Source of the DNA: Candidatus Omnitrophota bacterium | Lineage (GTDB): Bacteria > Omnitrophota > Gorgyraeia > JABMRG01 | NCBI GenBank assembly: GCA_030593065.1 | Contig: JAUVHV010000002.1 | Coordinates: 104,098-168,097, forward strand | Direction of reading: 5' to 3' | DNA: 64,000 bases | Shown: one piece after another, positions 1-64,000 of the stretch | How positions within the stretch are numbered: position 1 is the first letter of the stretch | Layout of the letters: every line of letters starts with the position of its first letter | Notes under the pieces: generated by a model | What the model was told of the DNA's origin: nothing | The model's input: the letters and a program-made list of their open reading frames with translations, nothing else | Database searches by the model: none | Position numbers and translations under genes: made by a program

Positions 1-357
1 CTTGTCTGTTAACGTATTAAAAGAGTTGGCCAGATCACCAATCTCACCCCGGTCATTTACCTTTACTTTCTGGCTATAATTTCCGCTGGCTATCTGTTTC
101 GCATTGCTGCTAAAACTTGATAAAGCTACCATGCTTCTCCTGATAAGATCAAATGAAGCCAGGCTCAAAAGGACCACAAGTAAAACAGTAAGCTTAAAAA
201 AAGGCAACTGTTTATCTATTATAGGTGTTAAATATAAAAAATTTACAATATAAAGTAATAGGACAATGGGTACAAGCGACATAAATACAAAAGCAATACT
301 AAATTTTCTATATAAGCTTGTTTGCGCAAGCCCATCTATCTTAGCGTTAGCATCCAT
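1..357 (-). CDS. HAMP domain-containing membrane protein; N-terminal part only, the gene runs off the 5' edge of the window
   Basis: Minus-strand ATG at 355-357 preceded by AAGGAG. Translation MDANAKIDGL... has a TM segment followed by a HAMP-like motif (DRGEIGDLANSFNTL). No stop before the window edge. Confidence 0.5.
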   Translation of the reverse strand, partial: MDANAKIDGLAQTSLYRKFSIAFVFMSLVPIVLLLYIVNFLYLTPIIDKQLPFFKLTVLLVVLLSLASFDLIRRSMVALSSFSSNAKQIASGNYSQKVKVNDRGEIGDLANSFNTLTDK

Positions 358-383
358 CTATAAGCTCCTTAAATAAGCTCTCA

Positions 384-1250
384 TTATATGCCTGAGGAAT
401 CTATAATCTCAGGCACAAGGCGCTCCCACCCTATCGGCATTATATGAACACCTCGGCAGAGCCCCTTAAGCTCGTTAATCATCCTAACAGCTATCTCAAT
501 CGATTTCTTCTGCTTATCTGAAGCGCTCTCTACCTCTTTTATTAACTTAGCGGGTACATATATACCCGCTACATTTTCGTTCATATACCTTGCCATTTTT
601 CCGGACTTAAGCAGTATAATACCCGCTATAATTGGAATATTATATTGTGTAACTTTAGTAATAAACTCTTTAAATCTTATTATATCAAATACACCCTGTG
701 TCTGGAAAAATTGTACCCCGCAAGCTATCTTCTTCTCCATCTTTATGAGCTCCGGTTCCAATGGGTCTGCACAGGGATTTACTACCGCTCCAACGCAGAA
801 TTCCGGTTTGCCTTTAAGCTTATTGCCTGAACTGTCTTTACCTTGCTGTAAAGTCTTTATAATCTCTAACAATTGTATGGAATCGAGATCGAATACCGGT
901 TTTGCCTGCGGATGATCTCCTTTCAAAGGATGATCCCCGGTCAAAGCCAGAATATTTTCTATGCCAAGACAGGCAGCTGAGAGAATATCTGATTGGAGCG
1001 CAAGCCTGTTTCTGTCACGGCATGTTATCTGGAAAATAGGATCTATGCCCATCTGTTTAAGAAGATAAGAACCTGCCAGAGACCCCAATCTCATAACAGC
1101 GCTCTGAAGGTCTGTAACATTAATCGCGTCCACTTTACCGATAAGCGGCTTTGCCGTATCAAGCATCTTTGTTATATCGGTTCCCTTCGGAGGGCCCACT
1201 TCGCTTGTTACTATGAACTTATTTGATCTTATAGCTTTTTTCAAATCCAT
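384..1250 (-). CDS. metF: 5,10-methylenetetrahydrofolate reductase (MetF-type)
   Basis: 288 aa with MTHFR TIM-barrel motifs (TSEVGPPKG near the N-terminus; DAINVTD). Co-located with an MTHFR C-terminal-domain protein, folD, fchA and fhs. Confidence 0.85.
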   Translation of the reverse strand: MDLKKAIRSNKFIVTSEVGPPKGTDITKMLDTAKPLIGKVDAINVTDLQSAVMRLGSLAGSYLLKQMGIDPIFQITCRDRNRLALQSDILSAACLGIENILALTGDHPLKGDHPQAKPVFDLDSIQLLEIIKTLQQGKDSSGNKLKGKPEFCVGAVVNPCADPLEPELIKMEKKIACGVQFFQTQGVFDIIRFKEFITKVTQYNIPIIAGIILLKSGKMARYMNENVAGIYVPAKLIKEVESASDKQKKSIEIAVRMINELKGLCRGVHIMPIGWERLVPEIIDSSGI

Positions 1251-1294
1251 TACGCCTGATCCCTTTTTTAAATACTATAATCTGATAAAATAAA

Positions 1295-1939
1295 CTACAA
1301 AATAATCTTCTGCGGCTTAAGTTGTTTTGAATAATCGAGCGGCTTATAGATCTTTCTCATATTGTCCAAATCCCCTGACTCTTTCAAGCTTTTATATATT
1401 AATATCCAGCCGCAATCTTTCTCTTTATCGACCTCACATTTCTCGTTCTTTGAACCACCGCATGGGCCATTGAGCAGGCCTTTCGAACAGACAGTCAAGG
1501 AGCATATTGTGCCTGTCCTGTCAATAATGCAATCACCACAAAGTATACATTTCTGTGTAAAATGGCCTGCGCGCTCTACCTCACCGAGAAACAGCGTCTC
1601 AAGCGCGGGTAAAACCCTTTCTGCCTTGGTGCCATCTTTTATAACCTGCGCACCGTCACCACAGGCTAAGACCAGTACTGCATCTGTCTGTTTGAACGTC
1701 TCCTTATTCTTATGAAAAAGCTGTTTTACCTTAACCAGGTGGCATGCAGGGTCAAGTATCGCCTTGCCTGTAATCTTTAAACCTTCCTTTCGCAGATCGC
1801 TCTCCATCTCATCAACCTGATCCTCACCTCCTGTTTTACAGACAGTCGCGCATTGAGCACATCCTATAAGAAATACTGTTTTGTTTCCTTTAAGTGAATT
1901 AAAAATCTGCTTACGCGATCTCTTCTCTGTTATTATCAT
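1295..1939 (-). CDS. metV: Methylene-THF reductase C-terminal-domain protein (MetV-like zinc-ribbon / FeS small subunit)
   Basis: 214 aa, Cys-rich (CAQCATVC, CGDC, CxxC clusters). Lies immediately upstream of metF, as in acetogen metVF pairs. Confidence 0.7.
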   Translation of the reverse strand: MIITEKRSRKQIFNSLKGNKTVFLIGCAQCATVCKTGGEDQVDEMESDLRKEGLKITGKAILDPACHLVKVKQLFHKNKETFKQTDAVLVLACGDGAQVIKDGTKAERVLPALETLFLGEVERAGHFTQKCILCGDCIIDRTGTICSLTVCSKGLLNGPCGGSKNEKCEVDKEKDCGWILIYKSLKESGDLDNMRKIYKPLDYSKQLKPQKIIL

Positions 1940-2802
1940 CTTACACCTTTCTGTTTCTGAAAAAGCTCAACACAGTTGCGCATCAATATAGTAGTAGTAA
2001 GCGGCCCAACGCCACCAGGCACAGGCGTAATATAAGATGCTCTCTCACTTGCCTTATCAAACTCTACATCACCTACAATCTTACCGTCGACCCTGTTAAT
2101 CCCTATATCTATTACAACGGCGTGTTCTTTTATCCATTCTCCTTTAATAATCTTTGGCTTTCCCACGGCAACGATAAGCACCTCCGCACGGCTTATATGT
2201 TCTATTAGGTTGCCTTTCTCACTGGTTGCAACATGGCATACAGTAACTGTCGCGAATTTATCCAAAAGAAGCATTGCGAGAGGTTTGCCAACTATACCGC
2301 TATGGCCTATTATGACTGCCTCTTTGCCATATAGATCAATACCACTAAGATTTATAAGCTCCATCGCGGCCGATGCTGTAGGCGGTACCACTTTGTAAGC
2401 GTTAAGCAGCAGCTTTCCCTTATTCTCAGGGCTGATACCCTCTACATCTTTATCCGATGATATAAATGACGTTATTTTTATAATATCAAACCCCTCGGGT
2501 AAAGGGGACTGCAGTATAATCCCATTAACACTTTTGTCCTTATTCAACTGAGTTATCTTCTCTATAAGATCCTGCTCTGAAATGCAGCCGGCAAGTTTAA
2601 CAAGCTCATAGTCCATATTAATGGTATTGGCGATTCTTTTCTGTGAATTAGTATAAACTGAAAAAGCGCCCCCCTCACCTATCTGCAAAGCTATCAACCT
2701 CGGGACAGAGCCGATTGAATGCTTTAAAAATTTTATCTTGTCTTTCAACTTGTGCTTTATTTCATCAGCTTTTTTACCGCCATCAAGTATTATTGCACCC
2801 AT
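1936..2802 (-). CDS. folD: Bifunctional methylene-THF dehydrogenase / methenyl-THF cyclohydrolase FolD (start probably the internal MGAIILDGG)
   Basis: Motifs GHSGIVGKPLAMLL and PVPGGVGPLTTTILMRN. ORF-track start 2841, but the FolD-typical N-terminus begins at M14 (2802), which removes the overlap with fchA. Confidence 0.9.
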   Translation of the reverse strand: MGAIILDGGKKADEIKHKLKDKIKFLKHSIGSVPRLIALQIGEGGAFSVYTNSQKRIANTINMDYELVKLAGCISEQDLIEKITQLNKDKSVNGIILQSPLPEGFDIIKITSFISSDKDVEGISPENKGKLLLNAYKVVPPTASAAMELINLSGIDLYGKEAVIIGHSGIVGKPLAMLLLDKFATVTVCHVATSEKGNLIEHISRAEVLIVAVGKPKIIKGEWIKEHAVVIDIGINRVDGKIVGDVEFDKASERASYITPVPGGVGPLTTTILMRNCVELFQKQKGVR

Positions 2803-2803
2803 C

Positions 2804-3415
2804 TTATGTATGCATCCTTTCCCGAGCTTTAGATAAAACATGCGTCTTAAGCTTCTTCATTTCACGGTGAAGGGCCCTGTACCTTTCTGTGTTATTGATA
2901 ACATATTTCTTGTCTCTTACACGTTCTAAGTTAATATTGATATTTGCCAGGGCTGATTCAAACGCGGCATCAAGTGTATATACTGCTACAATCACATCTG
3001 ATAATATATTTTTATTTCCGACATATGCCAGTTCAAGCGCGACTAGAGTTACTTTGTAAGCATAATTACAGACATTAGATGGCGGCGTTATGGCTCTTTT
3101 TAGAGCTGGCTGCTGACTAATAATATTATCCTTATATTTTTTAAGCGCACTTGACAAATTTTCATACGCCTTTATATCTTTATCAATAAGGTCTGTCAGC
3201 TTTTTTCTTATGTTTTCGGATTTTTTCAATGCCTTTTGAGACCTCTCTTTATATCCATTAAAACCTTTTCCAGCTAAGGTAAAATTAGCTACCATGCTTA
3301 AAAGTCCGCAACCTAATACTCCTAACAGGGCGGATGTACTTCCTCCGCCGGGAATAGGTGTCTTCGCGGCCAGTTGATCCGCATAATACCTCATACTCTT
3401 ATCTATAAATTTCAT
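2804..3415 (-). CDS. fchA: Methenyl-THF cyclohydrolase / formimidoyl-THF cyclodeaminase family protein (FchA-like)
   Basis: 203 aa with the PIPGGGSTSALLGVLG motif of the cyclodeaminase/cyclohydrolase family. Positioned between fhs and folD. Confidence 0.8.
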   Translation of the reverse strand: MKFIDKSMRYYADQLAAKTPIPGGGSTSALLGVLGCGLLSMVANFTLAGKGFNGYKERSQKALKKSENIRKKLTDLIDKDIKAYENLSSALKKYKDNIISQQPALKRAITPPSNVCNYAYKVTLVALELAYVGNKNILSDVIVAVYTLDAAFESALANININLERVRDKKYVINNTERYRALHREMKKLKTHVLSKARERMHT

Positions 3416-3435
3416 AATATTTTCTCCTTACATTC

Positions 3436-5043
3436 CTAAAACAACCCTTTAATCTTACCATGGTTATCAGCAGTAATGTTACATGCTGCCGGTTTTTTAG
3501 GCAGCCCCGGTAAAAGCAGTATGTCACCGCAGACAGGAACAATAAAACCTGCGCCTGAAAATATCCTTATCTGGTGTATATTCAATTTCCATTCCTCAGG
3601 CCTGCCTTTCAAAAGGTGGTTATCAGATAAAGAAAACTGTGTCTTAGCAATATTGACAGCAAGCCTGTTCAAGCCAAGATCCTCTATAACCTTGAGGTCT
3701 TTCTTTGCCTGCAGACTAAAATTTACCCCTTTCCCACCGTATATTCTGGTAGATATAAGCTCTATCTTGCCCTTTATACTTAATTCTTCATTATAGAGAA
3801 GCTTAAACCCGCATTCGCCTTTTTTAAGCTGGCGCATGCATCCTTCTGCCAACTCTATCGCACCGCAGCCTCCTCTAGCAACAGCATCCGATATATAGCT
3901 CTCCACCCCAAGCTCCTGGCAACAGGCCTTTATCTGTTTAAGAGCCTTAGGTGGATCATTGGGAAATTTGTTTATCGCAACTATGGGTTCTATACCGAAA
4001 CACCTTATTATATTGATATGCTTCTTAAGATTAGGCAACCCATGCAGCCTCATAGCTCTACGAGAGACAACTATAACCGCCAGTTCCGGCCTTAATCTGC
4101 CTTGCCGGCATACAACATTAAAAAATTTCTCCGCACCGAGATCAGCGCCAAAACCACTTTCCGTTATTACATAATCCGCTAGTTTCAATCCCATAAGTAT
4201 TGACATAAGGCTATTTGCGCCATGGGCAATATTTGCGAAAGGCCCGCAATGAACAAAGGCGGGATTACCTTCTATCGTCTGGACAAGATTGGGCATAATA
4301 GCGTTAACCAGAAGCGCGCTCATTGAGCCAACAGCATTTAAGGTTTTAGGCGTAACAGGTTTCTTCTTCTTTGTAAAAGCAACTATCATACGTGAAAGCC
4401 TGTTTTGCAGATCCGCTATATTTCTGCTTAAGGCGAGGATTGCCATTGTTTCGGATGCGGCTATAATATCAAAGCCGCTCTCATAAGAAACTTTTTTGTC
4501 GATATTAAAACGTATCTTCCGAAGTGTCCTGTCACTTATATCTATGGTTCGCCGCAATAGTATATTGTTTATATCAATATTGAGCTTGTTATTAAAATAG
4601 ATACTGCTATCGAGCATGGCGCAAAGTAGGTTATTCGCTCCGGATACCGCATAACTATCACCTGTAAAATGGAGATTTATATCCTCCATTGGTATCACCT
4701 GGGAATATCCTCCGCCACAGGCGCCGCCCTTGATACCAAACATAGGCCCCAGTGAAGGTTCACGTAAACAGAGAAAAGCTTTTCTCTTCAATCTTCCGAA
4801 TGCCTGTGCCAGGCCTATAGCGGTCGAGGTCTTTCCTTCTCCATGTTTTGTAGGTGTTATAGAAGTGACAAGTATAAGTTTTCCATCGGGCTTGCTTTTT
4901 AATCTTGAGAGAAGTGAAGGGGATACTTTAGCTATATGGTTACCGTAAGGTATAAGTTCTTCATTCTTTATACCTGCGGATTTTGCTACCTCAGTTATCT
5001 GCTTCGGCTTTACACGCTGAGCTATCTCTATATCAGAAAGCAT
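3436..5043 (-). CDS. fhs: Formate--tetrahydrofolate ligase
   Basis: 535 aa; TPTKHGEGKTSTAIGL P-loop region; full-length FTHFS architecture. Confidence 0.92.
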   Translation of the reverse strand: MLSDIEIAQRVKPKQITEVAKSAGIKNEELIPYGNHIAKVSPSLLSRLKSKPDGKLILVTSITPTKHGEGKTSTAIGLAQAFGRLKRKAFLCLREPSLGPMFGIKGGACGGGYSQVIPMEDINLHFTGDSYAVSGANNLLCAMLDSSIYFNNKLNIDINNILLRRTIDISDRTLRKIRFNIDKKVSYESGFDIIAASETMAILALSRNIADLQNRLSRMIVAFTKKKKPVTPKTLNAVGSMSALLVNAIMPNLVQTIEGNPAFVHCGPFANIAHGANSLMSILMGLKLADYVITESGFGADLGAEKFFNVVCRQGRLRPELAVIVVSRRAMRLHGLPNLKKHINIIRCFGIEPIVAINKFPNDPPKALKQIKACCQELGVESYISDAVARGGCGAIELAEGCMRQLKKGECGFKLLYNEELSIKGKIELISTRIYGGKGVNFSLQAKKDLKVIEDLGLNRLAVNIAKTQFSLSDNHLLKGRPEEWKLNIHQIRIFSGAGFIVPVCGDILLLPGLPKKPAACNITADNHGKIKGLF

Positions 5044-5060
5044 ATTGTCATTACCTTATC

Positions 5061-5702
5061 TTATTTTACCCGAAAGCTGCGCCTGTGTATAGGCGAAAAT
5101 CCCTTTTCGATAATTGCGCTCATATGCTCTTTAGTAGCATAACCTTTATGGCGGTAAAAACCATACCCCGGAAAGATGCTATCATAAAACTGAAGCAACC
5201 GATCACGGGTAACCTTTGCAACTATTGAGGCGCATGCTATGGATAAACTTTTCTGATCACCATTGATAATAGTAGACTGCTTCGTATCAAACCGTAACCG
5301 CATATTTCCATCTATAAGTAAAAGGTCTGGCTGAGCACAGAGCTCAAGTACTGATCTCTCCATTGCGAGCATTGTGGCCTGATATATATTAATATCGTCA
5401 ACAACAGCCTCTGAGACTATCCCGATACCTATTATAGCCCTATCAAAAATTTCCTTATACGCGCGTCTTCTTGCAAAAGGAGTCAGTTTTTTAGAGTCAT
5501 CTATCCTGACCGAAAAATCATGCCGTTTAAGCACAATAGCGGAGGCAACAACCGGGCCCGCTAAAGGCCCTCTGCCGGCTTCATCAATACCAGCTATAGA
5601 CCTGTAACCCCGGCTTCTGGCAATATCTTCTTTGTGAAGCAGCCTATTTCTCTTTCTTTGAAATCGATCCAATCTTTTCTTCAACCGTTGTCTTTTTACC
5701 AA
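5061..5702 (-). CDS. rnhB: Ribonuclease HII
   Basis: [17 protein letters not shown] motif. The annotated start overlaps the rplS 3' end by 59 bp; the true start is uncertain. Confidence 0.85.
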
Positions 5703-6009
5703 CCTTTTTTCTCAAATAATAAAGTTTGGCACGCCTTACTTTTCCCCGCCTTGTTATCTCTACTTTGTCTACACTGGGTGCGTGAAGAGAGAATGTCCTT
5801 TCAACCCCTTCTCCATAAGAAACGCGCCTTACAGTAAAAGATTCCCTCACTCCGGAGCCTTTCTTTGATATAACTATTCCTTCAAATGCCTGAAGCCTCT
5901 GCTTCTCTTCTTCAATAATCCTTATAAATACCTTTACTGTATCACCCACTGAAAATTTAGGGGCGTCTTTCTTCATATATTTCGCTTCTGTTTCCTCGAT
6001 TTTATTCAT
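5644..6009 (-). CDS. rplS: 50S ribosomal protein L19
   Basis: 121 aa; [10 protein letters not shown]...[14 protein letters not shown] is typical of L19. Confidence 0.92.
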
Positions 6010-6082
6010 GCCGCTGTCTCCTTCCTATTATAATATCTGATCAATATTAGGTTCTCTTAAATTTGTAGTTATACAATTATAG

Positions 6083-6775
6083 CTATGCCTCTAACTGGCT
6101 TATATGTTTTATCAGATCAGGCCTCTGATCAATGGTCTTTAGAACAGACTCTTTTTTTCTCCAGGACTTTACAAGATTATGGTTACCTGAAATAAGCAGT
6201 TCCGGAACCTTTTTACCTCTGTAATCCGCGGGGCGTGTATATTGTGGATATTCCAATAACCCGTCGGTAAAGCTTTCATCTATATTAGACTTTTCATGGC
6301 CCAGTACACCGGGTAAAAGCCTCACCACGCTGTCTATCAACACCATAGCAGGTAATTCACCCCCGGTCAATACATAATCTCCGATTGATATCTCCTGGTC
6401 TATAAAATCCATAATCCTCTCATCTACGCCCTCATAATGTCCGCACACAAGTATAAGCCCCGCTGCTTTCGAAAGAGATAAACAGATGGAATGATTAAGC
6501 ATCTTCCCTTTTGGACTCATAAGTATTACCTTTGCGCGTGGCGATAACCTCTTTATACTGCTGAGCGCGTCAATAACAGGCTGGCACTGCAATACCATCC
6601 CCGGGCCCCCGCCAAAAGGCTTGTCATCTACCTTGTGGTGTTTATTGGCCGCAAAATCCCGTATATTATGTGTGCGTATCTTTACTTTCGCGAATCGCTG
6701 AGCACGCTCAATAATCGATTCTGAAGTTAATGCCTTAAACATACCTGGAAAAAGTGTCAATATATCTATATTCAT
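6083..6775 (-). CDS. trmD: tRNA (guanine37-N1)-methyltransferase
   Basis: 230 aa; begins MNIDILTLFPGMF, with the SPOUT knot region; adjacent to rpsP and rplS. Confidence 0.9.
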   Translation of the reverse strand: MNIDILTLFPGMFKALTSESIIERAQRFAKVKIRTHNIRDFAANKHHKVDDKPFGGGPGMVLQCQPVIDALSSIKRLSPRAKVILMSPKGKMLNHSICLSLSKAAGLILVCGHYEGVDERIMDFIDQEISIGDYVLTGGELPAMVLIDSVVRLLPGVLGHEKSNIDESFTDGLLEYPQYTRPADYRGKKVPELLISGNHNLVKSWRKKESVLKTIDQRPDLIKHISQLEA

Positions 6776-6813
6776 AGGATTATTACGTTATTGTGTTATA
6801 GCGCAACGGCCTG

Positions 6814-7047
6814 CTATGCTTTTGCCGCAATACTCTTTACTGTATCGCTCATCTGCGCACCGACACCTATCCAATAATTGACGCGCTCTTTGTCTATCTT
6901 GACAAAAGCAGGGTTCTTTGAGGGATCGTAAAAACCGAGTTCCTCTATAGCCCTCGCATTTCTGCTCCTACGCTTATCACAGACTATTATTTTAAAATGC
7001 GGTTTTCCCTTTGTTCCCATCTTTTTTAACCGTATCATTACTGCCAT
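6814..7047 (-). CDS. rpsP: 30S ribosomal protein S16
   Basis: 77 aa; MAVMIRLKKMGTKGKPHFKIIV...YDPSKNP. Confidence 0.92.
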   Translation of the reverse strand: MAVMIRLKKMGTKGKPHFKIIVCDKRRSRNARAIEELGFYDPSKNPAFVKIDKERVNYWIGVGAQMSDTVKSIAAKA

Positions 7048-7109
7048 TGTATCATCTCCTTATGCTCCATGCCTGCCTGCCTGTAGGCAGGCATATAACG
7101 CATGATGGT

Positions 7110-8375
7110 TTAAGATTTTACCCTTTTGATTTTTGCTCCCAACAACGAAAGCTTCTTTTCCATGTCTTTATACCCCCTGTCAAGGTGATATATCCTTGAG
7201 ATAGTAGTCTTGCCTTTAGCAACCATACCTCCTATCACCAGAGCTGCTGATGCCCTGAGATCTGATGCCATTACTTCCGCTCCGCTTAAGTTCTTAGCGC
7301 CATGTACAATAGCGCTGTTTCCTTCAAGGCTTATCTGCGCACCCATCCTGTTAAGTTCTCCAACATGCATAAACCTCTCTGGATATATCTTCTCTGTAAT
7401 AATTGCTATACCTTTTGATACAGCCATAAGTGACATCATCTGTGCCTGTAAATCTGTAGGAAAACCAGGATATGGCAATGTAGTCAAAGCTATCGTCTTT
7501 AGTCTTCGATTGGCTCTTACTCTTATAGCTCCGTTAGGTTTTTTAGTAATCACTGCTCCTGCCTCAATAAGAATATCTATAAGGGCTCTCAGATGATTGA
7601 TATTAGCTCCCTTAATAGTAATATCTCCTTTTGTAGCGCAAGAGGCGATCATGTAAGTAGCCGCTTCTATCCGGTCAGGTATAATCTTATGTGTAGCTCC
7701 ATGCAGGCGCTTCACACCGTCAATCTCTATTGTATGAGTCTTATGGCCTTTGATCCTGGCACCCATCTTTATAAGAAATTCGGCTAAATCGATAATCTCC
7801 GGTTCACATGCAGCATACTCTATTATTGTTTTGCCTTTAGCCAGTGTTGCTGCCATCATAACATTTGCCGTAGCCAACACAGAAGAGCCAAAAGGCCCCC
7901 CTAGATATATTGTGTTGCCTTTCAATCCTTTTGTCTTTGCTATCAGATAACCGTGCTCAACCTTTATATCAGCTCCAAGTGCGTTCAGGCCTTTAGTATG
8001 TATGAATATCGGGCGTGGGCCTATTATACAGCCGCCTGGCAGTGATACTTTGGCATAGAGCTGCTTCGCAAGAAGGGGGCCAAGAATACATATAGAGGCG
8101 CGCATTGTACTTACATAATCATAAGCAGCGGTATTACCTGTATAACCGCCGGGATGTATTTCAAGAGTATCATTTAAAAAGCTTACCTTGACCCCAACTG
8201 TTCGCAATATTTTACACATAGTAAATACATCGCTAAGTTGAGGAACACCTTTAATAACAGATTTGCTTTCAGTAAGCAGGCATGCTGCTATTATTGGCAA
8301 TGCGGCATTTTTTGAGCCATCAATCCTAACCTGGCCTGATAATCGCGTAGGGCCTTCTATTATAAGTTTATCCAT
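7110..8375 (-). CDS. murA: UDP-N-acetylglucosamine 1-carboxyvinyltransferase
   Basis: 421 aa; MDKLIIEGPTRLSGQVRIDGSKNAALPI N-terminus; EPT fold. Confidence 0.92.
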   Translation of the reverse strand: MDKLIIEGPTRLSGQVRIDGSKNAALPIIAACLLTESKSVIKGVPQLSDVFTMCKILRTVGVKVSFLNDTLEIHPGGYTGNTAAYDYVSTMRASICILGPLLAKQLYAKVSLPGGCIIGPRPIFIHTKGLNALGADIKVEHGYLIAKTKGLKGNTIYLGGPFGSSVLATANVMMAATLAKGKTIIEYAACEPEIIDLAEFLIKMGARIKGHKTHTIEIDGVKRLHGATHKIIPDRIEAATYMIASCATKGDITIKGANINHLRALIDILIEAGAVITKKPNGAIRVRANRRLKTIALTTLPYPGFPTDLQAQMMSLMAVSKGIAIITEKIYPERFMHVGELNRMGAQISLEGNSAIVHGAKNLSGAEVMASDLRASAALVIGGMVAKGKTTISRIYHLDRGYKDMEKKLSLLGAKIKRVKS

Positions 8376-9267
8376 TATTTCGGTTTTGAGCCACTATAAC
8401 CCGTTCTATATAATTTAAATCTTTAAAAGTTTTTATATTACCAAAATTACCCGTACTCTCAATAAATCTTTTTACATCTTCGCTTAAATCGTCAGCAAGC
8501 TCTAATACTAAAAAACCGCCATCTATCAAGAAATCCGGGGAGGCCGCTATAATACGGCGATAAAAACTCATTCCATCACTACCCCCGTCTAATGCCTCTA
8601 TGGGATCTCTCTTGACTTCTTCCGAGAGGCCCTTAATCTTCCCGGAACTGATATACGGAGGATTAGAAACTATTATATCTAAAGTGTCCCTGTATTTTTC
8701 CGGAATATCAAAAAGATCGGCCTTAATAAACTCTATTCTTTCAGAAACAGAATTCAAATCTGCGTTTTCAGCCGCTACCTTTAAAGCCTTAACTGAAATA
8801 TCAGAACTTATTATTTTACACCGAGTTAAGGCTTTTGTCAATGAGACAGCGACATTGCCGCTTCCTGTGCACAGATCGAATATAGTCAGCTGCCTGCCCC
8901 CCGAAGCCAATTCTATTACAGTATCAACCAGGATCTCGGTTTCAGGCCTTGGTATAAAGACTCCTTCCCTGACAATAAAGTCATTGCCATAAAAATTTAC
9001 CTTACCAATTATATGCTGCAAAGGTTCACCATCTATACGGCGGCTTATCATCTTCTTAAGAGACTCGATATGTTTTAGGCTTAATACGATTTCATCCAAA
9101 TATAGATCGATTATACGGCATCCTAAGATATCACTCAACATAATCTCCGCGTTAATACGGCTTGAGGCTATACCTGCCTTTTTAAGCCTGGACGCAAGCT
9201 CTAGAACAGGGCTCTTCACTTTTAGTAATTCTTTCCTCTCTTCAGCTAAAGCGCTAACTGCATTCAT
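8368..9267 (-). CDS. prmC: Release factor glutamine N5-methyltransferase (PrmC/HemK)
   Basis: 299 aa; IVSNPPY motif and SAM-binding DLCTGSGNVA; downstream of prfA. Confidence 0.88.
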   Translation of the reverse strand: MNAVSALAEERKELLKVKSPVLELASRLKKAGIASSRINAEIMLSDILGCRIIDLYLDEIVLSLKHIESLKKMISRRIDGEPLQHIIGKVNFYGNDFIVREGVFIPRPETEILVDTVIELASGGRQLTIFDLCTGSGNVAVSLTKALTRCKIISSDISVKALKVAAENADLNSVSERIEFIKADLFDIPEKYRDTLDIIVSNPPYISSGKIKGLSEEVKRDPIEALDGGSDGMSFYRRIIAASPDFLIDGGFLVLELADDLSEDVKRFIESTGNFGNIKTFKDLNYIERVIVAQNRNNG

Positions 9268-9273
9268 AATCTT

Positions 9274-10338
9274 TTACAGCCTTTCAATCCTTGCCTTTTT
9301 ATCCGCAACCATAAGCCCGGTTATTATCTCTTCCAGATCGCCGCCAAGTATGGCTTCTAATTTATGCAGCGTCAAACCTATCCTGTGATCAGTAATTCGC
9401 CTGTCTGGAAAATTATATGTTCTTATCTTCTCACTTCTATCACCAGTGCCAACCTGGCTTTTTCTATGCTTAGAGATCTTATCCGCGTGCTCCTGCCTTG
9501 CTTTATCGAAAATTCGCGAACGTAATACCTTCATCGCTTTTATTTTATTCTTTAGTTGTGAACGTTCATCCTGACATATAACAACTATATCTGTCGGAAT
9601 ATGGGTTATGCGTACAGCGGAATCTGTTGTATTTACGCTTTGCCCCCCGTGCCCACCTGAGCGGTATACATCCATACGTATATCCTTTGGGTCAATACTA
9701 ACATCTATCTCTTCAGCTTCAGGCAATACCGCGACAGTTACAGCAGACGTATGAATCCTGCCCTGTGACTCTGTAGTTGGTACACGCTGGACTCTATGGG
9801 TTCCGCTCTCATACTGAAATCTTTTGTAAACATCGCTGCCTTCTACGGCGAAGACCACTTCTTTTATACCACCTGCCTCTGAAGTCGATGTATTCATTAC
9901 ATCGACTTTCCACCCTCTGTTCTGCGCATATTTAGAATACATCCTGAAAAGATCCGCGGCAAATAGAGACGCTTCAAGGCCCCCTGTACCAGCGCGTATC
10001 TCCATTATTACATTACGATCTGCATCAGGGTCATCCGCTATCAGCATCTGTTCTAACTCGGATTTAAGTCTGCCAAGCTTAATCTCAAGCTCGCCTATTT
10101 CTGACTTTGCCAATTCCATAAAATCTGGTTCGTGTTTTTCAGCAAGCATCGACTCAAGCTTAGATTTCTCCTGTTCACATAAAAGATAATCATCGTATTT
10201 CTGCACTATAGAGGAGGTGGAAGATAGCTCTTTAGCATACCGTTGATAAAGAGTCCTGTCTTTCAAGACTTCGTGATCCGCTAAAAGCTTCTCTAGCTCT
10301 TCCGCGCGATTTTTTTTCCGTGATAGTGATTCAAACAT
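9274..10338 (-). CDS. prfA: Peptide chain release factor 1
   Basis: 354 aa; SGGHGGQSVN (GGQ) motif; RF1-type. Confidence 0.93.
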   Translation of the reverse strand: MFESLSRKKNRAEELEKLLADHEVLKDRTLYQRYAKELSSTSSIVQKYDDYLLCEQEKSKLESMLAEKHEPDFMELAKSEIGELEIKLGRLKSELEQMLIADDPDADRNVIMEIRAGTGGLEASLFAADLFRMYSKYAQNRGWKVDVMNTSTSEAGGIKEVVFAVEGSDVYKRFQYESGTHRVQRVPTTESQGRIHTSAVTVAVLPEAEEIDVSIDPKDIRMDVYRSGGHGGQSVNTTDSAVRITHIPTDIVVICQDERSQLKNKIKAMKVLRSRIFDKARQEHADKISKHRKSQVGTGDRSEKIRTYNFPDRRITDHRIGLTLHKLEAILGGDLEEIITGLMVADKKARIERL

Positions 10339-10375
10339 ACTCAGTTATTGGTTATCTGCTGTTAACCATCTTCTC

Positions 10376-10576
10376 TTACTTCTTGCCATACTTCTTCATA
10401 AACTTCTCGACTCTGCCCGCGGAATCAATAAGCTTATGCTTGCCTGTAAAAAACGGGTGGCACTTAGAACAGATCTCCACCTTTATGTTAGGCTTTGTGC
10501 AACGGGTATGTATAACCACGCCGCATGCGCATGTTATTGTTGTCTCTTTATACTCGGGATGTATCTTCTTCTTCAT
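10376..10576 (-). CDS. rpmE: 50S ribosomal protein L31
   Basis: 66 aa; [19 protein letters not shown]...C..CHPF. Confidence 0.9.
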
Positions 10577-10593
10577 TGTATTATCCTCCTTTT

Positions 10594-11850
10594 TTAAACC
10601 TTATTCATACTCATTAAAAATTCCGCGTTTGTCTTTGTCCTGGCCAGCTTTTCAATAATAAGCTGCATCGCCTCATCTGATGGTAATTCATTCAATACTT
10701 TACGGAGTATCCATACGCGTTTGAGTTCATCGGGATCAAGCAAAAGCTCTTCTTTTCTTGTATTTGAACGTTTTATATCTATTGCGGGGTAGATTCTTTT
10801 CTGAAAAAGGCTTCTATCCAACTGCAATTCCATATTGCCCGTTCCTTTAAATTCCTCAAAGATAACCTCGTCCATCCTGCTGCCAGTATCGATTAAAGCG
10901 GTCGCTATGATTGTAAGGGATCCACCCTCCTCAATATTACGTGCCGCGCCAAAAAACCGTTTAGGCTTATGGAGCGCGTTTGAATCAACACCGCCTGAAA
11001 GTATCTTTCCGCTATGAGGTACCACCGAGTTGTAAGCACGAGCAAGCCGCGTTATGCTATCAAGCAGAATAAGAACATCCTTCTTATGCTCTACGAGCCT
11101 TTTCGCCTTTGCAAGAACCATATCAGCCACTTGTACATGCCTCTCTGCCGGCTCATCAAAAGTTGAGCTTACTACTTCTCCCTTAACAGAGCGCTGCATA
11201 TCCGTAACCTCCTCAGGCCTCTCATCAATCAATAGTACTATAAGTATGGTATTAGGCGCGTTCTTAATAACCGCATTAGCGATCTTTTGCAAAATAACTG
11301 TCTTTCCGCTATAAGGCGGCGCTACTATCATACCACGCTGCCCTTTTCCTATAGGTGTTAAAAGATCCATGACCCTGGTCGATAGATCCTTTGGGTCATT
11401 TTCAAGTAAGAACCTGTCGGTTGGATAAAGAGGAGTAAGATTATCAAAGACTATTTTATCCTTTGCTTTTTCAGGATCAGTGAAATTAACACTCTCCACC
11501 TTAAGAAGCGCAAAATAGCGTTCTCCCTCTTTAGGGGAGCGTATCTGTCCATGTATGGTATCGCCGGTCTTTAAATCAAACTTTCTTATCTGGCTTGGAG
11601 ATACATATATATCATCCGGGCACGGAAGGTAATTATAGTTAGGTGATCTCAGAAAACCAAAGCCATCCGGCAGCACCTCAAGCACGCCGCCACCACTTAT
11701 GACCCCTTCGCCCCGCGTCTGCGACTGAAGTATCTTGAATATAAGATCCTGTTTCTTAAGGCCGCTTACTTCATTAACTTTAAGATCGTTTGCGATCTTA
11801 TTTAATTCCAACACCTTCATCTTTTTTAGTTCCGCGGCATCTATAGCCAT
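10594..11850 (-). CDS. rho: Transcription termination factor Rho
   Basis: 418 aa; N-terminal RNA-binding domain plus RecA-like core ([15 protein letters not shown] Walker A). Confidence 0.93.
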
Positions 11851-11851
11851 T

Positions 11852-12463
11852 TTATCTTCTCCTTATTTTTCTGATTTTAAATTCACTGGTAATTTCCACG
11901 CATTTTTGCCTTAGCTTTGCTAAGGCCGCGTTATTATCTATTATATAATCTGCGTATCGTACCTTTTCATGGAGGGGCATCTGTAAACGTATACGCGATA
12001 AAGCATCCTTACGCCGTATCTTCTTCTTTATCCAGGCACGTTCAAGCTGTAATGGTAAAGAAGAAGTAACAACTATCAATAGATCGCATTCTTTGTAAAA
12101 ACCGGATTCTATCAGGACCGGGCCGTCAATAACAAAATCGGAGATACCTTGTTTATAAATCTCTTCTCTAATGCTATCTATCTCAGCTATGATAACAGGG
12201 TAGATGATATCGCATAATTTTTTATAACTGTGTCTATTCGCGAAGGCCTTCTCTGCTAATTTAGTCCTGTCAACCTTACCTTCCTTGTCAAGTATCTCTT
12301 TTCCGAAATTCGAAACAATCCGTTTTATCAGACTGGTATTTTTGCTAACCTGACTGCGCGCGACTTTATCCGCGTCTATTAATTTTGCGTTCAGATCAGC
12401 TGCTATATATCTTGCTGCGGTTGATGTACCCGTTCCAAGGCTTCCTGTAACTCCAATAATCAT
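11852..12463 (-). CDS. coaE: Dephospho-CoA kinase
   Basis: 203 aa; [18 protein letters not shown]-loop. Confidence 0.88.
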
Positions 12464-12478
12464 AAATTTTATGCGTGT

Positions 12479-13858
12479 TTAGCTTAAAACTTTCTTATAT
12501 ATCTCTATGTACTTTTTGGCAGATCTATCCCATGAAAAATCGTACGCCGCTATTTTTTTAATAAGCTTAAGCCAACTCTGCTTATCCTTATATACAGATA
12601 CTGCCTTTCTTATCGCTTTGAGCAAATGCTCTGGCTTGCAGTCATTGAACAAAAAGCCATTACCTTCTCCGGTTTCAGTATTATATTCGATTACCGTATC
12701 TGCCAACCCACCTGTCTTTCTGGCAACAGGAACAGTCAGATATTTAAAACTTATTAACTGCCCCAAACCGCATGGCTCATACCTTGAAGGCATAATAAAT
12801 ATATCACTTGCTGCGTATATTTTCTGGGCAAGATCCGCATTAAAAGTCAGATTTACAGAAGTATTTGACGGATGTTTTTTCGCGACCTTTTTGAAGATAC
12901 GCTGGTAACGCTCTTCGCCAGCGCCTAATAATACAAAACCTATATCCATATCGCAAAGCCTATTTACTATCTCAGCTAAAATATCATAGCCTTTCTGCTC
13001 AGCAAGCCTTCCTACGGTTCCTATCAAAGGTGAGTTGATACCTGTCTTAAGGCCGAGTTCCTTTAGCAACATCTCTTTATTCACATATTTTGCCTTGATA
13101 TCATCGACAGAATAATTTTTATAGAGAGCTTTATCCGTTAAAGGGTCCCATATATCATAATCTATACCATTCAAAACACCGTGCAAGCTATATGCGCGGG
13201 ACTTCAATATGCCCTCCATGCCGCATCCAAACTCTTTGGTTTGAATCTCCTTTGCGTATGTAGGACTTACTGTAGTAATAACATCTGAAAAGATAAGTCC
13301 TCCCTTTAACAGGCTAAACCTTCCGTAATATTCCAAGCCGTTTATATCGAATAAGCTTTTATCAAGCCCTGTTTTACCCCATTCGCCCTCATCAAAACTT
13401 CCGGTATAGGCGAGGTTATGTATGGTAAATACTGTTTTTGTATCTTTAAAAAAATCATCCTTCCTATACAAGGTTTTAAGATATACAGGGACAAGCCCTG
13501 TCTGCCAGTCATTACAGTGTATAATATCAGGCTTAAAACCATCTCTTTTTACAGACTCAAGTGCCTCTTTACAGTAATATGCAAAGCGTTCTAAATTATC
13601 AGAATGGTCTTTGCCTTCTTCATCAACATATATACCATCCTTATTATAAAGATTATCGTTTACTATAAAATAGACCTTTATTCTTTTACCTATCTGCGCA
13701 AAATTACCTTCAGCTTTTATTTCTTTATATTTAGGCAAGGCTATCCTTACCTCAGCACCCTGATGCTCCAGGGCAACAGGCAAGGCACCGGCTACATCAG
13801 CCAGGCCGCCTGTCTTTGCAAACGGTACAACTTCACTCGATAAAAAAAGTATCTTCAT
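12479..13858 (-). CDS. glgA: Glycogen synthase (ADP-glucose type, GT5)
   Basis: 459 aa; KTGGLADVAGALP N-terminal motif and the ...VARKTGGLADTV C-terminal motif. Confidence 0.88.
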   Translation of the reverse strand: MKILFLSSEVVPFAKTGGLADVAGALPVALEHQGAEVRIALPKYKEIKAEGNFAQIGKRIKVYFIVNDNLYNKDGIYVDEEGKDHSDNLERFAYYCKEALESVKRDGFKPDIIHCNDWQTGLVPVYLKTLYRKDDFFKDTKTVFTIHNLAYTGSFDEGEWGKTGLDKSLFDINGLEYYGRFSLLKGGLIFSDVITTVSPTYAKEIQTKEFGCGMEGILKSRAYSLHGVLNGIDYDIWDPLTDKALYKNYSVDDIKAKYVNKEMLLKELGLKTGINSPLIGTVGRLAEQKGYDILAEIVNRLCDMDIGFVLLGAGEERYQRIFKKVAKKHPSNTSVNLTFNADLAQKIYAASDIFIMPSRYEPCGLGQLISFKYLTVPVARKTGGLADTVIEYNTETGEGNGFLFNDCKPEHLLKAIRKAVSVYKDKQSWLKLIKKIAAYDFSWDRSAKKYIEIYKKVLS

Positions 13859-13882
13859 AATTAAGTAAATGTTCGAGGCTGT

Positions 13883-16543
13883 TTAAGCTTCCATCCAGTT
13901 TTTACCACTTGAAATATTTACCTTCACCGATGCCTTTAACCTTACCACCTCTTCCATGCCCCCTTTAACAACATCGCTCATCTCTGCAAGCTCATCCTTT
14001 GGTATATCAAAGACAAGCTCATCATGAACCTGGAGAACCATCTTTCCTTTTAAATTTTTATTTATTATCTCATCATGTATATATATCATAGCCATCTTTA
14101 TTATATCAGCGGCTGAACCTTGTATGGGTGTATTTATAGCTATTCTTTCCGCAAACTGCCTTATATTATGATTTTCTGAATTTATCTCAGGTATATAACG
14201 CCTGCGATTAAACATGGTAAGCACATACCCATTCGCTTTGGCAAACTCAATCTGATTCTGCATATATTCATTTACTTTGGGATATCGCAAAAAATAAGCA
14301 TCTATAAAACTCTTCGCAACTTCAGGACTGATACCAAGTTCTTTTGAAAGCCCATAAGGGCTCATGCCATATACAATACCAAAATTTACGGTCTTTGCCT
14401 GGCTGCGCATCTCCTCATCCACAGCTGTAATATCGCAACCGAATATAAGCGATGCTGTAAATGTATGTATATCCATGTCATGCCTGAACGCGTCCAGCAA
14501 TATCTCATCTTCACAAAGGTGTGCCAAAATACAAAGCTCTATCTGCGAATAATCAGCTGAGAGTATAAACCCGTCATTAAAAGACGATATAAATGCCTTT
14601 CGGATCTCTTTCCCAATCTTCGTCTTTATTGGTATATTTTGCAAATTCGGCCTTGATGAACTCAAGCGGCCTGTAGCTGTTACTGTCTGATTAAATGATG
14701 TGTGTACTTTTCCGGTATTCCGGTTTATCAATTCCGGTAATGCATCAACATAAGTGGTGGTAAGCTTTGCCAACTCTCTGTATTCAAGTATAACTCTTGG
14801 AAGCGCGTGCTGAAGAGCTAATTTTGTCAAAACCTCCGCATCGGTTGAAAAGCCTGTCTTTGTCTTCTTTATAACAGGAAGTTTAAGCTTCTCAAATAAA
14901 ACATTGCTAAGCTGTTTAGGTGAATTTACATTAAATTCGCATTCAGCGATTTCATATATCTGACAGCTTAAATTATCGAGTTTTTTTCGCATATTTTTTG
15001 ACATATTCGCAAGAAACTTTTCGTCAATCTTTATACCTGAAAACTCCATATCAGAAAGCACGTTAATAAGAGGCAGCTCAATATCATTAAAAAGTTTATC
15101 AAGCCCTTTCTCTGCAAGCAGCTTTGCCAGGATAGACTTTAACCGAAATGCCGCCTCAGAATCCTGGCAACAATATCTTGATATCTCAGGTATAGGTACC
15201 TCAGCCATGGTAATCTTCATTTTGCCTTTACTTATCAACTCGCTTATAGGTGTCATCCTGATACCAAGATACTCCATGCTTATGTCTGAAAGGTTATGAT
15301 TAGGTTTGGATGGGTTCAGGAGATACGACGCAACCATAGTATCAAAGCATATCCCCTTTAACTCTATACCAAGATTTTTAAGAAGCAGCTTTTCATATTT
15401 TATATTTTGGCCTATCTTTTTGATAGATGGGTTTTCAAAGATCGGTTTTAAAGTTTTTAATATATAATCTCTTTGCGAGTAAGCAGCGGAGGCCTTGATA
15501 AAACTTACATATCGCGCAGCATGCTTCTTCCAGCAGAATGATACTCCCACGATCTCGCATTCTAAAGGAAAAGTTGATGTAGTCTCAAAATCAAAAGCCC
15601 ACTCTTTCTCTTTTTTTAACAAAGATACAAGTTTATCAAACTCATCTTTTGAAGATATAACCTCATAAGAACCTTCCAGCTCTTTCCTGGGAGCAAACTC
15701 CCCTATCAGCTTGCGAAATTCAAGCTCTTTAAATATAATCAGCAACTTTTCGTTGTCAGGCTCTTTTATTCGCATATCTTTAAAATTTATGTCAATATCA
15801 ACATTCTTGTCGATTGTCGCGAGTTCGCGGCTAATATATGCGCTTTCTAAATTATTTTTTATTATCTTTCTCTTAGCCTCACTCTTTATGCCTTCTATAT
15901 TCTCAATAAGGTTATCAAGGCTGTTAAATTCGGATATAAGCTCTATCGCCGTCTTTTCTCCTATACCCGGAATACCGGGAATATTATCGCTTGAATCTCC
16001 CATAAGCGCCATGATATCTACTATTCTTTGAGGCCCAACACCATAACGCTCTTTTACTCTCTTCTCATCATAGATAAGGCCTTCTTTATGCGTTGAATAT
16101 ACTTTTACATTCTTAGATACAAGCTGAAGAGCATCTTTGTCGCCTGTTACTACAAATGTCATTAAACCCCTCTCTTCAGCCTGTAAAGCTATTGTGCCTA
16201 TTATATCATCAGCTTCGAAACCACCCTTCTCATATATAGGTATGTTATATGCCTTAAGAACCTTTTTTATAATCGGCATCTGAGCAACAAGATCTTCGGG
16301 CATCGGTTTTCTATGCGCTTTATAGTCTTTGTATCTCTTATGCCTGAATGTGGGTTCTTTCAGGTCGAATGAGACAGCAATAAAATCCGGAGACTCCGAC
16401 TCTATCAACTTCTTAAGCATAATCACAAAACCATATACAGCATTAGTCGGAAACCCTTTAGAATTCGTAAGGCTCTTTATGGCATAATAAGCACGATAAC
16501 AGAACGCGTTACCGTCTATTAAAAAAAATCTCTTCTTTCTCAT
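13883..16543 (-). CDS. polA: DNA polymerase I
   Basis: 886 aa; 5'-3' exonuclease N-terminus, 3'-5' exo-like middle, and family A polymerase motifs (RRxAKxxNFGxxYG-like KTVNFGIVYG; QVHDELV). Confidence 0.93.
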   Translation of the reverse strand: MRKKRFFLIDGNAFCYRAYYAIKSLTNSKGFPTNAVYGFVIMLKKLIESESPDFIAVSFDLKEPTFRHKRYKDYKAHRKPMPEDLVAQMPIIKKVLKAYNIPIYEKGGFEADDIIGTIALQAEERGLMTFVVTGDKDALQLVSKNVKVYSTHKEGLIYDEKRVKERYGVGPQRIVDIMALMGDSSDNIPGIPGIGEKTAIELISEFNSLDNLIENIEGIKSEAKRKIIKNNLESAYISRELATIDKNVDIDINFKDMRIKEPDNEKLLIIFKELEFRKLIGEFAPRKELEGSYEVISSKDEFDKLVSLLKKEKEWAFDFETTSTFPLECEIVGVSFCWKKHAARYVSFIKASAAYSQRDYILKTLKPIFENPSIKKIGQNIKYEKLLLKNLGIELKGICFDTMVASYLLNPSKPNHNLSDISMEYLGIRMTPISELISKGKMKITMAEVPIPEISRYCCQDSEAAFRLKSILAKLLAEKGLDKLFNDIELPLINVLSDMEFSGIKIDEKFLANMSKNMRKKLDNLSCQIYEIAECEFNVNSPKQLSNVLFEKLKLPVIKKTKTGFSTDAEVLTKLALQHALPRVILEYRELAKLTTTYVDALPELINRNTGKVHTSFNQTVTATGRLSSSRPNLQNIPIKTKIGKEIRKAFISSFNDGFILSADYSQIELCILAHLCEDEILLDAFRHDMDIHTFTASLIFGCDITAVDEEMRSQAKTVNFGIVYGMSPYGLSKELGISPEVAKSFIDAYFLRYPKVNEYMQNQIEFAKANGYVLTMFNRRRYIPEINSENHNIRQFAERIAINTPIQGSAADIIKMAMIYIHDEIINKNLKGKMVLQVHDELVFDIPKDELAEMSDVVKGGMEEVVRLKASVKVNISSGKNWMEA

Positions 16544-16648
16544 GTATGTAACCTTATTCCATATGTATTACGGATTAAAAATTCAGAAAGGGTTAGTTAA
16601 AAAGGATAATAGTAAAAATAAGAAAAACTTAACAATATCCAAAAGAGG

Positions 16649-17284
16649 TTAATTTAGAGAGGATATAAGTTTCTCCATTCCCCTGCTCTCTTCATCCAGT
16701 TGCTTATACAGTGTGATTAAACCGTGTGTAGCCTTTACAAACCACTCGATCTTGACCTTACTGCTGGGGTAAATCTTATAACATAGGTTGTAGCGTTTTT
16801 CAGCAGCCTTAAAATTACCAAGCTGGCAGTCCTTCTGCGCCTGCTCTAAAAAATATTTTACCGCCAGGCTATCCATGCGTTTTGTACGCCTATCATACTC
16901 TGCCAGGATATTAGCCATCTTAAGCTTTACAACTTCAATCCTACCGCGAGCCTCTACTATACCTTCCTGTATAACAACGCATTCCAGATAAAGTTTAGCA
17001 GGCTCGTATGACGGCTCTATTTTCAAAATCTGTTCAAAACAGGCCTTGGATTTTACATATTTCTTAGAACGATAATATGACTTACCATCGTTAAAATACT
17101 TATTAATAGAGGTTGCCCTCTTCTGCGCCTGCTTCTGCTTCATATCCGCTATTCTGGCAAATTCCTCCGTAGATCCGTCTCGCATAAATACAGGGGCAGC
17201 TTGTAAAGTGGCGGGCAGTAACAGTATAAGTAGTATGCAATAATAAATTAATATATGTATATAAGCTCTATACCTGCTTTTCAT
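16649..17284 (-). CDS. Hypothetical secreted protein (signal peptide, TPR-like helical repeats)
   Basis: 211 aa; hydrophobic N-terminus ending AA-PVF; Lys/Tyr-rich helical repeats. No recognisable catalytic motif. Confidence 0.4.
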   Translation of the reverse strand: MKSRYRAYIHILIYYCILLILLLPATLQAAPVFMRDGSTEEFARIADMKQKQAQKRATSINKYFNDGKSYYRSKKYVKSKACFEQILKIEPSYEPAKLYLECVVIQEGIVEARGRIEVVKLKMANILAEYDRRTKRMDSLAVKYFLEQAQKDCQLGNFKAAEKRYNLCYKIYPSSKVKIEWFVKATHGLITLYKQLDEESRGMEKLISSLN

Positions 17285-17343
17285 TTATATATAATATACA
17301 CAAATTGATATGGCTTGTCAAGAATAAACACTGAAAAAAGTTT

Positions 17344-17955
17344 CTAATGCTTACTGTAATCTCCTAGAGACCTTTTGAGGTCATTCGATATCTCATGCAT
17401 CTTAGAGATAAGTAAATTTATCTTCATCGCGTCTACAGGCTGTTTTTGAAGCTCTTGCTCAATAGTATTTAACAAATCATCCATAGCCTTTGTATGCCCT
17501 ATATTTTTTTGCGCCGTTTCTCTTAAATTTCGTATTACCATATTCAGAGAACCTGCCAAACTTTGAAGCTCATCACTTTTTCTTAAAGTTATCTCTGAAG
17601 TAAGGTCTCCTTCCGCTATCTTCCTCAATATAGCCTCCATCCTATACCATGGCCCCGCAATACGATGGGAGATTATAATACTAAACCATGCTGCAAAAGG
17701 TATTATAACAATTGCGGAAGAGAGAGCTTTTATATTCGCTATTCGCAAAATTGTGATAAGCCTGCCCTGTGGGTAAACATTCGCCAGCATCTTGGAAAGA
17801 TAAGGAAAGACCGCTAAGTATGTTATAATGCTTGATATACCAACTGTCAATAATATAAATAACGATATAATAAAAGCATACCGGAATTGAAAGGCTCTCT
17901 TTATAAGATAAGTTCTTCTCGGCACAACAGCCATCCCTATACTTCCTTTCTCCAT
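17344..17955 (-). CDS. HAMP domain-containing membrane protein (no output domain)
   Basis: 203 aa; two TM segments then a HAMP-like stretch (IAEGDLTSEITLRKSDELQSLAGSLNMVIRNL). The start may be the internal Met at 17934. Confidence 0.5.
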   Translation of the reverse strand: MEKGSIGMAVVPRRTYLIKRAFQFRYAFIISLFILLTVGISSIITYLAVFPYLSKMLANVYPQGRLITILRIANIKALSSAIVIIPFAAWFSIIISHRIAGPWYRMEAILRKIAEGDLTSEITLRKSDELQSLAGSLNMVIRNLRETAQKNIGHTKAMDDLLNTIEQELQKQPVDAMKINLLISKMHEISNDLKRSLGDYSKH

Positions 17956-18911
17956 AAAGCCAAATCTCTTGCTATATCAAGGTTAACGCTGCCCCTCAAA
18001 AGAGAATTAGATATCTTATTTTTTACACTATTAAAAGGGGTATAACGTACCGGAGCCCCATCAATATGAGTGATAATATCCCCTTCCATAAGGCCGCTAC
18101 GTACTCCCACAGAATTACGCTTCAGCGCTGCAACCACCAACCCGCCTTCCTGCATCTTTAGTGACAAACCAATATTATCAAGGCCTTTATCCTGCTTACC
18201 CGACGCAGGAATTGTTACCATTCTCTTTATGTTCAAAATAATCTCCGGCGAAGAACTTTCCATAATCATGTCCATTATCGTGTCAAGTGCAAGATAGCCG
18301 GTCAACTTTCCCCATATAGAGATGATTATATCGCCTTTTCTTATGCCGGATTCTTCTGCCGCGGAAAAAGGCGTAACCTTTACAATCTTTGGCATACCCT
18401 TATCTGAAGCGAGAACTAATCCCGTCGCTTTTTTAAAACGTTCTTCTTCTGTAATGGTGGTTTTTTTGACTTTTGGATTATAGAGTCTTCCTGATTCCTT
18501 AAAGAGCGCCTGCTTTCTCGCCATGTCATCTTTAAACTGCTTCTCAGGATTCCTTAAAAGTGTTGAACGCATATAAATAAATTTATCTTTCGCTTCCTTG
18601 TAATCCGGGTTAAGCTCATACGCCTTCTTATAATAGGTGTATGCCTTTGCTAAATTTCCATTCCGCTGGTAATAATCCCCAAGCTTTACCAGATTCTGTT
18701 CTTTCCTATCATAAAGAATATCTTTTATATCAGATTTATCAAAGTGTTTTTCACCATAAATAGTGCTTAAGACAATGCTCTGGTAATAATTTTCCACTAC
18801 AATACCTTTTACCTTACTGCCGTCTTTTAGGCATACCGTGTCCGCAACTGTTGTAAATTGAAACAGTAAAACCGAACAGATAATTAATAGAAAAAAAATA
18901 AATAGTTTCAT
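17937..18911 (-). CDS. Secreted TPR + tandem PDZ domain protein
   Basis: 324 aa; signal peptide; TPR-like YYKKAYELNPDY; two PDZ-like segments (GIRKGDIIISIWG; GLMEGDIITHIDG). Confidence 0.55.
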   Translation of the reverse strand: MKLFIFFLLIICSVLLFQFTTVADTVCLKDGSKVKGIVVENYYQSIVLSTIYGEKHFDKSDIKDILYDRKEQNLVKLGDYYQRNGNLAKAYTYYKKAYELNPDYKEAKDKFIYMRSTLLRNPEKQFKDDMARKQALFKESGRLYNPKVKKTTITEEERFKKATGLVLASDKGMPKIVKVTPFSAAEESGIRKGDIIISIWGKLTGYLALDTIMDMIMESSSPEIILNIKRMVTIPASGKQDKGLDNIGLSLKMQEGGLVVAALKRNSVGVRSGLMEGDIITHIDGAPVRYTPFNSVKNKISNSLLRGSVNLDIARDLALWRKEV

Positions 18912-19244
18912 CTATCTAATAGACTTTAATATTAAATATATAAGAAATGTTATCGTGCCAGCTGATATAAAATAAAAATCATTAAAATAGAAAAAATCTT
19001 TTATGTTTGATAAAAAAGTATCTGAATATCCCTGCTCCTCAGGCCTGTTTTTCTTAACATCCATTCTAACGCAGCCCCCATATTTACCTCTCAAGGAAAA
19101 TATATTCTCCTCCTTAAACCTGAGGTATATTCCACCAATATGATACGCGGGAATCTTACCCTTATTGGCAAGATCGCGTACCTCTTTTTCAGAGAGCCTA
19201 AGGCACTCCGCCGCCTCTTTAAGAGTTAAAAGCTTATCCGACAT
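18912..19244 (-). CDS. Excisionase-family HTH (HTH_17-like) DNA-binding protein with a C-terminal TM segment
   Basis: 110 aa; LLTLKEAAECLRLSEKEVRDLANKGKIPAYHIGG matches excisionase/MerR-superfamily HTH; hydrophobic C-terminus. Confidence 0.55.
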   Translation of the reverse strand: MSDKLLTLKEAAECLRLSEKEVRDLANKGKIPAYHIGGIYLRFKEENIFSLRGKYGGCVRMDVKKNRPEEQGYSDTFLSNIKDFFYFNDFYFISAGTITFLIYLILKSIR

Positions 19245-19250
19245 GGCCTG

Positions 19251-19805
19251 TTATTTGCTGACCCTCTCTTTTGCTATCCAGCTGTCTATCTCCTCTTTGT
19301 GAAATTTCCATGCATTATTCTCTTTTATTGCCGGGATCTTTTTCTGCGCAGCCCATTCTTTTACAAGCGAGGTATCTACTTCAAGATAACGCGCGACCTC
19401 ATCAATGGCCATTACCTTAGAATTACCGGATGTTATGGTCTGTTCTGATAAAGAAGACATTTTACAATTTCCATTGAGAATTGCGCCATCTGACACAGTA
19501 AGCATAGGAGTTACTATATCACCTATGATATTTGCGGGAGCAATAAGATTGAGCCTTTTGGTTGCTATGATATTGCCGGTAACCTTTCCAGCTATAGTAA
19601 TATTCTCACCATTTATATCAGCCATTACATGGGCATTCTCTCCTATAATAAGATTTCCTTTTGTATCGAGCTTGCCTTCAAATTCACCATTTATTCTAAG
19701 GTCTACAGGATCCTTAAATATCATCGTTCCCTGCATTGTCGCATTTATATCTAATACTTTCTCTACTGGCTGATCATCTTTTTTCGGCCTTCTTAAACTT
19801 ACCAT
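19251..19805 (-). CDS. Bactofilin domain protein fused to a C-terminal excisionase-family HTH
   Basis: 184 aa; bactofilin beta-helix repeats (INGEFEGKL...IGENAHVMADINGENITIAGKVTGNIIATKRLNLIAPANIIGDIV), then MAIDEVARYLEVDTSLVKEWAAQKKIPAIK, an HTH_17-like segment paralogous to the neighbouring gene. Confidence 0.65.
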   Translation of the reverse strand: MVSLRRPKKDDQPVEKVLDINATMQGTMIFKDPVDLRINGEFEGKLDTKGNLIIGENAHVMADINGENITIAGKVTGNIIATKRLNLIAPANIIGDIVTPMLTVSDGAILNGNCKMSSLSEQTITSGNSKVMAIDEVARYLEVDTSLVKEWAAQKKIPAIKENNAWKFHKEEIDSWIAKERVSK

Positions 19806-19867
19806 ATCGCCTCTCCTTTCCTTACCCTGCTTTTTAAGGGTATACGCGGTTAACTTTTCCTACTTAT

Positions 19868-20302
19868 TCATTTCTTGCGGCTTACCTTATCATGTACCTT
19901 ACTCAAAACTAAAAGGCTTGCCAATATAAGTACAGTTGCAAATGCTGATACAATAAAAAGTCCTGAACCCACTGCCAGGCCGATACCCGCTATAGACCAT
20001 AAACTGGCAGCTGTTGTCAGGCCTACTATTGAAACACGGGACCTTATAATAGTACCTGCTCCGAGAAAACCGATTCCGCTTACAACCTGAGCAGCTATTC
20101 TGCCTGGATCCGCATCCGCAATGCCTTTATAAATATCAAATATATGCATTGAGGTAAGCATTATAACACATGAACCAATGCAGACTAATATATGCGTTCT
20201 AAAGCCCGCTGCTTTTTCATGAACCTCTCTTTCTATACCAACTACCCCCCCTAAAAAAGCGGCATATATAAGTCTTATTATCATTTGCACCTCTGTAAGC
20301 AC
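19868..20302 (-). CDS. MgtC/SapB family membrane protein
   Basis: 144 aa; IEREVHEKAAGFRTHILVCIGSCVIM ... GIGFLGAGTIIR, typical of MgtC. Confidence 0.8.
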   Translation of the reverse strand: MLTEVQMIIRLIYAAFLGGVVGIEREVHEKAAGFRTHILVCIGSCVIMLTSMHIFDIYKGIADADPGRIAAQVVSGIGFLGAGTIIRSRVSIVGLTTAASLWSIAGIGLAVGSGLFIVSAFATVLILASLLVLSKVHDKVSRKK

Positions 20303-20383
20303 CTGTAACTCCTTTCTTATATATTAATTATTATACCATAAGTAGGCGGTTCTTTGCAGCAAAAAATGGCTGTATTTGGAATT

Positions 20384-21385
20384 TTACAAATTCAGATTGG
20401 CCTGAGCTGTAAATGAATAATCACCAAATTTTTCTCTCTTATACATGTAACAGCCTAAACCTGCTATCATCGCAGCATTATCCAGAGACATACCCTTAGG
20501 AGGGAAGAGAATATCAATACCCAAATCACTACTTAAATCCTCAAGCCTTTTTCTTAAACTCCTATTTGCGCTTACCCCTCCGCCTATTAATAAGCTTTTT
20601 GCTCCTCTATTTTGGCAGCAGGCTCTTGTCTTGTTAAGTAGCATATCAAAAACAGCTTTTTGAAAACTCGCGCATATATCTGCGACCGGTAACCTCTGCC
20701 CCTTTCTCTTAAGGCTCTCTACAAAATATAATACAGCTGTCTTTATACCGCTAAAACTGAAATCAAGCGTATCCTTGCTAAGATATGAACGTGGAAACTC
20801 TATTTTTTCGCAATTGCCTCCTTTAGCCTGCTTCTCTATAATAGGCCCGCCTGGAAATCCCAGGCCCAATATCTTTGCTACTTTATCAAATGCTTCACCG
20901 CATGCGTCATCTCTGGTCTGCCCAAGAAGTTTCAGGTTTCCAATATCTTTGATATCGACCAGGCTAGTATGCCCACCTGAAACAATAAGGCCAATGGATG
21001 GAAATTTTACTTCTCTTTCATTAATCGTAGCTGCGTAAAGATGCCCGTGGAGATGGTTTAATGGTATGATAGGTATCTTAAGGCTATAAGAGAGTGCCTT
21101 TGCTAATGATATACCAACAAGCAGCGCGCCTATTAAACCAGGGCCTTGGGTTACGCTTATAGCGTCTATATCGTTTAAGCTGGTTTTTGCTCTCTTTAAT
21201 GCTTTATCCAGAACAAAATTTATAAGTTCTGTGTGATGGCGGCATGCTATCTCAGGGACTATACCCCCATATCTCTTGTGAAGATGGAGGCTTGATACAA
21301 CAATATTTGAAAGTATCTGCCTTTCACCTGAAGCTATTGCAATTGATGTCTCATCACAGGATGTCTCAATGCCAAGCACAAGCAT
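20384..21385 (-). CDS. tsaD: tRNA N6-adenosine threonylcarbamoyltransferase
   Basis: 333 aa; MLVLGIETSCDETSIAI N-terminus; Kae1/TsaD family. Confidence 0.92.
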   Translation of the reverse strand: MLVLGIETSCDETSIAIASGERQILSNIVVSSLHLHKRYGGIVPEIACRHHTELINFVLDKALKRAKTSLNDIDAISVTQGPGLIGALLVGISLAKALSYSLKIPIIPLNHLHGHLYAATINEREVKFPSIGLIVSGGHTSLVDIKDIGNLKLLGQTRDDACGEAFDKVAKILGLGFPGGPIIEKQAKGGNCEKIEFPRSYLSKDTLDFSFSGIKTAVLYFVESLKRKGQRLPVADICASFQKAVFDMLLNKTRACCQNRGAKSLLIGGGVSANRSLRKRLEDLSSDLGIDILFPPKGMSLDNAAMIAGLGCYMYKREKFGDYSFTAQANLNL

Positions 21386-21394
21386 ACGCTCTCC

Positions 21395-22162
21395 TTATAT
21401 CCTGACTAATTCCGAAATCAATACAAATTCAATATTACTACCTTCAAGCTGCCGGGCCTTCTCTTTGATGGTTTCGAGTGTAAGGCTCTTGTCATGCCCG
21501 ATACCTATGGCTGATCCCTTTTCCAGAGCTGAGGCTATAAGTTGGTCAAATTGGGTAGATATATATTCCTTGTCCGCGACATTATCAAGAAATACATCTC
21601 TTTTGGCAAAAGCTATGCCATATTTCTCTGCTACTTGTTCACAGATAGTACCTGAAACTGCCACAGCATCTAAAAAAAACATACCCCTTGACCTTAACTC
21701 TTTCATAACAGCGCCAATAACCTCTCTGTTCTGTGTTACCCTGGAACCCATATGGTTGGAGATACCTTTTGCGAAAGGTACTGTTATAAGCGCCTCTTCA
21801 ATCAGGCTTGATATTTTAGCGCTATCCATTGAGACCAGTATAGTATCCTTCTCAAGGCGCAGAGAATCATTCTCAGGTTCCATGGGCATATGAAGTATCA
21901 ATTCCCTATTAACATATTGATGTTCAATAGATGCGATTTCTTCTGAAAAAGAAAGATTAGGCAATATAGCGAGGGTTAGTGGTATCTCAATCGAACCGAG
22001 TAGGTTTATATTATTTAAATTATAACCCCAATCATCAATTACTATAGCTACCTTTACTGAACTCTTCTTATCAGAAACATCCCTTCGGCAAAATAATACT
22101 GATACAATAGTTATAAATACAAAAGCTATAATATATAAAGGTATCAGGCCTCTTTTATACAT
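21395..22162 (-). CDS. Divergent polysaccharide deacetylase family protein (YibQ-like)
   Basis: 255 aa; N-terminal TM; VAIVIDDWGYN motif. Confidence 0.7.
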   Translation of the reverse strand: MYKRGLIPLYIIAFVFITIVSVLFCRRDVSDKKSSVKVAIVIDDWGYNLNNINLLGSIEIPLTLAILPNLSFSEEIASIEHQYVNRELILHMPMEPENDSLRLEKDTILVSMDSAKISSLIEEALITVPFAKGISNHMGSRVTQNREVIGAVMKELRSRGMFFLDAVAVSGTICEQVAEKYGIAFAKRDVFLDNVADKEYISTQFDQLIASALEKGSAIGIGHDKSLTLETIKEKARQLEGSNIEFVLISELVRI

Positions 22163-23421
22163 CAGGATTCCATTAAGGACACGTATCTTGTCTTGTCTTC
22201 AAGCAAACTGATAGCCTCTTTTACCTGATTATCATTAGCCAAAGCTTCTTTTTTCGAAATCTTTTTCATTTTTTTAGTATCCCCGTTCTCTACTGGTTCC
22301 GGAGCCTTTGCTTCTACAATAATATCAGGGCTTATACCCTTCTCATGTATAATAGCTCCTGACGGAGTATAATAGTAACTTGTTGTCAATCGTATCGCAG
22401 AACCGTCTTTCATGGGCATAACAGTCTGTATGGAACCTTTTCCAAAACTTTTTTCACCTACAATGAGGGCCCTCTTGTTATCTCTTAACGCGGCTACGAC
22501 TATCTCTGAGGCGCTGGCAGAACCTTTATTAATCAGCGCTACAATCGGGAAATCTGTATACGGCTTTAAAGAATTTGACCTGAAAACAACATCCTGATGT
22601 TTGCCCCTTCCTTTGATAGATACTATAATCTTCGGTTTTTTCAAAAACACTTTTGACACCATAACAGACGCATCCAAAAGCCCCCCAGGATTATTTCTCA
22701 AATCGATTATTAACGCTTTCATATTTTTTTTAATAAGGCGTTTGAGGGCCTTATTAAAATCTGAGCCTGTACGTCGCTGAAAATCCGATATCTTTATATA
22801 CCCTATGCTCTCATTGACCATCAAGGCGTCTTTTATCGATTTTATCCTTATGATAGCACGTCTTATAGTAAATTCCCGCAGCCTGCTCTCCTGCTCTCTT
22901 ATAATAGTAAGTTTTACTCGCGTTCCGGGTATTCCGCGCAAAACCTTTACCGCATCATCCAGAGTAAAATCCTTTGTAGGCTTATTATCTATCTTTAAAA
23001 TTCTATCACCAGAGATTATTCCCGCTTTATGTGCGGGTGTTCCTTCAAGGGGGCTAATCACGGTAAGTACATTATCCCTTAGTGTTACTTTTATTCCAAG
23101 GCCGCCAAATTCGCCAAGAGTATCGGTCTTAAGATCTATATATTCTTTCGGAGTTAAAAAAGAGCTGTGAGAATCGAGAGAAGAGATCATACCGTCTAAC
23201 GCGCCGTATATCATCTCCTTCGCGGTTACCTCTTTTACGTAATTAGCGTCTACCAATGTAATCGCGTCGGCAAAAAGCCCAAGCTCATAAAAAATATCTT
23301 CTTTGGTAATAAAGGATTTAGATAATTCATCACCTGCCTTATCCCTTGCTGCAAAGACTACCGGCAGACTGAGAGCAATAAGGATTAGAAATGTTACGCA
23401 TAAAAAAACAGTCTTTCTCAT
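22162..23421 (-). CDS. ctpA: S41 family C-terminal processing peptidase
   Basis: 419 aa; signal peptide, PDZ, and catalytic region with LRNNPGGLL and GSASASEI. Confidence 0.88.
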   Translation of the reverse strand: MRKTVFLCVTFLILIALSLPVVFAARDKAGDELSKSFITKEDIFYELGLFADAITLVDANYVKEVTAKEMIYGALDGMISSLDSHSSFLTPKEYIDLKTDTLGEFGGLGIKVTLRDNVLTVISPLEGTPAHKAGIISGDRILKIDNKPTKDFTLDDAVKVLRGIPGTRVKLTIIREQESRLREFTIRRAIIRIKSIKDALMVNESIGYIKISDFQRRTGSDFNKALKRLIKKNMKALIIDLRNNPGGLLDASVMVSKVFLKKPKIIVSIKGRGKHQDVVFRSNSLKPYTDFPIVALINKGSASASEIVVAALRDNKRALIVGEKSFGKGSIQTVMPMKDGSAIRLTTSYYYTPSGAIIHEKGISPDIIVEAKAPEPVENGDTKKMKKISKKEALANDNQVKEAISLLEDKTRYVSLMES

Positions 23422-24860
23422 GGCCTTTTCTTTCCAAGCCCCTTTTTAATGGCAGAATTTGCAAGCTGCGGGTCTGCTCTTCCCTTACTCTTTTTCATTA
23501 GCTGGCCCACAAGAAACCCGAGCGCATTAGTCTTGCCTGAAAGGTAATCATCCGCCACTTTAGGATTTTCATTTATAATATCATCCGCAAGTTTTTCAAT
23601 AACACTTTTATCGCTTATCTGGAGGAGGCCTTTCTTTTTTACGATATCATCGGCTGAATCCCCGGTTGCAAGCATCTCATGGAGCACTTCTTTTGCCATC
23701 TTGCCGCTTATTGTTTTATTATCCATCAGTTCAAACATACTTATAAGGCGCTGGGGAGTTGTTTTTACACTGTTAAATTCAATATTATTCGCATTCAGAT
23801 ATTTCAGTATATCACCTGTAAGCCAATTGACTATCATCTTGGGCTTAGGGTATAGCTTGATACAACATTCAAAAAAGCAAGCCATAACTTTGTCCGATAC
23901 CAGCACAGAAGCATCGTATTTAGAAAGGCCGCAGTCTCTAATAAACCTTTCCTTTTTCTGTTCAGGCATCTCCGGCAACTCTGAGGAGATCTCTTCTATC
24001 AGGGTTGCGTCAATACTAACAGTCGGGAGATCAGGATCAGGAAAGTACCTATAATCATGCGCTTCTTCTTTTGTGCGCATAGGCTCTGAAACCTGTTTCT
24101 CCTCATTCCAAAGCCTTGTCTGTTGCGCTATCGGCTCATCGGCTGATAGCGCTTTTGCCTGCCTCTTCTCTTCATATATAAGAGCGTCTCTTACGCCTTT
24201 AAAGCTGTTCATATTTTTCAACTCTACCTTGACACCAAGCTCTTTCTGGGATTTAGGCCTTATTGATATATTCGCGTCACAACGCAAAGAACCTTCTTCC
24301 ATATTACAATCTGAAACATCAAGATATTCAATAATAGATTTAATAGCAATTAAATATCGGTACGCCTCCTCCGGAGAAGATATATCCGGCTCACTGACTA
24401 TCTCTAAAAGAGGTGTTCCCGTGCGATTAAAATCCACATAACTGGATAATGCCCTCTTGTTGTGTACAAGCTTTCCGGCATCCTCTTCCATGTGGACGCG
24501 TGTTATGGCTATTCTTTTAGGCTTATTATCACTTATTATATCGACATAACCGCCTAAAGAGAGGGGCATATCATACTGTGATATCTGATAATTCTTAGGT
24601 AGATCCGGATAGAAATAGTTTTTTCTATCAAACTTCATCATGCCTGATACATTAGAACTTAATGCCAGGGCTACCTTTATAGCATACCTTAGATATTGGC
24701 TATTTAACACGGGTAAAGAACCTGGAAAACCAAGGCATACAGGACAGACAAATGTATTGGGCTCTCCGCCAAAACAATTAGAACAACCACAAAAAGCCTT
24801 GGTTTTAGTTAAAAGCCGAAGATGTATCTCCAACCCTATTGTTGTAAGATAATGGCTCAT
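23418..24860 (-). CDS. gatB: Asp-tRNA(Asn)/Glu-tRNA(Gln) amidotransferase subunit B
   Basis: 480 aa; GatB N-terminal and GatB/YqeY C-terminal domain; 4-bp overlaps with both neighbours. Confidence 0.93.
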   Translation of the reverse strand: MSHYLTTIGLEIHLRLLTKTKAFCGCSNCFGGEPNTFVCPVCLGFPGSLPVLNSQYLRYAIKVALALSSNVSGMMKFDRKNYFYPDLPKNYQISQYDMPLSLGGYVDIISDNKPKRIAITRVHMEEDAGKLVHNKRALSSYVDFNRTGTPLLEIVSEPDISSPEEAYRYLIAIKSIIEYLDVSDCNMEEGSLRCDANISIRPKSQKELGVKVELKNMNSFKGVRDALIYEEKRQAKALSADEPIAQQTRLWNEEKQVSEPMRTKEEAHDYRYFPDPDLPTVSIDATLIEEISSELPEMPEQKKERFIRDCGLSKYDASVLVSDKVMACFFECCIKLYPKPKMIVNWLTGDILKYLNANNIEFNSVKTTPQRLISMFELMDNKTISGKMAKEVLHEMLATGDSADDIVKKKGLLQISDKSVIEKLADDIINENPKVADDYLSGKTNALGFLVGQLMKKSKGRADPQLANSAIKKGLGKKRP

Positions 24861-26338
24861 AATTTAGGCCTTACCTTCTGCCATCCCGCGTTCTGTTCAT
24901 AAGTATACGCGGCTCGTATAAGTGCCTCTTCGTCAAAATGCTTTGCCATAAATTGCAGCCCTATGGGTAAACCATTAGAATCATACCCGCATGGCAAAGA
25001 TAGGGCCGGAATACCCGCAAGGTTTGCGGGTATTGTAAAAATATCCGAAAGATACATCGAAAGAGGGTCTTTAGTCTTCAGCCCCTTAGGCCAAGCTGTC
25101 TCCGGAGAGGTTGGAGTCAATATAATATCACACCTGCTAAAAGCATCTTCGAAATCCTGTTTTATAAGATTCCTTACTTTTTGAGCCTTCAGATAATACG
25201 CGTCGTAATATCCGCTGCTCAATGTATAGGTACCAAGGATTATCCTTCTCTTTGCCTCGGCGCCAAAACCTTCCCCCCTGGTCTTCTTATACATATCGAG
25301 TAAAGAACCCGGCTGTTTTTGCCTATAACCGTATTCAACGCCGTCAAAACGCGCCAGGTTTGATGAAGCCTCAGAGCAGCCCACAATGTAATATACACTT
25401 ACCGCGTATTTTGTATGGGGCAGAGAGATATCTACAAATTGAGCGCCAAGATCTTTCAACATGTCTACCGCTTCTCTGATTTTAATTCCGGTTTCATTGA
25501 CCGGCGCTGCCTCATCAATAATCGGGCCTGTTATGCTGCCAGGATTATACTCCTTAGGGATCCCTATCCTGAGGCCTTTGATATTAGCTATAAGTGATCC
25601 TGTGTAATCCGGAACAGGCATATCTGCTGATGTTGAATCCATAGGATCATAACCTGAGATAATATTAAGCAGGCCTGCGCAATCAGTAACATCCTTTGCT
25701 ACAGGGCCTATCTGATCCAGGCTTGAACCAAAAGCTATTAAACCATATCTTGAAACCCTGCCGTATGTGGGCTTAATTCCTACAACACCGCAAAGTGACG
25801 CCGGCTGCCTTATTGATCCGCCTGTATCTGAACCAAGGGCAAGTACTGTCTCATCAGCGGCTACAAGAGCTGCTGAACCACCGCTTGAACCTCCTGGTAT
25901 TTTTTCAAGGTCATAAGGATTATTTGTAGGCGCGTAACATGAGGTTTCGCATGAAGAGCCAAACGCGAATTCATCCATATTTGACTTTCCAAGTAAAAGC
26001 GCTCCTGCCTGCTTCAGCTTTGTCACTACCGTAGCATCGTAAGGGGGTTTAAAACCGGCGAGTATCTTTGATGAACACGTTGTAAGCTCATCCTTAACGC
26101 ATATATTATCTTTTATTACAACAGGTATTTTTGAGAGGTTTCCCGCGCAGCCTTTCTTATCCAGCTCTTTCGCGCGTTCTGACAATAGCGTCTTATCAAA
26201 ATGAGCAAACCCTTTTACTTTATCTTCAACTTTATCATAGCGATCTGCTACAGAAGAGGCTATATCAGATGCTGCTAAATTATCCTGCGCTATCTTCTTC
26301 TTCAGTTGCGATGCGGTATATTTAACAAATTCTTCCAT
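24857..26338 (-). CDS. gatA: Glu-tRNA(Gln) amidotransferase subunit A
   Basis: 493 aa; amidase signature (GGSSGGSAALVAA). Confidence 0.93.
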   Translation of the reverse strand: MEEFVKYTASQLKKKIAQDNLAASDIASSVADRYDKVEDKVKGFAHFDKTLLSERAKELDKKGCAGNLSKIPVVIKDNICVKDELTTCSSKILAGFKPPYDATVVTKLKQAGALLLGKSNMDEFAFGSSCETSCYAPTNNPYDLEKIPGGSSGGSAALVAADETVLALGSDTGGSIRQPASLCGVVGIKPTYGRVSRYGLIAFGSSLDQIGPVAKDVTDCAGLLNIISGYDPMDSTSADMPVPDYTGSLIANIKGLRIGIPKEYNPGSITGPIIDEAAPVNETGIKIREAVDMLKDLGAQFVDISLPHTKYAVSVYYIVGCSEASSNLARFDGVEYGYRQKQPGSLLDMYKKTRGEGFGAEAKRRIILGTYTLSSGYYDAYYLKAQKVRNLIKQDFEDAFSRCDIILTPTSPETAWPKGLKTKDPLSMYLSDIFTIPANLAGIPALSLPCGYDSNGLPIGLQFMAKHFDEEALIRAAYTYEQNAGWQKVRPKL

Positions 26339-26341
26339 TAA

Positions 26342-26629
26342 TTACTCTATAATTTTAGGAACCCTGAAAAAACCTTCTTCTTTTTCAGGTGCGTTTTTGA
26401 GAGCATCATCATTTGAAAGCGGGCTCTTTACCATATCTTCGCGCAGTATATTACCAGTAGATCCAGCCCGGCTCATAGGTTCAATATTCTCAGTATCAAG
26501 CTTGTTAAGTTGCTCCATATAAGCAAGGATATGGTTTAATTGTTCGGCAAAGAGCTCTTCCTCTTGCCGGGTTAAACTTATCCTTGCCAGGCCTGCTGCA
26601 TATCTTATCGCGTCTTTCTTAATCGTCAT
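26342..26629 (-). CDS. gatC: Glu-tRNA(Gln) amidotransferase subunit C
   Basis: 95 aa; immediately upstream of gatA; GatC-like sequence. Confidence 0.85.
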   Translation of the reverse strand: MTIKKDAIRYAAGLARISLTRQEEELFAEQLNHILAYMEQLNKLDTENIEPMSRAGSTGNILREDMVKSPLSNDDALKNAPEKEEGFFRVPKIIE

Positions 26630-26692
26630 ATATATTTATTCCCAAGATTTTCAAGAACTGTTCTATATTATTACATAGATTAACATAAAGTA

Positions 26693-27535
26693 TTATTTAT
26701 GTAAAGAGCTAAGAGCCTCAGATAAGCAGGCAAATTTCTCCAAATTCAGATCTTCTGCTCTAATATTGCTATCTAAGCCAGAGATCTCAAACGCTTTTTC
26801 CAAAAGGCGCCTATCGATAGATATAATACCACCTTTGCAGAGCGCGTTAAAGAAAGTTTTTCGGCGCCGGTTAAAACCTGCTTTCATGATCATGAAAAAG
26901 AGTCTCTCATCCCTGACATTTACCGGGGGTTTTTTTCTTATCATAAGAGATAGAAATATTGAATCTACTGAAGGTACAGGAAAAAAACACCCTTTAGGAA
27001 TAGCGCAAAGTTTTAAAGGTTGGCAGTAATACTGAACATTCAAACTTAAAAGGCCATAATTCCTGTTACCGGGAGCGCTTAATATGCGTTGGGCAACATC
27101 CTTTTGAACTGTAATAAAAATCGAACTTATATTATCTCTATTTTTAAGCAGATGAAATATAATCGGTGAGGTTATATAGTAAGGCAGGTTTCCAATCACT
27201 TTAATTTTGCTTGATAAAGCAGGCAGGGGGTATTTCAGAATATCCATGTTTAAGATCTCAAGCCCCTTACTTTCCTTGTAAAAACTCTTGAGGATATTTA
27301 CAAGGCCTCTATCCTTTTCTATAGCAATTAATCTTGAGCATCCGGGTAAAATGGATTCTGTAAGAGCGCCGAGGCCAGGGCCTATCTCAAGCACCAAATC
27401 AGTACTTCTCATACCGCACAGGCTGATCATTCTGTCTCTTTTACCTTTATCAATAAGAAAATTCTGGCCAAACCTCTTGTTGATACACAGGTTATTTTTG
27501 CTTATTAACTCTTTTATCTGATGGGGATTATACAT
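26693..27535 (-). CDS. rsmA: 16S rRNA (adenine1518/1519-N6)-dimethyltransferase
   Basis: 280 aa; RFGQNFLID motif and EIGPGLGALT SAM site. Confidence 0.9.
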   Translation of the reverse strand: MYNPHQIKELISKNNLCINKRFGQNFLIDKGKRDRMISLCGMRSTDLVLEIGPGLGALTESILPGCSRLIAIEKDRGLVNILKSFYKESKGLEILNMDILKYPLPALSSKIKVIGNLPYYITSPIIFHLLKNRDNISSIFITVQKDVAQRILSAPGNRNYGLLSLNVQYYCQPLKLCAIPKGCFFPVPSVDSIFLSLMIRKKPPVNVRDERLFFMIMKAGFNRRRKTFFNALCKGGIISIDRRLLEKAFEISGLDSNIRAEDLNLEKFACLSEALSSLHK

Positions 27536-28544
27536 TTTTGGGAATAGATAACTTAACAGCTTCTCTTATGGCCTGTTTCATGCTTCCGGAATCAGCTTTT
27601 CCATATCCTGCTATATTAAGCGCTGTCCCATGGCCGGGAGATGTGCGTATAAAAGGCAAACCCAGAGTAATGTTCACGCATTGGTTACGGCCTATCATCT
27701 TGAGCGCGACCAGGCCCTGGTCATGATACATACAGAGTACAGCATCATAATCGCCCTTTAACAGGCCATAGAAAAGTCCGTCCGCAGATAAGGGGCCGTT
27801 AATATTCAGGCCTTTTGCTTTTGCAAGCTTAATAGCGGGGATTATAATTCTCTTCTCTTCATCACCGATCAATCCACTCTCACCTGCATGAGGATTTAAA
27901 CCGCACACCGCTATCTTGGCCCTCTTCACTCTATTGTAATACCTAAGATGGTAATCCGCCAGCAAGAGCTTATCTACTATCTCTTTGGATTGTAATCTGC
28001 GTGATACATCTTTTATGGGAATATGTGTTGTAGCCAGAATAACCTTAAGCGGGCCTGCCGTAAGCATCATAGCATACTTTTTAGTCTTTGTAAGATAGGC
28101 CAGGTATTCTGTATGGCCGGGATATTTAAAACCTGAAAGCTCCGCTGCATGCTTATGAATAGGCCCTGTAATAAGCAACCCTGCTTTTTTTGCCTGAATC
28201 AATGAAACCGCTTTATCAATATAAGATATAGACGCCCTGCCGTAATCCGGCGATACTTTTCCAAAAGAAAAACTATTGCCGGATATATTTGAGAGAGCAT
28301 AAAAGAGTATATTGCTTACTGAAAAATCTATATCACTATCACGCTCTATTACATGATAATTTAATCTCTTTTGGGTTCGCTTTAAGGCTTTCTTAAATAC
28401 AGGCTCATCTCCTATGATTAAAAAATTGGCAAGCCTTTTTATGCCCGGGCTTGCCAATGACTCTGATATAATCTCAGGCCCTATACCAGCTGGATAACCC
28501 ATGGTTATACAGGCTAAAGGCCTATTTGATTCTAATATATGCAT
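27528..28544 (-). CDS. pdxA: 4-hydroxythreonine-4-phosphate dehydrogenase
   Basis: 338 aa; PdxA family (GYPAGIGPEII; HTEYLA). surA-pdxA-rsmA synteny. Confidence 0.85.
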   Translation of the reverse strand: MHILESNRPLACITMGYPAGIGPEIISESLASPGIKRLANFLIIGDEPVFKKALKRTQKRLNYHVIERDSDIDFSVSNILFYALSNISGNSFSFGKVSPDYGRASISYIDKAVSLIQAKKAGLLITGPIHKHAAELSGFKYPGHTEYLAYLTKTKKYAMMLTAGPLKVILATTHIPIKDVSRRLQSKEIVDKLLLADYHLRYYNRVKRAKIAVCGLNPHAGESGLIGDEEKRIIIPAIKLAKAKGLNINGPLSADGLFYGLLKGDYDAVLCMYHDQGLVALKMIGRNQCVNITLGLPFIRTSPGHGTALNIAGYGKADSGSMKQAIREAVKLSIPKNV

Positions 28545-29502
28545 CCTTTTTCAACTTACCTATAAATTCTCTCAATGTTAATTCAGACTCTCTCTGGTAT
28601 AATCTTTCCCTTATCATATCTTTTACTTCAGAAAGCGGGACAGTTCCCGCTTCTTTCTTGTCAATAACCTTTATTATATAAAATCCCGTGTCTGTCTTTA
28701 TGATACCGGATGTATCACCTGCATCAAGCAACTCAATCTGGTCATCCAGCTCCTTTATAATACCGCCTGCCGGCACATAGCCCATATCCCCACCCTTATC
28801 AATATTAGGCCCCTGTGAAAATTGTTTAACAAGCATATCAAAATTCTGGCCATCATTTATCCTGCCTAAGATTTGCAATACAATCTTTTGGGTTTTAGCC
28901 ATGCTGCTATCAGGTAAAGGTTTGACCAAAAGCACCTTAAACCTCGCCATCTTTGGCACTGAAAAATCCTTGATGTTCCCGTTATAATACGCCGCGATCT
29001 CGGTTGGGCTGATATTTACATTTGTGTTGATCAGGCCCCTGACCAGGTTCCGCATCATAATCTGCTCTTTATACTTCTCCTTAAGCCTTGCCATGGTTAT
29101 GCCAGAATCCTTTATTGCCAGATAAAATTCTTCTTCGCTATTGAATCTTTTTTTTACATGTTCAAGGCGCTCTTTAATCTCGGAATCGCCCGCTGCTATT
29201 TTCCTCTTTTTAGCTTCTTGCAGAATAAGCCTTTCTTCTATTAAACGGTTAAGAGCATCCTGCCTTACCTCACCCATCTTACCTTCCAGCTCCCCTTCCT
29301 CATACCGCAGCTTATAATCCGCGATAAATGGGAGCATGGATTCCTGAAGCTCGCTCTGAGTTATAACATCTTCATCAACAACAGCTACAATCCTGTCGAT
29401 AACTTGAGCAGCAGTAACTACAGCTGCCCGCATACAGATAACCATGCATAATGGAAGCCCTAAACAAGCTATAACCCTTAAAACCATTTTCCTATTTATC
29501 AT
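28522..29502 (-). CDS. surA: SurA-like periplasmic chaperone / peptidyl-prolyl isomerase
   Basis: 326 aa; signal peptide, SurA N-domain-like helical region, and a parvulin domain (GGDMGYV...GFYIIKV). Confidence 0.75.
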   Translation of the reverse strand: MINRKMVLRVIACLGLPLCMVICMRAAVVTAAQVIDRIVAVVDEDVITQSELQESMLPFIADYKLRYEEGELEGKMGEVRQDALNRLIEERLILQEAKKRKIAAGDSEIKERLEHVKKRFNSEEEFYLAIKDSGITMARLKEKYKEQIMMRNLVRGLINTNVNISPTEIAAYYNGNIKDFSVPKMARFKVLLVKPLPDSSMAKTQKIVLQILGRINDGQNFDMLVKQFSQGPNIDKGGDMGYVPAGGIIKELDDQIELLDAGDTSGIIKTDTGFYIIKVIDKKEAGTVPLSEVKDMIRERLYQRESELTLREFIGKLKKDAYIRIK

Positions 29503-30374
29503 TCATTGCCTTTTTGAACGGGTTGCCCTATCACATCCTCTTTCCTTTCAAGAGAAGATAGAAGTTTATCATTTATTGATATCTTTGCCTTCTCTTTAAG
29601 CTTATCTGTAAACTCATCAAATCTTTGCCGTTGCCGATCTCTGATTATAGATGTCCTTACAGTATCCTTCACCTCATCAAAACTCTGGTATACTGCTGGT
29701 TTACGCTCTGTAAGCTTGATTATATGATATCCAAATCTTGTCTTTATAATACCGCTCGTCTGGCCTACATTAAGGCTAAACGCGGCTTTTTCAAACTCAG
29801 GTATCATCTGATCTCTACCAAAATAACCGAGGTCTCCGCCCCTGTCTTTAGTAAGATCTTTAGAATATTGCTTTGCAACCGCAGCAAATCCCGCTCCTCT
29901 ATCTAATTCCCCTTTTGCCGCCTCCGCTTCCTCTTCGGTACTGGTCAGAATATGCGAAGCCCTAACCGTCTCCGGTACCATATATTTTTCCTTATTTTCC
30001 TCATAATATATCTTTACATCATCCTCAGAGACAGGTGTACTCTTTTTTGCTTCTTCTTCAATAACCCTTGAAATAAGTATCTTTTTTGTAGCATCATTTA
30101 TAAGTTCTTTTATATCAGGGTCAAGATTCAATTTCCGCTTTCTTGCTTCATCATACAACAACTTTTCCACTATCATCTCGTTTACTATCTCTTTTTTATG
30201 CTGTACAGCAAACGTCTGATAATATTTTGGGAGCTTCTCTATCTTGGCTTCTATCATGGATAAGGTAATAGGCACTCCATTTACAGTAGCGACTACATCC
30301 CCCGTCTCTTTTTTCGCGCAGCCGGATACTACACTGATAGATAATATCATAAAAATCAAAACCCATCTCTTCAT
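29499..30374 (-). CDS. Peptidyl-prolyl cis-trans isomerase (parvulin/PpiC-type, PrsA-like lipoprotein)
   Basis: 291 aa; lipoprotein-like signal (VVSGC); parvulin motif (SHILT...GGDLGYFGRDQM...GYHIIKL). Confidence 0.78.
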   Translation of the reverse strand: MKRWVLIFMILSISVVSGCAKKETGDVVATVNGVPITLSMIEAKIEKLPKYYQTFAVQHKKEIVNEMIVEKLLYDEARKRKLNLDPDIKELINDATKKILISRVIEEEAKKSTPVSEDDVKIYYEENKEKYMVPETVRASHILTSTEEEAEAAKGELDRGAGFAAVAKQYSKDLTKDRGGDLGYFGRDQMIPEFEKAAFSLNVGQTSGIIKTRFGYHIIKLTERKPAVYQSFDEVKDTVRTSIIRDRQRQRFDEFTDKLKEKAKISINDKLLSSLERKEDVIGQPVQKGNE

Positions 30375-30490
30375 GCATACCTCCTTTTAATATTACATTG
30401 TATATAAGTTTAAGTATTATATCATATAGCTACCACCTGCTCAAGCAAAATCGAGATTAATCCGCATTAACTCATAATTAAAGGTTACTA

Positions 30491-30900
30491 GCAGCCAGCT
30501 TTTGAGCAATTTCGCAGAAGCACAAAATTTTTCCCTGCGAGAAAATTTTGCTCCGTTTTTTTGCTCTCTCCCACTGCTATTTTACTTTGTAAAACAGCAG
30601 TGGTCCATGCCCGTTCGCAAAAAAGAGGTTCTGCTCCATTACTCAAAAAGCTGGCTTTCAGAACGGTTCTTAATTAAAACCACACTTGCAAAACTATGCC
30701 AAGGTTTGCTAACTAAGGGAGAGTTTTGTTGCAACTGGAGCGGGACTTTGGTGGTGCGAGCGGGCAAGGTTCGCCCTGATTAAGTCATATGCGAGAGCGA
30801 GCGCCAACTCGGAGTGAAATTCCCACGCTGGGGGAATTTCACGTTCCTGCGAAAGTTGCTACGAAACTCTCAGCTTAGATGAAGGTAGCGGATAAGGAAT
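30491..30900. repeat. Mosaic GC-rich intergenic repeat, copy A (modules shared with copies at 56296-56715 and 62512-62722)
   Basis: About 150 nt of 30700-30900 is the reverse complement of 56320-56530 at roughly 90% identity. Palindromes at 30520-30552 and 30814-30842 share arms and loop with the hairpin at 56401-56430. Confidence 0.8.
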
Positions 30901-30916
30901 CATAGATAACGTTTGA

Positions 30917-32836
30917 TTATGAGCTGACTGGAAGTTTCCTTCCGGCTTTATGTTCGTTTATGGTGTTTCGCAAGAGCCTGCAATAGAGGTCAAATCCTAC
31001 AGCGGCAATATATCCATGCTGTTGGGTCCCTAATATATTGCCGGCACCCCTTATCTGAAGGTCTTCCATAGCTATCTTAAAACCTGAACCCAGTTCTGTA
31101 AAACGTCCTACAGCCTTGAGCCTTCTCTTTGCGTCTCCTGCAAGCGGGTAATTCTTTGGCACCAGGCATATCGCGTAAGCTTTTATATTAAACCTGCCTA
31201 CCCTGCCTCTAAGCTGATAAAGATCTGCTAAACCAAACCTATCCGCGTGATTTATAATAATAGTATTTGCATTCGGTATATCTATACCTGATTCGATAAT
31301 AGTTGTAGAGACCAAGACATCTATTTCACCTTTTATAAACTGGAGCATTATCTTTTCAAGCTCTTTAGCCGGAATCTTACCGTGGGCAACAGAGATACGT
31401 ACACTCTCTCCCATAAGCGCCTTTAGTCCTAACACGATCTTCTCTATCCCCTTAATCCTATTATTCACAAAAAAGACCTGGCCTCGCCTTTTAAGCTCAC
31501 GCTCAATAGCTTCTTTAATCAGCTTATCGTTATATGAACTTATAATAGTCTTGATAGGAAGCCTGTCAAGGGGTGGTGTGTTGATTGCGGACATATCTCT
31601 TGCACCGGTAAGCGACATGTATAGCGTACGCGGTATAGGTGTAGCTGTCATTGTAAGGACATCTATAAGAAGCCTGATCTTTTTCAATTTCTCTTTTGCC
31701 TTTACGCCAAAACGCTGTTCCTCATCTATAATTACGAGCCCGAGATCCTTAAATACTATATCATCCGACAAAAGCCTGTGTGTTCCTATTACAATATCGA
31801 CAGAACCCTCTTTCAACCCCTTCAAAACCTCTTTCTGTTCAGATTTTGTCTTAAAACGTGAAAGCATCTGTATATTTACAGGAAACTCCTTCATTCTTTC
31901 GCAAAATGTATTATAATGCTGTTCCGCCAATATAGTAGTAGGAACTAATATACCAACCTGCTTGTTATCCATTACAGCCTTGAATGCGGACCTTAAAGCA
32001 ACTTCCGTCTTACCATAACCTACGTCACCACATAAGAGCCTATCCATAGGCTTTGGCTTTTCCATATCAGAGATTACGTCAGAAACGGCCTTTGCCTGAT
32101 CGATCGTATCTCTATAAGGAAAACTTTCTTCCAGTTTATATTGCCAATCAGTATTTTTGGAGAAAGCAAAACCCTTGAGTTTCATTCGATCTGCCTGCAT
32201 CTGAAGCAGTTCCATTGCATAAGAGGCTGCTATCTTCTTGGTCTTCTGTTTTAATCTTTTCCAGGAACCTGTTCCCAGCTTGCTCAGTCTTGGAACACAC
32301 TTATAAAAACTTAAATATTTTTGTATAAGATTTATCTCCCCGACAGGCAAATACAACTTATCTCTATCCGCGTACTCGATTAGAATATAATCTTTCTCAT
32401 GGCCACTCTTTTCCTTTATTTTCTTTATGCCTTTGTATATACCTATACCATAATCAATATGTACGACTAAATCGCTAATCATTATATCAACAAAGTTATC
32501 TATAGGCACCTCTTCTCCCATACCGTGAAATATAGCGGGCTTGGCAGAAGAGTGTAATGTTTTTCTTGGAAGTATTATTACCATCTGGTGGACAGAAGTA
32601 ATCTCAGAAGTGACCAGGCTAAAAGATCGTATAGAATGAACCTTATCCTGAAAAAGCTCTAATCGCACAGGAGACTCAAAGCCGCTGGGAAAGATATCGA
32701 TAATCCCTCCCCTGTGCGCAAAGTCTCCTTCCTGCGCTACAAAATCTGTTATCTTATAACCCAGCAGGATTAAATCTTTAAGAAGCGGTTCTTTCTCCTG
32801 GTTTTGATTGGTATAAAGCTTGGCCGATTTAAACAT
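30917..32836 (-). CDS. mfd: Transcription-repair coupling factor (Mfd) homolog; short form lacking the N-terminal UvrB-homology region (D1a/D2 side) and the C-terminal D7
   Basis: 639 aa. Contains RGGIIDIFP...RLELF (UvrB-like motif), a CarD/TRCF RNAP-interaction domain (VVHIDYGIGIYKG...KLYLPVGEINL), SF2 helicase motifs (GDVGYGKTEVALR; DEEQRFGV; TATPIPRTL; QLRGRVGR) and a TRG region. Only 45 bp separate it from argS. Confidence 0.75.
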   Translation of the reverse strand: MFKSAKLYTNQNQEKEPLLKDLILLGYKITDFVAQEGDFAHRGGIIDIFPSGFESPVRLELFQDKVHSIRSFSLVTSEITSVHQMVIILPRKTLHSSAKPAIFHGMGEEVPIDNFVDIMISDLVVHIDYGIGIYKGIKKIKEKSGHEKDYILIEYADRDKLYLPVGEINLIQKYLSFYKCVPRLSKLGTGSWKRLKQKTKKIAASYAMELLQMQADRMKLKGFAFSKNTDWQYKLEESFPYRDTIDQAKAVSDVISDMEKPKPMDRLLCGDVGYGKTEVALRSAFKAVMDNKQVGILVPTTILAEQHYNTFCERMKEFPVNIQMLSRFKTKSEQKEVLKGLKEGSVDIVIGTHRLLSDDIVFKDLGLVIIDEEQRFGVKAKEKLKKIRLLIDVLTMTATPIPRTLYMSLTGARDMSAINTPPLDRLPIKTIISSYNDKLIKEAIERELKRRGQVFFVNNRIKGIEKIVLGLKALMGESVRISVAHGKIPAKELEKIMLQFIKGEIDVLVSTTIIESGIDIPNANTIIINHADRFGLADLYQLRGRVGRFNIKAYAICLVPKNYPLAGDAKRRLKAVGRFTELGSGFKIAMEDLQIRGAGNILGTQQHGYIAAVGFDLYCRLLRNTINEHKAGRKLPVSS

Positions 32837-32881
32837 GGGGGGATTCTAAGTGTTCGAAACTGTTTCAATGCTTATTTAAAT

Positions 32882-34558
32882 TTACATCTCCTCAGGGCAA
32901 GATACGCCTAAGAGCGCGAGAGCTTTTGAAAAGACAACTTTAAGCGATTCAATAAGAACCAAACGCGCGGATGTGAGGTTAGCGTCATCACTTACAACAC
33001 GGTGTTTTGAATAAAAAACATGGAAAGCGGCTGCCAGCTCCATAAGGTATGATATAAGCCTATGCGGTTCCATATCTTGTGCCGACTCTTCTAATATTTC
33101 AGGAAACTCTCTCAATATCCTCAGAATACTCAGTTCTTCTTCTGCATGGAGTAATTCCAGGGTTTTACCCTTATCTTTACCTATACCCTGTTTATTCTTA
33201 TGCTCTAGTATGCCGCAGATCCTGGCATGAGCATACTGTATATAATATACAGGGTTTTCCATAGACTCCTTCTTGGCAAGTTCAAGATCAAAATCAAGAT
33301 GACTGTCTCTACGTCTTGTCAAAAAGAAGAATCTTGTCACATCTTTACCTACCTCATCTATTACCTGGCGCAAGGTTATGAATTCTCCTTCCCTGGTAGA
33401 CATGCGTACAGGCACGCCTGATCTTGAAAGAGTAACAAGTTGAATTATCAAAATAGATAATAGATCCTTATCTTTACCTATCGCCTGGCATGCGGCCTTT
33501 ATTCGTGGTATATAACCATGGTGATCCGGGCCCCAGAGGTTAATAAGCATATCAAAACCTCTCTTAAACTTATCTTCATGATAAGCAATATCTGGTGTAA
33601 TATATGTATAAGACCCATCGCTTTTACGCAAAACCCTGTCTTTATCATCGCCAAATCTTGTGGAAGAGAACCAAAGAGCCCCATCCTTTTCATACAAAAA
33701 CCCTTTCTCTTTAAGATGTGTTAAAGCTTTTTCTACCTTTCCTGACCTGCTAAGCTTATGTTGTGAATAATAGTTATCAAATCTTACGCTAAAATCTGAC
33801 AAATCTTTTCTAATACCGTCCATTATGTACTTTATGCCAAAATCACGGAAAAAAAAGATATTTTTATCATCAAGTGCTACTAAAGCCTTATTATGTTTTT
33901 CTATAACAACCTTTGCAATATCATATATATAATCTCCCTTATACCCTGCTTCAGGAAAGAGGCAAGCCTCTCCAAGCAATTCACAGTATCTCGCATGGAT
34001 AGATCTTCCAAGAAGCTCTATCTGGTTTCCTTCGTCATTAAGATAATATTCTCTTGCTACTTTATAACCCGCAAATTCCAAAATATTAGCAAGCACATCA
34101 CCTATAGCGGCCTGCCTCCCGTGGGCTATGCTTAAAGGCCCCGTTGGGTTAGCGCTGACAAACTCTATTAAGACTTTTTTACCTTTACCCTGTATGCTTC
34201 GCCCAAAACCGATGCCTTCAGATATTATCCGGTCAATAACATCATGAAGATAGTTATTTGAAAAGCGAAAGTTTATAAAACCCGGAGGCTTTACTTCAAC
34301 CGTGAAAATATTCTCTTTAAAACCGGTTTTCTCAATACCTTCTTTTATAAGCTTTAGAACCTCTTCCGCTACCTCAAGAGGTTTCAGTCCTTTTTTAGCC
34401 TTACAGATCTGCATAGCAATATTGGTAGATAGATCCGCAAGCTTTCTGTTTCTAGGCACCTCAAGCATAATCTCTGGTACATGCTTTATAGCCAATTTAC
34501 CAGCTACGTTGTAAACAGCGGTCTTTATGATACCAATTAACTGAAACTTAATATCCAA
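32882..34558 (-). CDS. argS: Arginine--tRNA ligase
   Basis: 558 aa; class I HIGH-type (ANPTGPLSIAHGR); anticodon-binding DALR domain at the C-terminus. Confidence 0.92.
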   Translation of the reverse strand: MDIKFQLIGIIKTAVYNVAGKLAIKHVPEIMLEVPRNRKLADLSTNIAMQICKAKKGLKPLEVAEEVLKLIKEGIEKTGFKENIFTVEVKPPGFINFRFSNNYLHDVIDRIISEGIGFGRSIQGKGKKVLIEFVSANPTGPLSIAHGRQAAIGDVLANILEFAGYKVAREYYLNDEGNQIELLGRSIHARYCELLGEACLFPEAGYKGDYIYDIAKVVIEKHNKALVALDDKNIFFFRDFGIKYIMDGIRKDLSDFSVRFDNYYSQHKLSRSGKVEKALTHLKEKGFLYEKDGALWFSSTRFGDDKDRVLRKSDGSYTYITPDIAYHEDKFKRGFDMLINLWGPDHHGYIPRIKAACQAIGKDKDLLSILIIQLVTLSRSGVPVRMSTREGEFITLRQVIDEVGKDVTRFFFLTRRRDSHLDFDLELAKKESMENPVYYIQYAHARICGILEHKNKQGIGKDKGKTLELLHAEEELSILRILREFPEILEESAQDMEPHRLISYLMELAAAFHVFYSKHRVVSDDANLTSARLVLIESLKVVFSKALALLGVSCPEEM

Positions 34559-34602
34559 CCCCTTAAACCTCCTATTAATTTTCTAATTTCCCATACTATA
34601 AA

Positions 34603-34648
34603 ATAGGGACATATCCTATTAATTTAAGTGGTTAGGACCTGTCCCTAT
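34603..34648 (-). terminator. Candidate stem-loop between rsfS and argS (9-bp stem ATAGGGACA/TGTCCCTAT, about 27-nt loop)
   Basis: Inverted repeat seen directly; on the minus strand it is followed by TTTATAGTAT. Weak intrinsic terminator or attenuator. Confidence 0.25.
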
Positions 34649-34683
34649 ATAATATATCTCTAATAGTCACAACGCTTCACTAC

Positions 34684-35061
34684 TTAAGATTCCACCCCGG
34701 TACTCACCTTTACCTGCTTCGCATCACCCCAAAGCCTTTCCAGATCATAAAAACGCCGTGCATCCTCATGAAAAATATGCACAATCACATCAACATAATC
34801 CAGAAGTATCCAGTGGTTATTCGTTTTACCCTCTGAGTGGTAAAGTTTTATCTTCTGCTTGGCAAGTGAATCCTCTATGTGGTTTGCTATAGCTCCTGCC
34901 TGCCTGGAAGAACCCGCACCAGCAATTACAAAATAATCGCAGAAGGCTGCTACCTTCTGCATATCAAGTATTCTTATATCTTCAGCCTTCTTTTCTAATG
35001 CCAGATTACTTATCTTTAAGGCTTTTTTCCTCGAATCTGTATTGATCATTACTGCTGGCAT
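34684..35061 (-). CDS. rsfS: Ribosome silencing factor RsfS (Iojap)
   Basis: 125 aa; ILDMQKVAAFCDYFVIAGAGSSRQAGAIANHIE matches RsfS. Confidence 0.85.
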   Translation of the reverse strand: MPAVMINTDSRKKALKISNLALEKKAEDIRILDMQKVAAFCDYFVIAGAGSSRQAGAIANHIEDSLAKQKIKLYHSEGKTNNHWILLDYVDVIVHIFHEDARRFYDLERLWGDAKQVKVSTGVES

Positions 35062-35077
35062 AAGTTGTGAGCGGACT

Positions 35078-35221
35078 TCACTTGCCCATTATTCTGTACA
35101 TACCTGTTGAACAAGCAGGGCATTTACCCTTCATAGCCTTTCGGCCATTCTTCATTGTTACCTCTTTCGCATCCTGCATCTCTTTCTTTGCTTTACACTT
35201 AACACAATACCCTTCTACCAT
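35078..35221 (-). CDS. Small zinc-ribbon protein (47 aa; DUF5679-like CxxC...CxxC); not in the supplied ORF track
   Basis: Minus-strand ATG at 35221 preceded by AGGAGGAGATA. Translation MVEGYCVKCKAKKEMQDAKEVTMKNGRKAMKGKCPACSTGMYRIMGK; stop TGA at 35080-35078. Fills the rsfS-secretin gap. Confidence 0.55.
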   Translation of the reverse strand: MVEGYCVKCKAKKEMQDAKEVTMKNGRKAMKGKCPACSTGMYRIMGK

Positions 35222-35290
35222 ATCTCCTCCTATTGTTTTTGGTATTTTAGCATACTGTCGTTACTTAGTCAAGATAATTAGATAGACTTG

Positions 35291-37186
35291 TTACTCATAG
35301 CTAATCGCGATCTGCAATGTTTCTGTATACTTATTAATACTTTTTGGAAATCGTGGAAATGGCGCTGCGCTTACTACGCTCTGCACGCCCAGTTCAAAGA
35401 GGTTATGATCCTTGCCTTTATAAATTTTTGGGGTTGATAGGAGCCTGCCGTAACGGTCTATTTCAAAAGATATTGAGACTTCACCATATACAGGTATATT
35501 TGGCCTTCTTTTCTCAACCTCTTCATTTATCATAGATACTATGAGGTTATAGTATTCATCCGGAGCCATATTCTTTGTATCAATCTCCTTGCTTTTGTTC
35601 ATTTTACCAAAAAAATCCTTTACAGCTATATCCTGTGCTACCTTATCAACTGTAAGCAGGTCTGCAGGCTCTTCCCCACTGATAATATGCGGAGTAAGAA
35701 ATATAACCAACTCTGTTTTCTCAGGATTTGTATTGTCACCGCTGCCTATAGTCCTGGACCGAAATAGATTCCCGATCAGAGGAATATCAGCAAGCCCTGG
35801 AACTTCTCTCACGCTCTCTCTTACATTCTCTTCTATAAGGCCCCCTATCAATACCGTTGCCCCGGATTTTACCATGACAGTTGTCTCTGTTGTGGTAGTC
35901 TTTACTATCGGTATAGTATTCTTGCTACTCTCTATGGTAAAGTCGCCTAATTTTGAACTTACCTCTGGTTTTATCTTCATAGTAACAAAATCATGGTCAT
36001 TAATAGTCGGTTTTACAATAAGTTTTATACCTAAATCGATAAAGGTTACATTTTCCGCTTCAATATTTCCTGTTCCACCACTGCCCTGGCTTATTGTACG
36101 CGTGGCATAGGGCTGGTTTGTACCTACCAGGATACTTGCCTCTTCATTATTAATGACAGCGATTCTTGGTGAAGAGAGCAGTTTTGTCTCTCCATACTCT
36201 TTTAATACCTGAATAACGGCCTGATATCCTTCAGTACTCAAGTTGCCTATCTGCAGGGCTCCACCAGCACCGGTTGCTGTGGTAGTTGGCATGATATTAG
36301 TCTGATCCGAATATTTTAAGCTCACACCAAACGTTGCTATGTTATGCAGGGTATGGTTCATTTTTACAAATACCGCGTCCCAGTTAATACCTGTCCTGTA
36401 ATCATCGTTCAATGTGATCTGTAATATCTTTGCCTCTATAATCACTTCTTTATGTTTTTCATCAAACGCGGCTATAACCTGATCAAATAGAGGTATCCTT
36501 TCCACAAGATCTGTTACAATTACTTTATTCGTACGCTCATCAATACGCAGGTTTCCGACACCATCTGTTAGCATCTCGCTCAGCCTGTCTTTCATCTCAT
36601 CTACTCTTGCATACTGCAGGGAATAGACCCTTGTCTCAAGTGGGATATCGAGGCCTTTGATTATCTTTTCCATTTCAGCTACAACTTTTGGAATATCCAT
36701 AAGTACTATTGTATCAGACGTGTTATCCGCGACAACCCTTCCTATATTAGTCTTAAATTGGGAAATTGCCTTTGATACATCCTCTGCTGCAGCGTACTGA
36801 AGTTTTATAGACTTTACGATGCGCCTGTCCTCATACTTTTTGCCGTAGATTAATTCATAATCACGCTCTGTCATAACATATATAATATTGTCGCGTTTTT
36901 CAAATGCCAGGCCATTTGCCGCTATAATTATCTCAAAGGCCGCCCATGTATCCACATCTTTTAAAAAGAGGGTTACCTTGCCTGTCACGTTCTTTCCCGC
37001 GATAATGTTGAGATTGCCTCTCATAGATAATAACCTGAAAACATCCAGTATATCCATACCTTTGATGTCGAGTGAAAGTTTCTCTATAGGCTCAGGCGCA
37101 ATTGAAACGCTTGCTTGAGCAAAGAGATAACTTTGTGAAGTAACTATTAATGATAAGATCAATATTCCCATTGATATCTTTTTCAT
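35291..37186 (-). CDS. Secretin (GspD/PilQ family) with a C-terminal TonB-C-like domain
   Basis: 631 aa; signal peptide, N0/N1-like domains, secretin core (VLIGGLIEENVRESVREVPGLADIPLIGNLFRSRT), then a C-terminal roughly 90 aa GEVSISFEIDRYGRLLSTPKIYKGKDHNLFELGVQSVVSAAPFPRFP resembling TonB_C. Confidence 0.8.
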   Translation of the reverse strand: MKKISMGILILSLIVTSQSYLFAQASVSIAPEPIEKLSLDIKGMDILDVFRLLSMRGNLNIIAGKNVTGKVTLFLKDVDTWAAFEIIIAANGLAFEKRDNIIYVMTERDYELIYGKKYEDRRIVKSIKLQYAAAEDVSKAISQFKTNIGRVVADNTSDTIVLMDIPKVVAEMEKIIKGLDIPLETRVYSLQYARVDEMKDRLSEMLTDGVGNLRIDERTNKVIVTDLVERIPLFDQVIAAFDEKHKEVIIEAKILQITLNDDYRTGINWDAVFVKMNHTLHNIATFGVSLKYSDQTNIMPTTTATGAGGALQIGNLSTEGYQAVIQVLKEYGETKLLSSPRIAVINNEEASILVGTNQPYATRTISQGSGGTGNIEAENVTFIDLGIKLIVKPTINDHDFVTMKIKPEVSSKLGDFTIESSKNTIPIVKTTTTETTVMVKSGATVLIGGLIEENVRESVREVPGLADIPLIGNLFRSRTIGSGDNTNPEKTELVIFLTPHIISGEEPADLLTVDKVAQDIAVKDFFGKMNKSKEIDTKNMAPDEYYNLIVSMINEEVEKRRPNIPVYGEVSISFEIDRYGRLLSTPKIYKGKDHNLFELGVQSVVSAAPFPRFPKSINKYTETLQIAISYE

Positions 37187-37230
37187 TATTTTAAACCCCC
37201 GATTTTAACTTTTTATTTTTATATATTTTA

Positions 37231-37944
37231 TTATAATGAGAGCGTTACGGTCTCATCATTACACTCAAGTATAACTCTGCCGTTTAGTATGTCCTTTACT
37301 CGTATGTTATCAATCATATCACCCTTTTTAAGAAAGAGTGTCTGCCCATTTCTCTTATCCTCTATTATTACCTGTGGTTGGTTTCCAGGTATTATACCAA
37401 CGAGGCTTAAGCCTTTCACTAAATCACGAAGGCCGGGCCCCTCTATCGCCTTTACCTTACCGTTACTTCTGGCAGGCGGCGCGAATATAGCTTTTTTATT
37501 AAGCAGTTTCTGGTAGTCTTCAAATGAAGATGCGGGCTTCTCATTATTAGAGGCCTCTTTTTTTTCAGTAAGCGCCTTCTCCGCCTCAAATTCTCCGGGC
37601 TCTTCTGTCTCTGAAAATGATTTTATAAGAAGCTTTAAATTCTCTACCTCTTGATCTTCTTTGTAAATTAAGGCGGTAAATATAAAATATCCTGCTAAGA
37701 AAACCAGAACAATAAATGCCCCAAGAATCAGATAATTTACATTAAAAGCGGGCTTTAATTTTTGCTTTTTTTTATGGGTTTTCTCCACCGGCGCTTCATC
37801 AGAACTGGGCGCAACCTGTCCGGCCTTCTGCGAGATTGCTTGCGCCACAGGCGGAACAGCCTTTGTCCGGGCAGGAACAACAGAATTCTGTTTTCCTTTT
37901 ATCAGATGAAGTAATTTTTCTTCGGGCGAAAACTCATTTACCAT
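37231..37944 (-). CDS. Bitopic membrane protein, GspB/PilP-like candidate secretin-assembly factor
   Basis: 237 aa; cytoplasmic Lys-rich N-terminus, one TM (ILGAFIVLVFLAGYFIF), periplasmic C-terminal beta-domain (IIEDKRNGQTLFLKKGDMIDNIRVKDILNGRVILE). Sits between the ExeA-like ATPase and the secretin. Confidence 0.4.
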   Translation of the reverse strand: MVNEFSPEEKLLHLIKGKQNSVVPARTKAVPPVAQAISQKAGQVAPSSDEAPVEKTHKKKQKLKPAFNVNYLILGAFIVLVFLAGYFIFTALIYKEDQEVENLKLLIKSFSETEEPGEFEAEKALTEKKEASNNEKPASSFEDYQKLLNKKAIFAPPARSNGKVKAIEGPGLRDLVKGLSLVGIIPGNQPQVIIEDKRNGQTLFLKKGDMIDNIRVKDILNGRVILECNDETVTLSL

Positions 37945-37945
37945 A

Positions 37946-38770
37946 TCACCTTACCTCGCGTGCCATTATCTCTTCAATCAGGCTCTCATCCACAATTTTT
38001 CTTTCCCGCATAATAAGCATCTCAAGCGCATCATGACAAAGCATTGATATCTTTCTCGGATACCCCTGAGTATGCTCATATATATGCCTTATAGCGTTAT
38101 CAGTAAATAACTGCTCATCCTTCGTATGGCCTGCTTGTCTTAATCTAAATTCTATAAGCGCCTTGGTCTCATTCTCATCAAGCGGATTAATAATATATTT
38201 AAGATTTACCCTGTCCATAAAATTTCTTATTCTTCGTATCTTCGGTAACAACTCTATCTGTGAAAGTATGACAAGTTGTAACAGCTTATACTGGTTAGTT
38301 TCATAATTCAAAAGAGTCCTTAATATCTCAATCTGTGTGGGGGTAAGTTTCTGGCCTTCATCTATAAGAAGGATTATAGTTTTATTCTCATCAACCCCTT
38401 TTTGGAATAAATATTTTTCCAGTGCGTCCTTATAATCAAGAGTTGACCGAAATGCCGGAGTCACGCCAAACATCTTACCTAAGCTTGAAATAAACTGAAA
38501 TTCCGTCTTGTAACTGGGATCAAGTACCATGTGGAATATAAAATCAGGCTCATCCTTAAAAATTTGAACTAACATCCTGCTTAAAGTTGTCTTTCCCGTC
38601 CCTACATCCCCTAATATTACATTCAGCCCCCTGCGCAGACGTATTGCTATCTCTAATCTTTTTAATGCCGCGTTATGTGAGAAAGATGGATAAAAAAATT
38701 GCGGGTCCGGGCTTGTTGAAAACGGCTCTGATTTCAGGTATAATGCTTCATAATAACTCATCTTCACCAA
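37946..38770 (-). CDS. AAA ATPase, ExeA/GspA-like
   Basis: 274 aa; Walker A VILGDVGTGKTT; ExeA-family architecture without a periplasmic PG-binding extension. Confidence 0.7.
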   Translation of the reverse strand: MVKMSYYEALYLKSEPFSTSPDPQFFYPSFSHNAALKRLEIAIRLRRGLNVILGDVGTGKTTLSRMLVQIFKDEPDFIFHMVLDPSYKTEFQFISSLGKMFGVTPAFRSTLDYKDALEKYLFQKGVDENKTIILLIDEGQKLTPTQIEILRTLLNYETNQYKLLQLVILSQIELLPKIRRIRNFMDRVNLKYIINPLDENETKALIEFRLRQAGHTKDEQLFTDNAIRHIYEHTQGYPRKISMLCHDALEMLIMRERKIVDESLIEEIMAREVR

Positions 38771-38844
38771 TCCTAAGGTTTACAAGTTACCTCGTCGCTT
38801 TGCAATAACTTTATTACGATTTTCAGTGAGGCCTGATTGAAATT

Positions 38845-39069
38845 TCATACTGCAAGCTTCTTTTTTATATGTTCCAGAGATTTACCTTCTTTTCTTAAAT
38901 TTCTAATATGCTTAAGCATGTCAACTGTTGAATCATCAAAAAACCTAAAATTCGTCTCTATACCTCTGCTTATCTCTTTTATAAGTTTTATCTTTAGATA
39001 GAACTTTAACGTGTCCACAGAATAGCCTGTTACTTGCGCAAGATCTCTTATTAAATATATATTCCTCAT
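38845..39069 (-). CDS. MerR-family HTH transcriptional regulator (short); ORF track gives 38845..39132, internal Met start more likely
   Basis: MRNIYLIRDLAQVTGYSVDTLKFY is a MerR-type HTH; embedded in the secretion-system cluster. Confidence 0.5.
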   Translation of the reverse strand: MRNIYLIRDLAQVTGYSVDTLKFYLKIKLIKEISRGIETNFRFFDDSTVDMLKHIRNLRKEGKSLEHIKKKLAV

Positions 39070-39242
39070 TCTTATCAGCCTACGTTTTCTGCAACTATTA
39101 ATATCGCGTTCATTAAAGGTGGATATTATCACTCCATGGGTAAGGAGCCCACCTTCTCCCTACTCATAGAGTTAGTTTATAATGTTTTTGCACTATTGTC
39201 AACTTGTGAGTATAAAAAAATTGGAAAAATAACAGATATTGC

Positions 39243-39258
39243 TCCCTATGCAGGGAGT
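39243..39258 (-). terminator. Small GC hairpin (CTCCCT-ATGC-AGGGAG) downstream of the pilO-like gene
   Basis: Perfect 6-bp stem seen directly; a U-rich tract follows on the minus strand after a short gap. Possible attenuator or terminator ahead of the MerR gene. Confidence 0.25.
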
Positions 39259-39276
39259 GAGAGCAGGTGATTGAAA

Positions 39277-39810
39277 CTACTTCATAACCAACCTAGATAT
39301 AAGCATAGAAGCCCTTATAGCTACGCCTTGTTGGCTACTTCTTGTACTTATATTCAGCTTTTCAATCTTGAGTATTTGTGAAGAATTTTTAATATCATAT
39401 ATAAACCTCATAAGAGAGTCCATATCAGATTCGGTATCTATCTTAACAGCAAACCTGCTATAGTAATCTTTCTGTTCTGGAGGGTTTGGCCTCATGCTTG
39501 TAATCTTAAGGCCTGAACGGCTAGCAATCTTCTCAATCTCATCAAGTATTAATGTTATGTCCTGTTCATTACTCCCTTTTGACTTAAGCTTTTTCTCATA
39601 GGTTGAATATTCCGCATCCACCTTCTGCTTCTCCTTTATAAGAGAGAGGGACTTCTTCAATTTTACTTTGATAAGCTCTATCCTGCTATTAACACTCCTC
39701 CATCGCATAAAGAGTGGTTCTACTAAAAGATTATAGCATAGCCCTATAATAATTACCGCAATTACGCTAACAAGTATTCTCTTTTCTCTCTTTGAAAGTT
39801 TTTCCAGCAT
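39277..39810 (-). CDS. PilO/GspM-like inner-membrane platform protein
   Basis: 177 aa; N-terminal TM, coiled-coil, C-terminal ferredoxin-like domain; follows the pilM-pilN fusion. Confidence 0.55.
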   Translation of the reverse strand: MLEKLSKREKRILVSVIAVIIIGLCYNLLVEPLFMRWRSVNSRIELIKVKLKKSLSLIKEKQKVDAEYSTYEKKLKSKGSNEQDITLILDEIEKIASRSGLKITSMRPNPPEQKDYYSRFAVKIDTESDMDSLMRFIYDIKNSSQILKIEKLNISTRSSQQGVAIRASMLISRLVMK

Positions 39811-41283
39811 CTAATCTAATAAGCCTTTCTTAAAATTACATCTTATCTGAAAATCTATCACAGCAGATCCTCTTGTACGCTTTTCAGTAACAGATCGCGT
39901 CTGCACATTACTAAAACTTACTGAGCTCTCAAGCAGAGTTACTAACTTAAATACATCCGAAATTTTACGCGCCATGCCGCGAAATCGAACAACTCTTGAT
40001 GGGTCATCATAATTAAAATCGAGCAAAAAGATATTCTCCGGTATAAGGTTATGCAGGCTATATATAACATGCAGTGATGAGGCTTCTCCTGAAAGCTGCT
40101 CTTTGATACTCCGCAACTTTTTAAATTTTATCTCTACCCGGCTGGCTGCCGGCTCTATCTGCCCATACATCAATTCAAGCTCATTCAAAAGCTTCTCTTC
40201 CTGGTATATCTTTAAGCCTATTAATGCAAGTACAACTGAAAAGATAAGAAATGAAGTAATTGTAATGCCTATAATTTTCCTGATTGCAACATTTTGGCTC
40301 TGCTTTTTTTTCTCATCCTGCGAAATAAGGTTGATACCTTCCCCGGCAAACGGGCCTCCACACACTGCGCACATCGAAACATCCTGGGGTATCCCTGTTT
40401 CAGCTAATGCTTCGTCCGCAAGAAAGGCTCCGTGCAGCACATTTACCGCTTTGCAGGGAGTCTCGACAGCAATCGCGAAAAATTCCGCGAAACTTTTAAT
40501 AACAGAATTAGCGCCTGTTACAACAAACTCAGATATATCTCTTGCTTCCGTAGTCTTCTCTTTAAGATACGCGGCTATTGAACGCTTTATCTCATCTACA
40601 AGCCTTGTTTTTGATGAATCGTCTTGCCACTCCTGCTCCAATATATCCAGCGCGCCTATAGAAATAGATCTACTAAAACTGAGTTTTCCACCGGAAACTA
40701 TTATTATCTCAGTATCATCACTATCTATATCTATGAGGCAAATGTTCTTCTCTTTTGTTAAAGTTACTCCGGCTGTATCCAGCCACCCGATTATAACCTC
40801 TGAACTCAATCTTATCCGCTTAAGCCTGTTACCTGATATACCTAATATATGGTTAATCCGTACAATCTCGTTTTTTGGGGAAACAACCAGCATAACCCTG
40901 GAATAGCCTTCCGCGTCCCTACCCAATACCTCGTAATCTGAGATAATCTCATCCTGGGAATATGGCGTCTGCTTTGTGATCTCAAATGATACCATCTTCT
41001 CTATCTCTGACTTATCCAGAGCAGGAAGGCGTATATACCTTACCATTGTCCGCTCTCTGGAGATGATAAAAGTAACAGAATCGAGTTTTATACCGTTACT
41101 GCTTGCGGTATCATTTAGCAATTTAGCTATCTCTTCCTCAGATAATCCGAATACAGGTTCAATTAAAAGTTTAGTTACAACAGGCCCATTAGGGGTAATC
41201 TCTGACTGCAGGATCTTGAGATATTTTTTATCTACCTCTATATACAGATTCGGTTTTTTAGATAGGATAAACGGAAGATTCAA
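39811..41283 (-). CDS. Type IV pilus assembly PilM-PilN fusion protein
   Basis: 490 aa; actin-like PilM region (ICLIDIDSDDTEIIIVSGGKLSFSRSISIGALDIL), then a TM segment (IIGITITSFLIFSVVLALIGL) and a PilN-like periplasmic domain. Confidence 0.7.
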   Translation of the reverse strand: MNLPFILSKKPNLYIEVDKKYLKILQSEITPNGPVVTKLLIEPVFGLSEEEIAKLLNDTASSNGIKLDSVTFIISRERTMVRYIRLPALDKSEIEKMVSFEITKQTPYSQDEIISDYEVLGRDAEGYSRVMLVVSPKNEIVRINHILGISGNRLKRIRLSSEVIIGWLDTAGVTLTKEKNICLIDIDSDDTEIIIVSGGKLSFSRSISIGALDILEQEWQDDSSKTRLVDEIKRSIAAYLKEKTTEARDISEFVVTGANSVIKSFAEFFAIAVETPCKAVNVLHGAFLADEALAETGIPQDVSMCAVCGGPFAGEGINLISQDEKKKQSQNVAIRKIIGITITSFLIFSVVLALIGLKIYQEEKLLNELELMYGQIEPAASRVEIKFKKLRSIKEQLSGEASSLHVIYSLHNLIPENIFLLDFNYDDPSRVVRFRGMARKISDVFKLVTLLESSVSFSNVQTRSVTEKRTRGSAVIDFQIRCNFKKGLLD

Positions 41284-41289
41284 TTTCAG

Positions 41290-42426
41290 TTACTCCTGAT
41301 ACCAATATTTAATTAAAGGCGGCCTATTCTTATTTTTAAAGCTATATACCGCTTCCAATTTTATCTTTACTTTTTTTACCTGGGCCGATACTATTGCGCG
41401 ATATGTATCTGAAGTTACGCTAAACTGTGGATCAAAGCCTGAAATAAGATCCCTTATCCTGCTGTATTCATCGATTGTTATACCATAGATATTAGCATAC
41501 CATTCGGCATCTTGCAAATTCTTTATTTCAACAAGCCCTTCTTTTCCTCTGTCAATTATAGTTGAACCGAAAGAAAACCACGCGTCATCACTTGTACCGA
41601 TAAGGCCATCTTCACCAGACCTGAAATTCGCTATCTTAGATGGGAGATTAGTAAAAACAGGGCCTATCAGGGCACTCAGAACCGGTTCGCTCGCGCTATT
41701 TATATTTATTTTTCCACTACCAAAAATTGTAATATACGGTTTAATCATATTCAGAATCCGCGGCGCAATACCCCTTACAAGCAAAAGTTCATATATCGTA
41801 TCGAAATCTGAATTCTTACAATCATATCCCTGTAAAAGGCCTTGATAGTAGGTGTTTTCAGCGCCATAGAGAAGCCTGTCTTCAGAAGAGGCGACATCAT
41901 TATCCATATCACGCCAATCTATTATAGCACCCGCTATATCCATGGCGTCATCTTCATCAATATCAAAATATAATAAGAGGTTGCTTATTGTCTCGTCACT
42001 AGCTGTATTAATATTTATTTTTGACTCTTCATCCATGAACCCATATAGCGTAACAGGAATATCGTCACTTTTTTTGGGTAAAGGATATTCATACCCCACT
42101 GTATAGCTTCCATCTCCAAAACGATGCCTGTCAAACAACTTCGTATTATTTGCCCAGGGTTGGCTTAAAGCATCCACGCCTATCGAAAGGTTATTTTTGT
42201 ATTCAAGCCTTTTCTCTGCCAATACGCGTATAATACCGGCACGGGCTATAAAATAGGCCTTTAGTTTATCAATATCATAAGATGTAAGCTTAAGTGAAAT
42301 AGCTGACTGCCTTCCTATGCTTACTGCAAATACAGCAAGTATAGCGACCATCCAAAGAGTGGTTATAAGTATTAGTCCTTTTTTGGTATTAGGCCCGCAA
42401 TTACCGGTTATCGGCTCGTAATTCAT
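41290..42426 (-). CDS. GspK-like minor pseudopilin (T2SS K / PilX-like)
   Basis: 378 aa; N-terminal hydrophobic helix; KININTASDETISNLL HhH-like motif typical of GspK. Confidence 0.6.
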   Translation of the reverse strand: MNYEPITGNCGPNTKKGLILITTLWMVAILAVFAVSIGRQSAISLKLTSYDIDKLKAYFIARAGIIRVLAEKRLEYKNNLSIGVDALSQPWANNTKLFDRHRFGDGSYTVGYEYPLPKKSDDIPVTLYGFMDEESKININTASDETISNLLLYFDIDEDDAMDIAGAIIDWRDMDNDVASSEDRLLYGAENTYYQGLLQGYDCKNSDFDTIYELLLVRGIAPRILNMIKPYITIFGSGKININSASEPVLSALIGPVFTNLPSKIANFRSGEDGLIGTSDDAWFSFGSTIIDRGKEGLVEIKNLQDAEWYANIYGITIDEYSRIRDLISGFDPQFSVTSDTYRAIVSAQVKKVKIKLEAVYSFKNKNRPPLIKYWYQE

Positions 42427-42438
42427 AATTACTTATTT

Positions 42439-43155
42439 TTATTCCTCTCTTGCCAACATATTAAGTTCTGCTAATACTGTATTAGAAAGCCTGCCCACAG
42501 GGATACATATCTGCCTGTAAAACTTTTTCTGGCTACTATCTTCAAAGCCTGATACTGACAACTTGACCTTTATTCCAAGCGGTAATCCATTTTCCGTTTC
42601 CCAGAAATCGAGCCACTCATATTCTATGATTCTTTCTTCTTCCTCAGTATCTCCGGCTGCTTTATCCACGTTGGAATATAGATAAGTGAATTTAAGATCA
42701 GTAACTCCGTAAAGTATAACGGGCTTTTCTTTTATAGGAGTTTTTAAGGCGTCTTCTTCAATATTCTCTTCAGTTACTGAAAGCAGGCCAAGAGCGTCTT
42801 TTAAGGATTCCACTTTTCTTATCAGGGCATGGCCTTTGTTACCCTGTTTTAAATAATAACTTACACGTCCAACATTTACATCCGCATTATCATTTTCAGT
42901 AATTGTAGTTACAAAAGAGGCCCTATTGCTATAGCCTTCAAAGGGTATATTGGATACATATACCATATTTTTAAAATCCTTTGTCATCTTTAAAAAGACG
43001 TGCCTTATTCTTTGCTGAAATTCCGCTTCAGTTTCAATGCGCTTATAGGATATAATACCACCTCTAAAACATGAATATAGCACAACAGCTATCGCGGAAA
43101 ATATAGCCACAGATACCAGAAGTTCAATTAATGTAAAAGCCTTCGCCCTATTCAT
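42439..43155 (-). CDS. Prepilin-type N-terminal cleavage/methylation domain pseudopilin (GspJ-like)
   Basis: 238 aa; KAFTLIELLVSVAIFS class III signal. Confidence 0.65.
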   Translation of the reverse strand: MNRAKAFTLIELLVSVAIFSAIAVVLYSCFRGGIISYKRIETEAEFQQRIRHVFLKMTKDFKNMVYVSNIPFEGYSNRASFVTTITENDNADVNVGRVSYYLKQGNKGHALIRKVESLKDALGLLSVTEENIEEDALKTPIKEKPVILYGVTDLKFTYLYSNVDKAAGDTEEEERIIEYEWLDFWETENGLPLGIKVKLSVSGFEDSSQKKFYRQICIPVGRLSNTVLAELNMLAREE

Positions 43156-43577
43156 TCTTCCTCATTTTCAATAACAATCGGCACGTATGTCAATATATCT
43201 ATCTTTCTTTCAGCTCCTCTTGCCTGCCAGGTTACGGAAGTGATAAATCGTTCTATTTCAAGGTCTTCCTGGCCATATTCATCATCCATATCATCCCTGG
43301 TAAGGGGAAGCGTCTGGCTTTTTAATAGGAAGCCTATGTCCATAAACTCTTCTTCCTTGAAAAAAGATAGGCCGACTCTCTCTGAACCGGGATCAAGCTC
43401 AAGTCCGAAAGTCCTGTTCTTTAAAAAAAGAATAGCCCCACGGTAACTGTTAGATAACGAAACTGCTTTTAGCGATGAGGTAAATGCGTGGTTAATAAAA
43501 ATAATAGAAACGGCTACAATGACAACTGTTATCAGTACTTCAATTAACAAAAATGCCTTATTCTTCGATATAATCAT
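43152..43577 (-). CDS. Minor pseudopilin (GspI-like)
   Basis: 141 aa; KAFLLIEVLITVVIVAV prepilin-like N-terminus. Confidence 0.55.
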   Translation of the reverse strand: MIISKNKAFLLIEVLITVVIVAVSIIFINHAFTSSLKAVSLSNSYRGAILFLKNRTFGLELDPGSERVGLSFFKEEEFMDIGFLLKSQTLPLTRDDMDDEYGQEDLEIERFITSVTWQARGAERKIDILTYVPIVIENEEE

Positions 43578-44043
43578 AAACTTTTATTGAGCCTGTGCCT
43601 GCCTCTATTGAGACTGCGATGGTTCTATTTTCTTTATTAGTAAGGTATACAGTCACGGAATTCGTATCACCGTCAGGTAAAAAGTCTATTGTCGCCTTAT
43701 CTGCCTTAACCTCTATACCATCCGGTATCTTAAAAGGCCTTCCCCACCTCTCCTTTAGCGGCTTAAAAGTATTATCCCCTTCATCTTCAACAGATATCTG
43801 GTACAAATTATTATCAATATCTATAGTAAGCCTGTATTTTATTCTTTCAAATACCGCTCTTTCACGACAAAAATTTGCTATATATGCAATATTTTTAGCG
43901 GAAGTTGTAATCCTGAGATCCTCATAGGTTCTTCTAAAAAGCGGGGTAGACAACACAACAAGGGCAAGAATAATTGCGGCAACCAACATCAATTCCAGGA
44001 GAGTAAAAGCGTATTTTGATTTTAAAATTTTTACCTTCCTCAA
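43558..44043 (-). CDS. Minor pseudopilin (GspH-like)
   Basis: 161 aa; YAFTLLELMLVAAIILAL prepilin signal. Confidence 0.6.
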   Translation of the reverse strand: MRKVKILKSKYAFTLLELMLVAAIILALVVLSTPLFRRTYEDLRITTSAKNIAYIANFCRERAVFERIKYRLTIDIDNNLYQISVEDEGDNTFKPLKERWGRPFKIPDGIEVKADKATIDFLPDGDTNSVTVYLTNKENRTIAVSIEAGTGSIKVYDYIEE

Positions 44044-44108
44044 TAAAATAGCTGTTTCATAACTATTTTATGGCTGTATGAAAATTTTGCAAATTTCTAT
44101 ACTATAAG

Positions 44109-44531
44109 CTACTCCTCTGCAACTTCCCAATTTACAATATCATCTGAGCTCTCTATGCCATCGGCTCCGCATGAAAATAGATCGTAATCCTGGGTATTAT
44201 GCACGCCTGGAGATATATAGTTATAGGGATTTCCCCAGGGATCTTTAGGGGTCTTTTTTATGTATGGGCCTTTCCAGTTAGGGGGAACCGGGGGAGAAGA
44301 GGGCATCTTTCTTAAAGCCGCAAGCCCCTGTTCAGTCGAAGGATATATACCATTATCAAGCTCATAAAGATCGAGCGCGGTTGCAAGATGTGCTTCTATC
44401 TGAGCTTGGGCTGCCGCAAAACGCGCCTCTTGTGATCTGCCAACAAGCCGCGGTACAACCAAGGCAACAAGTACGCTTATGATAATAACAACAAGCATAA
44501 GTTCTATTAAAGTAAAACCTCTTTTTTTCAT
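44109..44531 (-). CDS. gspG: Major pseudopilin GspG-like
   Basis: 140 aa; KRGFTLIELMLVVIIISVL, then ...LYELDNGIYPSTEQGLAAL...KDPWGNPY typical of GspG. Confidence 0.82.
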   Translation of the reverse strand: MKKRGFTLIELMLVVIIISVLVALVVPRLVGRSQEARFAAAQAQIEAHLATALDLYELDNGIYPSTEQGLAALRKMPSSPPVPPNWKGPYIKKTPKDPWGNPYNYISPGVHNTQDYDLFSCGADGIESSDDIVNWEVAEE

Positions 44532-44539
44532 TTCTCCTC

Positions 44540-45547
44540 CTATCCTAATTTAGCGCAGGATTTTCGCTCTATAAGTTTTGTTTCTAATAGAATCTTCAGA
44601 GGCTGCTTCTTCTTTCCTGTTACTATCTGATTTAATAATTCTACACCCATCCTTCCCATCTCCGCAATAGGCTGCCAGACTGTTGTTAAGGCAACAGGCG
44701 AATATGAACAAAGCGGATTATCATCAAAACCTACAATCGATATATCATCCGGAATCTTTAACCCCTTATTCCTTGCAACATCCATAGCTTCCATAGCCAT
44801 TACATCACTAGCGCAGAATATCGCGGTAGGGGGCTCTTTGAGTGATAAAAGATGCTCCATGGCCTTTTTAGCGGGTGAACGAAGATAATGGCCTACTGTA
44901 ATATAATTTGCGCTCAGCCTTAAACCATTTGACTTAATAGTAGATTTAAAACCCTCAAGCCGTTTTTTGCCGCTCTCTGTTGAAAGATCCCCCGCGATAG
45001 TAGCAATATTCTTATGGCCTAATTTCACAAGATACTCTATCACATTTATAGCTGCTTTTTCGTTATTTATGGCAATAGAATTTACAGGTTCTTTTTCAAA
45101 AGAATTGTTCAGTACCATACAAGGTACTTTTCGCGCAAGAATCTTCTTAAGCTGCTGCCTGTCACCATTTATATCAGCGAAAAGTATACCATTTATATAC
45201 TCGGGACTTAATGCGCTGCTTGTAAGCCAGTCCTCGTGTTTCTGCTTTTCACTTATATGGATTATAATGTCGATCTTTAACCTGCTTGCCGCAAGCACTA
45301 CCCCCTTTATAACCTTTGTGGCATAGAAAGAGTGGAATATATCTTCAAACTGCGGAACAATAAGGCCAAAGACCTTGCCTGTTTTACGTTTTATAGCTGG
45401 GCTTACAAAAGCATTAAGCTTTATACCTTTTATCGCGTCTTCGACTTTTTTTCTGTCACGTGATTTTACATTAGGAGCCCCGTGGATAACTCTTGAAACA
45501 ACCATGGATGAAACATTTGCCTTTTTTGCTATATCACTTATCTTCAA
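44540..45547 (-). CDS. LacI-family transcriptional regulator
   Basis: 335 aa; N-terminal HTH (MKISDIAKKANVSSMVVSRVIHG) and a periplasmic-binding-like sugar-binding fold; placed between gspF and gspG. Confidence 0.8.
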   Translation of the reverse strand: MKISDIAKKANVSSMVVSRVIHGAPNVKSRDRKKVEDAIKGIKLNAFVSPAIKRKTGKVFGLIVPQFEDIFHSFYATKVIKGVVLAASRLKIDIIIHISEKQKHEDWLTSSALSPEYINGILFADINGDRQQLKKILARKVPCMVLNNSFEKEPVNSIAINNEKAAINVIEYLVKLGHKNIATIAGDLSTESGKKRLEGFKSTIKSNGLRLSANYITVGHYLRSPAKKAMEHLLSLKEPPTAIFCASDVMAMEAMDVARNKGLKIPDDISIVGFDDNPLCSYSPVALTTVWQPIAEMGRMGVELLNQIVTGKKKQPLKILLETKLIERKSCAKLG

Positions 45548-45575
45548 TTTTTACTCCTCCGTTAATAAGCATTAT

Positions 45576-46793
45576 TTATCGTATCATCAAATTTAACTGA
45601 AATATAGGTAAAAGCATAGCAATTACTATAAAACCAACTGCCATACCCATAAAAAGTATGAGTCCCGGCTCAAGCAATGATGCAATTGTCTTTATTGTGC
45701 GGTCAATCTCAGTATCATAAGCATCCGCAATCTTGAAAAGTGACCTCTCCAGCGTACCGCTCTCTTCACCAACAGCTATCATATTTGTTACCATTGCCGG
45801 AAAATATTTACTCTTTTTTATGCTTTCTGATAAAGAAGCACCCTCTACAATATCCTTTCTAGCCACCTCCATATCCTGCTTTATAAGAGTGTTTCCTAAC
45901 GTACCGGCAGCTACACCCAATGCTCGAATAATAGGTACGCCATTTTCAATAAGCGTACCTAATGTCCTGCCAAACCTTGCTATCTCTACTTTCCGGATAA
46001 AGGAGCTTATAAGCGGAACTTTAAGTTTTATTGCGTCAAAAACAGCTTTGCCATCTTTTGTTTTTAACCACCTCTTAAAAACAGTTATAGCAATTATTAT
46101 GATAATTATTATTGATACCCAAAACCTTGCGAAAAAACTACTTACGGCAATAAGTATTTTTGTAGGCAATGGCAGCGCCTGGCCAAGGTCGATAAATATA
46201 GCTGTAAGCCTGGGAGCTACAAAACTTAAGAGAACAAATATCGTAATAAATCCTACAAACACCATTAATGCAGGATATGCCATACTGGCACGTACTTTTG
46301 ATATGCTCTCTTCATCCTTTTCCATAAAATCGCTTAGCCGCCTTAAAACATCCTCCATGCTGCCGCTTATTTCACCGGACGCAACCATATTAACATATAA
46401 GACAGAGAATACTTTAGGATGTTTTGCCAAAGCTGCTGAAAATGTAGTGCCACCTTTTACATCATCCCGTATAAGTCCTATTGTATGCCTTAAGTGCGGG
46501 TTTTCACTCTGCTCTATCAATACACTTAAACCACTTAGCATGGTAAGGCCTGAATCGAGAAGATTTGAAAGCTGCCTGGTAAAATTACTCAAATCTCGTA
46601 ATGGGATAGACTTAAAAAACAAGAGCCTTCCTTTTGATTTTTTTATAAAAGCAGCTGTCTCCTCTTCAATAGAAAGAACAAAAAAACCCATTGAGCTAAG
46701 CTTCGCGGCCGCCTGGTTCTGGCTTTCAGCTTCTATTTTTCCTTCCTTGACTTCAGCAGGCCCACGCTTTGCTTTATAGATAAACCTTGGCAT
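45576..46793 (-). CDS. gspF: Type II secretion system F-family inner-membrane platform protein
   Basis: 405 aa; duplicated GspF domains with three TM segments. Confidence 0.85.
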   Translation of the reverse strand: MPRFIYKAKRGPAEVKEGKIEAESQNQAAAKLSSMGFFVLSIEEETAAFIKKSKGRLLFFKSIPLRDLSNFTRQLSNLLDSGLTMLSGLSVLIEQSENPHLRHTIGLIRDDVKGGTTFSAALAKHPKVFSVLYVNMVASGEISGSMEDVLRRLSDFMEKDEESISKVRASMAYPALMVFVGFITIFVLLSFVAPRLTAIFIDLGQALPLPTKILIAVSSFFARFWVSIIIIIIIAITVFKRWLKTKDGKAVFDAIKLKVPLISSFIRKVEIARFGRTLGTLIENGVPIIRALGVAAGTLGNTLIKQDMEVARKDIVEGASLSESIKKSKYFPAMVTNMIAVGEESGTLERSLFKIADAYDTEIDRTIKTIASLLEPGLILFMGMAVGFIVIAMLLPIFQLNLMIR

Positions 46794-46795
46794 GT

Positions 46796-48496
46796 CTAGC
46801 CTTCAGTTTCTATCTCAGTAACACGCAAAACTTCTCTTATTGTAGTTATGCCCTTTTCAACCTTCGCCATGCCATTGTTAAATAAAGTTCTCATGCCATT
46901 TTTAAGGGCTCGTTCTTTTATCTCATTTATAGAGGCTCTTCTTAGCACAAGGTCACGTATCTCATCATTCATAACGAGTATTTCATAAATTGCGGTTCTG
47001 CCCTTAAACCCGGTAAATTTGCATGATTCACAACCCTTGCCCTCAAAAAAAACTCTCTTCTGATTAAGATCAAGCTTAAGCTCTTTAAAGAGTTCCTTAT
47101 CCGGCACAACTTCCTTTTTGCATTTATCACATATTACCCTTACCAGCCTCTGCGCGATAGCCGCTTCTGTTGAACTTGAAACGAGATATGGCTCAATACC
47201 CATATCGAGTAACCTTGTTATCGCTCCAGTTGCGTCATTAGTATGTAATGTTGAAAATACAAGGTGCCCGGTCAGAGCAACCCTTATGGCTATCTCAGCT
47301 GTCTCAATATCTCTTATCTCTCCAACCATCATGATATCCGGATCATGGCGTAACATTGAACGTAACCCCGCACCAAAGGTGAGGCCGATTTTTGTGTTTA
47401 CCTGTATCTGGGTAATACCTCGTAACTGATATTCAATAGGATCCTCTATAGTTATGATATTCTTGCTTGCGTCATTAATCTTACTCAAACAGGCATAAAG
47501 CGTTGTTGTTTTTCCGCTTCCCGTAGGGCCCGTAACAAGTAACATGCCGTGGGGTTTCCTTATTATCTCTTCAATAACATAAAGGTCATTTCCAAAAAGG
47601 CCCAACTTCTCAAGCCCCATCAGTATACTGCCGCTTAATATCCTGATATGAACACTCTCACCATATGATGTTGGAATAACCGATATCCTGAAATCAAGTT
47701 CCGCGCCTGCTATTTTTAATTTTATCCTGCCATCTTGCGGAAGACGTTTTTCCGCGATATTTAGCGCAGACATTATCTTTATGCGTGAAACTATAGCTGA
47801 ATGAAGGTATTTTATTGTTGGTGGTATACTAGCGTTGAATAAAACACCATCTACGCGATACCTTATACGGAGCTCTCCTTCAAATGGTTCTATATGTATA
47901 TCTGTTGCCCTTTCGGTAACAGCCTGATGAAAAACCTGATTTACAAACTTTATAATTGAGGCGTCATCCGCCATATCATCGATATTGCCGGATGCCTCAA
48001 GTTGCGTAGGCCCGGAGCCCCCCACATCTGCCTGGCCTATAATCTTTTCTACTGTCTCAGCGCCAACTCCGTAATATTTCTTTATAGACTCGAGTATATC
48101 CTTTTCACTTGATAAAACAGGCTCTATATCATACTTAAGGATCAGCTTTATATCATCTAATACCCCAAGATCAAGGGGGTTTGTTACCGCGATTGTCAAT
48201 TTTATGCCTTCAAGGCTTATTGGAATTATTTTGTAGTAACAGGCGAATTTGGCAGGAACCTTTTCAATAATCTCTGGTTTAATATCAAAATCTTTTAATC
48301 TTTTGTATTGAACGCCTATCTGACGGGAGAGCGCAATAAGGACATGCTCTTCGGTTGCAAAACCCAGATTGACAATCGTGCTGCCGATTAAGCCACCTGT
48401 CTTTTGCTGATCTGAAAGTGCCTTCTCAAGCTGCTCAGCAGTGATTACCTTATCCTCAAGAAGCATCTCACCCAGTTTTCTATCAGCCATTGCCAT
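46796..48496 (-). CDS. gspE: Type II secretion / type IV pilus assembly ATPase (GspE/PilB family)
   Basis: 566 aa; N-terminal T2SSE_N domain, Walker A GPTGSGKTTTLYA, tetra-Cys zinc motif (CDKC...CESC). Confidence 0.9.
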   Translation of the reverse strand: MAMADRKLGEMLLEDKVITAEQLEKALSDQQKTGGLIGSTIVNLGFATEEHVLIALSRQIGVQYKRLKDFDIKPEIIEKVPAKFACYYKIIPISLEGIKLTIAVTNPLDLGVLDDIKLILKYDIEPVLSSEKDILESIKKYYGVGAETVEKIIGQADVGGSGPTQLEASGNIDDMADDASIIKFVNQVFHQAVTERATDIHIEPFEGELRIRYRVDGVLFNASIPPTIKYLHSAIVSRIKIMSALNIAEKRLPQDGRIKLKIAGAELDFRISVIPTSYGESVHIRILSGSILMGLEKLGLFGNDLYVIEEIIRKPHGMLLVTGPTGSGKTTTLYACLSKINDASKNIITIEDPIEYQLRGITQIQVNTKIGLTFGAGLRSMLRHDPDIMMVGEIRDIETAEIAIRVALTGHLVFSTLHTNDATGAITRLLDMGIEPYLVSSSTEAAIAQRLVRVICDKCKKEVVPDKELFKELKLDLNQKRVFFEGKGCESCKFTGFKGRTAIYEILVMNDEIRDLVLRRASINEIKERALKNGMRTLFNNGMAKVEKGITTIREVLRVTEIETEG

Positions 48497-48575
48497 AAAA
48501 TTACCTTTGCTATATTTTATCTAATATATCACAAAGTATTATAAGTTGCAACCAGAATTCAAAAGCTATTCTCTT

Positions 48576-49781
48576 TTACGCAGATTGTGTTTGCAGAGAT
48601 TTATGATAATTGACGAAACGGCCAATATATTCATCAGGCCCGTCAATGAGCATCTTTACATATGTATCTGTATAACCTGTCAGCTTAGCTGTATCCTTAT
48701 CTCTTGTTGTCTCGATCAATATTCTCTGATTCTTGTTATATGATGACAATTTAAACTGTTCCGCAAATTTATCAGTTATTACTTTTAATCGCTTGTACCT
48801 ATCACTTTTCTCCGAAGGTGAGACTGTCTCTTTGACATCAAAGGCCTTTGTGCCTTTACGCGGGCTGTAAGTAAAGATGTGAGTTCTTGAGGGTTTTATA
48901 CTTTTTATTATTTTAAGCGTATTATTAAAATTCTTATCTCTCTCTTGGGGAAAACCTATTATGACATCTGTTGTTATCGCTACTCCAGGTATTTTGGACC
49001 TAATAAATTTTATCCTGTTTACAAATTCCTTGCTTGTATACCTGCGATTCATCTTGCGGAGGATATCATTATCGCCGCTTTGCAAAGGGATATGAAAGTG
49101 ATGGCATATCTTTTCAGGCAGCGCCATCTTATCGATAAGTTCGTCTGTAACATCCGGAAGCTCTATAGAACTTAAGCGTATTCTGAAATCCCCATCTAAA
49201 CCAGCTATCTCTTTGATAAGCCGTGTAAGCGTTATACCTGTACCGAGATCTTTACCAAAATCACCAAGGCATATTCCTGTTAATATCAATTCCCTGTAAT
49301 TTTTACTAATCAGGTTACCTGCTTCTTTCAATATCTCTTCCATGTTCCTGCTTCTCGATCTTCCCCTTACATATGGCACCTTGCAATATGAACAGAAGTT
49401 ATTACAGCCATCCTGGATCTTTACAAATGCCTTTGCATGGCCTTTAAAATATGATATCCCCTTACCGTCATTCAGCTTATCAGAATTATTAAGAACCCTG
49501 ATCTTTGAATCTATAGCCCCAATAGTATCCGCGTCTTTTTCGATATAACATCCTGCCGCTATAATCTCCGCTTCAGGATTTTCCCTGATAAACCGACGTA
49601 AAATTTCACGGCATTCCTTATCTGCCTTGGCAGTTACGGTACAGGTATTTACAATACAGAGATCCGCCTTTTCTTTACCCCCTGCCTCCTTATAACCCGC
49701 CAAAATCAACCTCTCTCTTATAACCTGGGTTTCGTACTGGTTTACCTTACATCCCAATGTCTTTATTTTAAATCTTTTCAT
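48576..49781 (-). CDS. Radical SAM methylthiotransferase, MiaB/RimO/MtaB family
   Basis: About 401 aa from MKRFKIKTLGCKVNQYE (UPF0004 domain); radical SAM CxxxCxxC (CNNFCSYC); TRAM-like C-terminus. Likely start at the internal Met (49781). Confidence 0.85.
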   Translation of the reverse strand: MKRFKIKTLGCKVNQYETQVIRERLILAGYKEAGGKEKADLCIVNTCTVTAKADKECREILRRFIRENPEAEIIAAGCYIEKDADTIGAIDSKIRVLNNSDKLNDGKGISYFKGHAKAFVKIQDGCNNFCSYCKVPYVRGRSRSRNMEEILKEAGNLISKNYRELILTGICLGDFGKDLGTGITLTRLIKEIAGLDGDFRIRLSSIELPDVTDELIDKMALPEKICHHFHIPLQSGDNDILRKMNRRYTSKEFVNRIKFIRSKIPGVAITTDVIIGFPQERDKNFNNTLKIIKSIKPSRTHIFTYSPRKGTKAFDVKETVSPSEKSDRYKRLKVITDKFAEQFKLSSYNKNQRILIETTRDKDTAKLTGYTDTYVKMLIDGPDEYIGRFVNYHKSLQTQSA

Positions 49782-49814
49782 TGTTAATCCATTTTCCGCC
49801 AATATATAAGAGAA

Positions 49815-49891
49815 TGGCGCGCCTGACAGGATTCGGACCTGTGACACCCAGTTCCGGAAACTGGTGCTCTATCCAGCTGAGCTACAGGCGC
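49815..49891 (-). tRNA. tRNA-Arg (anticodon CCG)
   Basis: Minus-strand cloverleaf folded by hand: acceptor GCGCCUG/CAGGCGC, D-arm UAGCUCAGCUGGAUAGAGC, anticodon arm CCAGU-UUCCGGA-ACUGG, T-arm ACAGG-UCCGAAU-CCUGU, 3' CCA encoded. Position 55 reads C rather than the usual U. Confidence 0.8.
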
Positions 49892-49964
49892 GCGATTTTT
49901 AAATAGCAATTAGCAATAAGAGACACTGTCCTGCTCAAATTAGTGACAGTGTGGTGCTCAACTT

Positions 49965-50699
49965 TCAAAACGTCTGTATACGGAGTATACGGAACGCGGA
50001 GATTGCGAAGATAACGGCTGTATCAACCTTCAGGACCAACTCTCCTAAAGAGGCTGTTTTAAAATTATAACGCTTCGCGAGGCCTACCTCTTTTTTACTG
50101 AAATCACCTTCAGGGCCGATAAATATTGCTACGCTATTTAAACTTTGAAGCAAAATATCCTTAATATATACCGCTCCTTCGCAGACATAAGGCATTATCC
50201 TGTCTTTGTAATTCAGTTTCTCAACCAATTTAAGCGCGTCTTTAAAATTGGTTATGCCATATATCTTCGGCAGAGTATCTCTGCCGCACTGCTTGGATGC
50301 CTCAAGCGTGATTCTTTCCCATCTTTTTTGCTTGTTCGCGTAGGATGCTTTATCAATCTTCATAATGGTATGCTCTGTAACCATAGGTATTATATCTGTG
50401 ACTCCAAGCTCCGTTGCTTTCTCTATAATATAATCCATCTTACTCTTTTTTGGCAAAGCACAAGCCAGGAGAACCTTTGGCATGTTAATCTGCTGTAATG
50501 ATACTTTTTCTATCTCTGCTCTTATGCCGGCCCCTGTCTCTGTTATTCGCAGGGTATAGTTTTTTCCTTCTCCATCAAAACCAATAAATCTGTCTCCTGG
50601 TTTTAATCTTATTACATCTTTTATATGATGCGCCTCTTTACCGCTTATAATTATCTTGCCTGTTTTTACAGCGTTCTTATTGATATAAAATCTTCTCAT
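49965..50699 (-). CDS. rsmE: 16S rRNA (uracil1498-N3)-methyltransferase
   Basis: RsmE family (PUA-like N-terminus and SPOUT C-terminus). Start taken at the internal MRRFYI (50699), giving ATGA coupling with the upstream gene. Confidence 0.8.
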   Translation of the reverse strand: MRRFYINKNAVKTGKIIISGKEAHHIKDVIRLKPGDRFIGFDGEGKNYTLRITETGAGIRAEIEKVSLQQINMPKVLLACALPKKSKMDYIIEKATELGVTDIIPMVTEHTIMKIDKASYANKQKRWERITLEASKQCGRDTLPKIYGITNFKDALKLVEKLNYKDRIMPYVCEGAVYIKDILLQSLNSVAIFIGPEGDFSKKEVGLAKRYNFKTASLGELVLKVDTAVIFAISAFRILRIQTF

Positions 50700-51373
50700 G
50701 CCATACCTGTAAATTTTATTAACGCGTTGACTACCACATGTGCTCCCAAAAAAAACAATACCAGGCCGCATATCTTCTGGAATACAATCAAAGCCCCATG
50801 ATACTGCAGTAATTTAAGCTTAGGGATAGCGCCTGCTGCCATAGCCAGTAGAGCAAGGGGTGAAATAGCTGCGCCAAGCCCAAAAGCCGCACTCATTAAA
50901 ATACCGTGAGTATAATGCGTAGAGGTCATTGTTATATAGGAAATAACCCCTATCAATGGAACACACGGCAATACCCCTGTCAGTATGCCGAGTGTTATAA
51001 GGCTTTTCGTATCATGCTGTATTAAAGATCGATTCAGAAAGCCGCATACCCTAAACTTTGTGTGTATACCAAAAAAGATCAATATGCCTAAAGAAGATAT
51101 AAAGATCCCCGTTACAAACCAGATAATAGAACCCGGAATTCCGTAGTAGAACCTGCTGAATAATCCCGCGCCGGCAATGCCGGCTATAAATCCTAAAAAA
51201 ACAGTGACCGAAAACCTGCTCAATGAGAATATAAACCAGCTCTGCAGCCCCTGCAGGGCTGATCTCTTGGTACCGGCAATATAGCTTATAAGTACGGGCC
51301 CGCAACTTATTAAGCATGGGCCGGCACCCATCAGCAGGCCTGTTATAAATAGACTAAGACAAATTCTTAACAT
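50696..51373 (-). CDS. Polytopic membrane protein with a paired-Cys motif (DsbD_2 / CcdA-like transmembrane-region family)
   Basis: 225 aa, about 6 TM segments; GAGPCLISCGP motif in TM1. Confidence 0.45.
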   Translation of the reverse strand: MLRICLSLFITGLLMGAGPCLISCGPVLISYIAGTKRSALQGLQSWFIFSLSRFSVTVFLGFIAGIAGAGLFSRFYYGIPGSIIWFVTGIFISSLGILIFFGIHTKFRVCGFLNRSLIQHDTKSLITLGILTGVLPCVPLIGVISYITMTSTHYTHGILMSAAFGLGAAISPLALLAMAAGAIPKLKLLQYHGALIVFQKICGLVLFFLGAHVVVNALIKFTGMA

Positions 51374-51393
51374 TTATATATATTACTATGTAA

Positions 51394-51422
51394 TTGACCT
51401 TTTGTCAAAAAAATAGTAGAAT
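51394..51422 (+). promoter_or_regulatory. Candidate sigma70-type promoter for the plus-strand gene: TTGACC - 17 bp - TAGAAT; inverted repeat TTGAC/GTCAA overlaps the -35
   Basis: Read directly: -35 at 51394-51399 and -10 at 51417-51422; GGAAAGG RBS before the ATG at 51453. Confidence 0.35.
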
Positions 51423-51452
51423 TACATTTGTGGAAAGGTATTATTCGAAAAT

Positions 51453-53693
51453 ATGAAAAAATTGCCCTATATGGCTGCTTTCCTGGTGGGCGTAAATGCC
51501 CTATTAAGCCAGGTAATGATTATAAGAGAGCTTCTGGTAAATTTTTCCGGCAATGAACTCTCTATGGGAATTATTATTGCCACATGGCTTGTTGGCGCGG
51601 CAATAGGCAGCCTTGTCTTAGGGCGCTATTTTATTGAAAAGATAAAAACACCCACATATACCTTTTCCATACTACTTTTAGTAATATCAGCGCTAATTCC
51701 AATCAGCATCTTCCTGTCCAAAACCGTAAGATACATGTTCCAAATACCCATATATGAGACTCTGGGGCCATTACATATGCTTTCGATATGCGCGATACTG
51801 CTCTTGCCTCTATCCGGGCTGCTTAGTTTCTGCTTTATATTATCCTGCAAAATGCTAAAAATCGCTGTCTCAAAAAATAATACCCCTGGTACCACTTATA
51901 TGCTGGAAGCGCTTGGAGCAACCGCGGCCGGCGCGGTCTTCACATTCCTGCTTATAATATACTTTAATCATTTCCAGATAGCCTTAGGCCTAATATTTAT
52001 AAATATTCTATTTGCCTCATACATTGCTTGCAGAAAAAAGTTTTTCCTCTATCTCCTGCTGTCAATTTTTATTGCTGTTTTTTCGGCAAACAGCATAAAA
52101 TGGCTGCAAAAAATATCAGAAACACTGCAATGGCACCCCTATGAAGTGGTATATTACGCAAGTTCTCCATATGGCAATATAAGCGTCACAAAATCAGCCG
52201 ATACATTCAATGTTTACGAAAACGGCGCCTTGCTATTTACCACTCAGGATGAGGTCTTTAATGAAAACTTTTCGCATCTAGTAATGTTACAGCACTCTGC
52301 TCCAAAGAATGTGCTTCTTTTAGGCAACGGCATAGGTGGAATATTAAGGCAGATACTTAAACATAACCCCCAATCTTTAACATATCTCCAACTCGATTCG
52401 GAAATTTTAAGAGCAAGTAAAAAGTTCCTGCCGCAGAAAGAGAAAAATATTCTTTCAGACCCGCGCCTTAAAATAATACATGAAGATGCGGGTTTTTTTA
52501 TAAAAAGGACAAAAGAGAGGTTTGACCTGATAATAATAAATATGCCGGATCCCGTTACGCTTAGCATTAACCGTTTTTACACAAAGGAGTTCTATGAAAT
52601 AGCCCGTTCCCATCTTAAAAAAGGCGGTATACTGGCTACGCGCATCTCATCCAAAGAGTCTATAATAAGCAATGAGCTGGCCAGGTATAACGCATCTGCT
52701 TACAATACCCTTAAGAACGTATTTCACTATGTAGAGTGCATACCCGGTGAAAACCTTATCTTCATAGCTTCCGATGACTTAAATATTACAACAGATAGGC
52801 CTGAAATCTTAGTAGAAAGATTCAGCAAAAGAGCTATCAAGACAGATTTCCTTACAGAATACCATATAAGAGACAGATACTATCCGGACATGCTAAACTA
52901 TCTCGCAGGCCAGCTTGAAAAAGGGCGTAGAGATGCCGGTATCAATACAGATTTTCATCCTATCTGCTTCTACTACGGCTTTATCCTCTGGAACATTAAA
53001 TTTCAGCCGCATATAGCGGGGCTGTTTAATTCTATTGTACAGATAAACATCTTAGGCATAATCTGTATAATGATTCTGTTTTTTTTATGGGGGCTTTTTG
53101 CAATCAGATTTAAAAAAGATTCTGCGGTCTATTTTATACGTTCCGCGATAGCTGTAAGCGGAGCAGCTGGTATTACTCTCGAAATTATAATATTACTCTC
53201 TTTTCAAATAAGTTATGGGTACGTATATAGCAAGGTAGGATTTTTAATAGCGCTCTTTATGCTGGGGCTGGCATCGGGAAGCTATATCATAAATCAGAGA
53301 TTATATAAATTCAAAAATCTGCACAATCTGCTCTGCGGGATAATACTGATATTCTGCTTGTATATAACCTTAGCGCCTCTGATTATAAGGTTTGCGGCAT
53401 CGATACCCCTGCAAGCTTCTGAGTATATATTCTATCTTATGATACTTATAACCGGTATGTTTACGGGATGCCAGTTTCCTGTTGCAGTGGCATTACTGCA
53501 AAAAAGATATTCGCCAAGCTATTCTGCGTCGATTATATGGGGATCTGATCTTCTGGGCGCGGCAACAGGTGTACTTATATCAAGCCTTATAATCATTCCT
53601 GTTCTCGGAATGTTTACTGCCTGCTTCATAGCCGCGACATTCTGCGCAATAAGCCTTATCCTGCTTCTTTTTCGCCAAAGACTTCAGCGCTAA
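51453..53693 (+). CDS. Fused polytopic membrane / spermidine synthase-like (class I SAM-dependent aminopropyltransferase fold) protein
   Basis: 746 aa; about 7 N-terminal TM segments, a central spermidine-synthase-like core (LLLGNGIGG...DLIIINMPDP...), and further C-terminal TM segments. Confidence 0.7.
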   Translation: MKKLPYMAAFLVGVNALLSQVMIIRELLVNFSGNELSMGIIIATWLVGAAIGSLVLGRYFIEKIKTPTYTFSILLLVISALIPISIFLSKTVRYMFQIPIYETLGPLHMLSICAILLLPLSGLLSFCFILSCKMLKIAVSKNNTPGTTYMLEALGATAAGAVFTFLLIIYFNHFQIALGLIFINILFASYIACRKKFFLYLLLSIFIAVFSANSIKWLQKISETLQWHPYEVVYYASSPYGNISVTKSADTFNVYENGALLFTTQDEVFNENFSHLVMLQHSAPKNVLLLGNGIGGILRQILKHNPQSLTYLQLDSEILRASKKFLPQKEKNILSDPRLKIIHEDAGFFIKRTKERFDLIIINMPDPVTLSINRFYTKEFYEIARSHLKKGGILATRISSKESIISNELARYNASAYNTLKNVFHYVECIPGENLIFIASDDLNITTDRPEILVERFSKRAIKTDFLTEYHIRDRYYPDMLNYLAGQLEKGRRDAGINTDFHPICFYYGFILWNIKFQPHIAGLFNSIVQINILGIICIMILFFLWGLFAIRFKKDSAVYFIRSAIAVSGAAGITLEIIILLSFQISYGYVYSKVGFLIALFMLGLASGSYIINQRLYKFKNLHNLLCGIILIFCLYITLAPLIIRFAASIPLQASEYIFYLMILITGMFTGCQFPVAVALLQKRYSPSYSASIIWGSDLLGAATGVLISSLIIIPVLGMFTACFIAATFCAISLILLLFRQRLQR

Positions 53694-56205
53694 ATATATA
53701 TATATCACACCCCTTGTTTTTCCAGCTGTCTCGAGATAATCCTGCCTTATGCATACACAGAGAATCCATAAACTCTTCTCTGCTCCAGCCTGTCTCAACA
53801 GCTACCTGCGGAAGATACACACCACTTTTGAACCCGCTTCTTATCAGCACACCGTGTTTACCCATAATAATCTCATCAGGGCTATCTATCTTCTTAAGCG
53901 GTGAAAGAACCGATACCTCTATATCTATATCCTCAAGTTCTTTTGGGCCTACAGGCGAAAATCTCGGATCCTGTGTACCTGCCTGTATAGCCATGTCACT
54001 AACTGTCTGATAGAGCGGCCCCTTACCTATAATATTACCTATACATCCTCGCAAATGCCCATTCTTATGCAACGTGACAAATACCCCCATCTCTTTGTTT
54101 AAAATCGGATTATCCTCATTGATAACCAGCTTCTCGCCATTATCTACATAGGCCTTGAGCGTCTCTCTTGCAATCTGAAGAAGGCGTTTTTTCTCTTCCG
54201 CATTAAGTAGTTCTTCCATATTTTTCTCCACTTTATGTTTTTCTATTACCTGATGATCATCGGCCAATAATTTATAAATTACAGCAGAGGCATATCCCAC
54301 AACAGCGCTGCCATCACCTGTTACATCAGCTGATGTCGTGTATCTGAGTATACTGATCTTATCAGCTCCCAACTTACGCGCTGCCATCATAGCACCGATT
54401 ATAGCTGTGCTCCCGCATGGCTTCTCTTTACCCGGCATTTTGGAAAGCTTTAAAAACAGCTCTTCAGGATTAAATTTCTTGATCTCATCCAGGACAGCGG
54501 AATCTATAATACGTGCTCTCTTATCAGAATTGTAATGAGACATATCACTGCTGGCAATAATAACTATATCTTTTCTCTCTCCTATCACGGCGTAGAGCGC
54601 GTCACGTAAAAGCGTACATGTATCATATGAGCTGTTGCCTGTCAGGATAAGAACTATCCTTGCCTTAGGCAGTGATTCCTGCACAAATGGTATCTGGGTC
54701 TCTGTTGAATTTTCATTTAAAAATGGCTTGTTATAATAATTTACGTTTTTATTAAAAGAGAAGAGTCTCTGGGTTACATCCCTATCTATGGCCACCTTTC
54801 CAAGCGGAGTAAGATAAAAATCCTTATCAAGTACGGCTATCCCTTCGAAAGAATGGCGGTGGCTTGGAGCAACAATAATTGCTGTATTAAATCCTTTATC
54901 TTTAATAGCCTTGAAGCCGTAACCCGCGGCTTCTCCAGAGTACCTAAAACCTGCATGCGGTGATATAATAGCAATTATATCACCAGCTATCAGTTCAGGT
55001 TCTGCATTACCGATAAAATCGCCTACTACTTCCTTAAGTACCGCGGGATCTTTGGGATAAAAAGAGCCTGTAAGCGACGGCTCCTGTATATCTTCCGCAT
55101 CTTTCCATATACCTGCAATCTCTTTTTGGCAATATTTGCATTTTCCGCTTTCTATATTGTTTTCCACAACATTATACCCTAATCGTTTTATCAAAAGTTT
55201 TTTGCAACCAGGGCAATATGTAGATTCACCCTTGCTACCTGGTATATTACCGATATAAACATAATTAAGCCCCGCGGATACAGCTATATTATACGCGGCT
55301 TTCAGGGCAGATACCGGTGTCGGAGAAATATTCTTAAGCTTATACATTGGCCAGAAACGTGAGATATGCAAAGGTGTATCAGGGCCAAGATTTTCCTTTA
55401 TCCATAGGCATGTCTCTTTTATATAATCAGGATTATCATTTATAGTAGGTATTAGAAGATAAGTAATCTCAAGCCACACGCCTTCTTCCTTCAATATCCG
55501 TAAAGTGCGCAGTACATCTTCTCTGTTCCCAAGGCAGAATTCATTATAGAATCTATCTGAACCCTTGAGATCTACATTGGCGGCATCCATATATTCGCAC
55601 AACTGCCTTAAAGGTTCTTCACTTATAAAACCGCATGAATGCATTACATTCATTATGCCTGCCTGATGCGCCAATTTTGCTGTATCTAACATATATTCAT
55701 AAAAGATTGTGGGTTCAGTATAGGTATATGCGATACTTGGGCAGTTATTCGTATTAGCAAGCATCACTACTCTTTCAGGCGGTACATCTTCATAAGGAAC
55801 ATCTTCAGGCCAGGCTTGAGATATCTGCCAATTCTGGCAGAACTTACATTCAAGGTTACACCCTGCGGTTGCTATGGAGAATGATTTCGTACCCGGAAGA
55901 ACATGGAATAATGGCTTCTTTTCAATAGGGTCAACATGAAGAGCGCATGGCTTTGCATATACAAGGCTATATAGCACTCCATCCCTGTTCTCTCTCACCC
56001 GACAGAAACCTCTCTTCTTATTCGGAATAATACATTTGCGAGGGCATAACAGGCAACCCACTCTCTTATCATCCAGTCTCTGGTAATAAAGCGCTTCTTT
56101 CAGTTCCGGTCTTTGGGCTAAAACATTCGAAGCAAGATATGATAATGATTGGCATAACAGGAGTATCGCGACAAGAATTGACACAGATATAAATATCTTT
56201 TTCAT
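53656..56205 (-). CDS. AmmeMemoRadiSam system triple fusion: radical SAM enzyme (AmrS) + Memo-like protein (AmrB) + AMMECR1-domain protein (AmrA), with N-terminal hydrophobic anchor
   Basis: 849 aa uninterrupted ORF. AmrS part: CPRKC...GFC N-terminal Cys cluster plus CNLECKFCQNW (Cx3Cx2C). Middle CPGCKK...CKYC zinc-ribbon-like linker. Memo part: IISPHAGFRYSGEAAGYGF. AMMECR1 part: HLRGCIGNI...DPRF. N-terminus MKKIFISVSILVAILLLC is hydrophobic. Confidence 0.82.
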   Translation of the reverse strand: MKKIFISVSILVAILLLCQSLSYLASNVLAQRPELKEALYYQRLDDKRVGCLLCPRKCIIPNKKRGFCRVRENRDGVLYSLVYAKPCALHVDPIEKKPLFHVLPGTKSFSIATAGCNLECKFCQNWQISQAWPEDVPYEDVPPERVVMLANTNNCPSIAYTYTEPTIFYEYMLDTAKLAHQAGIMNVMHSCGFISEEPLRQLCEYMDAANVDLKGSDRFYNEFCLGNREDVLRTLRILKEEGVWLEITYLLIPTINDNPDYIKETCLWIKENLGPDTPLHISRFWPMYKLKNISPTPVSALKAAYNIAVSAGLNYVYIGNIPGSKGESTYCPGCKKLLIKRLGYNVVENNIESGKCKYCQKEIAGIWKDAEDIQEPSLTGSFYPKDPAVLKEVVGDFIGNAEPELIAGDIIAIISPHAGFRYSGEAAGYGFKAIKDKGFNTAIIVAPSHRHSFEGIAVLDKDFYLTPLGKVAIDRDVTQRLFSFNKNVNYYNKPFLNENSTETQIPFVQESLPKARIVLILTGNSSYDTCTLLRDALYAVIGERKDIVIIASSDMSHYNSDKRARIIDSAVLDEIKKFNPEELFLKLSKMPGKEKPCGSTAIIGAMMAARKLGADKISILRYTTSADVTGDGSAVVGYASAVIYKLLADDHQVIEKHKVEKNMEELLNAEEKKRLLQIARETLKAYVDNGEKLVINEDNPILNKEMGVFVTLHKNGHLRGCIGNIIGKGPLYQTVSDMAIQAGTQDPRFSPVGPKELEDIDIEVSVLSPLKKIDSPDEIIMGKHGVLIRSGFKSGVYLPQVAVETGWSREEFMDSLCMHKAGLSRDSWKNKGCDIYIFSAEVFGEKEAG

Positions 56206-56295
56206 GGTTGTATTTATTATACCACCTTAGACAGGATTTCCAAAAAGAAAAAATCACCACATCACTCTGCGCATCAACTCACAAAAAATATCATC

Positions 56296-56715
56296 TATGA
56301 TCTCTTCTGCCTTCTCTAAGCTGAGAGTTTCGCTGCAACTTCCTCAGGAGCGACCGAGGACGAAATGTCCAAGGGAGTGCCGAGAGCTCCGCGAACGACC
56401 GTGAAATTTTTCCCTGCGAGAAAATTTCACTCCGAGTTGGCGCTCGCTCTCGCGTAGAACTCAATCAGGGCGAACCATGCCCGCTCGCACCACCAAGGTC
56501 CCGCTCCAGTTACTACAAAACTCTCTCTTAGTTAGCAAATCTAAATATGGCTTTCGGGCATTTCGTCATCGGTAGTTTCGCGGAGGATAGCTGGTAAGAA
56601 TATCTCTTATGCCTTTGCCTTTTAGCAGCGCTTTGGATTTTTTTGCTACGAACGTAAATAGACGGCAAAAATACCTGCGCTGCGAAGGCAGAAGGCAGAA
56701 GAGATTGCAGGTGAT
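56296..56715. repeat. Mosaic GC-rich intergenic repeat, copy B
   Basis: 56320-56530 is the reverse complement of copy A (30700-30900) with an extra roughly 57-nt module. 56560-56710 is the reverse complement of 62512-62640 in copy C at roughly 85% identity. Perfect 10-bp hairpin at 56401-56430. Confidence 0.8.
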
Positions 56716-56740
56716 ATTTTTTGGTCAATACGTAATAATC

Positions 56741-57412
56741 TCATGCTAAATACGCGTGTATAGACATAAAACGCTGGATAAAACGTTTCTCTGTGCCGGC
56801 GCCTAATGATGTATTGTAATAACGTTTCCATAATACCGCCAAACCGGATGGATTTGACGGTACAATATTTATACCCTTGCGCTCAAATATCTCTTTATAA
56901 ACAAGCAGTGAAATAAGAGCTGCAAAATCATAATCATCCGCGCAAAGATTTCTAAGTTTCTCCCTGTCCATCACGGCAAGGCTACTCCATGCAAGCCTGC
57001 CTTTGGTAACTTTGGCAAAGAGCGGTATTAACTTCTCGCGTTTTGCTATTTTTTCGCTACCCTTGATAGAATATGTTACATATCTATGCATAACTCCATA
57101 TACAGTTTCACCGATAACCTGGTATGGCCCGCTTCCGTTTCTGGATACCCCTGAATATCTATCTAAAAAATTGCTCTCTACAGCGGCTGTTCCAAGAAGC
57201 AGCATAACCCAGGAAGTTTTTTGAGTTTCACCCATATCAGGAAAGACAAGGTCAATGATTCTCCTGACCCTCTTATTGTGGTCCTGATAATTTCTGAATT
57301 GTTCTCGGTTAAAACCGGTATTGATAGGAATGGCACAATCTCCTACTGAAAAAGAGAAAACAGCGTTTAGAGCAATGGTAATAATAATCCATATAACCGT
57401 CGGCTTTAACAT
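56741..57412 (-). CDS. Exported protein with a lytic transglycosylase (SLT)-like motif pattern
   Basis: 223 aa; signal/TM N-terminus; GTAAVESNF ... GPYQVIGETV ... YYNTSLGAG resembles the ES / G(L/P)MQ / YN.G motifs of SLT domains. Weak. Confidence 0.4.
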   Translation of the reverse strand: MLKPTVIWIIITIALNAVFSFSVGDCAIPINTGFNREQFRNYQDHNKRVRRIIDLVFPDMGETQKTSWVMLLLGTAAVESNFLDRYSGVSRNGSGPYQVIGETVYGVMHRYVTYSIKGSEKIAKREKLIPLFAKVTKGRLAWSSLAVMDREKLRNLCADDYDFAALISLLVYKEIFERKGINIVPSNPSGLAVLWKRYYNTSLGAGTEKRFIQRFMSIHAYLA

Positions 57413-57599
57413 CGGCTATAATCCTTTATTTTTAAATACTTTTTAAAACTAAATAGTAAGTATGAATAAAAAAAGAGCCTTTACTTAGACTTATCCCTTT
57501 AAATTAAATATGCCATACAATGCGGGTAAAATCAAGGGGCCAGAGCATAAAATAATAATATTTTATGCTCTGGCCCTGAATAAATATGTCAAGTGTTTC

Positions 57600-57908
57600 T
57601 TAAACAGTTCTGCCTATCCAGTCGAGATAATCCTGGCTGCCTTCAGATATCGTTATACTTATTATCTCTGGCGTATCATAGTTATGAAGTTTTTTAACCA
57701 TGTCTTTCAATTTTTTAAAATGGCTTCTCCTGGTTTTCGCTATCAATAGATGTTCACCAGATACCTCTTTCTTTCCTTTCCATATAAAAATAGACTTGAT
57801 ACCCGGTATAATATTTACGCAGGCAGCTAATTTAGAGTCAACGAGTTCATTCGCTATTCTTTCCGCGTCTTCCTCTGACGATACTGTAATAAAAACCATT
57901 ATATACAT
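57600..57908 (-). CDS. cutA: Divalent-cation tolerance protein CutA
   Basis: 102 aa; MYIMVFITVSSEEDAERIANELVDSKLAACVNIIPGIKSIFIWKG is characteristic of CutA1. Confidence 0.85.
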   Translation of the reverse strand: MYIMVFITVSSEEDAERIANELVDSKLAACVNIIPGIKSIFIWKGKKEVSGEHLLIAKTRRSHFKKLKDMVKKLHNYDTPEIISITISEGSQDYLDWIGRTV

Positions 57909-58147
57909 TATAAAGCATTTCCCTTTCGCTTGTTAAAACTTCCGCATTGCGGGCATTTTGATATTATATCATGCTGGTTGTCTATATAGGTAAATGTGCA
58001 TACTTCACATTGCCATATAGATTTCTTCTCTGAGGCATACTGTCTAGGTTTTGTCTCTCTGTCCAGAAACAACCATAAAAGCAACAGAGTTATTACTGTT
58101 AAACATAAATACAACGCAACTGCCGTAGCTATATCAAGTTCAATCAT
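57908..58147 (-). CDS. Small membrane protein with a C-terminal CxxC...CxxC zinc ribbon
   Basis: 79 aa; one TM, then WQCEVCTF...CPQCGS. Confidence 0.4.
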   Translation of the reverse strand: MIELDIATAVALYLCLTVITLLLLWLFLDRETKPRQYASEKKSIWQCEVCTFTYIDNQHDIISKCPQCGSFNKRKGNAL

Positions 58148-58176
58148 GATTTAATACAACTTATTTTAAAATATGT

Positions 58177-58881
58177 TTATCGTCCAAATTCAATCTGAAC
58201 AATGCCTTCCTGATCCTCTTGCGCCTGATCAGGTTTAAGAGGAATAAATTTCCATTTCTTGACATATCTTACAGCAATAAGATTTATATCAGGATAACCT
58301 GAACTCTGTAAGATGTCAGCTGCCTTTACTGTACCATCTTTTGTAATAATAAGCCTTAATTTCACACTACAGGAAATAAGTATATTATCTTTATGGCGCG
58401 CGGATAGAGTTACTTTGTAATCAGGAAAAGGCGGCTTAAACAGAACAATCCTGTCTTTGGCTTTGCCGCTTATTTCTGAAAAACTGCTATCAGGTTCTAA
58501 GTAAACACGTTCCTTTTTCACCATATCAGGAAAAAGCTTTTCTGTGCCGATAATCGAATCTATGCCCATAATCTCTGATGAATTCTCCAAAAAGAAACCT
58601 CTCTCCCTGCCAAAACCAATACGCTTAACAGGGATTACCTGCTGGTCATCTAAAAATAATCCAGCTGTTGCTTTTCGCCTATTTTTAGAAAAAGTATCAA
58701 GATCTCTAAATTCATGTTTAAAAAACTTTTTGTCAAGCAAAGAGCCCAGGAAGTATATACCTGAAAGCCTCTTTTGCATTACGCCTACAGGCACTATGAT
58801 AATCGTAACCATAAAAAAACAGAGTAGGTGCCACAGGAAAGACATTATAAGCGCGCGATTAAAATTAATCTTGAATTGCAT
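58177..58881 (-). CDS. TonB-family energy transducer (TonB/TolA-like C-terminal domain)
   Basis: 234 aa; N-terminal TM; C-terminal KLRLIITKDGTVKAADILQSSGYPDINLIAVRYVKKWKFIP is TonB_C-like. Confidence 0.65.
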   Translation of the reverse strand: MQFKINFNRALIMSFLWHLLCFFMVTIIIVPVGVMQKRLSGIYFLGSLLDKKFFKHEFRDLDTFSKNRRKATAGLFLDDQQVIPVKRIGFGRERGFFLENSSEIMGIDSIIGTEKLFPDMVKKERVYLEPDSSFSEISGKAKDRIVLFKPPFPDYKVTLSARHKDNILISCSVKLRLIITKDGTVKAADILQSSGYPDINLIAVRYVKKWKFIPLKPDQAQEDQEGIVQIEFGR

Positions 58882-58895
58882 TTTATTGTTTAGCC

Positions 58896-59303
58896 CTAAT
58901 CGGTTGTCTGGGTAGTAGCTATATTTACCTGCTGAACACCTTCCTGCCTGCAGATATCCCAGACTATTACGATGCGCCCCAAAGAAGCCTTTCTATCAGA
59001 TTTTATAAGGACCGGAAGCCTGGCAGCGGCTATACCTTTTAACAAAGAAGAGAGCTCCTTAATAGTAACCAACTTCTGCTTGTAATATATAAGGTTCTCT
59101 GCCGTAATGCTGATTACAGCATTATCTTCGCTCAACATCTCTGATGTTATGGCACGGGGAAGATTAACCCTGATGCCGGGTTGAAATATAAAACTGGATG
59201 TAAGCATAAAGAATATGAGAAGTAAAAAAACAACATCTATCAAGGGGGCTATATCTATAGTACGAAGTGTTTTTTCTAATTTAAGATGCCTTTTAAGCCT
59301 CAT
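58896..59303 (-). CDS. exbD: Biopolymer transport protein ExbD/TolR
   Basis: 135 aa; IDIAPLIDVVFLLLIFFMLTS TM motif. Confidence 0.85.
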   Translation of the reverse strand: MRLKRHLKLEKTLRTIDIAPLIDVVFLLLIFFMLTSSFIFQPGIRVNLPRAITSEMLSEDNAVISITAENLIYYKQKLVTIKELSSLLKGIAAARLPVLIKSDRKASLGRIVIVWDICRQEGVQQVNIATTQTTD

Positions 59304-59925
59304 AGTCTTTGCCTCTCTGGGTAAGTATGTTTATAAGATCTGTGGAACTTCTCTCCATATCAAGCACAAGGCCGTTAACCCTGCTTACCAGGTAGTTATA
59401 TGCTACATATACAGGAATCGCGACTGTAAGGCCCGCGACTGTAGTAATAAGCGCTGCCCATATACCGCCTGCCAGATCACCCGGTGAAACCGGATTGAAC
59501 GAAGTAGATTTCTGCTGTATAACCTGGAAACATCCTACCATACCAACAACTGTACCAAGAAGGCCTAATAACGGCGAGATATGAGCGATAGTCGCAAGAG
59601 CTGTAAGATTCTTCTCCATCCTGGGCACCTCATACAAACCCGCTTCTTCTATCGCTTCTTTTATCTCAGGCTTTGGACGGTCATGCTTCAGGATACCTGC
59701 CTTCAGAATATGCGCAATCGGGCCGGGAGTCTTATCGCATGTCTCAATAGCTTCCATAATCTTGTTGCGGCGTAAAATGTTAGCAATCTCATCCATAAAT
59801 TTGCGCGTATCTATCTTTGCCCTATGAAGGTGGTAAACCTTTTCTATGGCAATAGCTAAAGCGATTATGGAACATAAGATTATCGGGTACATTACTGCCC
59901 CACCTTTTACAATCAGACTAAACAT
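59293..59925 (-). CDS. exbB: MotA/TolQ/ExbB proton channel protein
   Basis: 210 aa; three TM segments; ...ALATIAHISPLLGLLGTVVGMV motif region. Confidence 0.85.
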   Translation of the reverse strand: MFSLIVKGGAVMYPIILCSIIALAIAIEKVYHLHRAKIDTRKFMDEIANILRRNKIMEAIETCDKTPGPIAHILKAGILKHDRPKPEIKEAIEEAGLYEVPRMEKNLTALATIAHISPLLGLLGTVVGMVGCFQVIQQKSTSFNPVSPGDLAGGIWAALITTVAGLTVAIPVYVAYNYLVSRVNGLVLDMERSSTDLINILTQRGKDYEA

Positions 59926-59981
59926 AAAAATACCTCCTTTGTTAACTGTTAAATAAAAAATAGGTTCTTTGCGTAACTATT

Positions 59982-62465
59982 TTACTCAAGCCCTGTTTTA
60001 TGCTTATCTATCCAACGCAACCTTTCACGGGCATGTTTAGCTTCCTGTACATCCTCCAGAGCTATCTCCTCGTATATCTTTCGCGCGTCAAGCCATCTTT
60101 CCTGTGCCTCAAATATCTGTGCCGTTCGTAAACGCGCGCGCATGGCCCAATATCTGCTATTAGGGTAGAGATAGCCGACTTTCAGGTATTCTGAAATCGC
60201 GCTGTCAAAACGAGATTCATCTTCCATGCATTCAGCAATTCTAAACTGCAATTCCGCGTTAAAATCATTATCATCGGCTGTAAGCGCCTTTCTATAATAG
60301 CTGACAGACTTGCCATAAAAACCTTTTGACTGATATATAAGTCCTATCTTTTTATTCATTATCTTTTGAAATTGCCTGTCCTTATAATTCGCGATAAGAC
60401 GCTCAAGCGTCCTTACAGCCTCCTTATATTTTCCTGATTCTGTCAGGATATCACCAAGTGCTATCGCAGCACTATATGCTGAATCACTATTCGGATAACG
60501 AATTATAACACTTTCGAATTGATCAAGAGCAAGCTTAAGCTTACCTTCACGATAAAATGTCCACCCCAACAGATAATTCGCATCATCCACCAGCCCGCTC
60601 TTTGGAAAACCTGCTATAACCCTGTTTAAACTGATCTTTGTCCTTGGGTAAAGGCCTTTGCTGTAATAGTTCTGCGCAAACCAAAAAATAATATCCGCAG
60701 TTATATCACTATCCGGATAACGCATAAGATAATCATCAAATATCTTTGTAGCGACCTTCTCTTTTCCCATCCGGTAATAACACCAACCCAATTCATACCT
60801 CGAGAGCCTTTCTAACTCCGTATCGGAAGTCTTGCTTATTATATTTTTAAAAATTTTAACTGCTCCCGCATAATCCCTGGTATTATAATGGCAGCTTCCT
60901 ATCTGATATAGAGCCTTATCCTTAAATTCACTGTTATAAAATTCTTCCACTATTTGATCATACTTCTGTATAGCAAACTTATAGTTAGCCTGTTTGTAAT
61001 ATATATTACCTAATTGGAATATTACCTTATCCATAAGCTTACTCTTGGGAAAATTACTCATAAAACTCTTAAATGTAATTATCGCGTTAGCAAGTTCATT
61101 TATGTTAACAAAGGTTTCTCCGAGCCTATACTGAGCGTAATCAGCATAATAATTATCAGGATATTCGTTCAGCACATTATCATAATACTGCTGGGCCTGT
61201 TCATAATCACCTATGTCAAAATAGATGTCACCGATGCGGCACATTGAGCTTGCCTTAAAATTATTGTTATCTGAAAGCTCTTTTGCCTGCTTGAACTGAA
61301 GTATAGCCTCCTTTGGCTCATCAAGGCGCAGAAGAGTCCATGCAAGGTTATAGTGTGTCTCTGGCAAAAGTTCACTTTTGGGAAAATAGTTTAAAAGCTC
61401 TTTATATGCCGCTACCGCGTCTTGGTAGTTACCAATATTATAAAGGGATTCCGCTTTCTGGAAATATGCTTCCTCCACGTACTTGCTGGTAGAGTATATA
61501 TCTAATAAACGGTCATAGGCGATTACAGCTTCCTTATTTTTACCTTCCATGCTATAAGAACGGCCTAAACCAAAAAGCGCGTTATCTTCATAGCCATTGA
61601 GTGAATCATCCTCAATAATACCTTGAAATTCCTTAATAGCATCGCCATATTCAGCCATCTTAAAATAAGACCAGCTTATACCGAGCCGGGCATGCGGTAT
61701 CCATTTTTCCGCGCCTGAAAACTCCAGTGAATCTTTGTATAAAGCAATAGCACCTTCATAATCCTTAAGCTGATAAAGTATCTCCGCATTTAAATATAGC
61801 GCATCCTTTGCCTCATTTGCCAATGAAAATCTCTTCAGATAATATTCCACCCTCTCTTTTGCCTTGTTAAGTTCAGAAAGGTCATAATAGGATTCTGCTG
61901 CTTTGTAGATAGCTGATGGTAAAATTTTTGAATTTGAATATTTATCTATTATCTTTTCAAAATCCTGCAGCGCCTGTCGCATATCATTCTTTTTATAATA
62001 AGCCCAACCGCGTGAGTAATAAGCGTATGGGATATATGCAGAATGCGGATACTTATCGATAAGGCGCTGATAGAATGATATCGCGCTATCATACTCAGCA
62101 ACCTTGAAATTAACTTCACCGCACCAGTATAACGCGTCATCCTTGAATTTAGAATTATCAAGACCAAGCACGCTTTCAAACCGGTTCAGTGCTTTGGAAT
62201 ATTCGCCTTTGTAAAAATAGGATTTCCCGATAAGCATACGAGCTTCGGCAGTACGGGGGCCTGTTGGATAATGCGCAAGAAACTGGTTTACCTGCTCTAT
62301 TGTCAGATCATATAAGCCATCGGCAAAAGTCTTCCGCGCGAGTAAAAGCTGGGTATCTTTTTGTTCATTATCTGCGTAAAGATTAATTGGCATGCAAACA
62401 GAACAAAAAAGCATGATTAGTATAATAGGATTATATATGGTTTTCATATCTGATAAGTATATCAT
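59982..62465 (-). CDS. Large secreted tetratricopeptide-repeat protein (YbgF/CpoB-like TPR arrays)
   Basis: 827 aa; signal peptide; about 15 TPR units (recurrent W/Y..G.....G.Y..A...F pattern); immediately upstream of exbB-exbD-tonB. Confidence 0.7.
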   Translation of the reverse strand: MIYLSDMKTIYNPIILIMLFCSVCMPINLYADNEQKDTQLLLARKTFADGLYDLTIEQVNQFLAHYPTGPRTAEARMLIGKSYFYKGEYSKALNRFESVLGLDNSKFKDDALYWCGEVNFKVAEYDSAISFYQRLIDKYPHSAYIPYAYYSRGWAYYKKNDMRQALQDFEKIIDKYSNSKILPSAIYKAAESYYDLSELNKAKERVEYYLKRFSLANEAKDALYLNAEILYQLKDYEGAIALYKDSLEFSGAEKWIPHARLGISWSYFKMAEYGDAIKEFQGIIEDDSLNGYEDNALFGLGRSYSMEGKNKEAVIAYDRLLDIYSTSKYVEEAYFQKAESLYNIGNYQDAVAAYKELLNYFPKSELLPETHYNLAWTLLRLDEPKEAILQFKQAKELSDNNNFKASSMCRIGDIYFDIGDYEQAQQYYDNVLNEYPDNYYADYAQYRLGETFVNINELANAIITFKSFMSNFPKSKLMDKVIFQLGNIYYKQANYKFAIQKYDQIVEEFYNSEFKDKALYQIGSCHYNTRDYAGAVKIFKNIISKTSDTELERLSRYELGWCYYRMGKEKVATKIFDDYLMRYPDSDITADIIFWFAQNYYSKGLYPRTKISLNRVIAGFPKSGLVDDANYLLGWTFYREGKLKLALDQFESVIIRYPNSDSAYSAAIALGDILTESGKYKEAVRTLERLIANYKDRQFQKIMNKKIGLIYQSKGFYGKSVSYYRKALTADDNDFNAELQFRIAECMEDESRFDSAISEYLKVGYLYPNSRYWAMRARLRTAQIFEAQERWLDARKIYEEIALEDVQEAKHARERLRWIDKHKTGLE

Positions 62466-62511
62466 TTAGTAAATATAAATTCAATAACAAAATACTCAGA
62501 AAAGCCAATAT

Positions 62512-62722
62512 AATCTCTTATGCTTTCTGCCTTCGCAGCGCAGGTATTTTTGCCGTTTATTTACACTCAGCGCAAAAAAATCCAATGCGCTGCTAAAAGG
62601 CAAAGGCATAAGAGGTGTTCTTATCTGATAGCTACTGAGGACAAAATATCCGAGCGACCAAAGGAAGTCCCTTTAGGCAGAAGTACCGAGAGCTTCGCGA
62701 ACGGTGCAACAAAACTCTTATG
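62512..62722. repeat. Mosaic GC-rich intergenic repeat, copy C
   Basis: 62512-62640 is the reverse complement of 56560-56710. 62640-62705 resembles 56345-56400 (CCGAGAGCT(C/T)CGCGAACG core). The tail GCAACAAAACTCT matches the A/B module end. Confidence 0.8.
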
Positions 62723-62724
62723 AG

Positions 62725-64000
62725 TCACTTAGCCATTACTTTTCTGAGATAGGCTCCTGTATAGGAATATCTGTTTTTGGAGATTTCGGAAGGAGAACCA
62801 CAGGCAACTATCTTACCGCCTTTTTCACCGCCTTCCGGGCCTAAGTCTACAATATAATCCGCGGACTTTATCACATCAAGATTATGTTCTATAACCAATA
62901 CCGTATTACCCTGGGTAACTAACCTATTTAAAACCGATAAGAGCTTACTTACATCCGCAAAATGTAACCCGGTAGTAGGCTCATCCAGGATATATAGAGT
63001 TCTGCCTGTTGCCGATTTTGAAAGTTCTGTCGCCAGTTTTATTCTTTGAGCCTCACCGCCGGAAAGAGTTGTAGCGGGCTGGCCAAGTTCAATGTAACCT
63101 AAACCAACATCAGAAAGAGTCTTCAATTTTTTACGTATAGGGGGGATATTAGCGAACAGCTCTAAGGCATCATCAACAGCCATCTCTAACACATCTGATA
63201 TAGACTTACCCTTATATCTTACCTCAAGCGTCTGATGATTAAAACGTTTTCCCTTGCAAGCCTGGCACTGGATATAAACATCCGGAAGAAAATGCATCTC
63301 TATTTTCTTTACTCCATCACCCTCGCAAATTTCACACCTACCACCTTTAACATTAAAACTAAACCGGCCTGCTTTATATCCCCTTATCTTTGATTCAGGA
63401 AGTTTGCTGAATAGATCTCTTATATGGCTAAAAGCACCTGTATAGGTCATGGAGTTGGAACGCGGCGTACGTCCTATAGGCGCCTGATCCACAACTATTA
63501 CCTTATCTATATGCTCACTTCCTAAAATCGTTTTATGCTTGCCTGGGACTTGAGTTGAATTATAGAATTTTCTCGCAAGTGCCCTGTAGAGTATCTCATC
63601 TACTAATGTAGATTTTCCCGAACCGGAAACACCTGTTACACAACTGAATATACCCAAAGGCAAAGAGACATCAATCCCTTTTAGGTTGTGCTCACTCGCT
63701 TCTTTAATAATAAGTTTCTTTCTATTTTTATAATCTCTGGGATTACCAGATGAGGCTACTATCAAGCTGCCGTTTAAATACTTTGCGGTCAGGGAAGCCT
63801 TATTTTTAAGAAGGCCTTTTATTCGGCCGCTATATATAAGCTCCCCGCCGAATTTTCCGGCGCCAGGGCCTAAATCCACAACAAAATCCGCGCTTCTGAT
63901 CATAGCCTCATCATGCTCTACAACAAGAATAGTATTACCAAGATCGCGCAAAGCCTTAAGCGTAGAAAGAAGCTTGAAATTATCCTTCTGGTGAAGGCCT
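62725..64000 (-). CDS. uvrA: Excinuclease ABC subunit A; C-terminal portion only, the gene continues beyond the window end
   Basis: Second ABC ATPase module and zinc finger (CEICEGDG; [12 protein letters not shown]; [10 protein letters not shown]). The N-terminal half lies off-window; the ORF-track Met at 63951 is internal. Confidence 0.9.

Follow-up and report, generated by a model that had tools for sequence, protein, structure and literature searches.

Research on the transcription-repair coupling factor Mfd has centred on the D2:D7 clamp and on D1-D3, which keep the motor repressed and the UvrA-binding face hidden as long as Mfd has not loaded on a stalled polymerase. In E. coli, deletion of either D7 or D1-D3 derepresses both the ATPase and the translocase (PMC3025350, PMC3488230). 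Strand-specific repair requires the UvrB-homology module but not D7; an Mfd without D7 is derepressed and remains competent in transcription-coupled repair (PMC3025350). DNA is topologically wrapped by the RNA-polymerase interacting domain (RID) together with TD1/TD2 and the relay helix in its unfolded state (PMC7864632). Smith et al. (2012) considered it unlikely that a permanently activated Mfd exists in cells (PMC3488230).

Several natural Mfd proteins depart from the E. coli plan. The Mfd of T. thermophilus (978 aa; PDB 6M6A, 13JQ) is also shorter, retains D1a-D2-D1b, D3 and D7, and has been reported to be constitutively derepressed or largely non-autoinhibited, with an open and dynamic clamp (PMC13453472, 2026). 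The Mfd proteins of Buchnera aphidicola, Wigglesworthia glossinidia and the Arabidopsis chloroplast are likewise naturally reduced (PMC3488230, PMC13453472): without the UvrB-homology module (D1 and D2), they retain D7 and the hook-relay interface, and they come from settings that lack UvrABC. In the literature examined, we found nothing that links Mfd or "transcription-repair coupling" with Omnitrophota or Omnitrophica. Here we describe a compact Mfd encoded in an Omnitrophota genome, within a 64-kb stretch of DNA that was analysed as a whole and is referred to below as the window.

A half-size Mfd homolog and its domain order

The compact mfd gene and its domains, together with the portion of uvrA that lies in the same window, are as follows.

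30917..32836, minus strand: compact mfd gene, 639 codons plus stop (stop codon 30917-30919)
32561..32827, minus strand: D2, the UvrB_inter / UvrA-binding domain, residues 4-92 (E. coli Mfd 134-213)
32486..32560, minus strand: flexible linker, residues 93-117, in place of E. coli D1b+D3 and the D3-D4 linker
32276..32479, minus strand: D4, the RID, residues ~120-187 (E. coli 479-545)
32180..32269, minus strand: relay helix, residues ~190-219 (E. coli 548-577)
31571..32173, minus strand: TD1 (D5), first RecA-like lobe, residues 222-422
30935..31570, minus strand: TD2 (D6) with motif VI, TRG motif and hook helices, residues 423-634
62725..64000, minus strand: 3' part of uvrA, cut by the right window edge; presumed partner of D2

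An earlier note on this DNA had recognized an Mfd homolog of 639 aa at this position, and the ORF list, profile searches and structural matches all agree with it: the minus-strand ORF at 30917..32836, which begins with an ATG, encodes a genuine, half-size Mfd homolog. In an NCBIfam profile search the protein passes the mfd equivalog model TIGR00580 (876.1 bits against a cutoff of 800) and falls below the E. coli-type full-length model NF007966/PRK10689 (629.8 bits against a cutoff of 1329). It matches PDB chains of the E. coli, M. smegmatis and T. thermophilus Mfd proteins with E-values of 1e-149 to 1e-172, the core match to T. thermophilus being at E=1e-149, and an AlphaFold2 model (mean pLDDT 78) superposes on M. 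smegmatis Mfd with a TM-score of 0.75 (normalised to the query). RecG is the closest SF2 relative of the motor and has the TRG motif in common with it; however, RecG models cover only the motor (residues 183-619) and score at best 410.8 bits against a cutoff of 718, which is below equivalog level, and the RID and D2 belong to Mfd, not to RecG. N-terminal extension of the ORF is ruled out by an in-frame TAG 12 nt upstream of the ATG, at 32848-32846, and argS (32882..34558, minus strand) ends 45 nt upstream, the distance that the earlier note had given. The gene already carries the annotation transcription-repair coupling factor, so the pathway inventory stays as it was.

From the N-terminus, D2 is followed by a flexible leash of ~25 residues, after which come the RID, the relay helix, TD1 and finally TD2, which carries the TRG motif and the hook helices. 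Alignment to E. coli Mfd (1148 aa; PDB 2EYQ, 6X26 and later) fixes the boundaries in two blocks: query residues 11-90 correspond to E. coli 134-213 and query residues 112-634 to E. coli 471-991, the latter at 48% identity. The compact protein thus shares with canonical Mfd the RID, relay helix, TD1/TD2, all SF2 motifs, the TRG motif and the hook, as well as D2 with the equivalents of R165 and R181, whereas D1a, D1b, D3 and D7 are lacking. The Pfam assignments conform to this order, with CarD_TRCF_RID (PF02559) at residues 122-175 (E=3.1e-17), DEAD at 247-405 in TD1 and Helicase_C at 442-550 in TD2. The RID-only PDB chains 6yhz_A and 3mlq_E are also matched, and the AlphaFold2 model places helices at residues 191-219, which is the relay helix as bounded in PMC7864632, and at 598-613 and 615-633 near the terminus. 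All of the parts that form the wrap around DNA (RID, relay helix and TD1/TD2) are therefore retained.

The missing portions are lost from three places. At the N-terminus only 3 residues precede D2, and D1a (E. coli 1-133) is absent; internally, nothing aligns to D1b+D3 (E. coli 214-470), a loss of ~255 aa that leaves ~25 residues between D2 and the RID; and the C-terminus lies 5 residues past the equivalent of E. coli 991, such that D7 is missing, and a Pfam search gave no match to TRCF (PF03461) in the protein. The earlier note was correct that the protein ends right after the TRG region without D7 and that N-terminal sequence had been lost, in that D1a is gone, although it overlooked the internal loss of D1b and D3. 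It had further stated that the ORF begins within the UvrB-like region and lacks all sequence N-terminal to the RGGIIDIFP motif. This was not borne out: PF17757 (UvrB_inter) matches residues 7-92 with E=2.8e-18 and covers model positions 3-89 of 91, and D2 is thus complete, with pLDDT values of ~80-92. To describe the protein as "RID + translocase core", as was done there, is to omit what is most telling about it, the retained UvrA-binding domain D2. The compact protein nevertheless does not contain the complete UvrB-homology module, D1a-D2-D1b.

D2, probable UvrA recruitment and a proposed coupling factor without a clamp

Residue conservation was counted in 40 members of the compact family. 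The Walker A lysine (K276), the Walker B pair (D371 and E372), N459, R327, R545, R548, R596 and Q606 are invariant (40/40), and R572 is present in 39; R545, R548, R596, Q606 and R572 are equivalent to E. coli R902, R905, R953, Q963 and R929, respectively. The ATPase, TRG and DNA-contact residues are intact. I140, the equivalent of E. coli L499, is hydrophobic (L/V/I/M) in 38 of the 40 members. In D2, the equivalents of the UvrA-contacting residues R165 and R181 (R42 and R58) are arginine in 35 and 39 of the 40, respectively, whereas F62, the equivalent of F185, is variable (D 8, S 5, V 5, F 3). Mean pairwise identity is 75% in TD1, 46% in D2 and 29% in the adjacent linker, which is the least conserved stretch of the protein and has pLDDT values below 50 at residues 94-106 and 113-115. 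Judging from the contrast between D2 and the linker, D2 is under visible constraint. Given that there is no D7 for it to bind, its conservation is left to be accounted for by UvrA binding or by fold stability.

The similarity of D2 to known UvrA-binding domains is also apparent in structural and profile matches. The crystallographic chain 4dfc_A, which is Mfd D2 from a complex with UvrA, is matched with E=6.9e-10, and D2 also matches domain 2 of UvrB (55 bits, compared with up to 58 bits against D2 of full-length Mfds). A re-acquisition of D2 from UvrB was considered and set aside, these two scores being about equal. A presumed partner is encoded in the same window, as the earlier note had stated, although what is present is restricted to the C-terminal 423 codons of uvrA and the gene runs off the right edge. 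By tblastn, E. coli UvrA 518-940 aligns to 63999..62734 (minus strand) at 56% identity (E=5e-151); the N-terminal half of UvrA, with the UvrB/Mfd-binding domain, falls outside the window. A homology search with the fragment recovered partial UvrAs only, among which P0154 and P0206 (69-70% identity) show PF17760. We infer that D2 would bind UvrA without the D1a/D1b scaffold, with the caveat that the conserved arginines could reflect a requirement of the UvrB_inter fold instead of contact with UvrA.

We consider it probable that this gene is the mfd ortholog of the organism after a reduction that took place a single time, in one Omnitrophota lineage, and that it encodes a naturally clamp-free coupling factor in which UvrA recruitment has been kept. 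According to this hypothesis, the RID would contact a stalled RNA polymerase at the beta-protrusion, and TD1/TD2 would engage the upstream duplex and drive the enzyme forward in the manner of canonical Mfd, with D2 tethered to the RID via the disordered linker. With no D7 to mask it, D2 would permanently show its UvrA-binding face, and the site would be handed to UvrA2B. The D2:D7 clamp, the repositioning of D1-D3 during loading and the masking of the UvrA surface, all of them features of canonical Mfd (PMC7864632), are impossible in the compact form. With both inhibitory halves of the clamp (D1-D3 and D7) gone, the motor would be expected to be constitutively derepressed, and specificity for stalled complexes might then depend on the contact made by the RID, on the hook-relay interface, on the level of expression or on some further factor. 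A constitutively active motor had been proposed in the earlier note, and the loss of D7 and D1/D3 together with the E. coli truncation data (PMC3025350, PMC3488230) makes it reasonable to expect one.

The same note had proposed that this motor is uncoupled from UvrA recruitment. Under such a reading the protein would be a constitutively active, RNAP-displacing translocase with a role confined to transcription clearance or termination, similar to the Mfd proteins of Buchnera and Wigglesworthia, and it would accord with the incomplete UvrB-homology module, from which D1a and D1b are absent, with the lack of conservation of the F185 equivalent and with the existence of repair-uncoupled natural Mfd variants in organisms that lack UvrABC (PMC3488230, PMC13453472). 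We regard it as unlikely, given that D2, whose only known roles are to bind UvrA and D7, has been kept whereas both of its flanks have been deleted and D7 is gone, and that D2 exceeds the linker in conservation and retains the R165 and R181 equivalents. Furthermore, this genome has uvrA, unlike those of Buchnera and Wigglesworthia, and the endosymbiont proteins show the opposite pattern of loss: in Buchnera-type Mfd, D1 and D2 are lost, D7 and the hook-relay interface are kept and UvrABC is absent, whereas the Omnitrophota protein has D2 but no D7 and occurs together with uvrA.

It is improbable, in our estimation, that D2 was instead repurposed, whether as a new intramolecular regulator that takes over from D7 by docking on TD2 or the hook, or as an accessory contact to DNA or RNAP; its conservation would then carry no information on UvrA. 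In the E. coli loading state L2 the UvrA-binding face of D2 does lie against DNA (PMC7864632), the F185 equivalent has drifted, and the doubt of Smith et al. that a permanently active Mfd occurs in cells (PMC3488230) would make some replacement regulation plausible. Nevertheless, the predicted disorder and low conservation of the linker between D2 and the RID are more in keeping with a module on a tether than with one that docks, and nothing observed here points to a new interface.

The closest experimental counterparts of a clamp-free factor that retains UvrA recruitment are engineered E. coli proteins that lack D7 or domains 1-3 (Smith 2007; Murphy 2009; Manelyte 2010), in which the losses are similar. 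The compact form combines both of these deletions yet keeps D2, a combination that we did not find in the literature examined, and, unlike the engineered truncations, it evolved and is conserved across a clade. The Omnitrophota family amounts to a natural deletion series in which every component of the clamp has been removed and D2, the RID and the motor have been spared, and this spared set matches the minimum for strand-specific repair according to the E. coli truncation experiments. It is a serious possibility, if somewhat short of probable, that this clade performs transcription-coupled repair with such a minimal factor, consisting of a leashed D2, the RID and the motor, without a clamp. 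If this is the case, D2 alone would be enough in vivo for the handing over of lesions to UvrA2B, the ATP-consuming unmasking that E. coli Mfd undergoes in several steps would be a refinement specific to some lineages and not essential to the mechanism, and a permanently "open" Mfd would be either tolerated or restrained by a mechanism not yet described. At 639 aa the protein is small, and it is probably soluble; with it one could ask whether a tethered D2 suffices for the hand-off to UvrA, whether kinetic proofreading occurs without D1-D3 and D7, and how well cells tolerate an unmasked UvrA-binding site.

Distribution of the compact form and the search for missing domains

The compact form is shared by more than 120 sequence clusters of 617-664 aa whose identities are put at 53-95% or, by a second figure, 57-95%, and those that carry names are labelled Omnitrophota or Omnitrophica. 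A 641-aa form is encoded in the GTDB representative genome of Ca. Kappaea frigidicola (Omnitrophota). In the best 150 representatives at the 50% identity level, two are short and the others have 983-1332 aa; as a control, among the matches listed in a scan of contigs, which came mostly from other phyla and included one Omnitrophota genome, the full-length Mfd proteins had 1083-1365 aa. Neighbour joining on the D4-D6 core, without bootstrap values, puts all short forms in one clade. This clade is separate from the Mfd of a MAG labelled "Candidatus Omnitrophica" (P0262), which is full-length (1112 aa) and has the TRCF domain, and the short form is therefore not universal under the Omnitrophica label. 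A surA/prsA-like gene is next after the short mfd and also after the full-length mfd of many phyla, and the P0262 lineage has its full-length mfd in the same slot.

Five related loci have identical domain junctions and no fragments beside the gene; in the relative L087, 35 nt separate the short mfd from the gene upstream and 25 nt from the gene downstream, which leaves no space for fragments. A full-length Mfd HMM, run with filters off against six-frame translations of the window and the five related loci, revealed no remnants of D1a, D1b, D3 or D7; besides the ORF itself, the remaining matches had E-values of ~1 or worse and scores below 4 bits. Likewise, tblastn of E. coli Mfd against the 64-kb window found nothing besides the compact ORF. 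Together, the size of the family and the five loci sustain the view in the earlier note that the truncation is natural and that the missing parts are not adjacent fragments.

These data also bear on the possibility that the system is split or that the gene is an extra paralog, with a full-length mfd or separate D1/D3 or D7 proteins encoded elsewhere in the genome. Our view covers 64 kb of this genome and at most 10 kb of flank in its relatives, and a full-length Mfd with the Omnitrophica label does exist (P0262). However, mfd is normally a single-copy gene, no fragments occur in the window or the five related loci, and the short forms make up one clade apart from P0262. Moreover, the position ahead of a surA-like gene that short mfd shares with full-length mfd, both in other phyla and in P0262, suggests that these are alternative states of one locus. 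From the DNA covered we therefore consider a split system or a second mfd to be unlikely, and favor the hypothesis that the compact gene is the mfd ortholog of this organism.

A pseudogene, truncated gene call or assembly artefact is effectively refuted by the size of the family, its derivation from one clade and the junctions shared by related loci: although a short-read Logan contig with an identical gene breaks 125 nt past the stop codon and the downstream spacer bears an inserted repeat, that break lies after the stop codon and inside the dispersed repeat, more than 120 independent clusters, which come from many different samples and assemblers, have equal length and junctions, TD1 is under strong purifying selection (75% pairwise identity), and both the start (M1, F2, K6 and Y8) and the end of the protein are conserved.

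The 540-nt downstream spacer was considered as a possible site of a D7 remnant, and this was rejected. An Rfam search of the window and spacer returned one tRNA and nothing else. The spacers of relatives measure 25-272 nt, and the extra length here is a ~290-nt insertion that contains the dispersed repeat.

Domain architecture of the compact Mfd

The compact Mfd passes the NCBIfam mfd equivalog TIGR00580 (876 bits, cutoff 800) and falls below the cutoff of the E. coli-type full-length model (630 bits vs 1329). A RecG identity was rejected because every RecG model in NCBIfam scores far under its cutoff. Among solved structures it is closest to Mfd from M. smegmatis, E. coli, M. tuberculosis, and T. 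thermophilus (E 1e-149 to 1e-172), and the AlphaFold2 model (mean pLDDT 78, pTM 0.66) matches Mfd crystal structures with a query-normalised TM-score of 0.75. Pfam assigns UvrB_inter to residues 7-92, CarD_TRCF_RID to 122-175, DEAD to 247-405, and Helicase_C to 442-550. Alignment to E. coli Mfd by BLASTP and phmmer yields two collinear blocks, in which residues 11-90 correspond to 134-213 and residues 112-634 to 471-991; a profile of 1163 positions, built from 31 full-length Mfds (30 of other phyla plus E. coli), recovers the same two blocks at positions 141-232 and 484-1006. The first block is D2 rather than a mere piece of the UvrB-like region. It spans positions 3-89 of the 91-position UvrB_inter model and matches 4dfc_A, the D2 chain of the co-crystal with UvrA. 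The segments, by residue, are as follows.

4-92, D2
93-117, linker, predicted to be disordered, the least conserved segment
After the linker, the RID
191-219, predicted relay helix
Then TD1, followed by TD2 with the TRG motif and hook helices, five residues, and the stop

Absent are D1a, D1b together with D3, and D7. The earlier note correctly had the protein end without D7, as there is no Pfam match to the TRCF/D7 domain and the stop follows closely on the hook helices. It was mistaken in having the protein start inside the UvrB-like region, and its domain map omitted the internal loss of D1b and D3 (~255 residues) between the two blocks.

The gene and its upstream neighbor are arranged as follows.

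30917..32836, minus strand, compact mfd ORF, 639 codons, ATG start
32882..34558, minus strand, argS, ending 45 nt upstream of compact mfd

An in-frame TAG at 32848-32846 lies four codons ahead of the ATG, and therefore no longer N-terminus is possible. The ATG as start is supported by M1, F2, K6, and Y8, which are conserved throughout the family. The window has ~40% GC with negative GC skew throughout, and the minus strand carries nearly all long ORFs.

Across 40 family members, with residue roles mapped from E. coli Mfd (PMC7864632), the Walker A K276, Walker B D371/E372, N459, R327, and motif VI R545/R548 are invariant, as are the TRG/DNA-contact residues R596 and Q606, and R572 is present in 39 of the 40. 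In the RID, the equivalent of E. coli L499, a contact that is phylum-specific according to Westblade et al. (PMC3001067), is hydrophobic in 38 of 40 members. In D2, R42 (E. coli R165) is arginine in 35 members and lysine in two, R58 (R181) is arginine in 39 and lysine in one, and F62 (F185) is variable. Mean pairwise identity is 46% in D2, 29% in the linker, 56% in the RID, 75% in TD1, and 64% in TD2.

Conservation and origin of the short form

The compact Mfd is real and conserved. The best 120 clusters at 90% identity are 617-664 aa throughout, bar one 549-aa fragment, at 57-100% identity to it; their named members are Candidatus Omnitrophota or Omnitrophica, mostly annotated "transcription-repair coupling factor." Ca. 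Kappaea frigidicola (Omnitrophota; GTDB representative genome) has a 641-aa form. The same two profile blocks recur in four related loci, L085, L086, L087, and L005 (95%, 76%, 58%, and 53% protein identity), and in L004, a short-read contig with an identical mfd gene. None of these five loci contains a second Mfd-like segment nearby, and in L087 the gaps to the neighboring genes are only 35 nt on the upstream side and 25 nt on the downstream side. Across all six-frame segments of the window, an HMM search run without filters gave no other Mfd-like segment better than E ~1 (4 bits). The claim that the missing parts do not persist as adjacent pseudogene fragments thus stands.

When 1.84 billion representatives at 50% identity were searched exhaustively, only two of the best 150 were short (642 and 640 aa), the remaining 148 being 983-1332 aa. 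In an 80-genome sample of other phyla, mfd genes intact at contig ends encode 1083-1365 aa, with the exception of one 826-aa call (L039). In a neighbor-joining tree of the D4-D6 core (RID to TD2), built with no bootstrap, the short forms, including that of Kappaea and the two divergent representatives, make up one clade. The nearest full-length sequences bear the labels candidate division NPL-UPA2 (P0241), Ca. Auribacterota (P0285), and, in the case of one MAG, "Candidatus Omnitrophica" (P0262). P0262 is 1112 aa with a TRCF/D7 domain; it represents either the ancestral form kept in a basal lineage or a loose taxonomic label. The short form is therefore widespread, yet not universal under the Omnitrophica label.

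In Omnitrophota, one or two surA/prsA-like isomerase genes come after the short mfd and are followed by pdxA and rsmA, a gene order (window 26693-30374) that takes in the genes of the E. coli surA-pdxA-ksgA operon. The mfd-surA/prsA-like order recurs beside full-length mfd in many unrelated phyla (loci L007-L083), including Bacillota, Acidobacteriota, Desulfobacterota, Planctomycetota, Actinomycetota, and others, and in the P0262 lineage (L088-L090; P0262, P0414). This shared neighbor suggests that the short gene is not an additional paralog but the positional ortholog of mfd, shortened at its original locus.

UvrA coupling and autoinhibition

The earlier note placed uvrA in the window; the gene is present, but only its 3' part.

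62725-64000, minus strand, 3' 423 codons of uvrA, continuing past base 64000

A 408-aa TTG-started ORF called by an ORF finder at 62725-64000 (minus strand) was rejected as a window-edge artefact of this gene. The UvrA_inter domain was found only in two UvrA fragments at 69-70% identity, the range of named Omnitrophota UvrAs.

UvrA binds Mfd through D2, where R165, R181, and F185 are of importance for the contact, and in apo-Mfd D7 buries R165 and R181 (PMC3025350; PMC13453472). Removal of either D7 or domains 1-3 relieves the repression of ATPase and translocase activity, and strand-specific repair requires the UvrB-homology module whereas D7 is dispensable (PMC3025350). The processive DNA wrap consists of the RID anchor, the unfolded relay helix, and TD1/TD2 (PMC7864632). 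Because D7 is absent, the clamp interface cannot account for the conservation of R42 and R58, which would then reflect either binding of UvrA or stability of the fold. That D2 was selectively kept and that uvrA is present speak against the proposal that the protein is uncoupled from UvrA, whereas the accompanying idea of a constitutively active motor is plausible. We propose that the RID would bind stalled RNAP, that the motor would translocate on upstream DNA and push RNAP off, and that the leashed, always exposed D2 would be offered to UvrA2B. The E. coli-style loading moves of D1-D3 and unmasking of D2 would be impossible, and discrimination between paused and stalled RNAP would thus have to rest on something else.

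In Buchnera, Wigglesworthia, and chloroplasts, Mfd lacks D1 and D2, keeps D7, and occurs where UvrABC is absent (PMC3488230; PMC13453472); the compact Mfd is the mirror image of these forms. T. thermophilus Mfd is functionally derepressed, yet keeps all domains (PMC13453472). Smith et al. judged a permanently activated Mfd unlikely in cells (PMC3488230), and the compact family is a candidate counter-example. No paper linking Mfd and Omnitrophota was found in the literature searched. The compact Mfd is not a new system, and databases already list it as a coupling factor; the novelty lies in the architecture and its implications. It offers a useful natural minimal coupling factor while the field is actively debating the universality of autoinhibition.

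Repeats and neighboring genes

The 540-nt mfd-surA spacer contains a ~290-nt insertion (30552-30842; core 30702-30846) that is absent in the relative at 95% protein identity, which has a spacer of 272 nt. Over 146 nt the insertion is repeated in inverted orientation, at 87.7% identity, between other genes (56397-56542), and it is also where the short-read contig with the identical mfd breaks off. The insertion resembles a small dispersed repeat and may be MITE-like; folded as RNA it gives z = -2.75, and Rfam contains no match to it. A hairpin motif, GAAATT(YY)C-NCGCN-GGG(RR)AATTTC, occurs in three copies (30816-30840, 30525-30549, and 56404-56428), against a chance expectation of none. Between two of them the stem differs by compensatory CCC/GGG to TTT/AAA changes, which suggests a conserved hairpin structure.

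Directly upstream of the surA-like gene, a promoter-like site at 30416-30444 (minus strand) has a near-consensus extended -10 (TTGAGC, 17-nt spacer, TG, TATAAT). The aligned sites of L085 and L086 agree with it at TTGAG in the first hexamer and have TATAAT (L085) and TAGAAT (L086) as their -10. To judge from this retention in relatives, the genes after mfd probably have their own promoter instead of depending on mfd read-through.

All three AmmeMemoRadiSam components are fused in one ORF.

53656-56205, minus strand, 849-aa fusion of a radical SAM enzyme (residues 40-371), MEMO-like protein B (375-643), and AMMECR1-like protein A (674-843)

What the first reader, a model, noticed from the sequence alone, without database searches (positions are those of the whole stretch)
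35291..37186. Secretin with a C-terminal TonB-C-like domain
The last roughly 90 residues (encoded at about 35291-35570) match the TonB/TolA C-terminal fold pattern (GEVSISFEIDRYGRLLSTPKIY...ELGVQSVVSAAPFPRFP), appended to a standard N0/N1/secretin protein. A TonB_C module on a secretin could anchor the outer-membrane channel to peptidoglycan or to another periplasmic partner. It could also replace the missing GspC/PilP-secretin contact in this reduced system.
Basis: partly seen in the sequence, partly recalled or inferred. Interest (0 to 1): 0.5.

Follow-up and report, generated by a model that had tools for sequence, protein, structure and literature searches.

The report
Secretin carrying a tethered TonB-like domain
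The outer-membrane channel of a complete type II secretion system in an uncultured Omnitrophota bacterium ends in a real TonB/TolA-type domain on a floppy tether, a phylum-wide domain fusion that I found described in no paper and whose binding partner is still unknown.

Summary

All full-length relatives among the top 120 keep the tail, and every named one is Omnitrophota. The operon is a complete T2SS set, and the gene directly upstream encodes a GspC/GspB-type HR-domain protein.

The tail has no inner-membrane anchor, so it cannot be an energy transducer. The same module also occurs on Tad-type secretins, on a TolC-like channel and in periplasmic tandem arrays. That favours a general envelope-docking role (peptidoglycan or an envelope protein) over a T2SS-specific contact. 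The ligand is inferred, not shown.

Verdict: a new variant of a known kind, of moderate interest.

The parts
35291..37186 (-). Whole ORF: 631-aa GspD-type secretin with a C-terminal TonB/TolA-like domain (stop codon 35291-35293)
   Evidence: ORF listing. Pfam Secretin, Secretin_N x2, STN, TonB_C. 2699 homologues, all named ones Omnitrophota. Full-length AF2 model. Foldseek top hits PulD, ExeD, GspD.
37118..37186 (-). Signal peptide, residues 1-23 (MKKISMGILILSLIVTSQSYLFA|QA). No lipobox Cys, so not a lipoprotein.
   Evidence: Read from the sequence. Helix 2-16 in the model. It is the only hydrophobic window in the protein. The cleavage site is inferred from the A-x-A-like pattern.
36845..37081 (-). 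N0 domain (STN-like), residues 36-114. The most conserved part of the protein (69% all-pairs identity).
   Evidence: STN 21.1 bits and type_II_gspD_N0 15.3 bits, both below threshold. Secondary structure and pLDDT about 80-88. Conservation. Invariant ISLDIKGMD strand.
36464..36820 (-). Two ring-building Secretin_N domains, residues 123-179 and 183-241
   Evidence: Pfam Secretin_N, 2 stretches, 76.9 bits. AF2 secondary structure.
35681..36448 (-). Secretin barrel/gate domain, residues 247-502
   Evidence: Pfam Secretin 328-502, 151 bits. AF2 strands 247-502. Foldseek to PulD/ExeD/GspD.
35564..35680 (-). Flexible linker, residues 503-541. Not conserved, and 30-126 residues long and K/E/P-rich across the family.
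   Evidence: pLDDT below 50 at 505-519 and 521-533. 16% all-pairs identity against 40-69% for the domains. Length range and composition.
35294..35563 (-). TonB/TolA-type C-terminal domain, residues 542-631: alpha1 542-559, beta1 568-577, beta2 587-590, alpha2 594-607, PFPRFP loop, beta3 621-630. The protein ends directly after beta3.
   Evidence: Invariant or near-invariant residues Y545, F574, G580, P586, P609, F610, P611, F613, P614, Y630.
37231..37944 (-). Upstream partner gene: 237-aa GspC/GspB-like protein. It has a conserved cytoplasmic SPEEKLLxLIKGK motif, one TM helix (about residues 63-96), a conserved periplasmic F..Y......K.IF.P motif, and a C-terminal HR domain (about residues 178-237, nt 37234-37413).
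   Evidence: Profile hit to GspC-HR 3OSS_C at E 8.6e-5. 7 of 8 members hit T2SSC, 6 of 8 hit T2SSB. TM scan. Adjacent to the secretin in all related loci.
37946..38770 (-). ExeA/GspA/MshM-like AAA ATPase, 274 aa. Cytoplasmic only: no TM helix and no periplasmic peptidoglycan-binding domain.
   Evidence: AAA_22 55.5 bits. TIGR03015 173.5 bits, below its cut-off. No hydrophobic window. Conserved synteny.
38845..39132 (-). Small MerR_1-family protein conserved inside the operon
   Evidence: MerR_1 51 bits. Present at the same position in all 7 loci with enough flank and in the deep-clade locus L025.
39277..41283 (-). Inner-membrane platform: PilO/GspM (39277-39810) and a PilM-PilN single-chain fusion, GspL-like (39811-41283)
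   Evidence: PilO, T2SSM_b, NF040576 GspM; PilM_2 + PilN. TM scan.
41290..44531 (-). Pseudopilin set: GspK (41290-42426), GspJ (42439-43155), GspI-like (43152-43577), GspH-like (43558-44043), GspG (44109-44531)
   Evidence: T2SSK_1st, T2SSJ, T2SSG, N_methyl. Prepilin-type N-termini of the two ORFs without a Pfam hit, read from the sequence.
45576..48496 (-). GspF platform protein (45576-46793) and GspE ATPase with an MshEN N-domain (46796-48496). A LacI-family gene (44540-45547) lies between GspF and GspG.
   Evidence: T2SSF 197 bits; T2SSE 451 bits + MshEN; LacI + Peripla_BP_3.

Best explanation
SHOWN. This is the outer-membrane secretin (GspD-type) of a complete type II secretion-like machine in a bacterium of the phylum Omnitrophota. 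Classical GspD ends in a small S-domain that binds a pilotin. This secretin instead continues through a disordered, poorly conserved, K/E/P-rich tether into a well-folded, conserved domain of the TonB/TolA C-terminal superfamily. The tether is 39 residues here and 30-126 residues in relatives. The protein's only hydrophobic segment is its signal peptide, and no ExbB/ExbD genes lie in the operon. So this is not a TonB or TolA protein and it cannot carry force from the inner membrane. It is an inverted arrangement: a TonB-type head hung from the outer membrane into the periplasm.

INFERRED. The head works as a docking module that ties the channel to something else in the envelope. The only structurally documented mode of action of this fold is adding a partner's short beta-strand to the edge of its own sheet at beta3. 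Here beta3 is the conserved last element of the protein. In the same phylum the module is also fused to Tad/CpaC-type secretins and to a TolC-family channel, occurs in three copies on one GspD-type secretin, and forms periplasmic arrays of 3-6 copies. I therefore think the ligand is generic to the envelope: peptidoglycan, or a common cell-wall- or membrane-associated protein. On this reading the tail positions or stabilises the channel relative to the cell wall. [quoted passage not shown] The ExeA-like ATPase of this operon has lost that domain. The identity of the ligand is not shown.
For: Domain identity:
- Family-level Pfam hits, 46/57 TonB_C and 45/57 TonB_2.
- Tail profile against PDB hits TonB 6SLY/5LW8 at E 1e-6.
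- AF2 tail model pLDDT 90.4.

A tethered, selected domain:
- Tail identity is 40% across the family against 16% for the linker.
- The linker is low-confidence and 30-126 residues long.
- The tail is present in all full-length members of the top 120.

Not an energy transducer:
- No TM segment other than the signal peptide.
- A separate ExbB-ExbD-TonB cassette lies 21 kb away, and its C-terminal domain is only remotely related to the tail: BLASTP E about 1, hhalign E 0.003.

Generic use of the module:
- P0121: GspD-type secretin with 3 tails.
- P0170 and P0275-P0280: Tad-type secretins with 1-2 copies, found in an RcpC-secretin-TadZ/TadA locus. The named members are Omnitrophota.
- P0265: 6 copies plus a TolC-like OEP domain, in a cluster named Omnitrophota.
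- Proteins with a signal peptide followed by 3-5 copies.

Analogy:
- In the same hit list, CpaC-type secretins of other taxa carry LysM and PilQ-type secretins carry AMIN.
- The ExeA periplasmic peptidoglycan-binding domain is required for secretin assembly (PMC4098917), and the ExeA-like protein here has no periplasmic part.
- Beta-strand addition is the binding mode of TonB/TolA C-terminal domains (PMC12204202).
- A role of the TonB C-terminal domain in peptidoglycan binding has been proposed (PMC9022066, citing Kaserer 2008).
Against: No binding partner was identified and no binding could be tested.
- Peptidoglycan binding by TonB-type domains is only a proposal in the literature.
- The copies on Tad secretins, on the TolC-like protein and in the arrays keep the canonical TonB SSG/LD..AA motifs. 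The GspD-type tails have lost them. The subfamilies therefore need not share a ligand, which weakens the inference from distribution.
- Tandem arrays are also compatible with multivalent binding of a protein motif.
- I have no genome-wide information on whether Omnitrophota lack Pal, OmpA or other tethers.
Confidence: 0.4

Rival explanations
1. T2SS-specific docking. The tail captures a short beta-strand motif of another component of the same machine and so adds a second outer-membrane to inner-membrane link beside the N0-HR contact. The most obvious candidate is the conserved periplasmic F..Y......K.IF.P segment of the upstream GspC/GspB-like protein. Other candidates are PilN/PilO, a pseudopilin or a substrate.
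For: - Beta-strand addition is the established mechanism of this fold (PMC12204202).
- The secretin and the GspC/B-like gene are adjacent in every locus, including the deep clade.
- The GspC/B-like family has a conserved, otherwise unexplained periplasmic motif just before its HR domain.
- Many family members keep the TonB 'YP' motif before beta1.
- The literature has already proposed a TonB-like interaction between ExeB and the secretin N0 domain (PMC4098917).
Against: - The same module is found on Tad-type secretins, on a TolC-like channel and in free periplasmic arrays. None of these has this partner.
- No conserved TonB-box-like motif exists at the secretin's own mature N-terminus.
- The candidate motif in the upstream protein rests on 8 sequences and was not tested for interaction.
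- A 39-residue tether reaches roughly 10-12 nm at most, which limits the possible partners.
Confidence: 0.25
2. Assembly aid, a substitute for the S-domain and pilotin. The tail acts in cis or between neighbouring protomers, helping the 12-15-mer to form, to be targeted to the outer membrane or to be clamped. It would replace the missing S-domain/pilotin pair.
For: - The tail occupies the position of the S-domain at the C-terminus of the barrel.
- No pilotin-like gene is seen in the operon.
- TonB C-terminal domains can dimerise (PMC9022066).
Against: - The long, variable, disordered tether is unlike the short, tightly packed S-domain.
- Secretins with two or three tails, and the periplasmic arrays, are hard to explain as ring clamps.
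- The monomer model gives no information on inter-protomer contacts.
Confidence: 0.15
3. Energy-coupled gating. The tail takes part in a TonB-like, proton-motive-force-dependent step, for instance by being pulled by the resident ExbB-ExbD-TonB system to open the secretin gate.
For: - A TPR-ExbB-ExbD-TonB_C cassette is present in the same window.
- There is a historical proposal that ExeAB acts like TonB (PMC4098917).
Against: - The tail has no inner-membrane anchor and no ExbBD-binding helix.
- It sits on the outer-membrane protein itself.
- No TonB box was found on the secretin.
- ExbBD is not linked to the operon in any related locus.
Confidence: 0.03
4. Artefact: a chance sub-threshold HMM match, or a mis-assembled or frameshift-fused gene.
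For: On the single sequence the TonB_C and TonB_2 scores are below Pfam's gathering thresholds, and NCBIfam finds nothing.
Confidence: 0.01

Closest known systems
GspD-type T2SS secretins (PulD, ExeD, EpsD, ETEC GspD)
   Same: Signal peptide, N0, ring-building N domains and a Secretin barrel. Encoded at the end of an operon with GspC-like, E, F, G-K, L-like and M genes. Best structural matches are PulD, ExeD and GspD.
   Different: Only two Secretin_N domains instead of N1-N3. No S-domain or pilotin. A tether plus a TonB/TolA-type domain instead. Scores are below the NCBIfam GspD and PilQ equivalog cut-offs. No solved secretin in the PDB comparison aligned over such a tail.
TonB and TolA C-terminal domains (H. 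pylori TonB-CTD 6SLY/5LW8; E. coli and P. aeruginosa TolA-III 2X9A, 1TOL, 6S3W)
   Different: Anchored to the outer-membrane barrel and not to an inner-membrane helix. No ExbBD/TolQR coupling. This GspD-type subfamily has lost the SSG motif, and in this protein the Y of the 'YP' motif. Only remotely related to the genome's own TonB.
Peptidoglycan-binding accessories of secretins: AMIN domains of PilQ, LysM of TsaP/FimV and of some CpaC-type secretins, the periplasmic PG-binding domain of ExeA/GspA
   Same: An accessory periplasmic module attached to, or working with, a secretin. ExeA-like and GspB/C-like genes sit next to the secretin, as in the ExeAB-ExeD system (PMC4098917).
   Different: A different fold, and no evidence that it binds peptidoglycan. 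It lies C-terminal to the barrel, whereas AMIN is N-terminal. The ExeA-like protein here lacks the periplasmic domain altogether.
Other Omnitrophota proteins with the same module, found here
   Same: TonB_C/TonB_2 domains closely related to the tail: on Tad-type secretins (P0170, P0275-P0280), on a TolC-like OEP protein (P0265), in triplicate on a GspD-type secretin (P0121) and in periplasmic arrays (P0122, P0137, P0146 and others).
   Different: These copies keep the canonical SSG/LD..AA motifs. Copy number and position differ: N-terminal to the OEP domain, and separated by very long K/E-rich spacers in the Tad type.

Membership tests
Secretin superfamily (Pfam PF00263) | C-terminal Secretin barrel/gate domain scoring above threshold | tested here: met
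   PF00263 at 151 bits against a 27.5 cut-off, residues 328-502. AF2 beta-barrel strands 247-502. Foldseek E 5e-23 to PulD and other secretins.
Secretin superfamily (Pfam PF00263) | N0 (STN-like) domain plus ring-building Secretin_N domains | tested here: met
   Secretin_N at 76.9 bits, 2 stretches. N0 is below threshold by HMM (STN 21.1 against 28.4) but is the best-conserved region and is folded in the model.
T2SS secretin GspD (NCBIfam TIGR02517 equivalog) | Score above the equivalog cut-off | tested here: not met
   235.4 bits against a 351.35 cut-off. PilQ TIGR02515 scores 243.6 against 284.35. By HMM it belongs to neither curated subfamily.
T2SS secretin GspD (by context) | Encoded with GspC, E, F, G, H, I, J, K, L, M | tested here: met
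   All are found upstream on the same strand, with GspL as a PilM-PilN fusion and GspC as a GspC/GspB-like HR protein. The order is conserved in 7 genome loci and in a deep-clade locus. A prepilin peptidase was not seen in the window.
T2SS secretin GspD | C-terminal S-domain that binds a pilotin | tested here: not met
   After the barrel come only a disordered linker and the TonB-like domain. No pilotin-like gene is in the operon.
TonB/TolA C-terminal domain superfamily (Pfam TonB_C PF03544, TonB_2 PF13103) | HMM score above the gathering threshold on this sequence | tested here: not met
   TonB_C 16.7-20.4 bits against 24.6. TonB_2 18.3-18.9 bits against 22.
TonB/TolA C-terminal domain superfamily (Pfam TonB_C PF03544, TonB_2 PF13103) | Homology shown at the level of the orthologous family | tested here: met
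   46/57 and 45/57 tails match at E <= 0.01, best 1.4e-8 and 3.7e-10. The profile hits TonB 6SLY at 1.1e-6. Stand-alone relatives sit behind ExbB-ExbD.
TonB/TolA C-terminal domain superfamily (Pfam TonB_C PF03544, TonB_2 PF13103) | Three-stranded sheet packed against helices (alpha-beta-beta-alpha-beta) with a C-terminal edge strand | tested here: met
TonB/TolA C-terminal domain superfamily (Pfam TonB_C PF03544, TonB_2 PF13103) | Conserved YP and SSG sequence motifs | tested here: inconclusive
   The P is kept. The Y is present in many relatives but is R in this protein. SSG is absent from GspD-type tails but present in the related arrays and Tad-type copies.
TonB / TolA energy-transducer proteins | N-terminal inner-membrane helix that couples to ExbB-ExbD or TolQ-TolR | tested here: not met
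   The only hydrophobic segment is the cleavable signal peptide. The domain hangs from an outer-membrane barrel.
TonB / TolA energy-transducer proteins | Genetic linkage to exbBD or tolQR | tested here: not met
   None in the operon here or in any related locus. The window's ExbB-ExbD-TonB cassette lies 21 kb away and has its own TonB.
TonB / TolA energy-transducer proteins | Binding of a TonB box or TolB-type strand by beta-strand addition | not testable with these tools
   Needs complex modelling or biochemistry. No TonB-box-like motif was found at the secretin's N-terminus.
ExeA/GspA-ExeB/GspB secretin-assembly system | AAA ATPase paired with a single-pass protein whose periplasmic domain binds secretin N0-N1 | tested here: inconclusive
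   An AAA_22 ATPase and an HR-domain protein (T2SSB in 6/8, T2SSC in 7/8) are adjacent to the secretin. Binding was not tested.
ExeA/GspA-ExeB/GspB secretin-assembly system | Periplasmic peptidoglycan-binding domain on the ATPase subunit | tested here: not met
   The 274-aa protein has no TM segment and no PG_binding hit. It is MshM-like.

The most novel reading that the evidence does not exclude
Omnitrophota may use outer-membrane-tethered 'inverted TonB' heads as a phylum-wide envelope-tethering system. In this reading TonB/TolA-type domains are hung on flexible spacers from several unrelated outer-membrane channels (GspD-type and Tad-type secretins, a TolC-family channel) and multiplied in periplasmic arrays. 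They would bind peptidoglycan or a common inner-envelope partner, and so link the outer membrane and its machines to the cell wall in these ultra-small cells. That would be a kind of outer-membrane tether distinct from Lpp, Pal, OmpA and OmpM.
Probability: 0.2. Interest if true: 0.7.

Novelty: new variant of a known kind. Interest (0 to 1): 0.45.

Why it matters
Secretins are the outer-membrane gates of type II and III secretion, type IV pili and filamentous phage export. How they are targeted, anchored to the cell wall and connected to the inner-membrane platform differs between lineages, and is usually solved with accessory modules such as the S-domain and pilotin, AMIN, LysM proteins or ExeAB.

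Here an entire phylum of poorly known, ultra-small and possibly host-dependent bacteria uses a different accessory: a TonB/TolA-type head hung from the outer-membrane side. This shows that the TonB C-terminal fold is used outside energy transduction. It also gives a clean, small (about 90-residue), well-predicted domain for binding studies. If the ligand proves to be peptidoglycan or a common envelope protein, that would reveal how Omnitrophota hold their envelope machines in place.

Practically, it also explains why annotation pipelines name some of these secretins 'energy transducer TonB' (P0052), which is a misnomer.

Tried and rejected
- The search for related loci with the 57-sequence tail alignment failed because it had no conserved stretch. 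I repeated it with 11 close tails. That reaches only the near clade plus stand-alone TonBs, so it does not survey other phyla.
- Foldseek against AFDB50, which would have given a cross-phylum survey with organism names, was not available.
- Recent duplication of the genome's own TonB as the origin of the tail is rejected: BLASTP E about 1 and hhalign E 0.003 with 16% identity.
- I looked for a TonB-box-like strand at the mature N-terminus of the secretin. That segment varies in length and sequence until the invariant N0 strand, so there is none.
- NCBIfam on the isolated tail gave no hit.
- I asked whether the nearest stand-alone relatives are TolA and not TonB. Five sit after ExbB/ExbD, one next to haem-utilisation genes, and none next to TolB/Pal, so they look like TonBs.
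- Six literature searches, plus targeted full-text term searches within four papers (secretin with TonB, Omnitrophota, fusion, peptidoglycan, tethering), found no description of a secretin-TonB_C fusion. The library lacks most subscription journals, so absence is not proof.
- P0114 looked like a tail-less full-length homologue. It simply ends inside the linker and is probably truncated.
Full report
**1. The observation.** The window holds an uninterrupted 631-codon ORF at 35291-37186 on the minus strand. Pfam finds a Secretin domain (residues 328-502, 151 bits), two Secretin_N domains (77 bits) and a weak STN/N0 match. It also finds a weak TonB_C match over the last 64 residues: 16.7 bits on the full protein and 19.9-20.4 bits on the isolated tail, against a cut-off of 24.6. 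TonB_2 scores 18.3-18.9 bits against 22. NCBIfam reports nothing for the tail.

**2. Family-level test.** A search of 5.8 billion proteins gave 2699 homologues, and every named one is Candidatus Omnitrophota/Omnitrophica. One of them, P0052, is named 'energy transducer TonB' by NCBI.
- Of the best 120, 116 carry the same tail at their extreme C-terminus. The other four are three fragments and one protein that stops inside the linker.
- Among 57 tails made non-redundant at 62% identity (alignment A1), 46 hit TonB_C and 45 hit TonB_2, with best E-values of 1.4e-8 and 3.7e-10.
- An HMM of A1 hits the solved C-terminal domain of Helicobacter pylori TonB at E about 1e-6.
- AlphaFold2 with A1 gives a confident model (pLDDT 90.4, pTM 0.80) with topology alpha1-beta1-beta2-alpha2-beta3.
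- Foldseek's first 24 PDB hits are all TonB, TolA, HasB or FusB C-terminal domains, the best with TM 0.70.

**3. Anatomy of the protein.** A full-length model built with 76 homologues gives the following.

| Residues | Feature |
|---|---|
| 1-23 | signal peptide, no lipobox |
| 36-114 | N0 |
| 123-179, 183-241 | two ring-building N domains |
| 247-502 | barrel |
| 505-533 | low-confidence segment |
| 542-630 | tail domain, pLDDT about 88 |

All-pairs identity across the family is 69% for N0, 47% and 52% for the N domains, 56% for the barrel and 40% for the tail, but only 16% for the linker. The linker ranges from 30 to 126 residues and is K/E/P-rich. The tail is therefore a selected, folded domain on a flexible tether. 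The protein has no hydrophobic segment apart from the signal peptide. The full-length model matches PulD, ExeD and GspD best, and no solved secretin aligned over such a tail.

**4. Context.** All neighbours are on the same strand. Upstream lie the following genes.

| Gene | Coordinates |
|---|---|
| GspE (with MshEN) | 46796-48496 |
| GspF | 45576-46793 |
| LacI-family gene | 44540-45547 |
| GspG | 44109-44531 |
| GspH-like, GspI-like | 43558-44043, 43152-43577 |
| GspJ | 42439-43155 |
| GspK | 41290-42426 |
| PilM-PilN fusion (GspL-like) | 39811-41283 |
| PilO/GspM | 39277-39810 |
| small MerR-family gene | 38845-39132 |
| ExeA/GspA/MshM-like ATPase, 274 aa, no membrane segment | 37946-38770 |
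| 237-aa single-pass protein | 37231-37944 |

I collected eight orthologues of the 237-aa protein from related loci. Their C-terminal profile hits the GspC HR domain of the solved GspC-GspD complex (3OSS_C, E 8.6e-5). Seven of 8 hit Pfam T2SSC and 6 of 8 hit T2SSB. A deep-clade orthologue has a precomputed T2SSC hit. The order GspJ-GspK-PilMN-PilO-MerR-ATPase-HR protein-secretin is conserved in all seven genome loci with enough flank, and in the deep clade. The system is therefore a complete T2SS-type machine with its GspC/GspB-like N0 partner present.

**5. Relation to real TonBs.** The window also encodes a TPR protein followed by ExbB, ExbD and a 234-aa TonB_C protein (58177-62465; TonB_C 40.9 bits). 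Its C-terminal domain is only remotely related to the tail: BLASTP E about 1, and hhalign E 0.003 in register. So the tail is not a recent copy of it.

In the species-representative genomes, loci L012-L024 from other phyla encode 200-350-aa stand-alone proteins with the domain at their C-terminus and no secretin. Five sit directly behind ExbB-ExbD, and one is followed by haem-utilisation genes. The tail's relatives outside Omnitrophota are thus ordinary TonB-type proteins.

The tail fails the defining features of a TonB or TolA protein. It has no inner-membrane helix and no ExbBD/TolQR linkage, and it hangs from the outer-membrane protein. It cannot transduce energy.

**6. Wider distribution of the module.** The tail profile, run against 1.84 billion representative proteins, found 7476 proteins at E <= 1e-3 and 870 at E <= 1e-10. 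Among the best 150 were 40 secretins or secretin fragments, 25 non-secretin proteins with 2-5 tandem copies, 78 short single-copy proteins (including many of about 200 aa, TonB-like in size) and one longer single-copy protein. Notable architectures:
- **P0121:** a GspD-type secretin with three tandem tails.
- **P0170 and P0275-P0280:** Tad/CpaC-type secretins (T2SS-T3SS_pil_N + Secretin) with one or two copies separated by very long K/E-rich spacers. P0170 is encoded in an RcpC-secretin-TadZ/TadA locus, and the named members are Omnitrophota.
- **P0265:** a signal peptide, six TonB_C copies and a TolC-family OEP domain, in a 90% cluster that NCBI names Omnitrophota.
- **P0210:** TPR repeats plus about five copies.
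- **Several proteins:** a signal peptide plus 3-5 copies.

In the same hit list, CpaC-type secretins of other taxa carry BON and LysM, and PilQ-type secretins carry AMIN. One caveat applies. The arrays and the Tad-type copies keep the canonical SSG/LD..AA motifs of TonB_C, whereas the GspD-type tails have lost them. A common ligand is therefore not guaranteed.

**7. Mechanism.**
*Shown:* a TonB/TolA-type head, conserved and folded, tethered by a disordered spacer to the periplasmic end of a T2SS secretin, with no route for energy input.
*Inferred:* it is a docking module.

The structurally established action of this fold is adding a partner's strand to its edge strand (PMC12204202). A role of the TonB C-terminal domain in peptidoglycan association has also been proposed (PMC9022066). 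Secretins commonly depend on cell-wall-binding accessories. ExeA's periplasmic peptidoglycan-binding domain is required for ExeD assembly and ExeB contacts N0-N1 (PMC4098917), and the ExeA-like protein here lacks any periplasmic part.

The same module decorates two secretin classes and a TolC-like channel, and forms arrays. I therefore rank the readings as follows.

| Reading | Confidence |
|---|---|
| General envelope or cell-wall anchor | about 0.4 |
| T2SS-specific partner, with the conserved K.IF.P segment of the upstream protein as the most obvious candidate | about 0.25 |
| Substitute for the S-domain/pilotin in assembly | about 0.15 |
| Energy-coupled gating | about 0.03 |
| Artefact | about 0.01 |

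Against the anchor reading, no peptidoglycan-binding fold resembles the tail and no binding was tested.

**8. Novelty and score.** No paper in the searchable library describes a secretin-TonB_C fusion, but that library lacks most subscription journals. The architecture is visible in precomputed Pfam annotations and has led to at least one misleading product name. It is a new variant of a known kind: a known channel and a known fold in an unreported, phylum-wide and evidently selected combination. The ligand is unknown. Interest is moderate at 0.45. The most novel reading not excluded is an Omnitrophota-wide 'inverted TonB' tethering system for outer-membrane machines, with probability about 0.2 and interest 0.7 if true.

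Noticed in passing
window 38845-39132 (-): A 95-aa MerR_1-family gene sits inside the T2SS operon, between GspM/PilO and the ExeA-like ATPase. It is conserved at that position in every related locus, including the deep clade, and often overlaps the ATPase start. A DNA-binding regulator so tightly embedded and conserved is unusual. It could have a structural or coupling role with the ATPase.
   Followed up: partly
window 58177-62465 (-): Cassette of an 827-aa TPR protein (TPR_6/YbgF-type repeats), ExbB/TolQ, ExbD/TolR and a 234-aa TonB_C protein. It could be a Ton or a Tol-like system. No TolB or Pal was seen downstream, where the genes are CutA1, a small zinc-ribbon-like ORF and a 223-aa protein with no Pfam hit.
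   Followed up: partly
P0265 (L028:3320-6871), P0129: An Omnitrophota protein with a signal peptide, six tandem TonB_C domains and a TolC-family OEP domain: a TolC-like channel decorated with TonB heads.
   Followed up: partly
P0170 (L027:1851-5126), P0275-P0280: Tad/CpaC-type secretins of Omnitrophota carry one or two TonB_C domains separated by 100-300-residue K/E/R-rich spacers reminiscent of TolA domain II. P0170 lies between RcpC/CpaB and a TadZ-TadA-like fusion ATPase.
   Followed up: partly
P0121; P0122, P0137, P0142, P0146, P0168, P0210: A GspD-type secretin with three tandem tails, and secreted proteins made of 3-5 tandem TonB_2 domains (one also with TPR repeats). P0142 is labelled Candidatus Melainabacteria, so the arrays may not be confined to Omnitrophota.
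   Followed up: no
window 39811-41283 (-): PilM (actin-like ATPase fold) and PilN are fused into one 490-aa chain with a single TM segment near residue 340. This reproduces the GspL architecture from T4P-type parts.
   Followed up: no
window 44540-45547 (-): A LacI-family regulator (HTH plus a periplasmic-binding-protein-like sensor) is inserted between GspF and GspG, which suggests sugar-responsive control of the secretion operon.
   Followed up: no
window 53656-56205 (-): A single 849-aa ORF fuses a radical SAM domain, Memo and AMMECR1, the three components of the AmmeMemoRadiSam system that are usually separate genes. It has an N-terminal hydrophobic leader.
   Followed up: no
window 384-5043 (-): A run of folate and C1 genes: MTHFR, an MTHFR C-terminal-domain protein (DUF5981), FolD, an FTCD_C cyclodeaminase-like protein and formate-tetrahydrofolate ligase. 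This resembles the methyl branch of the Wood-Ljungdahl pathway.
   Followed up: no
window 49815-49891 (-) and 48576-49847 (-): tRNA-Arg(CCG) overlaps by about 33 nt the GTG start that the mechanical ORF list gives for the MiaB-like radical SAM gene. The true start of that gene is probably further downstream.
   Followed up: no
window 19251-19805 (-): A bactofilin domain fused to a C-terminal HTH_17 DNA-binding domain in one 184-aa protein.
   Followed up: no
window 1-64000: Nearly every gene is on the minus strand. The one large exception is a 746-aa spermidine-synthase-like protein at 51453-53693 (+). GC skew is negative in every 2-kb bin, so the window lies in one replichore with a very strong gene-strand bias.
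   Followed up: no
L001, L002, L003, L006, L010: Genome records holding the closest relatives are titled 'uncultured Planctomycetia/Planctomycetales bacterium', while the proteins' other sources call them Omnitrophota. Both phyla belong to the PVC group, so these labels are probably coarse or mistaken.
   Followed up: partly

Follow-up and report, generated by a model that had tools for sequence, protein, structure and literature searches.

Introduction

BIMEs carry REP sequences of the Y and Z types. One end of a REP palindrome carries a conserved tetranucleotide tag, GTAG or CGTC (PMC3733652), and doublets of REP sequences in inverted orientation constitute the mobile or replicative unit, their hairpins forming in single-stranded DNA or in mRNA (PMC3116915). 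The repeats of pneumococci are structured, patchily distributed, and ORF-bearing; they are co-transcribed and have been judged parasitic (PMC3049150). The element analyzed here, copy B, lies in an intergenic spacer of 535 nt (56206-56740) within a 64-kb window (the whole stretch of DNA that was analyzed, to which all positions refer unless another locus is named); two related copies, A and C, are found in the same window. Copy B does not code for protein; it is repeat DNA pieced together from two kinds of foldable repeats and lies between two housekeeping genes.

Copy B and its relatives in the window

The spacer extends from the start of an 849-aa AmmeMemoRadiSam ORF at 56205, which is encoded on the minus strand and contains AmrS, AmrB, and AmrA domains (hereafter Amr ORF), to the stop of a 223-aa gene at 56741, for which searches of Pfam and NCBIfam returned zero matches. 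The original prediction had placed copy B between the stop of the preceding gene and the start of the Amr fusion; both positions agree, and what it had reported on the coordinates and content of the copy was borne out with only small corrections. One of these concerns the limits, given as 56296-56715. They designate the right element, but the ends of copy B are a 34-nt inverted repeat (I4; 56282-56315 and 56690-56723; 88% complementary), so that its true extent is slightly wider, from about 56274/56282 to 56723. When the spacer was compared with the window by BLAST, 56392-56542 matched the reverse strand of copy A (30851-30702; 87% over 151 nt) and 56588-56706 the reverse strand of copy C (62630-62512; 88% over 119 nt). 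All modules of A and C are indeed present in copy B, namely, the head, the branched unit, the tail, the "b" insertion, and the a′ palindrome. That it would be closest to a full-length element, as had been suggested, is wrong, because two independent families lie side by side, each of which also occurs alone elsewhere; copy B is thus a mosaic and not itself a master copy.

The head, which is also the left inverted end (56282-56315, plus strand; CAAAAAATATCATCTATGATCTCTTCTGCCTTCT), is similar both to one arm of a′ and to the A2 head (BLAST match to 30927-30853, 76%). It is followed by a branched unit of type I (56323-56525), by the tail of this unit together with a spacer (56526-56595), and by the a′ palindrome (56596-56706), the outer part of whose arm forms, with flanking sequence, the right inverted end (56690-56723, minus strand; I4). 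The tail, CTTAGTTAGCAAA, is common to copy A2 (BLAST match to 30729-30702, 93%). Inspection of alignments by eye suggested that the segment 56526-56595 also holds remnants resembling the 3′ end of a unit and a b-like piece, the latter at 56545-56590. On the gene strand, the whole of copy B is predicted to fold with −171.7 kcal/mol (z −6.4). A Logan short-read contig from the same strain (L001; SRR18936876) begins within copy C and stops within the right end of copy B, which is expected if the repeat ends are multi-copy in the genome.

Copy A consists of two units arranged tail-to-tail. The left member, A1 (30481-30668, plus strand), is of the A1-like subtype and scored 140.2 bits with the covariance model described below (R1); the other, A2 (30706-30927, minus strand; 150.7 bits), is of type I, with the unit proper at 30706-30884 and a head extension to ~30927. 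A2 is the closest relative of the unit of copy B, and the stop of the mfd ORF falls inside it. Copy C (62497-62724, plus strand) comprises an a′ palindrome (62507-62632) and, after it, a gutted unit, of which a 5′ remnant, the b insertion, and the 3′ strand of helix P1 (GCAACAAAACTCT) are retained. The final two codons of uvrA, together with the stop, come from the tail of copy C, and the copy is located between this stop and a conserved promoter-like block of a TPR/ExbBD/TonB operon. With filters switched off, R1 recognized exactly three units in the window: A1, A2, and that of copy B.

The branched unit forms a covarying five-helix fold

A degenerate pattern derived from the core of A and B retrieved homologues from two MAGs of "uncultured Planctomycetia" and from eight metagenome contigs of ~40% GC; a strict 34-mer pattern had yielded 0 matches in the genome contigs, and only the looser one succeeded. 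From genome fragments of 8-20 kb, 20 distinct full-length units were aligned end to end. The unit spans ~160-175 nt and contains five helices. P1, a long closing helix, is separated by a TTC/TCC internal loop from P2, beyond which a three-way junction bears hairpin P3 and helix P4 with its invariant TC/TC loop; P4 is capped by a variable hairpin, P5, adjoined by the conserved stretch ACCnTGCCCGCTCGCA. P1 to P4 were predicted by RNAalifold from the 20 units, and P5 was spotted by eye within P4 (e.g., TTCCGCC/GGCGGAA or CCCCTGC/GCAGGGG). In the RNAalifold prediction, compensatory double changes were found in 32 of the 36 pairs. The proportion of paired cells was 91.9%, compared with 70.2% in column shuffles, which ignore phylogeny and of which none in 500 reached as high a value; in a control that does not ignore phylogeny, sliding the pairing partners by one to three columns lowered it to 39-47%. 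The covariation score was 0.617, compared with 0.224 in shuffles, and every unit folded with a z-score of about −6.

The covariance model built from the branched units, R1, assigned 128-172 bits to the 20 full-length units other than that of copy B. A distant homologue from a host of 65% GC (L009) scored 79.9 bits; it retained all helices, rebuilt from different bases, and the unpaired motifs GCTCGCTC and ACCGTGCCCGCTCGCA were unchanged. Conservation of unpaired nucleotides from hosts of 40% GC to one of 65% goes beyond what is usual for simple palindromic repeats; this speaks against a mere repeat and could mean an RNA function. Three subtypes were distinguished: type I, type II (TGCCATTCGCA), and A1-like. 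Identity between nearest neighbors was mostly 65-78%, yet 92% of the stem cells pair. Compensatory change in quasi-palindromic DNA can come from template switching, without selection. The persistence of intact stems in such old copies fits selection in situ or correction by template switching as well as it fits evolution of a master copy.

In copy B, the C-rich strand of the unit is the plus strand (R1 E-value 5.7e-24; 87% identical to A2). P1 pairs 56323-56340 with 56508-56525, with mismatches at 4 of 18 positions; P2 pairs 56344-56349 with 56499-56504; P3 occupies 56401-56430; P4 pairs 56436-56447 with 56483-56494; and P5 lies at about 56450-56473. At 96.8 bits, this is the worst-preserved full-length copy, owing to the four mismatches in P1 and to an insertion of ~49 nt, "b" (56351-56399, plus strand), which splits the unit between P2 and P3. 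The b insertion has a small hairpin of its own (GGAC-GAAAT-GTCC). It is opposed by a gap in A2, A1, and all other units and is common only to copy C (62650-62703), with a BLAST match of 91% between 56376-56397 and 62682-62703.

The hairpin highlighted by the original prediction, GTGAAATTTT / TCCCTGCGAG / AAAATTTCAC at 56401-56430, is a perfect one of 10 bp, as claimed. A lone hairpin of this kind is within chance expectation: first-order Markov simulations produced ~1.0 ± 1.3 per window, and the window holds about nine distinct ones. This hairpin is nevertheless real, because it is helix P3, whose stem compensatory changes have preserved in each of the 20 aligned homologues; all nine predicted pairs change on both sides across these homologues, and 92% of the cells are paired. 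As to the strand that folds, the G-rich strand was more stable by 10.6 kcal/mol in all 20 units, but the shuffle z-scores of the two strands were equal (−6.2 and −6.6), so the difference is compositional, and the counts of G·U (17) versus A·C (26) combinations do not discriminate between the strands. A pseudoknot of the P3 loop (GCGA/AGCG with UCGC/CGCU), considered by eye, was rejected: the partner is already part of P4, the covariation is inconsistent, and some loops are unrelated (TAAAGCTAA). A promoter in the head was likewise dismissed: TATGAT/TATAAT recurs there at one position in copies B, A2, and C, but in other genomes homology begins at P1 and the flanks are unrelated.

At gathering thresholds, the only Rfam 15 match in the window was a tRNA, and 11 related loci gave none; at E-values up to 10, copy B and the best-preserved pair returned only microRNA and snoRNA noise. 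Searches of plasmid and phage collections by blastn gave zero matches, and of viral contigs scanned with the pattern, two matched, neither of which was confirmed by R1. Searches of the literature on MITEs and palindromic repeats of planctomycetes and anammox bacteria turned up no account of this family. As it matches no Rfam family, the branched unit constitutes a new family of a familiar, REP/BOX/MITE-like class and is probably neither a gene nor a switch.

The a′ palindrome and the ORFs that it generates

The second family, a′, is an imperfect palindrome of ~125 nt with an outer stem of 27-36 bp and an inner stem. In copy B, it forms a long imperfect hairpin (56596-56706; 126.6 bits with an HMM) with arms at 56596-56623 and 56678-56706 and the inner stem GGATTTTTTTGC/GCAAAAATACC, for which an RNA fold of −48.3 kcal/mol (z −3.8) was predicted. 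The consensus of seven copies is a hairpin of 34 pairs, eight of them compensated. At five loci (copy B, L004, L012, L022, and L029), a′ and a type I unit, measured from its tail, are 15-70 nt apart; solitary a′ copies were found at L034:12162-12281, in the same genome, and at L027:158-334, and branched units occur without a′ at many loci. Both families are real, and both folds have been maintained through compensatory change.

The palindrome also gives rise to two ORFs, one of 66 aa with a TTG start in copy B (56528-56728, minus strand) and one of 67 aa in copy C (62520-62723, plus strand). Both exist as originally described, and both contain the peptide that had been pointed out, a shared stretch of ~35 residues, which is the one feature in favor of a genuine small protein. 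The original interpretation, that DNA conservation mimics protein conservation here, is correct and is supported by the comparison of codon positions that had been proposed. The 14 differences between B and C in the 119-nt match are distributed 5/6/3 over codon positions 1/2/3, with 10 changed codons non-synonymous versus 2 synonymous, so that there is no synonymous bias, and no Shine-Dalgarno sequence precedes either start. Furthermore, the frame is interrupted by stops or frameshifts in four homologous copies (L004, L012, L022, and L034), the one at L034:12162-12281, a third copy in the same genome, carrying indels of 1 and 2 nt. The shared "peptide" corresponds to the purine-rich arm (GCTGCTAAAAGGCAAAGGCATAAGAG) of the conserved long a′ hairpin. 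That these ORFs encode a real protein is, hence, extremely improbable.

Turnover of the repeats among relatives

Homologues of the 223-aa protein gave access to the syntenic loci of relatives, where the spacer between this gene and amrS differs widely in content. In the window (535 nt), it contains a′ followed by an inverted type I unit. At L029 (220 nt), type I and a′ are present in the opposite orientation, and an A1-like and a type II unit occupy the spacer at L002 (448 nt) and L019. It is empty at L027 (83 nt), filled with an unrelated perfect palindrome of 33 bp with a T-run at L030 (140 nt), and with unrelated sequence at L032 (280 nt). R1 found one unit in 117 kb of syntenic DNA of the relatives, compared with three loci in the 64-kb window. 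Another pair of loci, L007 and L018, share their left boundary and have flanks of ~95% identity, but an inverted type I unit by itself in one corresponds to a pair of type I and type II in the other. Among close relatives, copies have come and gone, changed orientation, or been replaced by others. Single copies also decay: the unit of copy B is split, that of copy C is gutted, and one unit at L002 is missing 64 nt internally. When the orthologous loci L019 and L002 are compared, identity is 89.6% in the coding flank, 90.6% in the spacer, and 87-93% in the units; this similar divergence, together with the loss of 64 nt, indicates that single copies are no better protected than their surroundings.

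Relative to the neighboring genes, units point either way, and the spacers that hold them are tandem as well as divergent, with divergent promoter regions occupied at L006, L007, L012, L018, and L009. Members of the two families adjoin unrelated genes (mfd/prsA, uvrA/TPR, apbE/H+-PPase, and hrcA). Where two units are adjacent, their arrangement is constant: all seven independent pairs (copy A of the window, L004-L007, L018, and L019/L002) are inverted, tail-to-tail, and heterotypic, combining type I with type II or an A1-like unit with either.

A promoter candidate for the Amr ORF outside copy B

A σ70-like promoter candidate for the Amr ORF was found at 56216-56243 on the minus strand (TTGGAA, 16 nt, TG-TATAAT), between copy B and the ATG and outside the former; it matches 10 of 12 consensus positions and has a TG-extended −10 element. 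It would imply a nearly leaderless mRNA, whose 5′ end is predicted at about 56209, outside copy B. The stretch is conserved at L027, where the spacer is empty, and at L002 and L030, which carry other elements. These findings support neither the idea that the Amr transcript starts inside the repeat nor the original suggestion that copy B is placed to influence expression of the fusion gene, as the promoter candidate is kept in relatives without the element; in the L029 spacer, moreover, this pair of repeats is turned the other way round. Terminator-like sites were absent from both strands between 56100 and 56850 (0 found).

Discussion

Copy B is probably a BIME- or BOX-like mosaic of non-autonomous, structured, interspersed repeats of the REP/BIME, BOX, or MITE kind. 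Both families would have collected in the "dead zone" that separates a stop codon from the promoter following it. They may be mobile or selfish DNA that does not move autonomously but depends for its spread on an enzyme acting in trans, the gene for which lies elsewhere, and by analogy with REP/REPIN sequences and RAYT (PMC3116915), this enzyme might recognize a folded single strand of DNA. Alternatively, copies could be spread or replaced by recombination between one another. Locally, the effect may be passive: read-through from the 223-aa gene would place a very stable structure in its 3′-UTR. Occasionally, the repeats would remodel gene ends, as copy C appears to have done for uvrA.

On another reading, copy B could be a cis-regulatory element of the Amr gene, acting as promoter, 5′ leader, or upstream operator; its end is situated ~30-40 nt upstream of the −35 element of the promoter candidate, and such elements fill the same spacer in several relatives. 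However, copy B includes neither the promoter-like site nor the near-leaderless start, both of which are conserved at L027, L002, and L030, the content and orientation of the spacer vary among relatives, and the same families adjoin unrelated genes. For a riboswitch or leader, a fixed orientation and position and a consistent set of genes would be expected; none of these was found, and the elements are absent from some orthologous spacers. We therefore consider cis-regulation very unlikely; a regulatory role is not supported, and the repeats occupy tolerated dead space. Somewhat less remote, although still unlikely, is that the host keeps the repeats as terminators, insulators, or mRNA-stabilizing 3′ structures, a REP-like role. 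Copies A, B, and C each directly follow a stop codon, ahead of the next promoter, their structures are very stable (see the values for the whole of copy B), and the palindrome with the T-run in the L030 spacer is terminator-like. Yet the hairpins of the repeats lack a T-run and copy B contains 0 terminator-like sites, units are also present in divergent promoter regions, and a five-helix branched fold with conserved loops exceeds what a terminator needs. Moreover, the empty spacer at L027 shows that a structure is dispensable between the 223-aa gene and amrS.

More weight, if still on the doubtful side, may be given to the idea that the branched unit works as a structured RNA (a multi-copy small RNA, a self-cleaving ribozyme, or the RNA partner of a mobile-element enzyme) and that the repeats are copies of its gene. 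The covariation is strong (32 of 36 pairs; 0.617 versus 0.224 in shuffles), every unit folds with a z-score near −6, the family is conserved into a host of 65% GC, and the G-rich strand is the more stable one in 20 of 20 units. On that strand, the internal loops read GGA/GAA and GA/GA, with invariant unpaired nucleotides; tandem G·A is a classic RNA motif. Absent from Rfam, the unit could represent an undescribed class. Against this stand the lack of a conserved promoter or terminator (homology begins at P1, and no terminator-like site was found in copy B), the occurrence of units in either orientation relative to transcription, and their absence from close relatives. In addition, orthologous copies are no more conserved than the spacer and tolerate a deletion of 64 nt, G·U (17) is not favored over A·C (26), and the difference in stability between the strands is compositional (z −6.2 and −6.6). 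A more specific version of the idea, which we put forward tentatively, is that the ~170-nt unit represents a class not yet described, either of structured RNA or of folded single-stranded DNA, whose biochemical role is a specific one; it may cleave itself as a ribozyme or serve as recognition or guide RNA for a recombinase that spreads the element. The three-way junction, the invariant GA/GA and GGA/GAA loops of the G-rich strand, and the conserved motif UGCGAGCGGGCAnGGU would fit such a class. If it were true, the two members of each obligate heterotypic pair, set tail-to-tail, would serve as the functional ends of the element.

Whichever way they spread, a mosaic of interspersed repeats such as copy B has practical consequences. 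The repeats break short-read assemblies, as illustrated by the Logan contig of the same strain that ends in B and C, they rewrite gene ends (uvrA via copy C, mfd via copy A2), and they yield conserved-looking ORFs that annotation pipelines will call; a model of the R1 type would allow annotators to mask them. Most bacterial interspersed repeats are simple palindromes, whereas the family described here combines a riboswitch-sized fold of five helices with conserved unpaired motifs and heterotypic tail-to-tail pairing. It thereby offers a handle on an old question, namely, by what REP-like elements are recognized and spread, and in which form, DNA or RNA, their folds are active. Should the fold prove catalytic or recombinase-guiding, it would be a new RNA class.

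Comparison with known repeat and RNA classes

With the REP, BIME, and REPIN sequences of E. coli and Pseudomonas, which are mobilized by RAYT, the repeats share an extragenic location, high density, structure, and the lack of coding capacity. As in BIMEs, inverted neighbors of different subtypes are joined by short modules into mosaics, and singlets decay; the inverted doublet typical of REP was found in seven of seven independent pairs of branched units. The unit itself differs, being 160-175 nt long with five helices and a three-way junction, compared with a single palindrome of 20-40 nt. It also lacks a conserved GTAG/CGTC tag, and its copies are far more diverged. GTAG is present inside P1 in ~9 of the 20 units and elsewhere covaries to GCAG, TGAG, AAGG, or GGGG. 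Neither Y1_Tnp nor any other transposase domain, as would be expected of a RAYT, was detected in 10 small ORFs of the window. An ORF of 385 aa beside the pair at L019, which by eye has DDE-like motifs and may belong to an insertion sequence, was rejected as the mobilizer: it has no Pfam match, and the inverted ends that belong to it (ATGTTACCGAAA) show no relationship to the units.

The BOX, RUP, and SPRITE elements of Streptococcus pneumoniae are likewise modular, with extensive predicted structure and patchy occurrence among close relatives; large elements contain ORFs on both strands, insertions modify gene ends, and the elements are co-transcribed with their neighbors (PMC3049150). In BOX, however, boxA, boxB, and boxC follow one another in tandem, whereas the units here are branched and inverted, and the host belongs to a different phylum. 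Sequence similarity to BOX, RUP, or SPRITE was neither detected nor expected.

MITEs and elements of the ERIC/RU type (Correia, ERIC/RU-1, RU-2, Nezha, and bcr1) resemble the repeats in being intergenic, non-coding, and 100-450 nt long with long hairpins; accidental ORFs and fusion to gene ends are known for them, as seen here (PMC2759123; reviewed in PMC3184786). Inverted termini measure 34 nt in copy B (88%), 27-36 nt in a′ (arms of ~36 nt at L034), and 12-18 nt in the P1 strands of the unit. Presence and absence alternate as in MITEs, L027 being empty and the window, L002, L019, and L029 filled, with a further difference between L007 and L018. As a target-site duplication, at most a shifted TCA could be recognized at the edges of copy B, and no pair of empty and filled sites has identical flanks; a parent insertion sequence with matching ends was not found in the related loci examined. 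Unlike a MITE, the branched unit does more than fold back on itself: each internal helix covaries on its own, and conserved unpaired motifs are present.

These latter traits are shared with the structured RNAs of Rfam. Hammerhead- and twister-type ribozymes were rejected, as were retrons, integron attC sites, the ends of IS200/IS605, the RNAs of TnpB, IscB, and IS110, and Y RNA: none has an Rfam match here, core motifs did not correspond, and no reverse transcriptase, integrase, or recombinase is adjacent. The size of the unit is nevertheless that of a riboswitch or ribozyme, and the multi-helix architecture, covariation, and conserved junction nucleotides are those of such RNAs. What sets it apart from them is its genomic behavior, which, with copies in either orientation, patchily present and prone to decay, fits a repeat and not an RNA gene.

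Gene ends and spacers at the repeats

Downstream of uvrA lies copy C of the repeat (window 62497-62724, + strand). The last two codons of uvrA and its stop (GCT AAG TGA, 62725-62733) share homology with the tail of the repeat, which reads GCTAACTAA in B, the mosaic beside the Amr ORF, and in copy A2; here, they are supplied by the tail of copy C. The UvrA proteins of relatives are two residues shorter at the C-terminus (..KKVM* and ..KKVIS*). Insertion of copy C has rewritten the end of uvrA. The insertion point is just upstream of a block, tattattgaatt...atgatatactta (62465-62500), that precedes the TPR/ExbB/ExbD/TonB operon, is conserved in all relatives (L002, L027, L030, and L032), and looks like the promoter of that operon. 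A second gene end adjoins a repeat at the mfd-like ORF (30917-32836, - strand), which has 639 aa only and covers the TIGR00580 model (907 positions) from 299 to 821. This ORF stops at the edge of the A2 head; therefore, the Mfd C-terminal domain may have been lost through insertion of A2.

Two of the spacers that hold repeats in the window carry different palindromic elements in relatives, neither related to the window repeats: a perfect hairpin of 33 bp with a T-run after it (L030, about 10720-10800), and an element of ∼170 nt with 34-nt inverted ends (AAAGGGGACGGTCCTAAAGGGGACACCCTTAC; L027, about 4720-4900). These two spacers are hot spots of foldback DNA. In L019, a putative insertion sequence of ∼1.2 kb (634-1865), with inverted ends ATGTTACCGAAA, directly adjoins the unit pair and takes the place of the spacer's amrS side. 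The element contains an ORF of 385 aa that had no match in Pfam; DDE-like motifs were recognized in it by eye.

Unit variants and strand composition

Strand composition is constant in all 20 aligned units, one strand being C-rich and the other G-rich, and the G-rich strand folds better by 10.6 kcal/mol in every one of them (20/20). This bias is compositional because shuffled controls shift equally. Units L022:3424-3600 and L019:397-578, which belong to different subtypes, have in common an alternative loop of hairpin P3 (TAAAGCTAA) in place of CAGCGT/CTGCGA, a hint that copies exchange sequence or that two loop states are permitted. The sole GC-rich homologue of the unit (L009:1381-1644) is followed by a CIRCE operator (TTAGCACTC-N9-GAGTGCTAA) and the hrcA-grpE operon.

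The Amr ORF and other hairpins

AmrS, AmrB, and AmrA are encoded by one ORF of 849 aa (53656-56205, - strand); in the relatives L027, L029, and L030, they are encoded by two overlapping genes (373 and 519 aa). The single ORF is either a true triple fusion or the product of a frameshift or assembly error. Besides further perfect hairpins in the window (at 7069, 9882, 22728, 25010, 28426, and 54959), one with a 17-bp stem (GGGCCAGAGCATAAAAT...ATTTTATGCTCTGGCCC; 57539-57578) is located just 3′ of the stop codon of cutA. On the gene strand, a T-rich run comes next; this hairpin probably acts as an ordinary intrinsic terminator.
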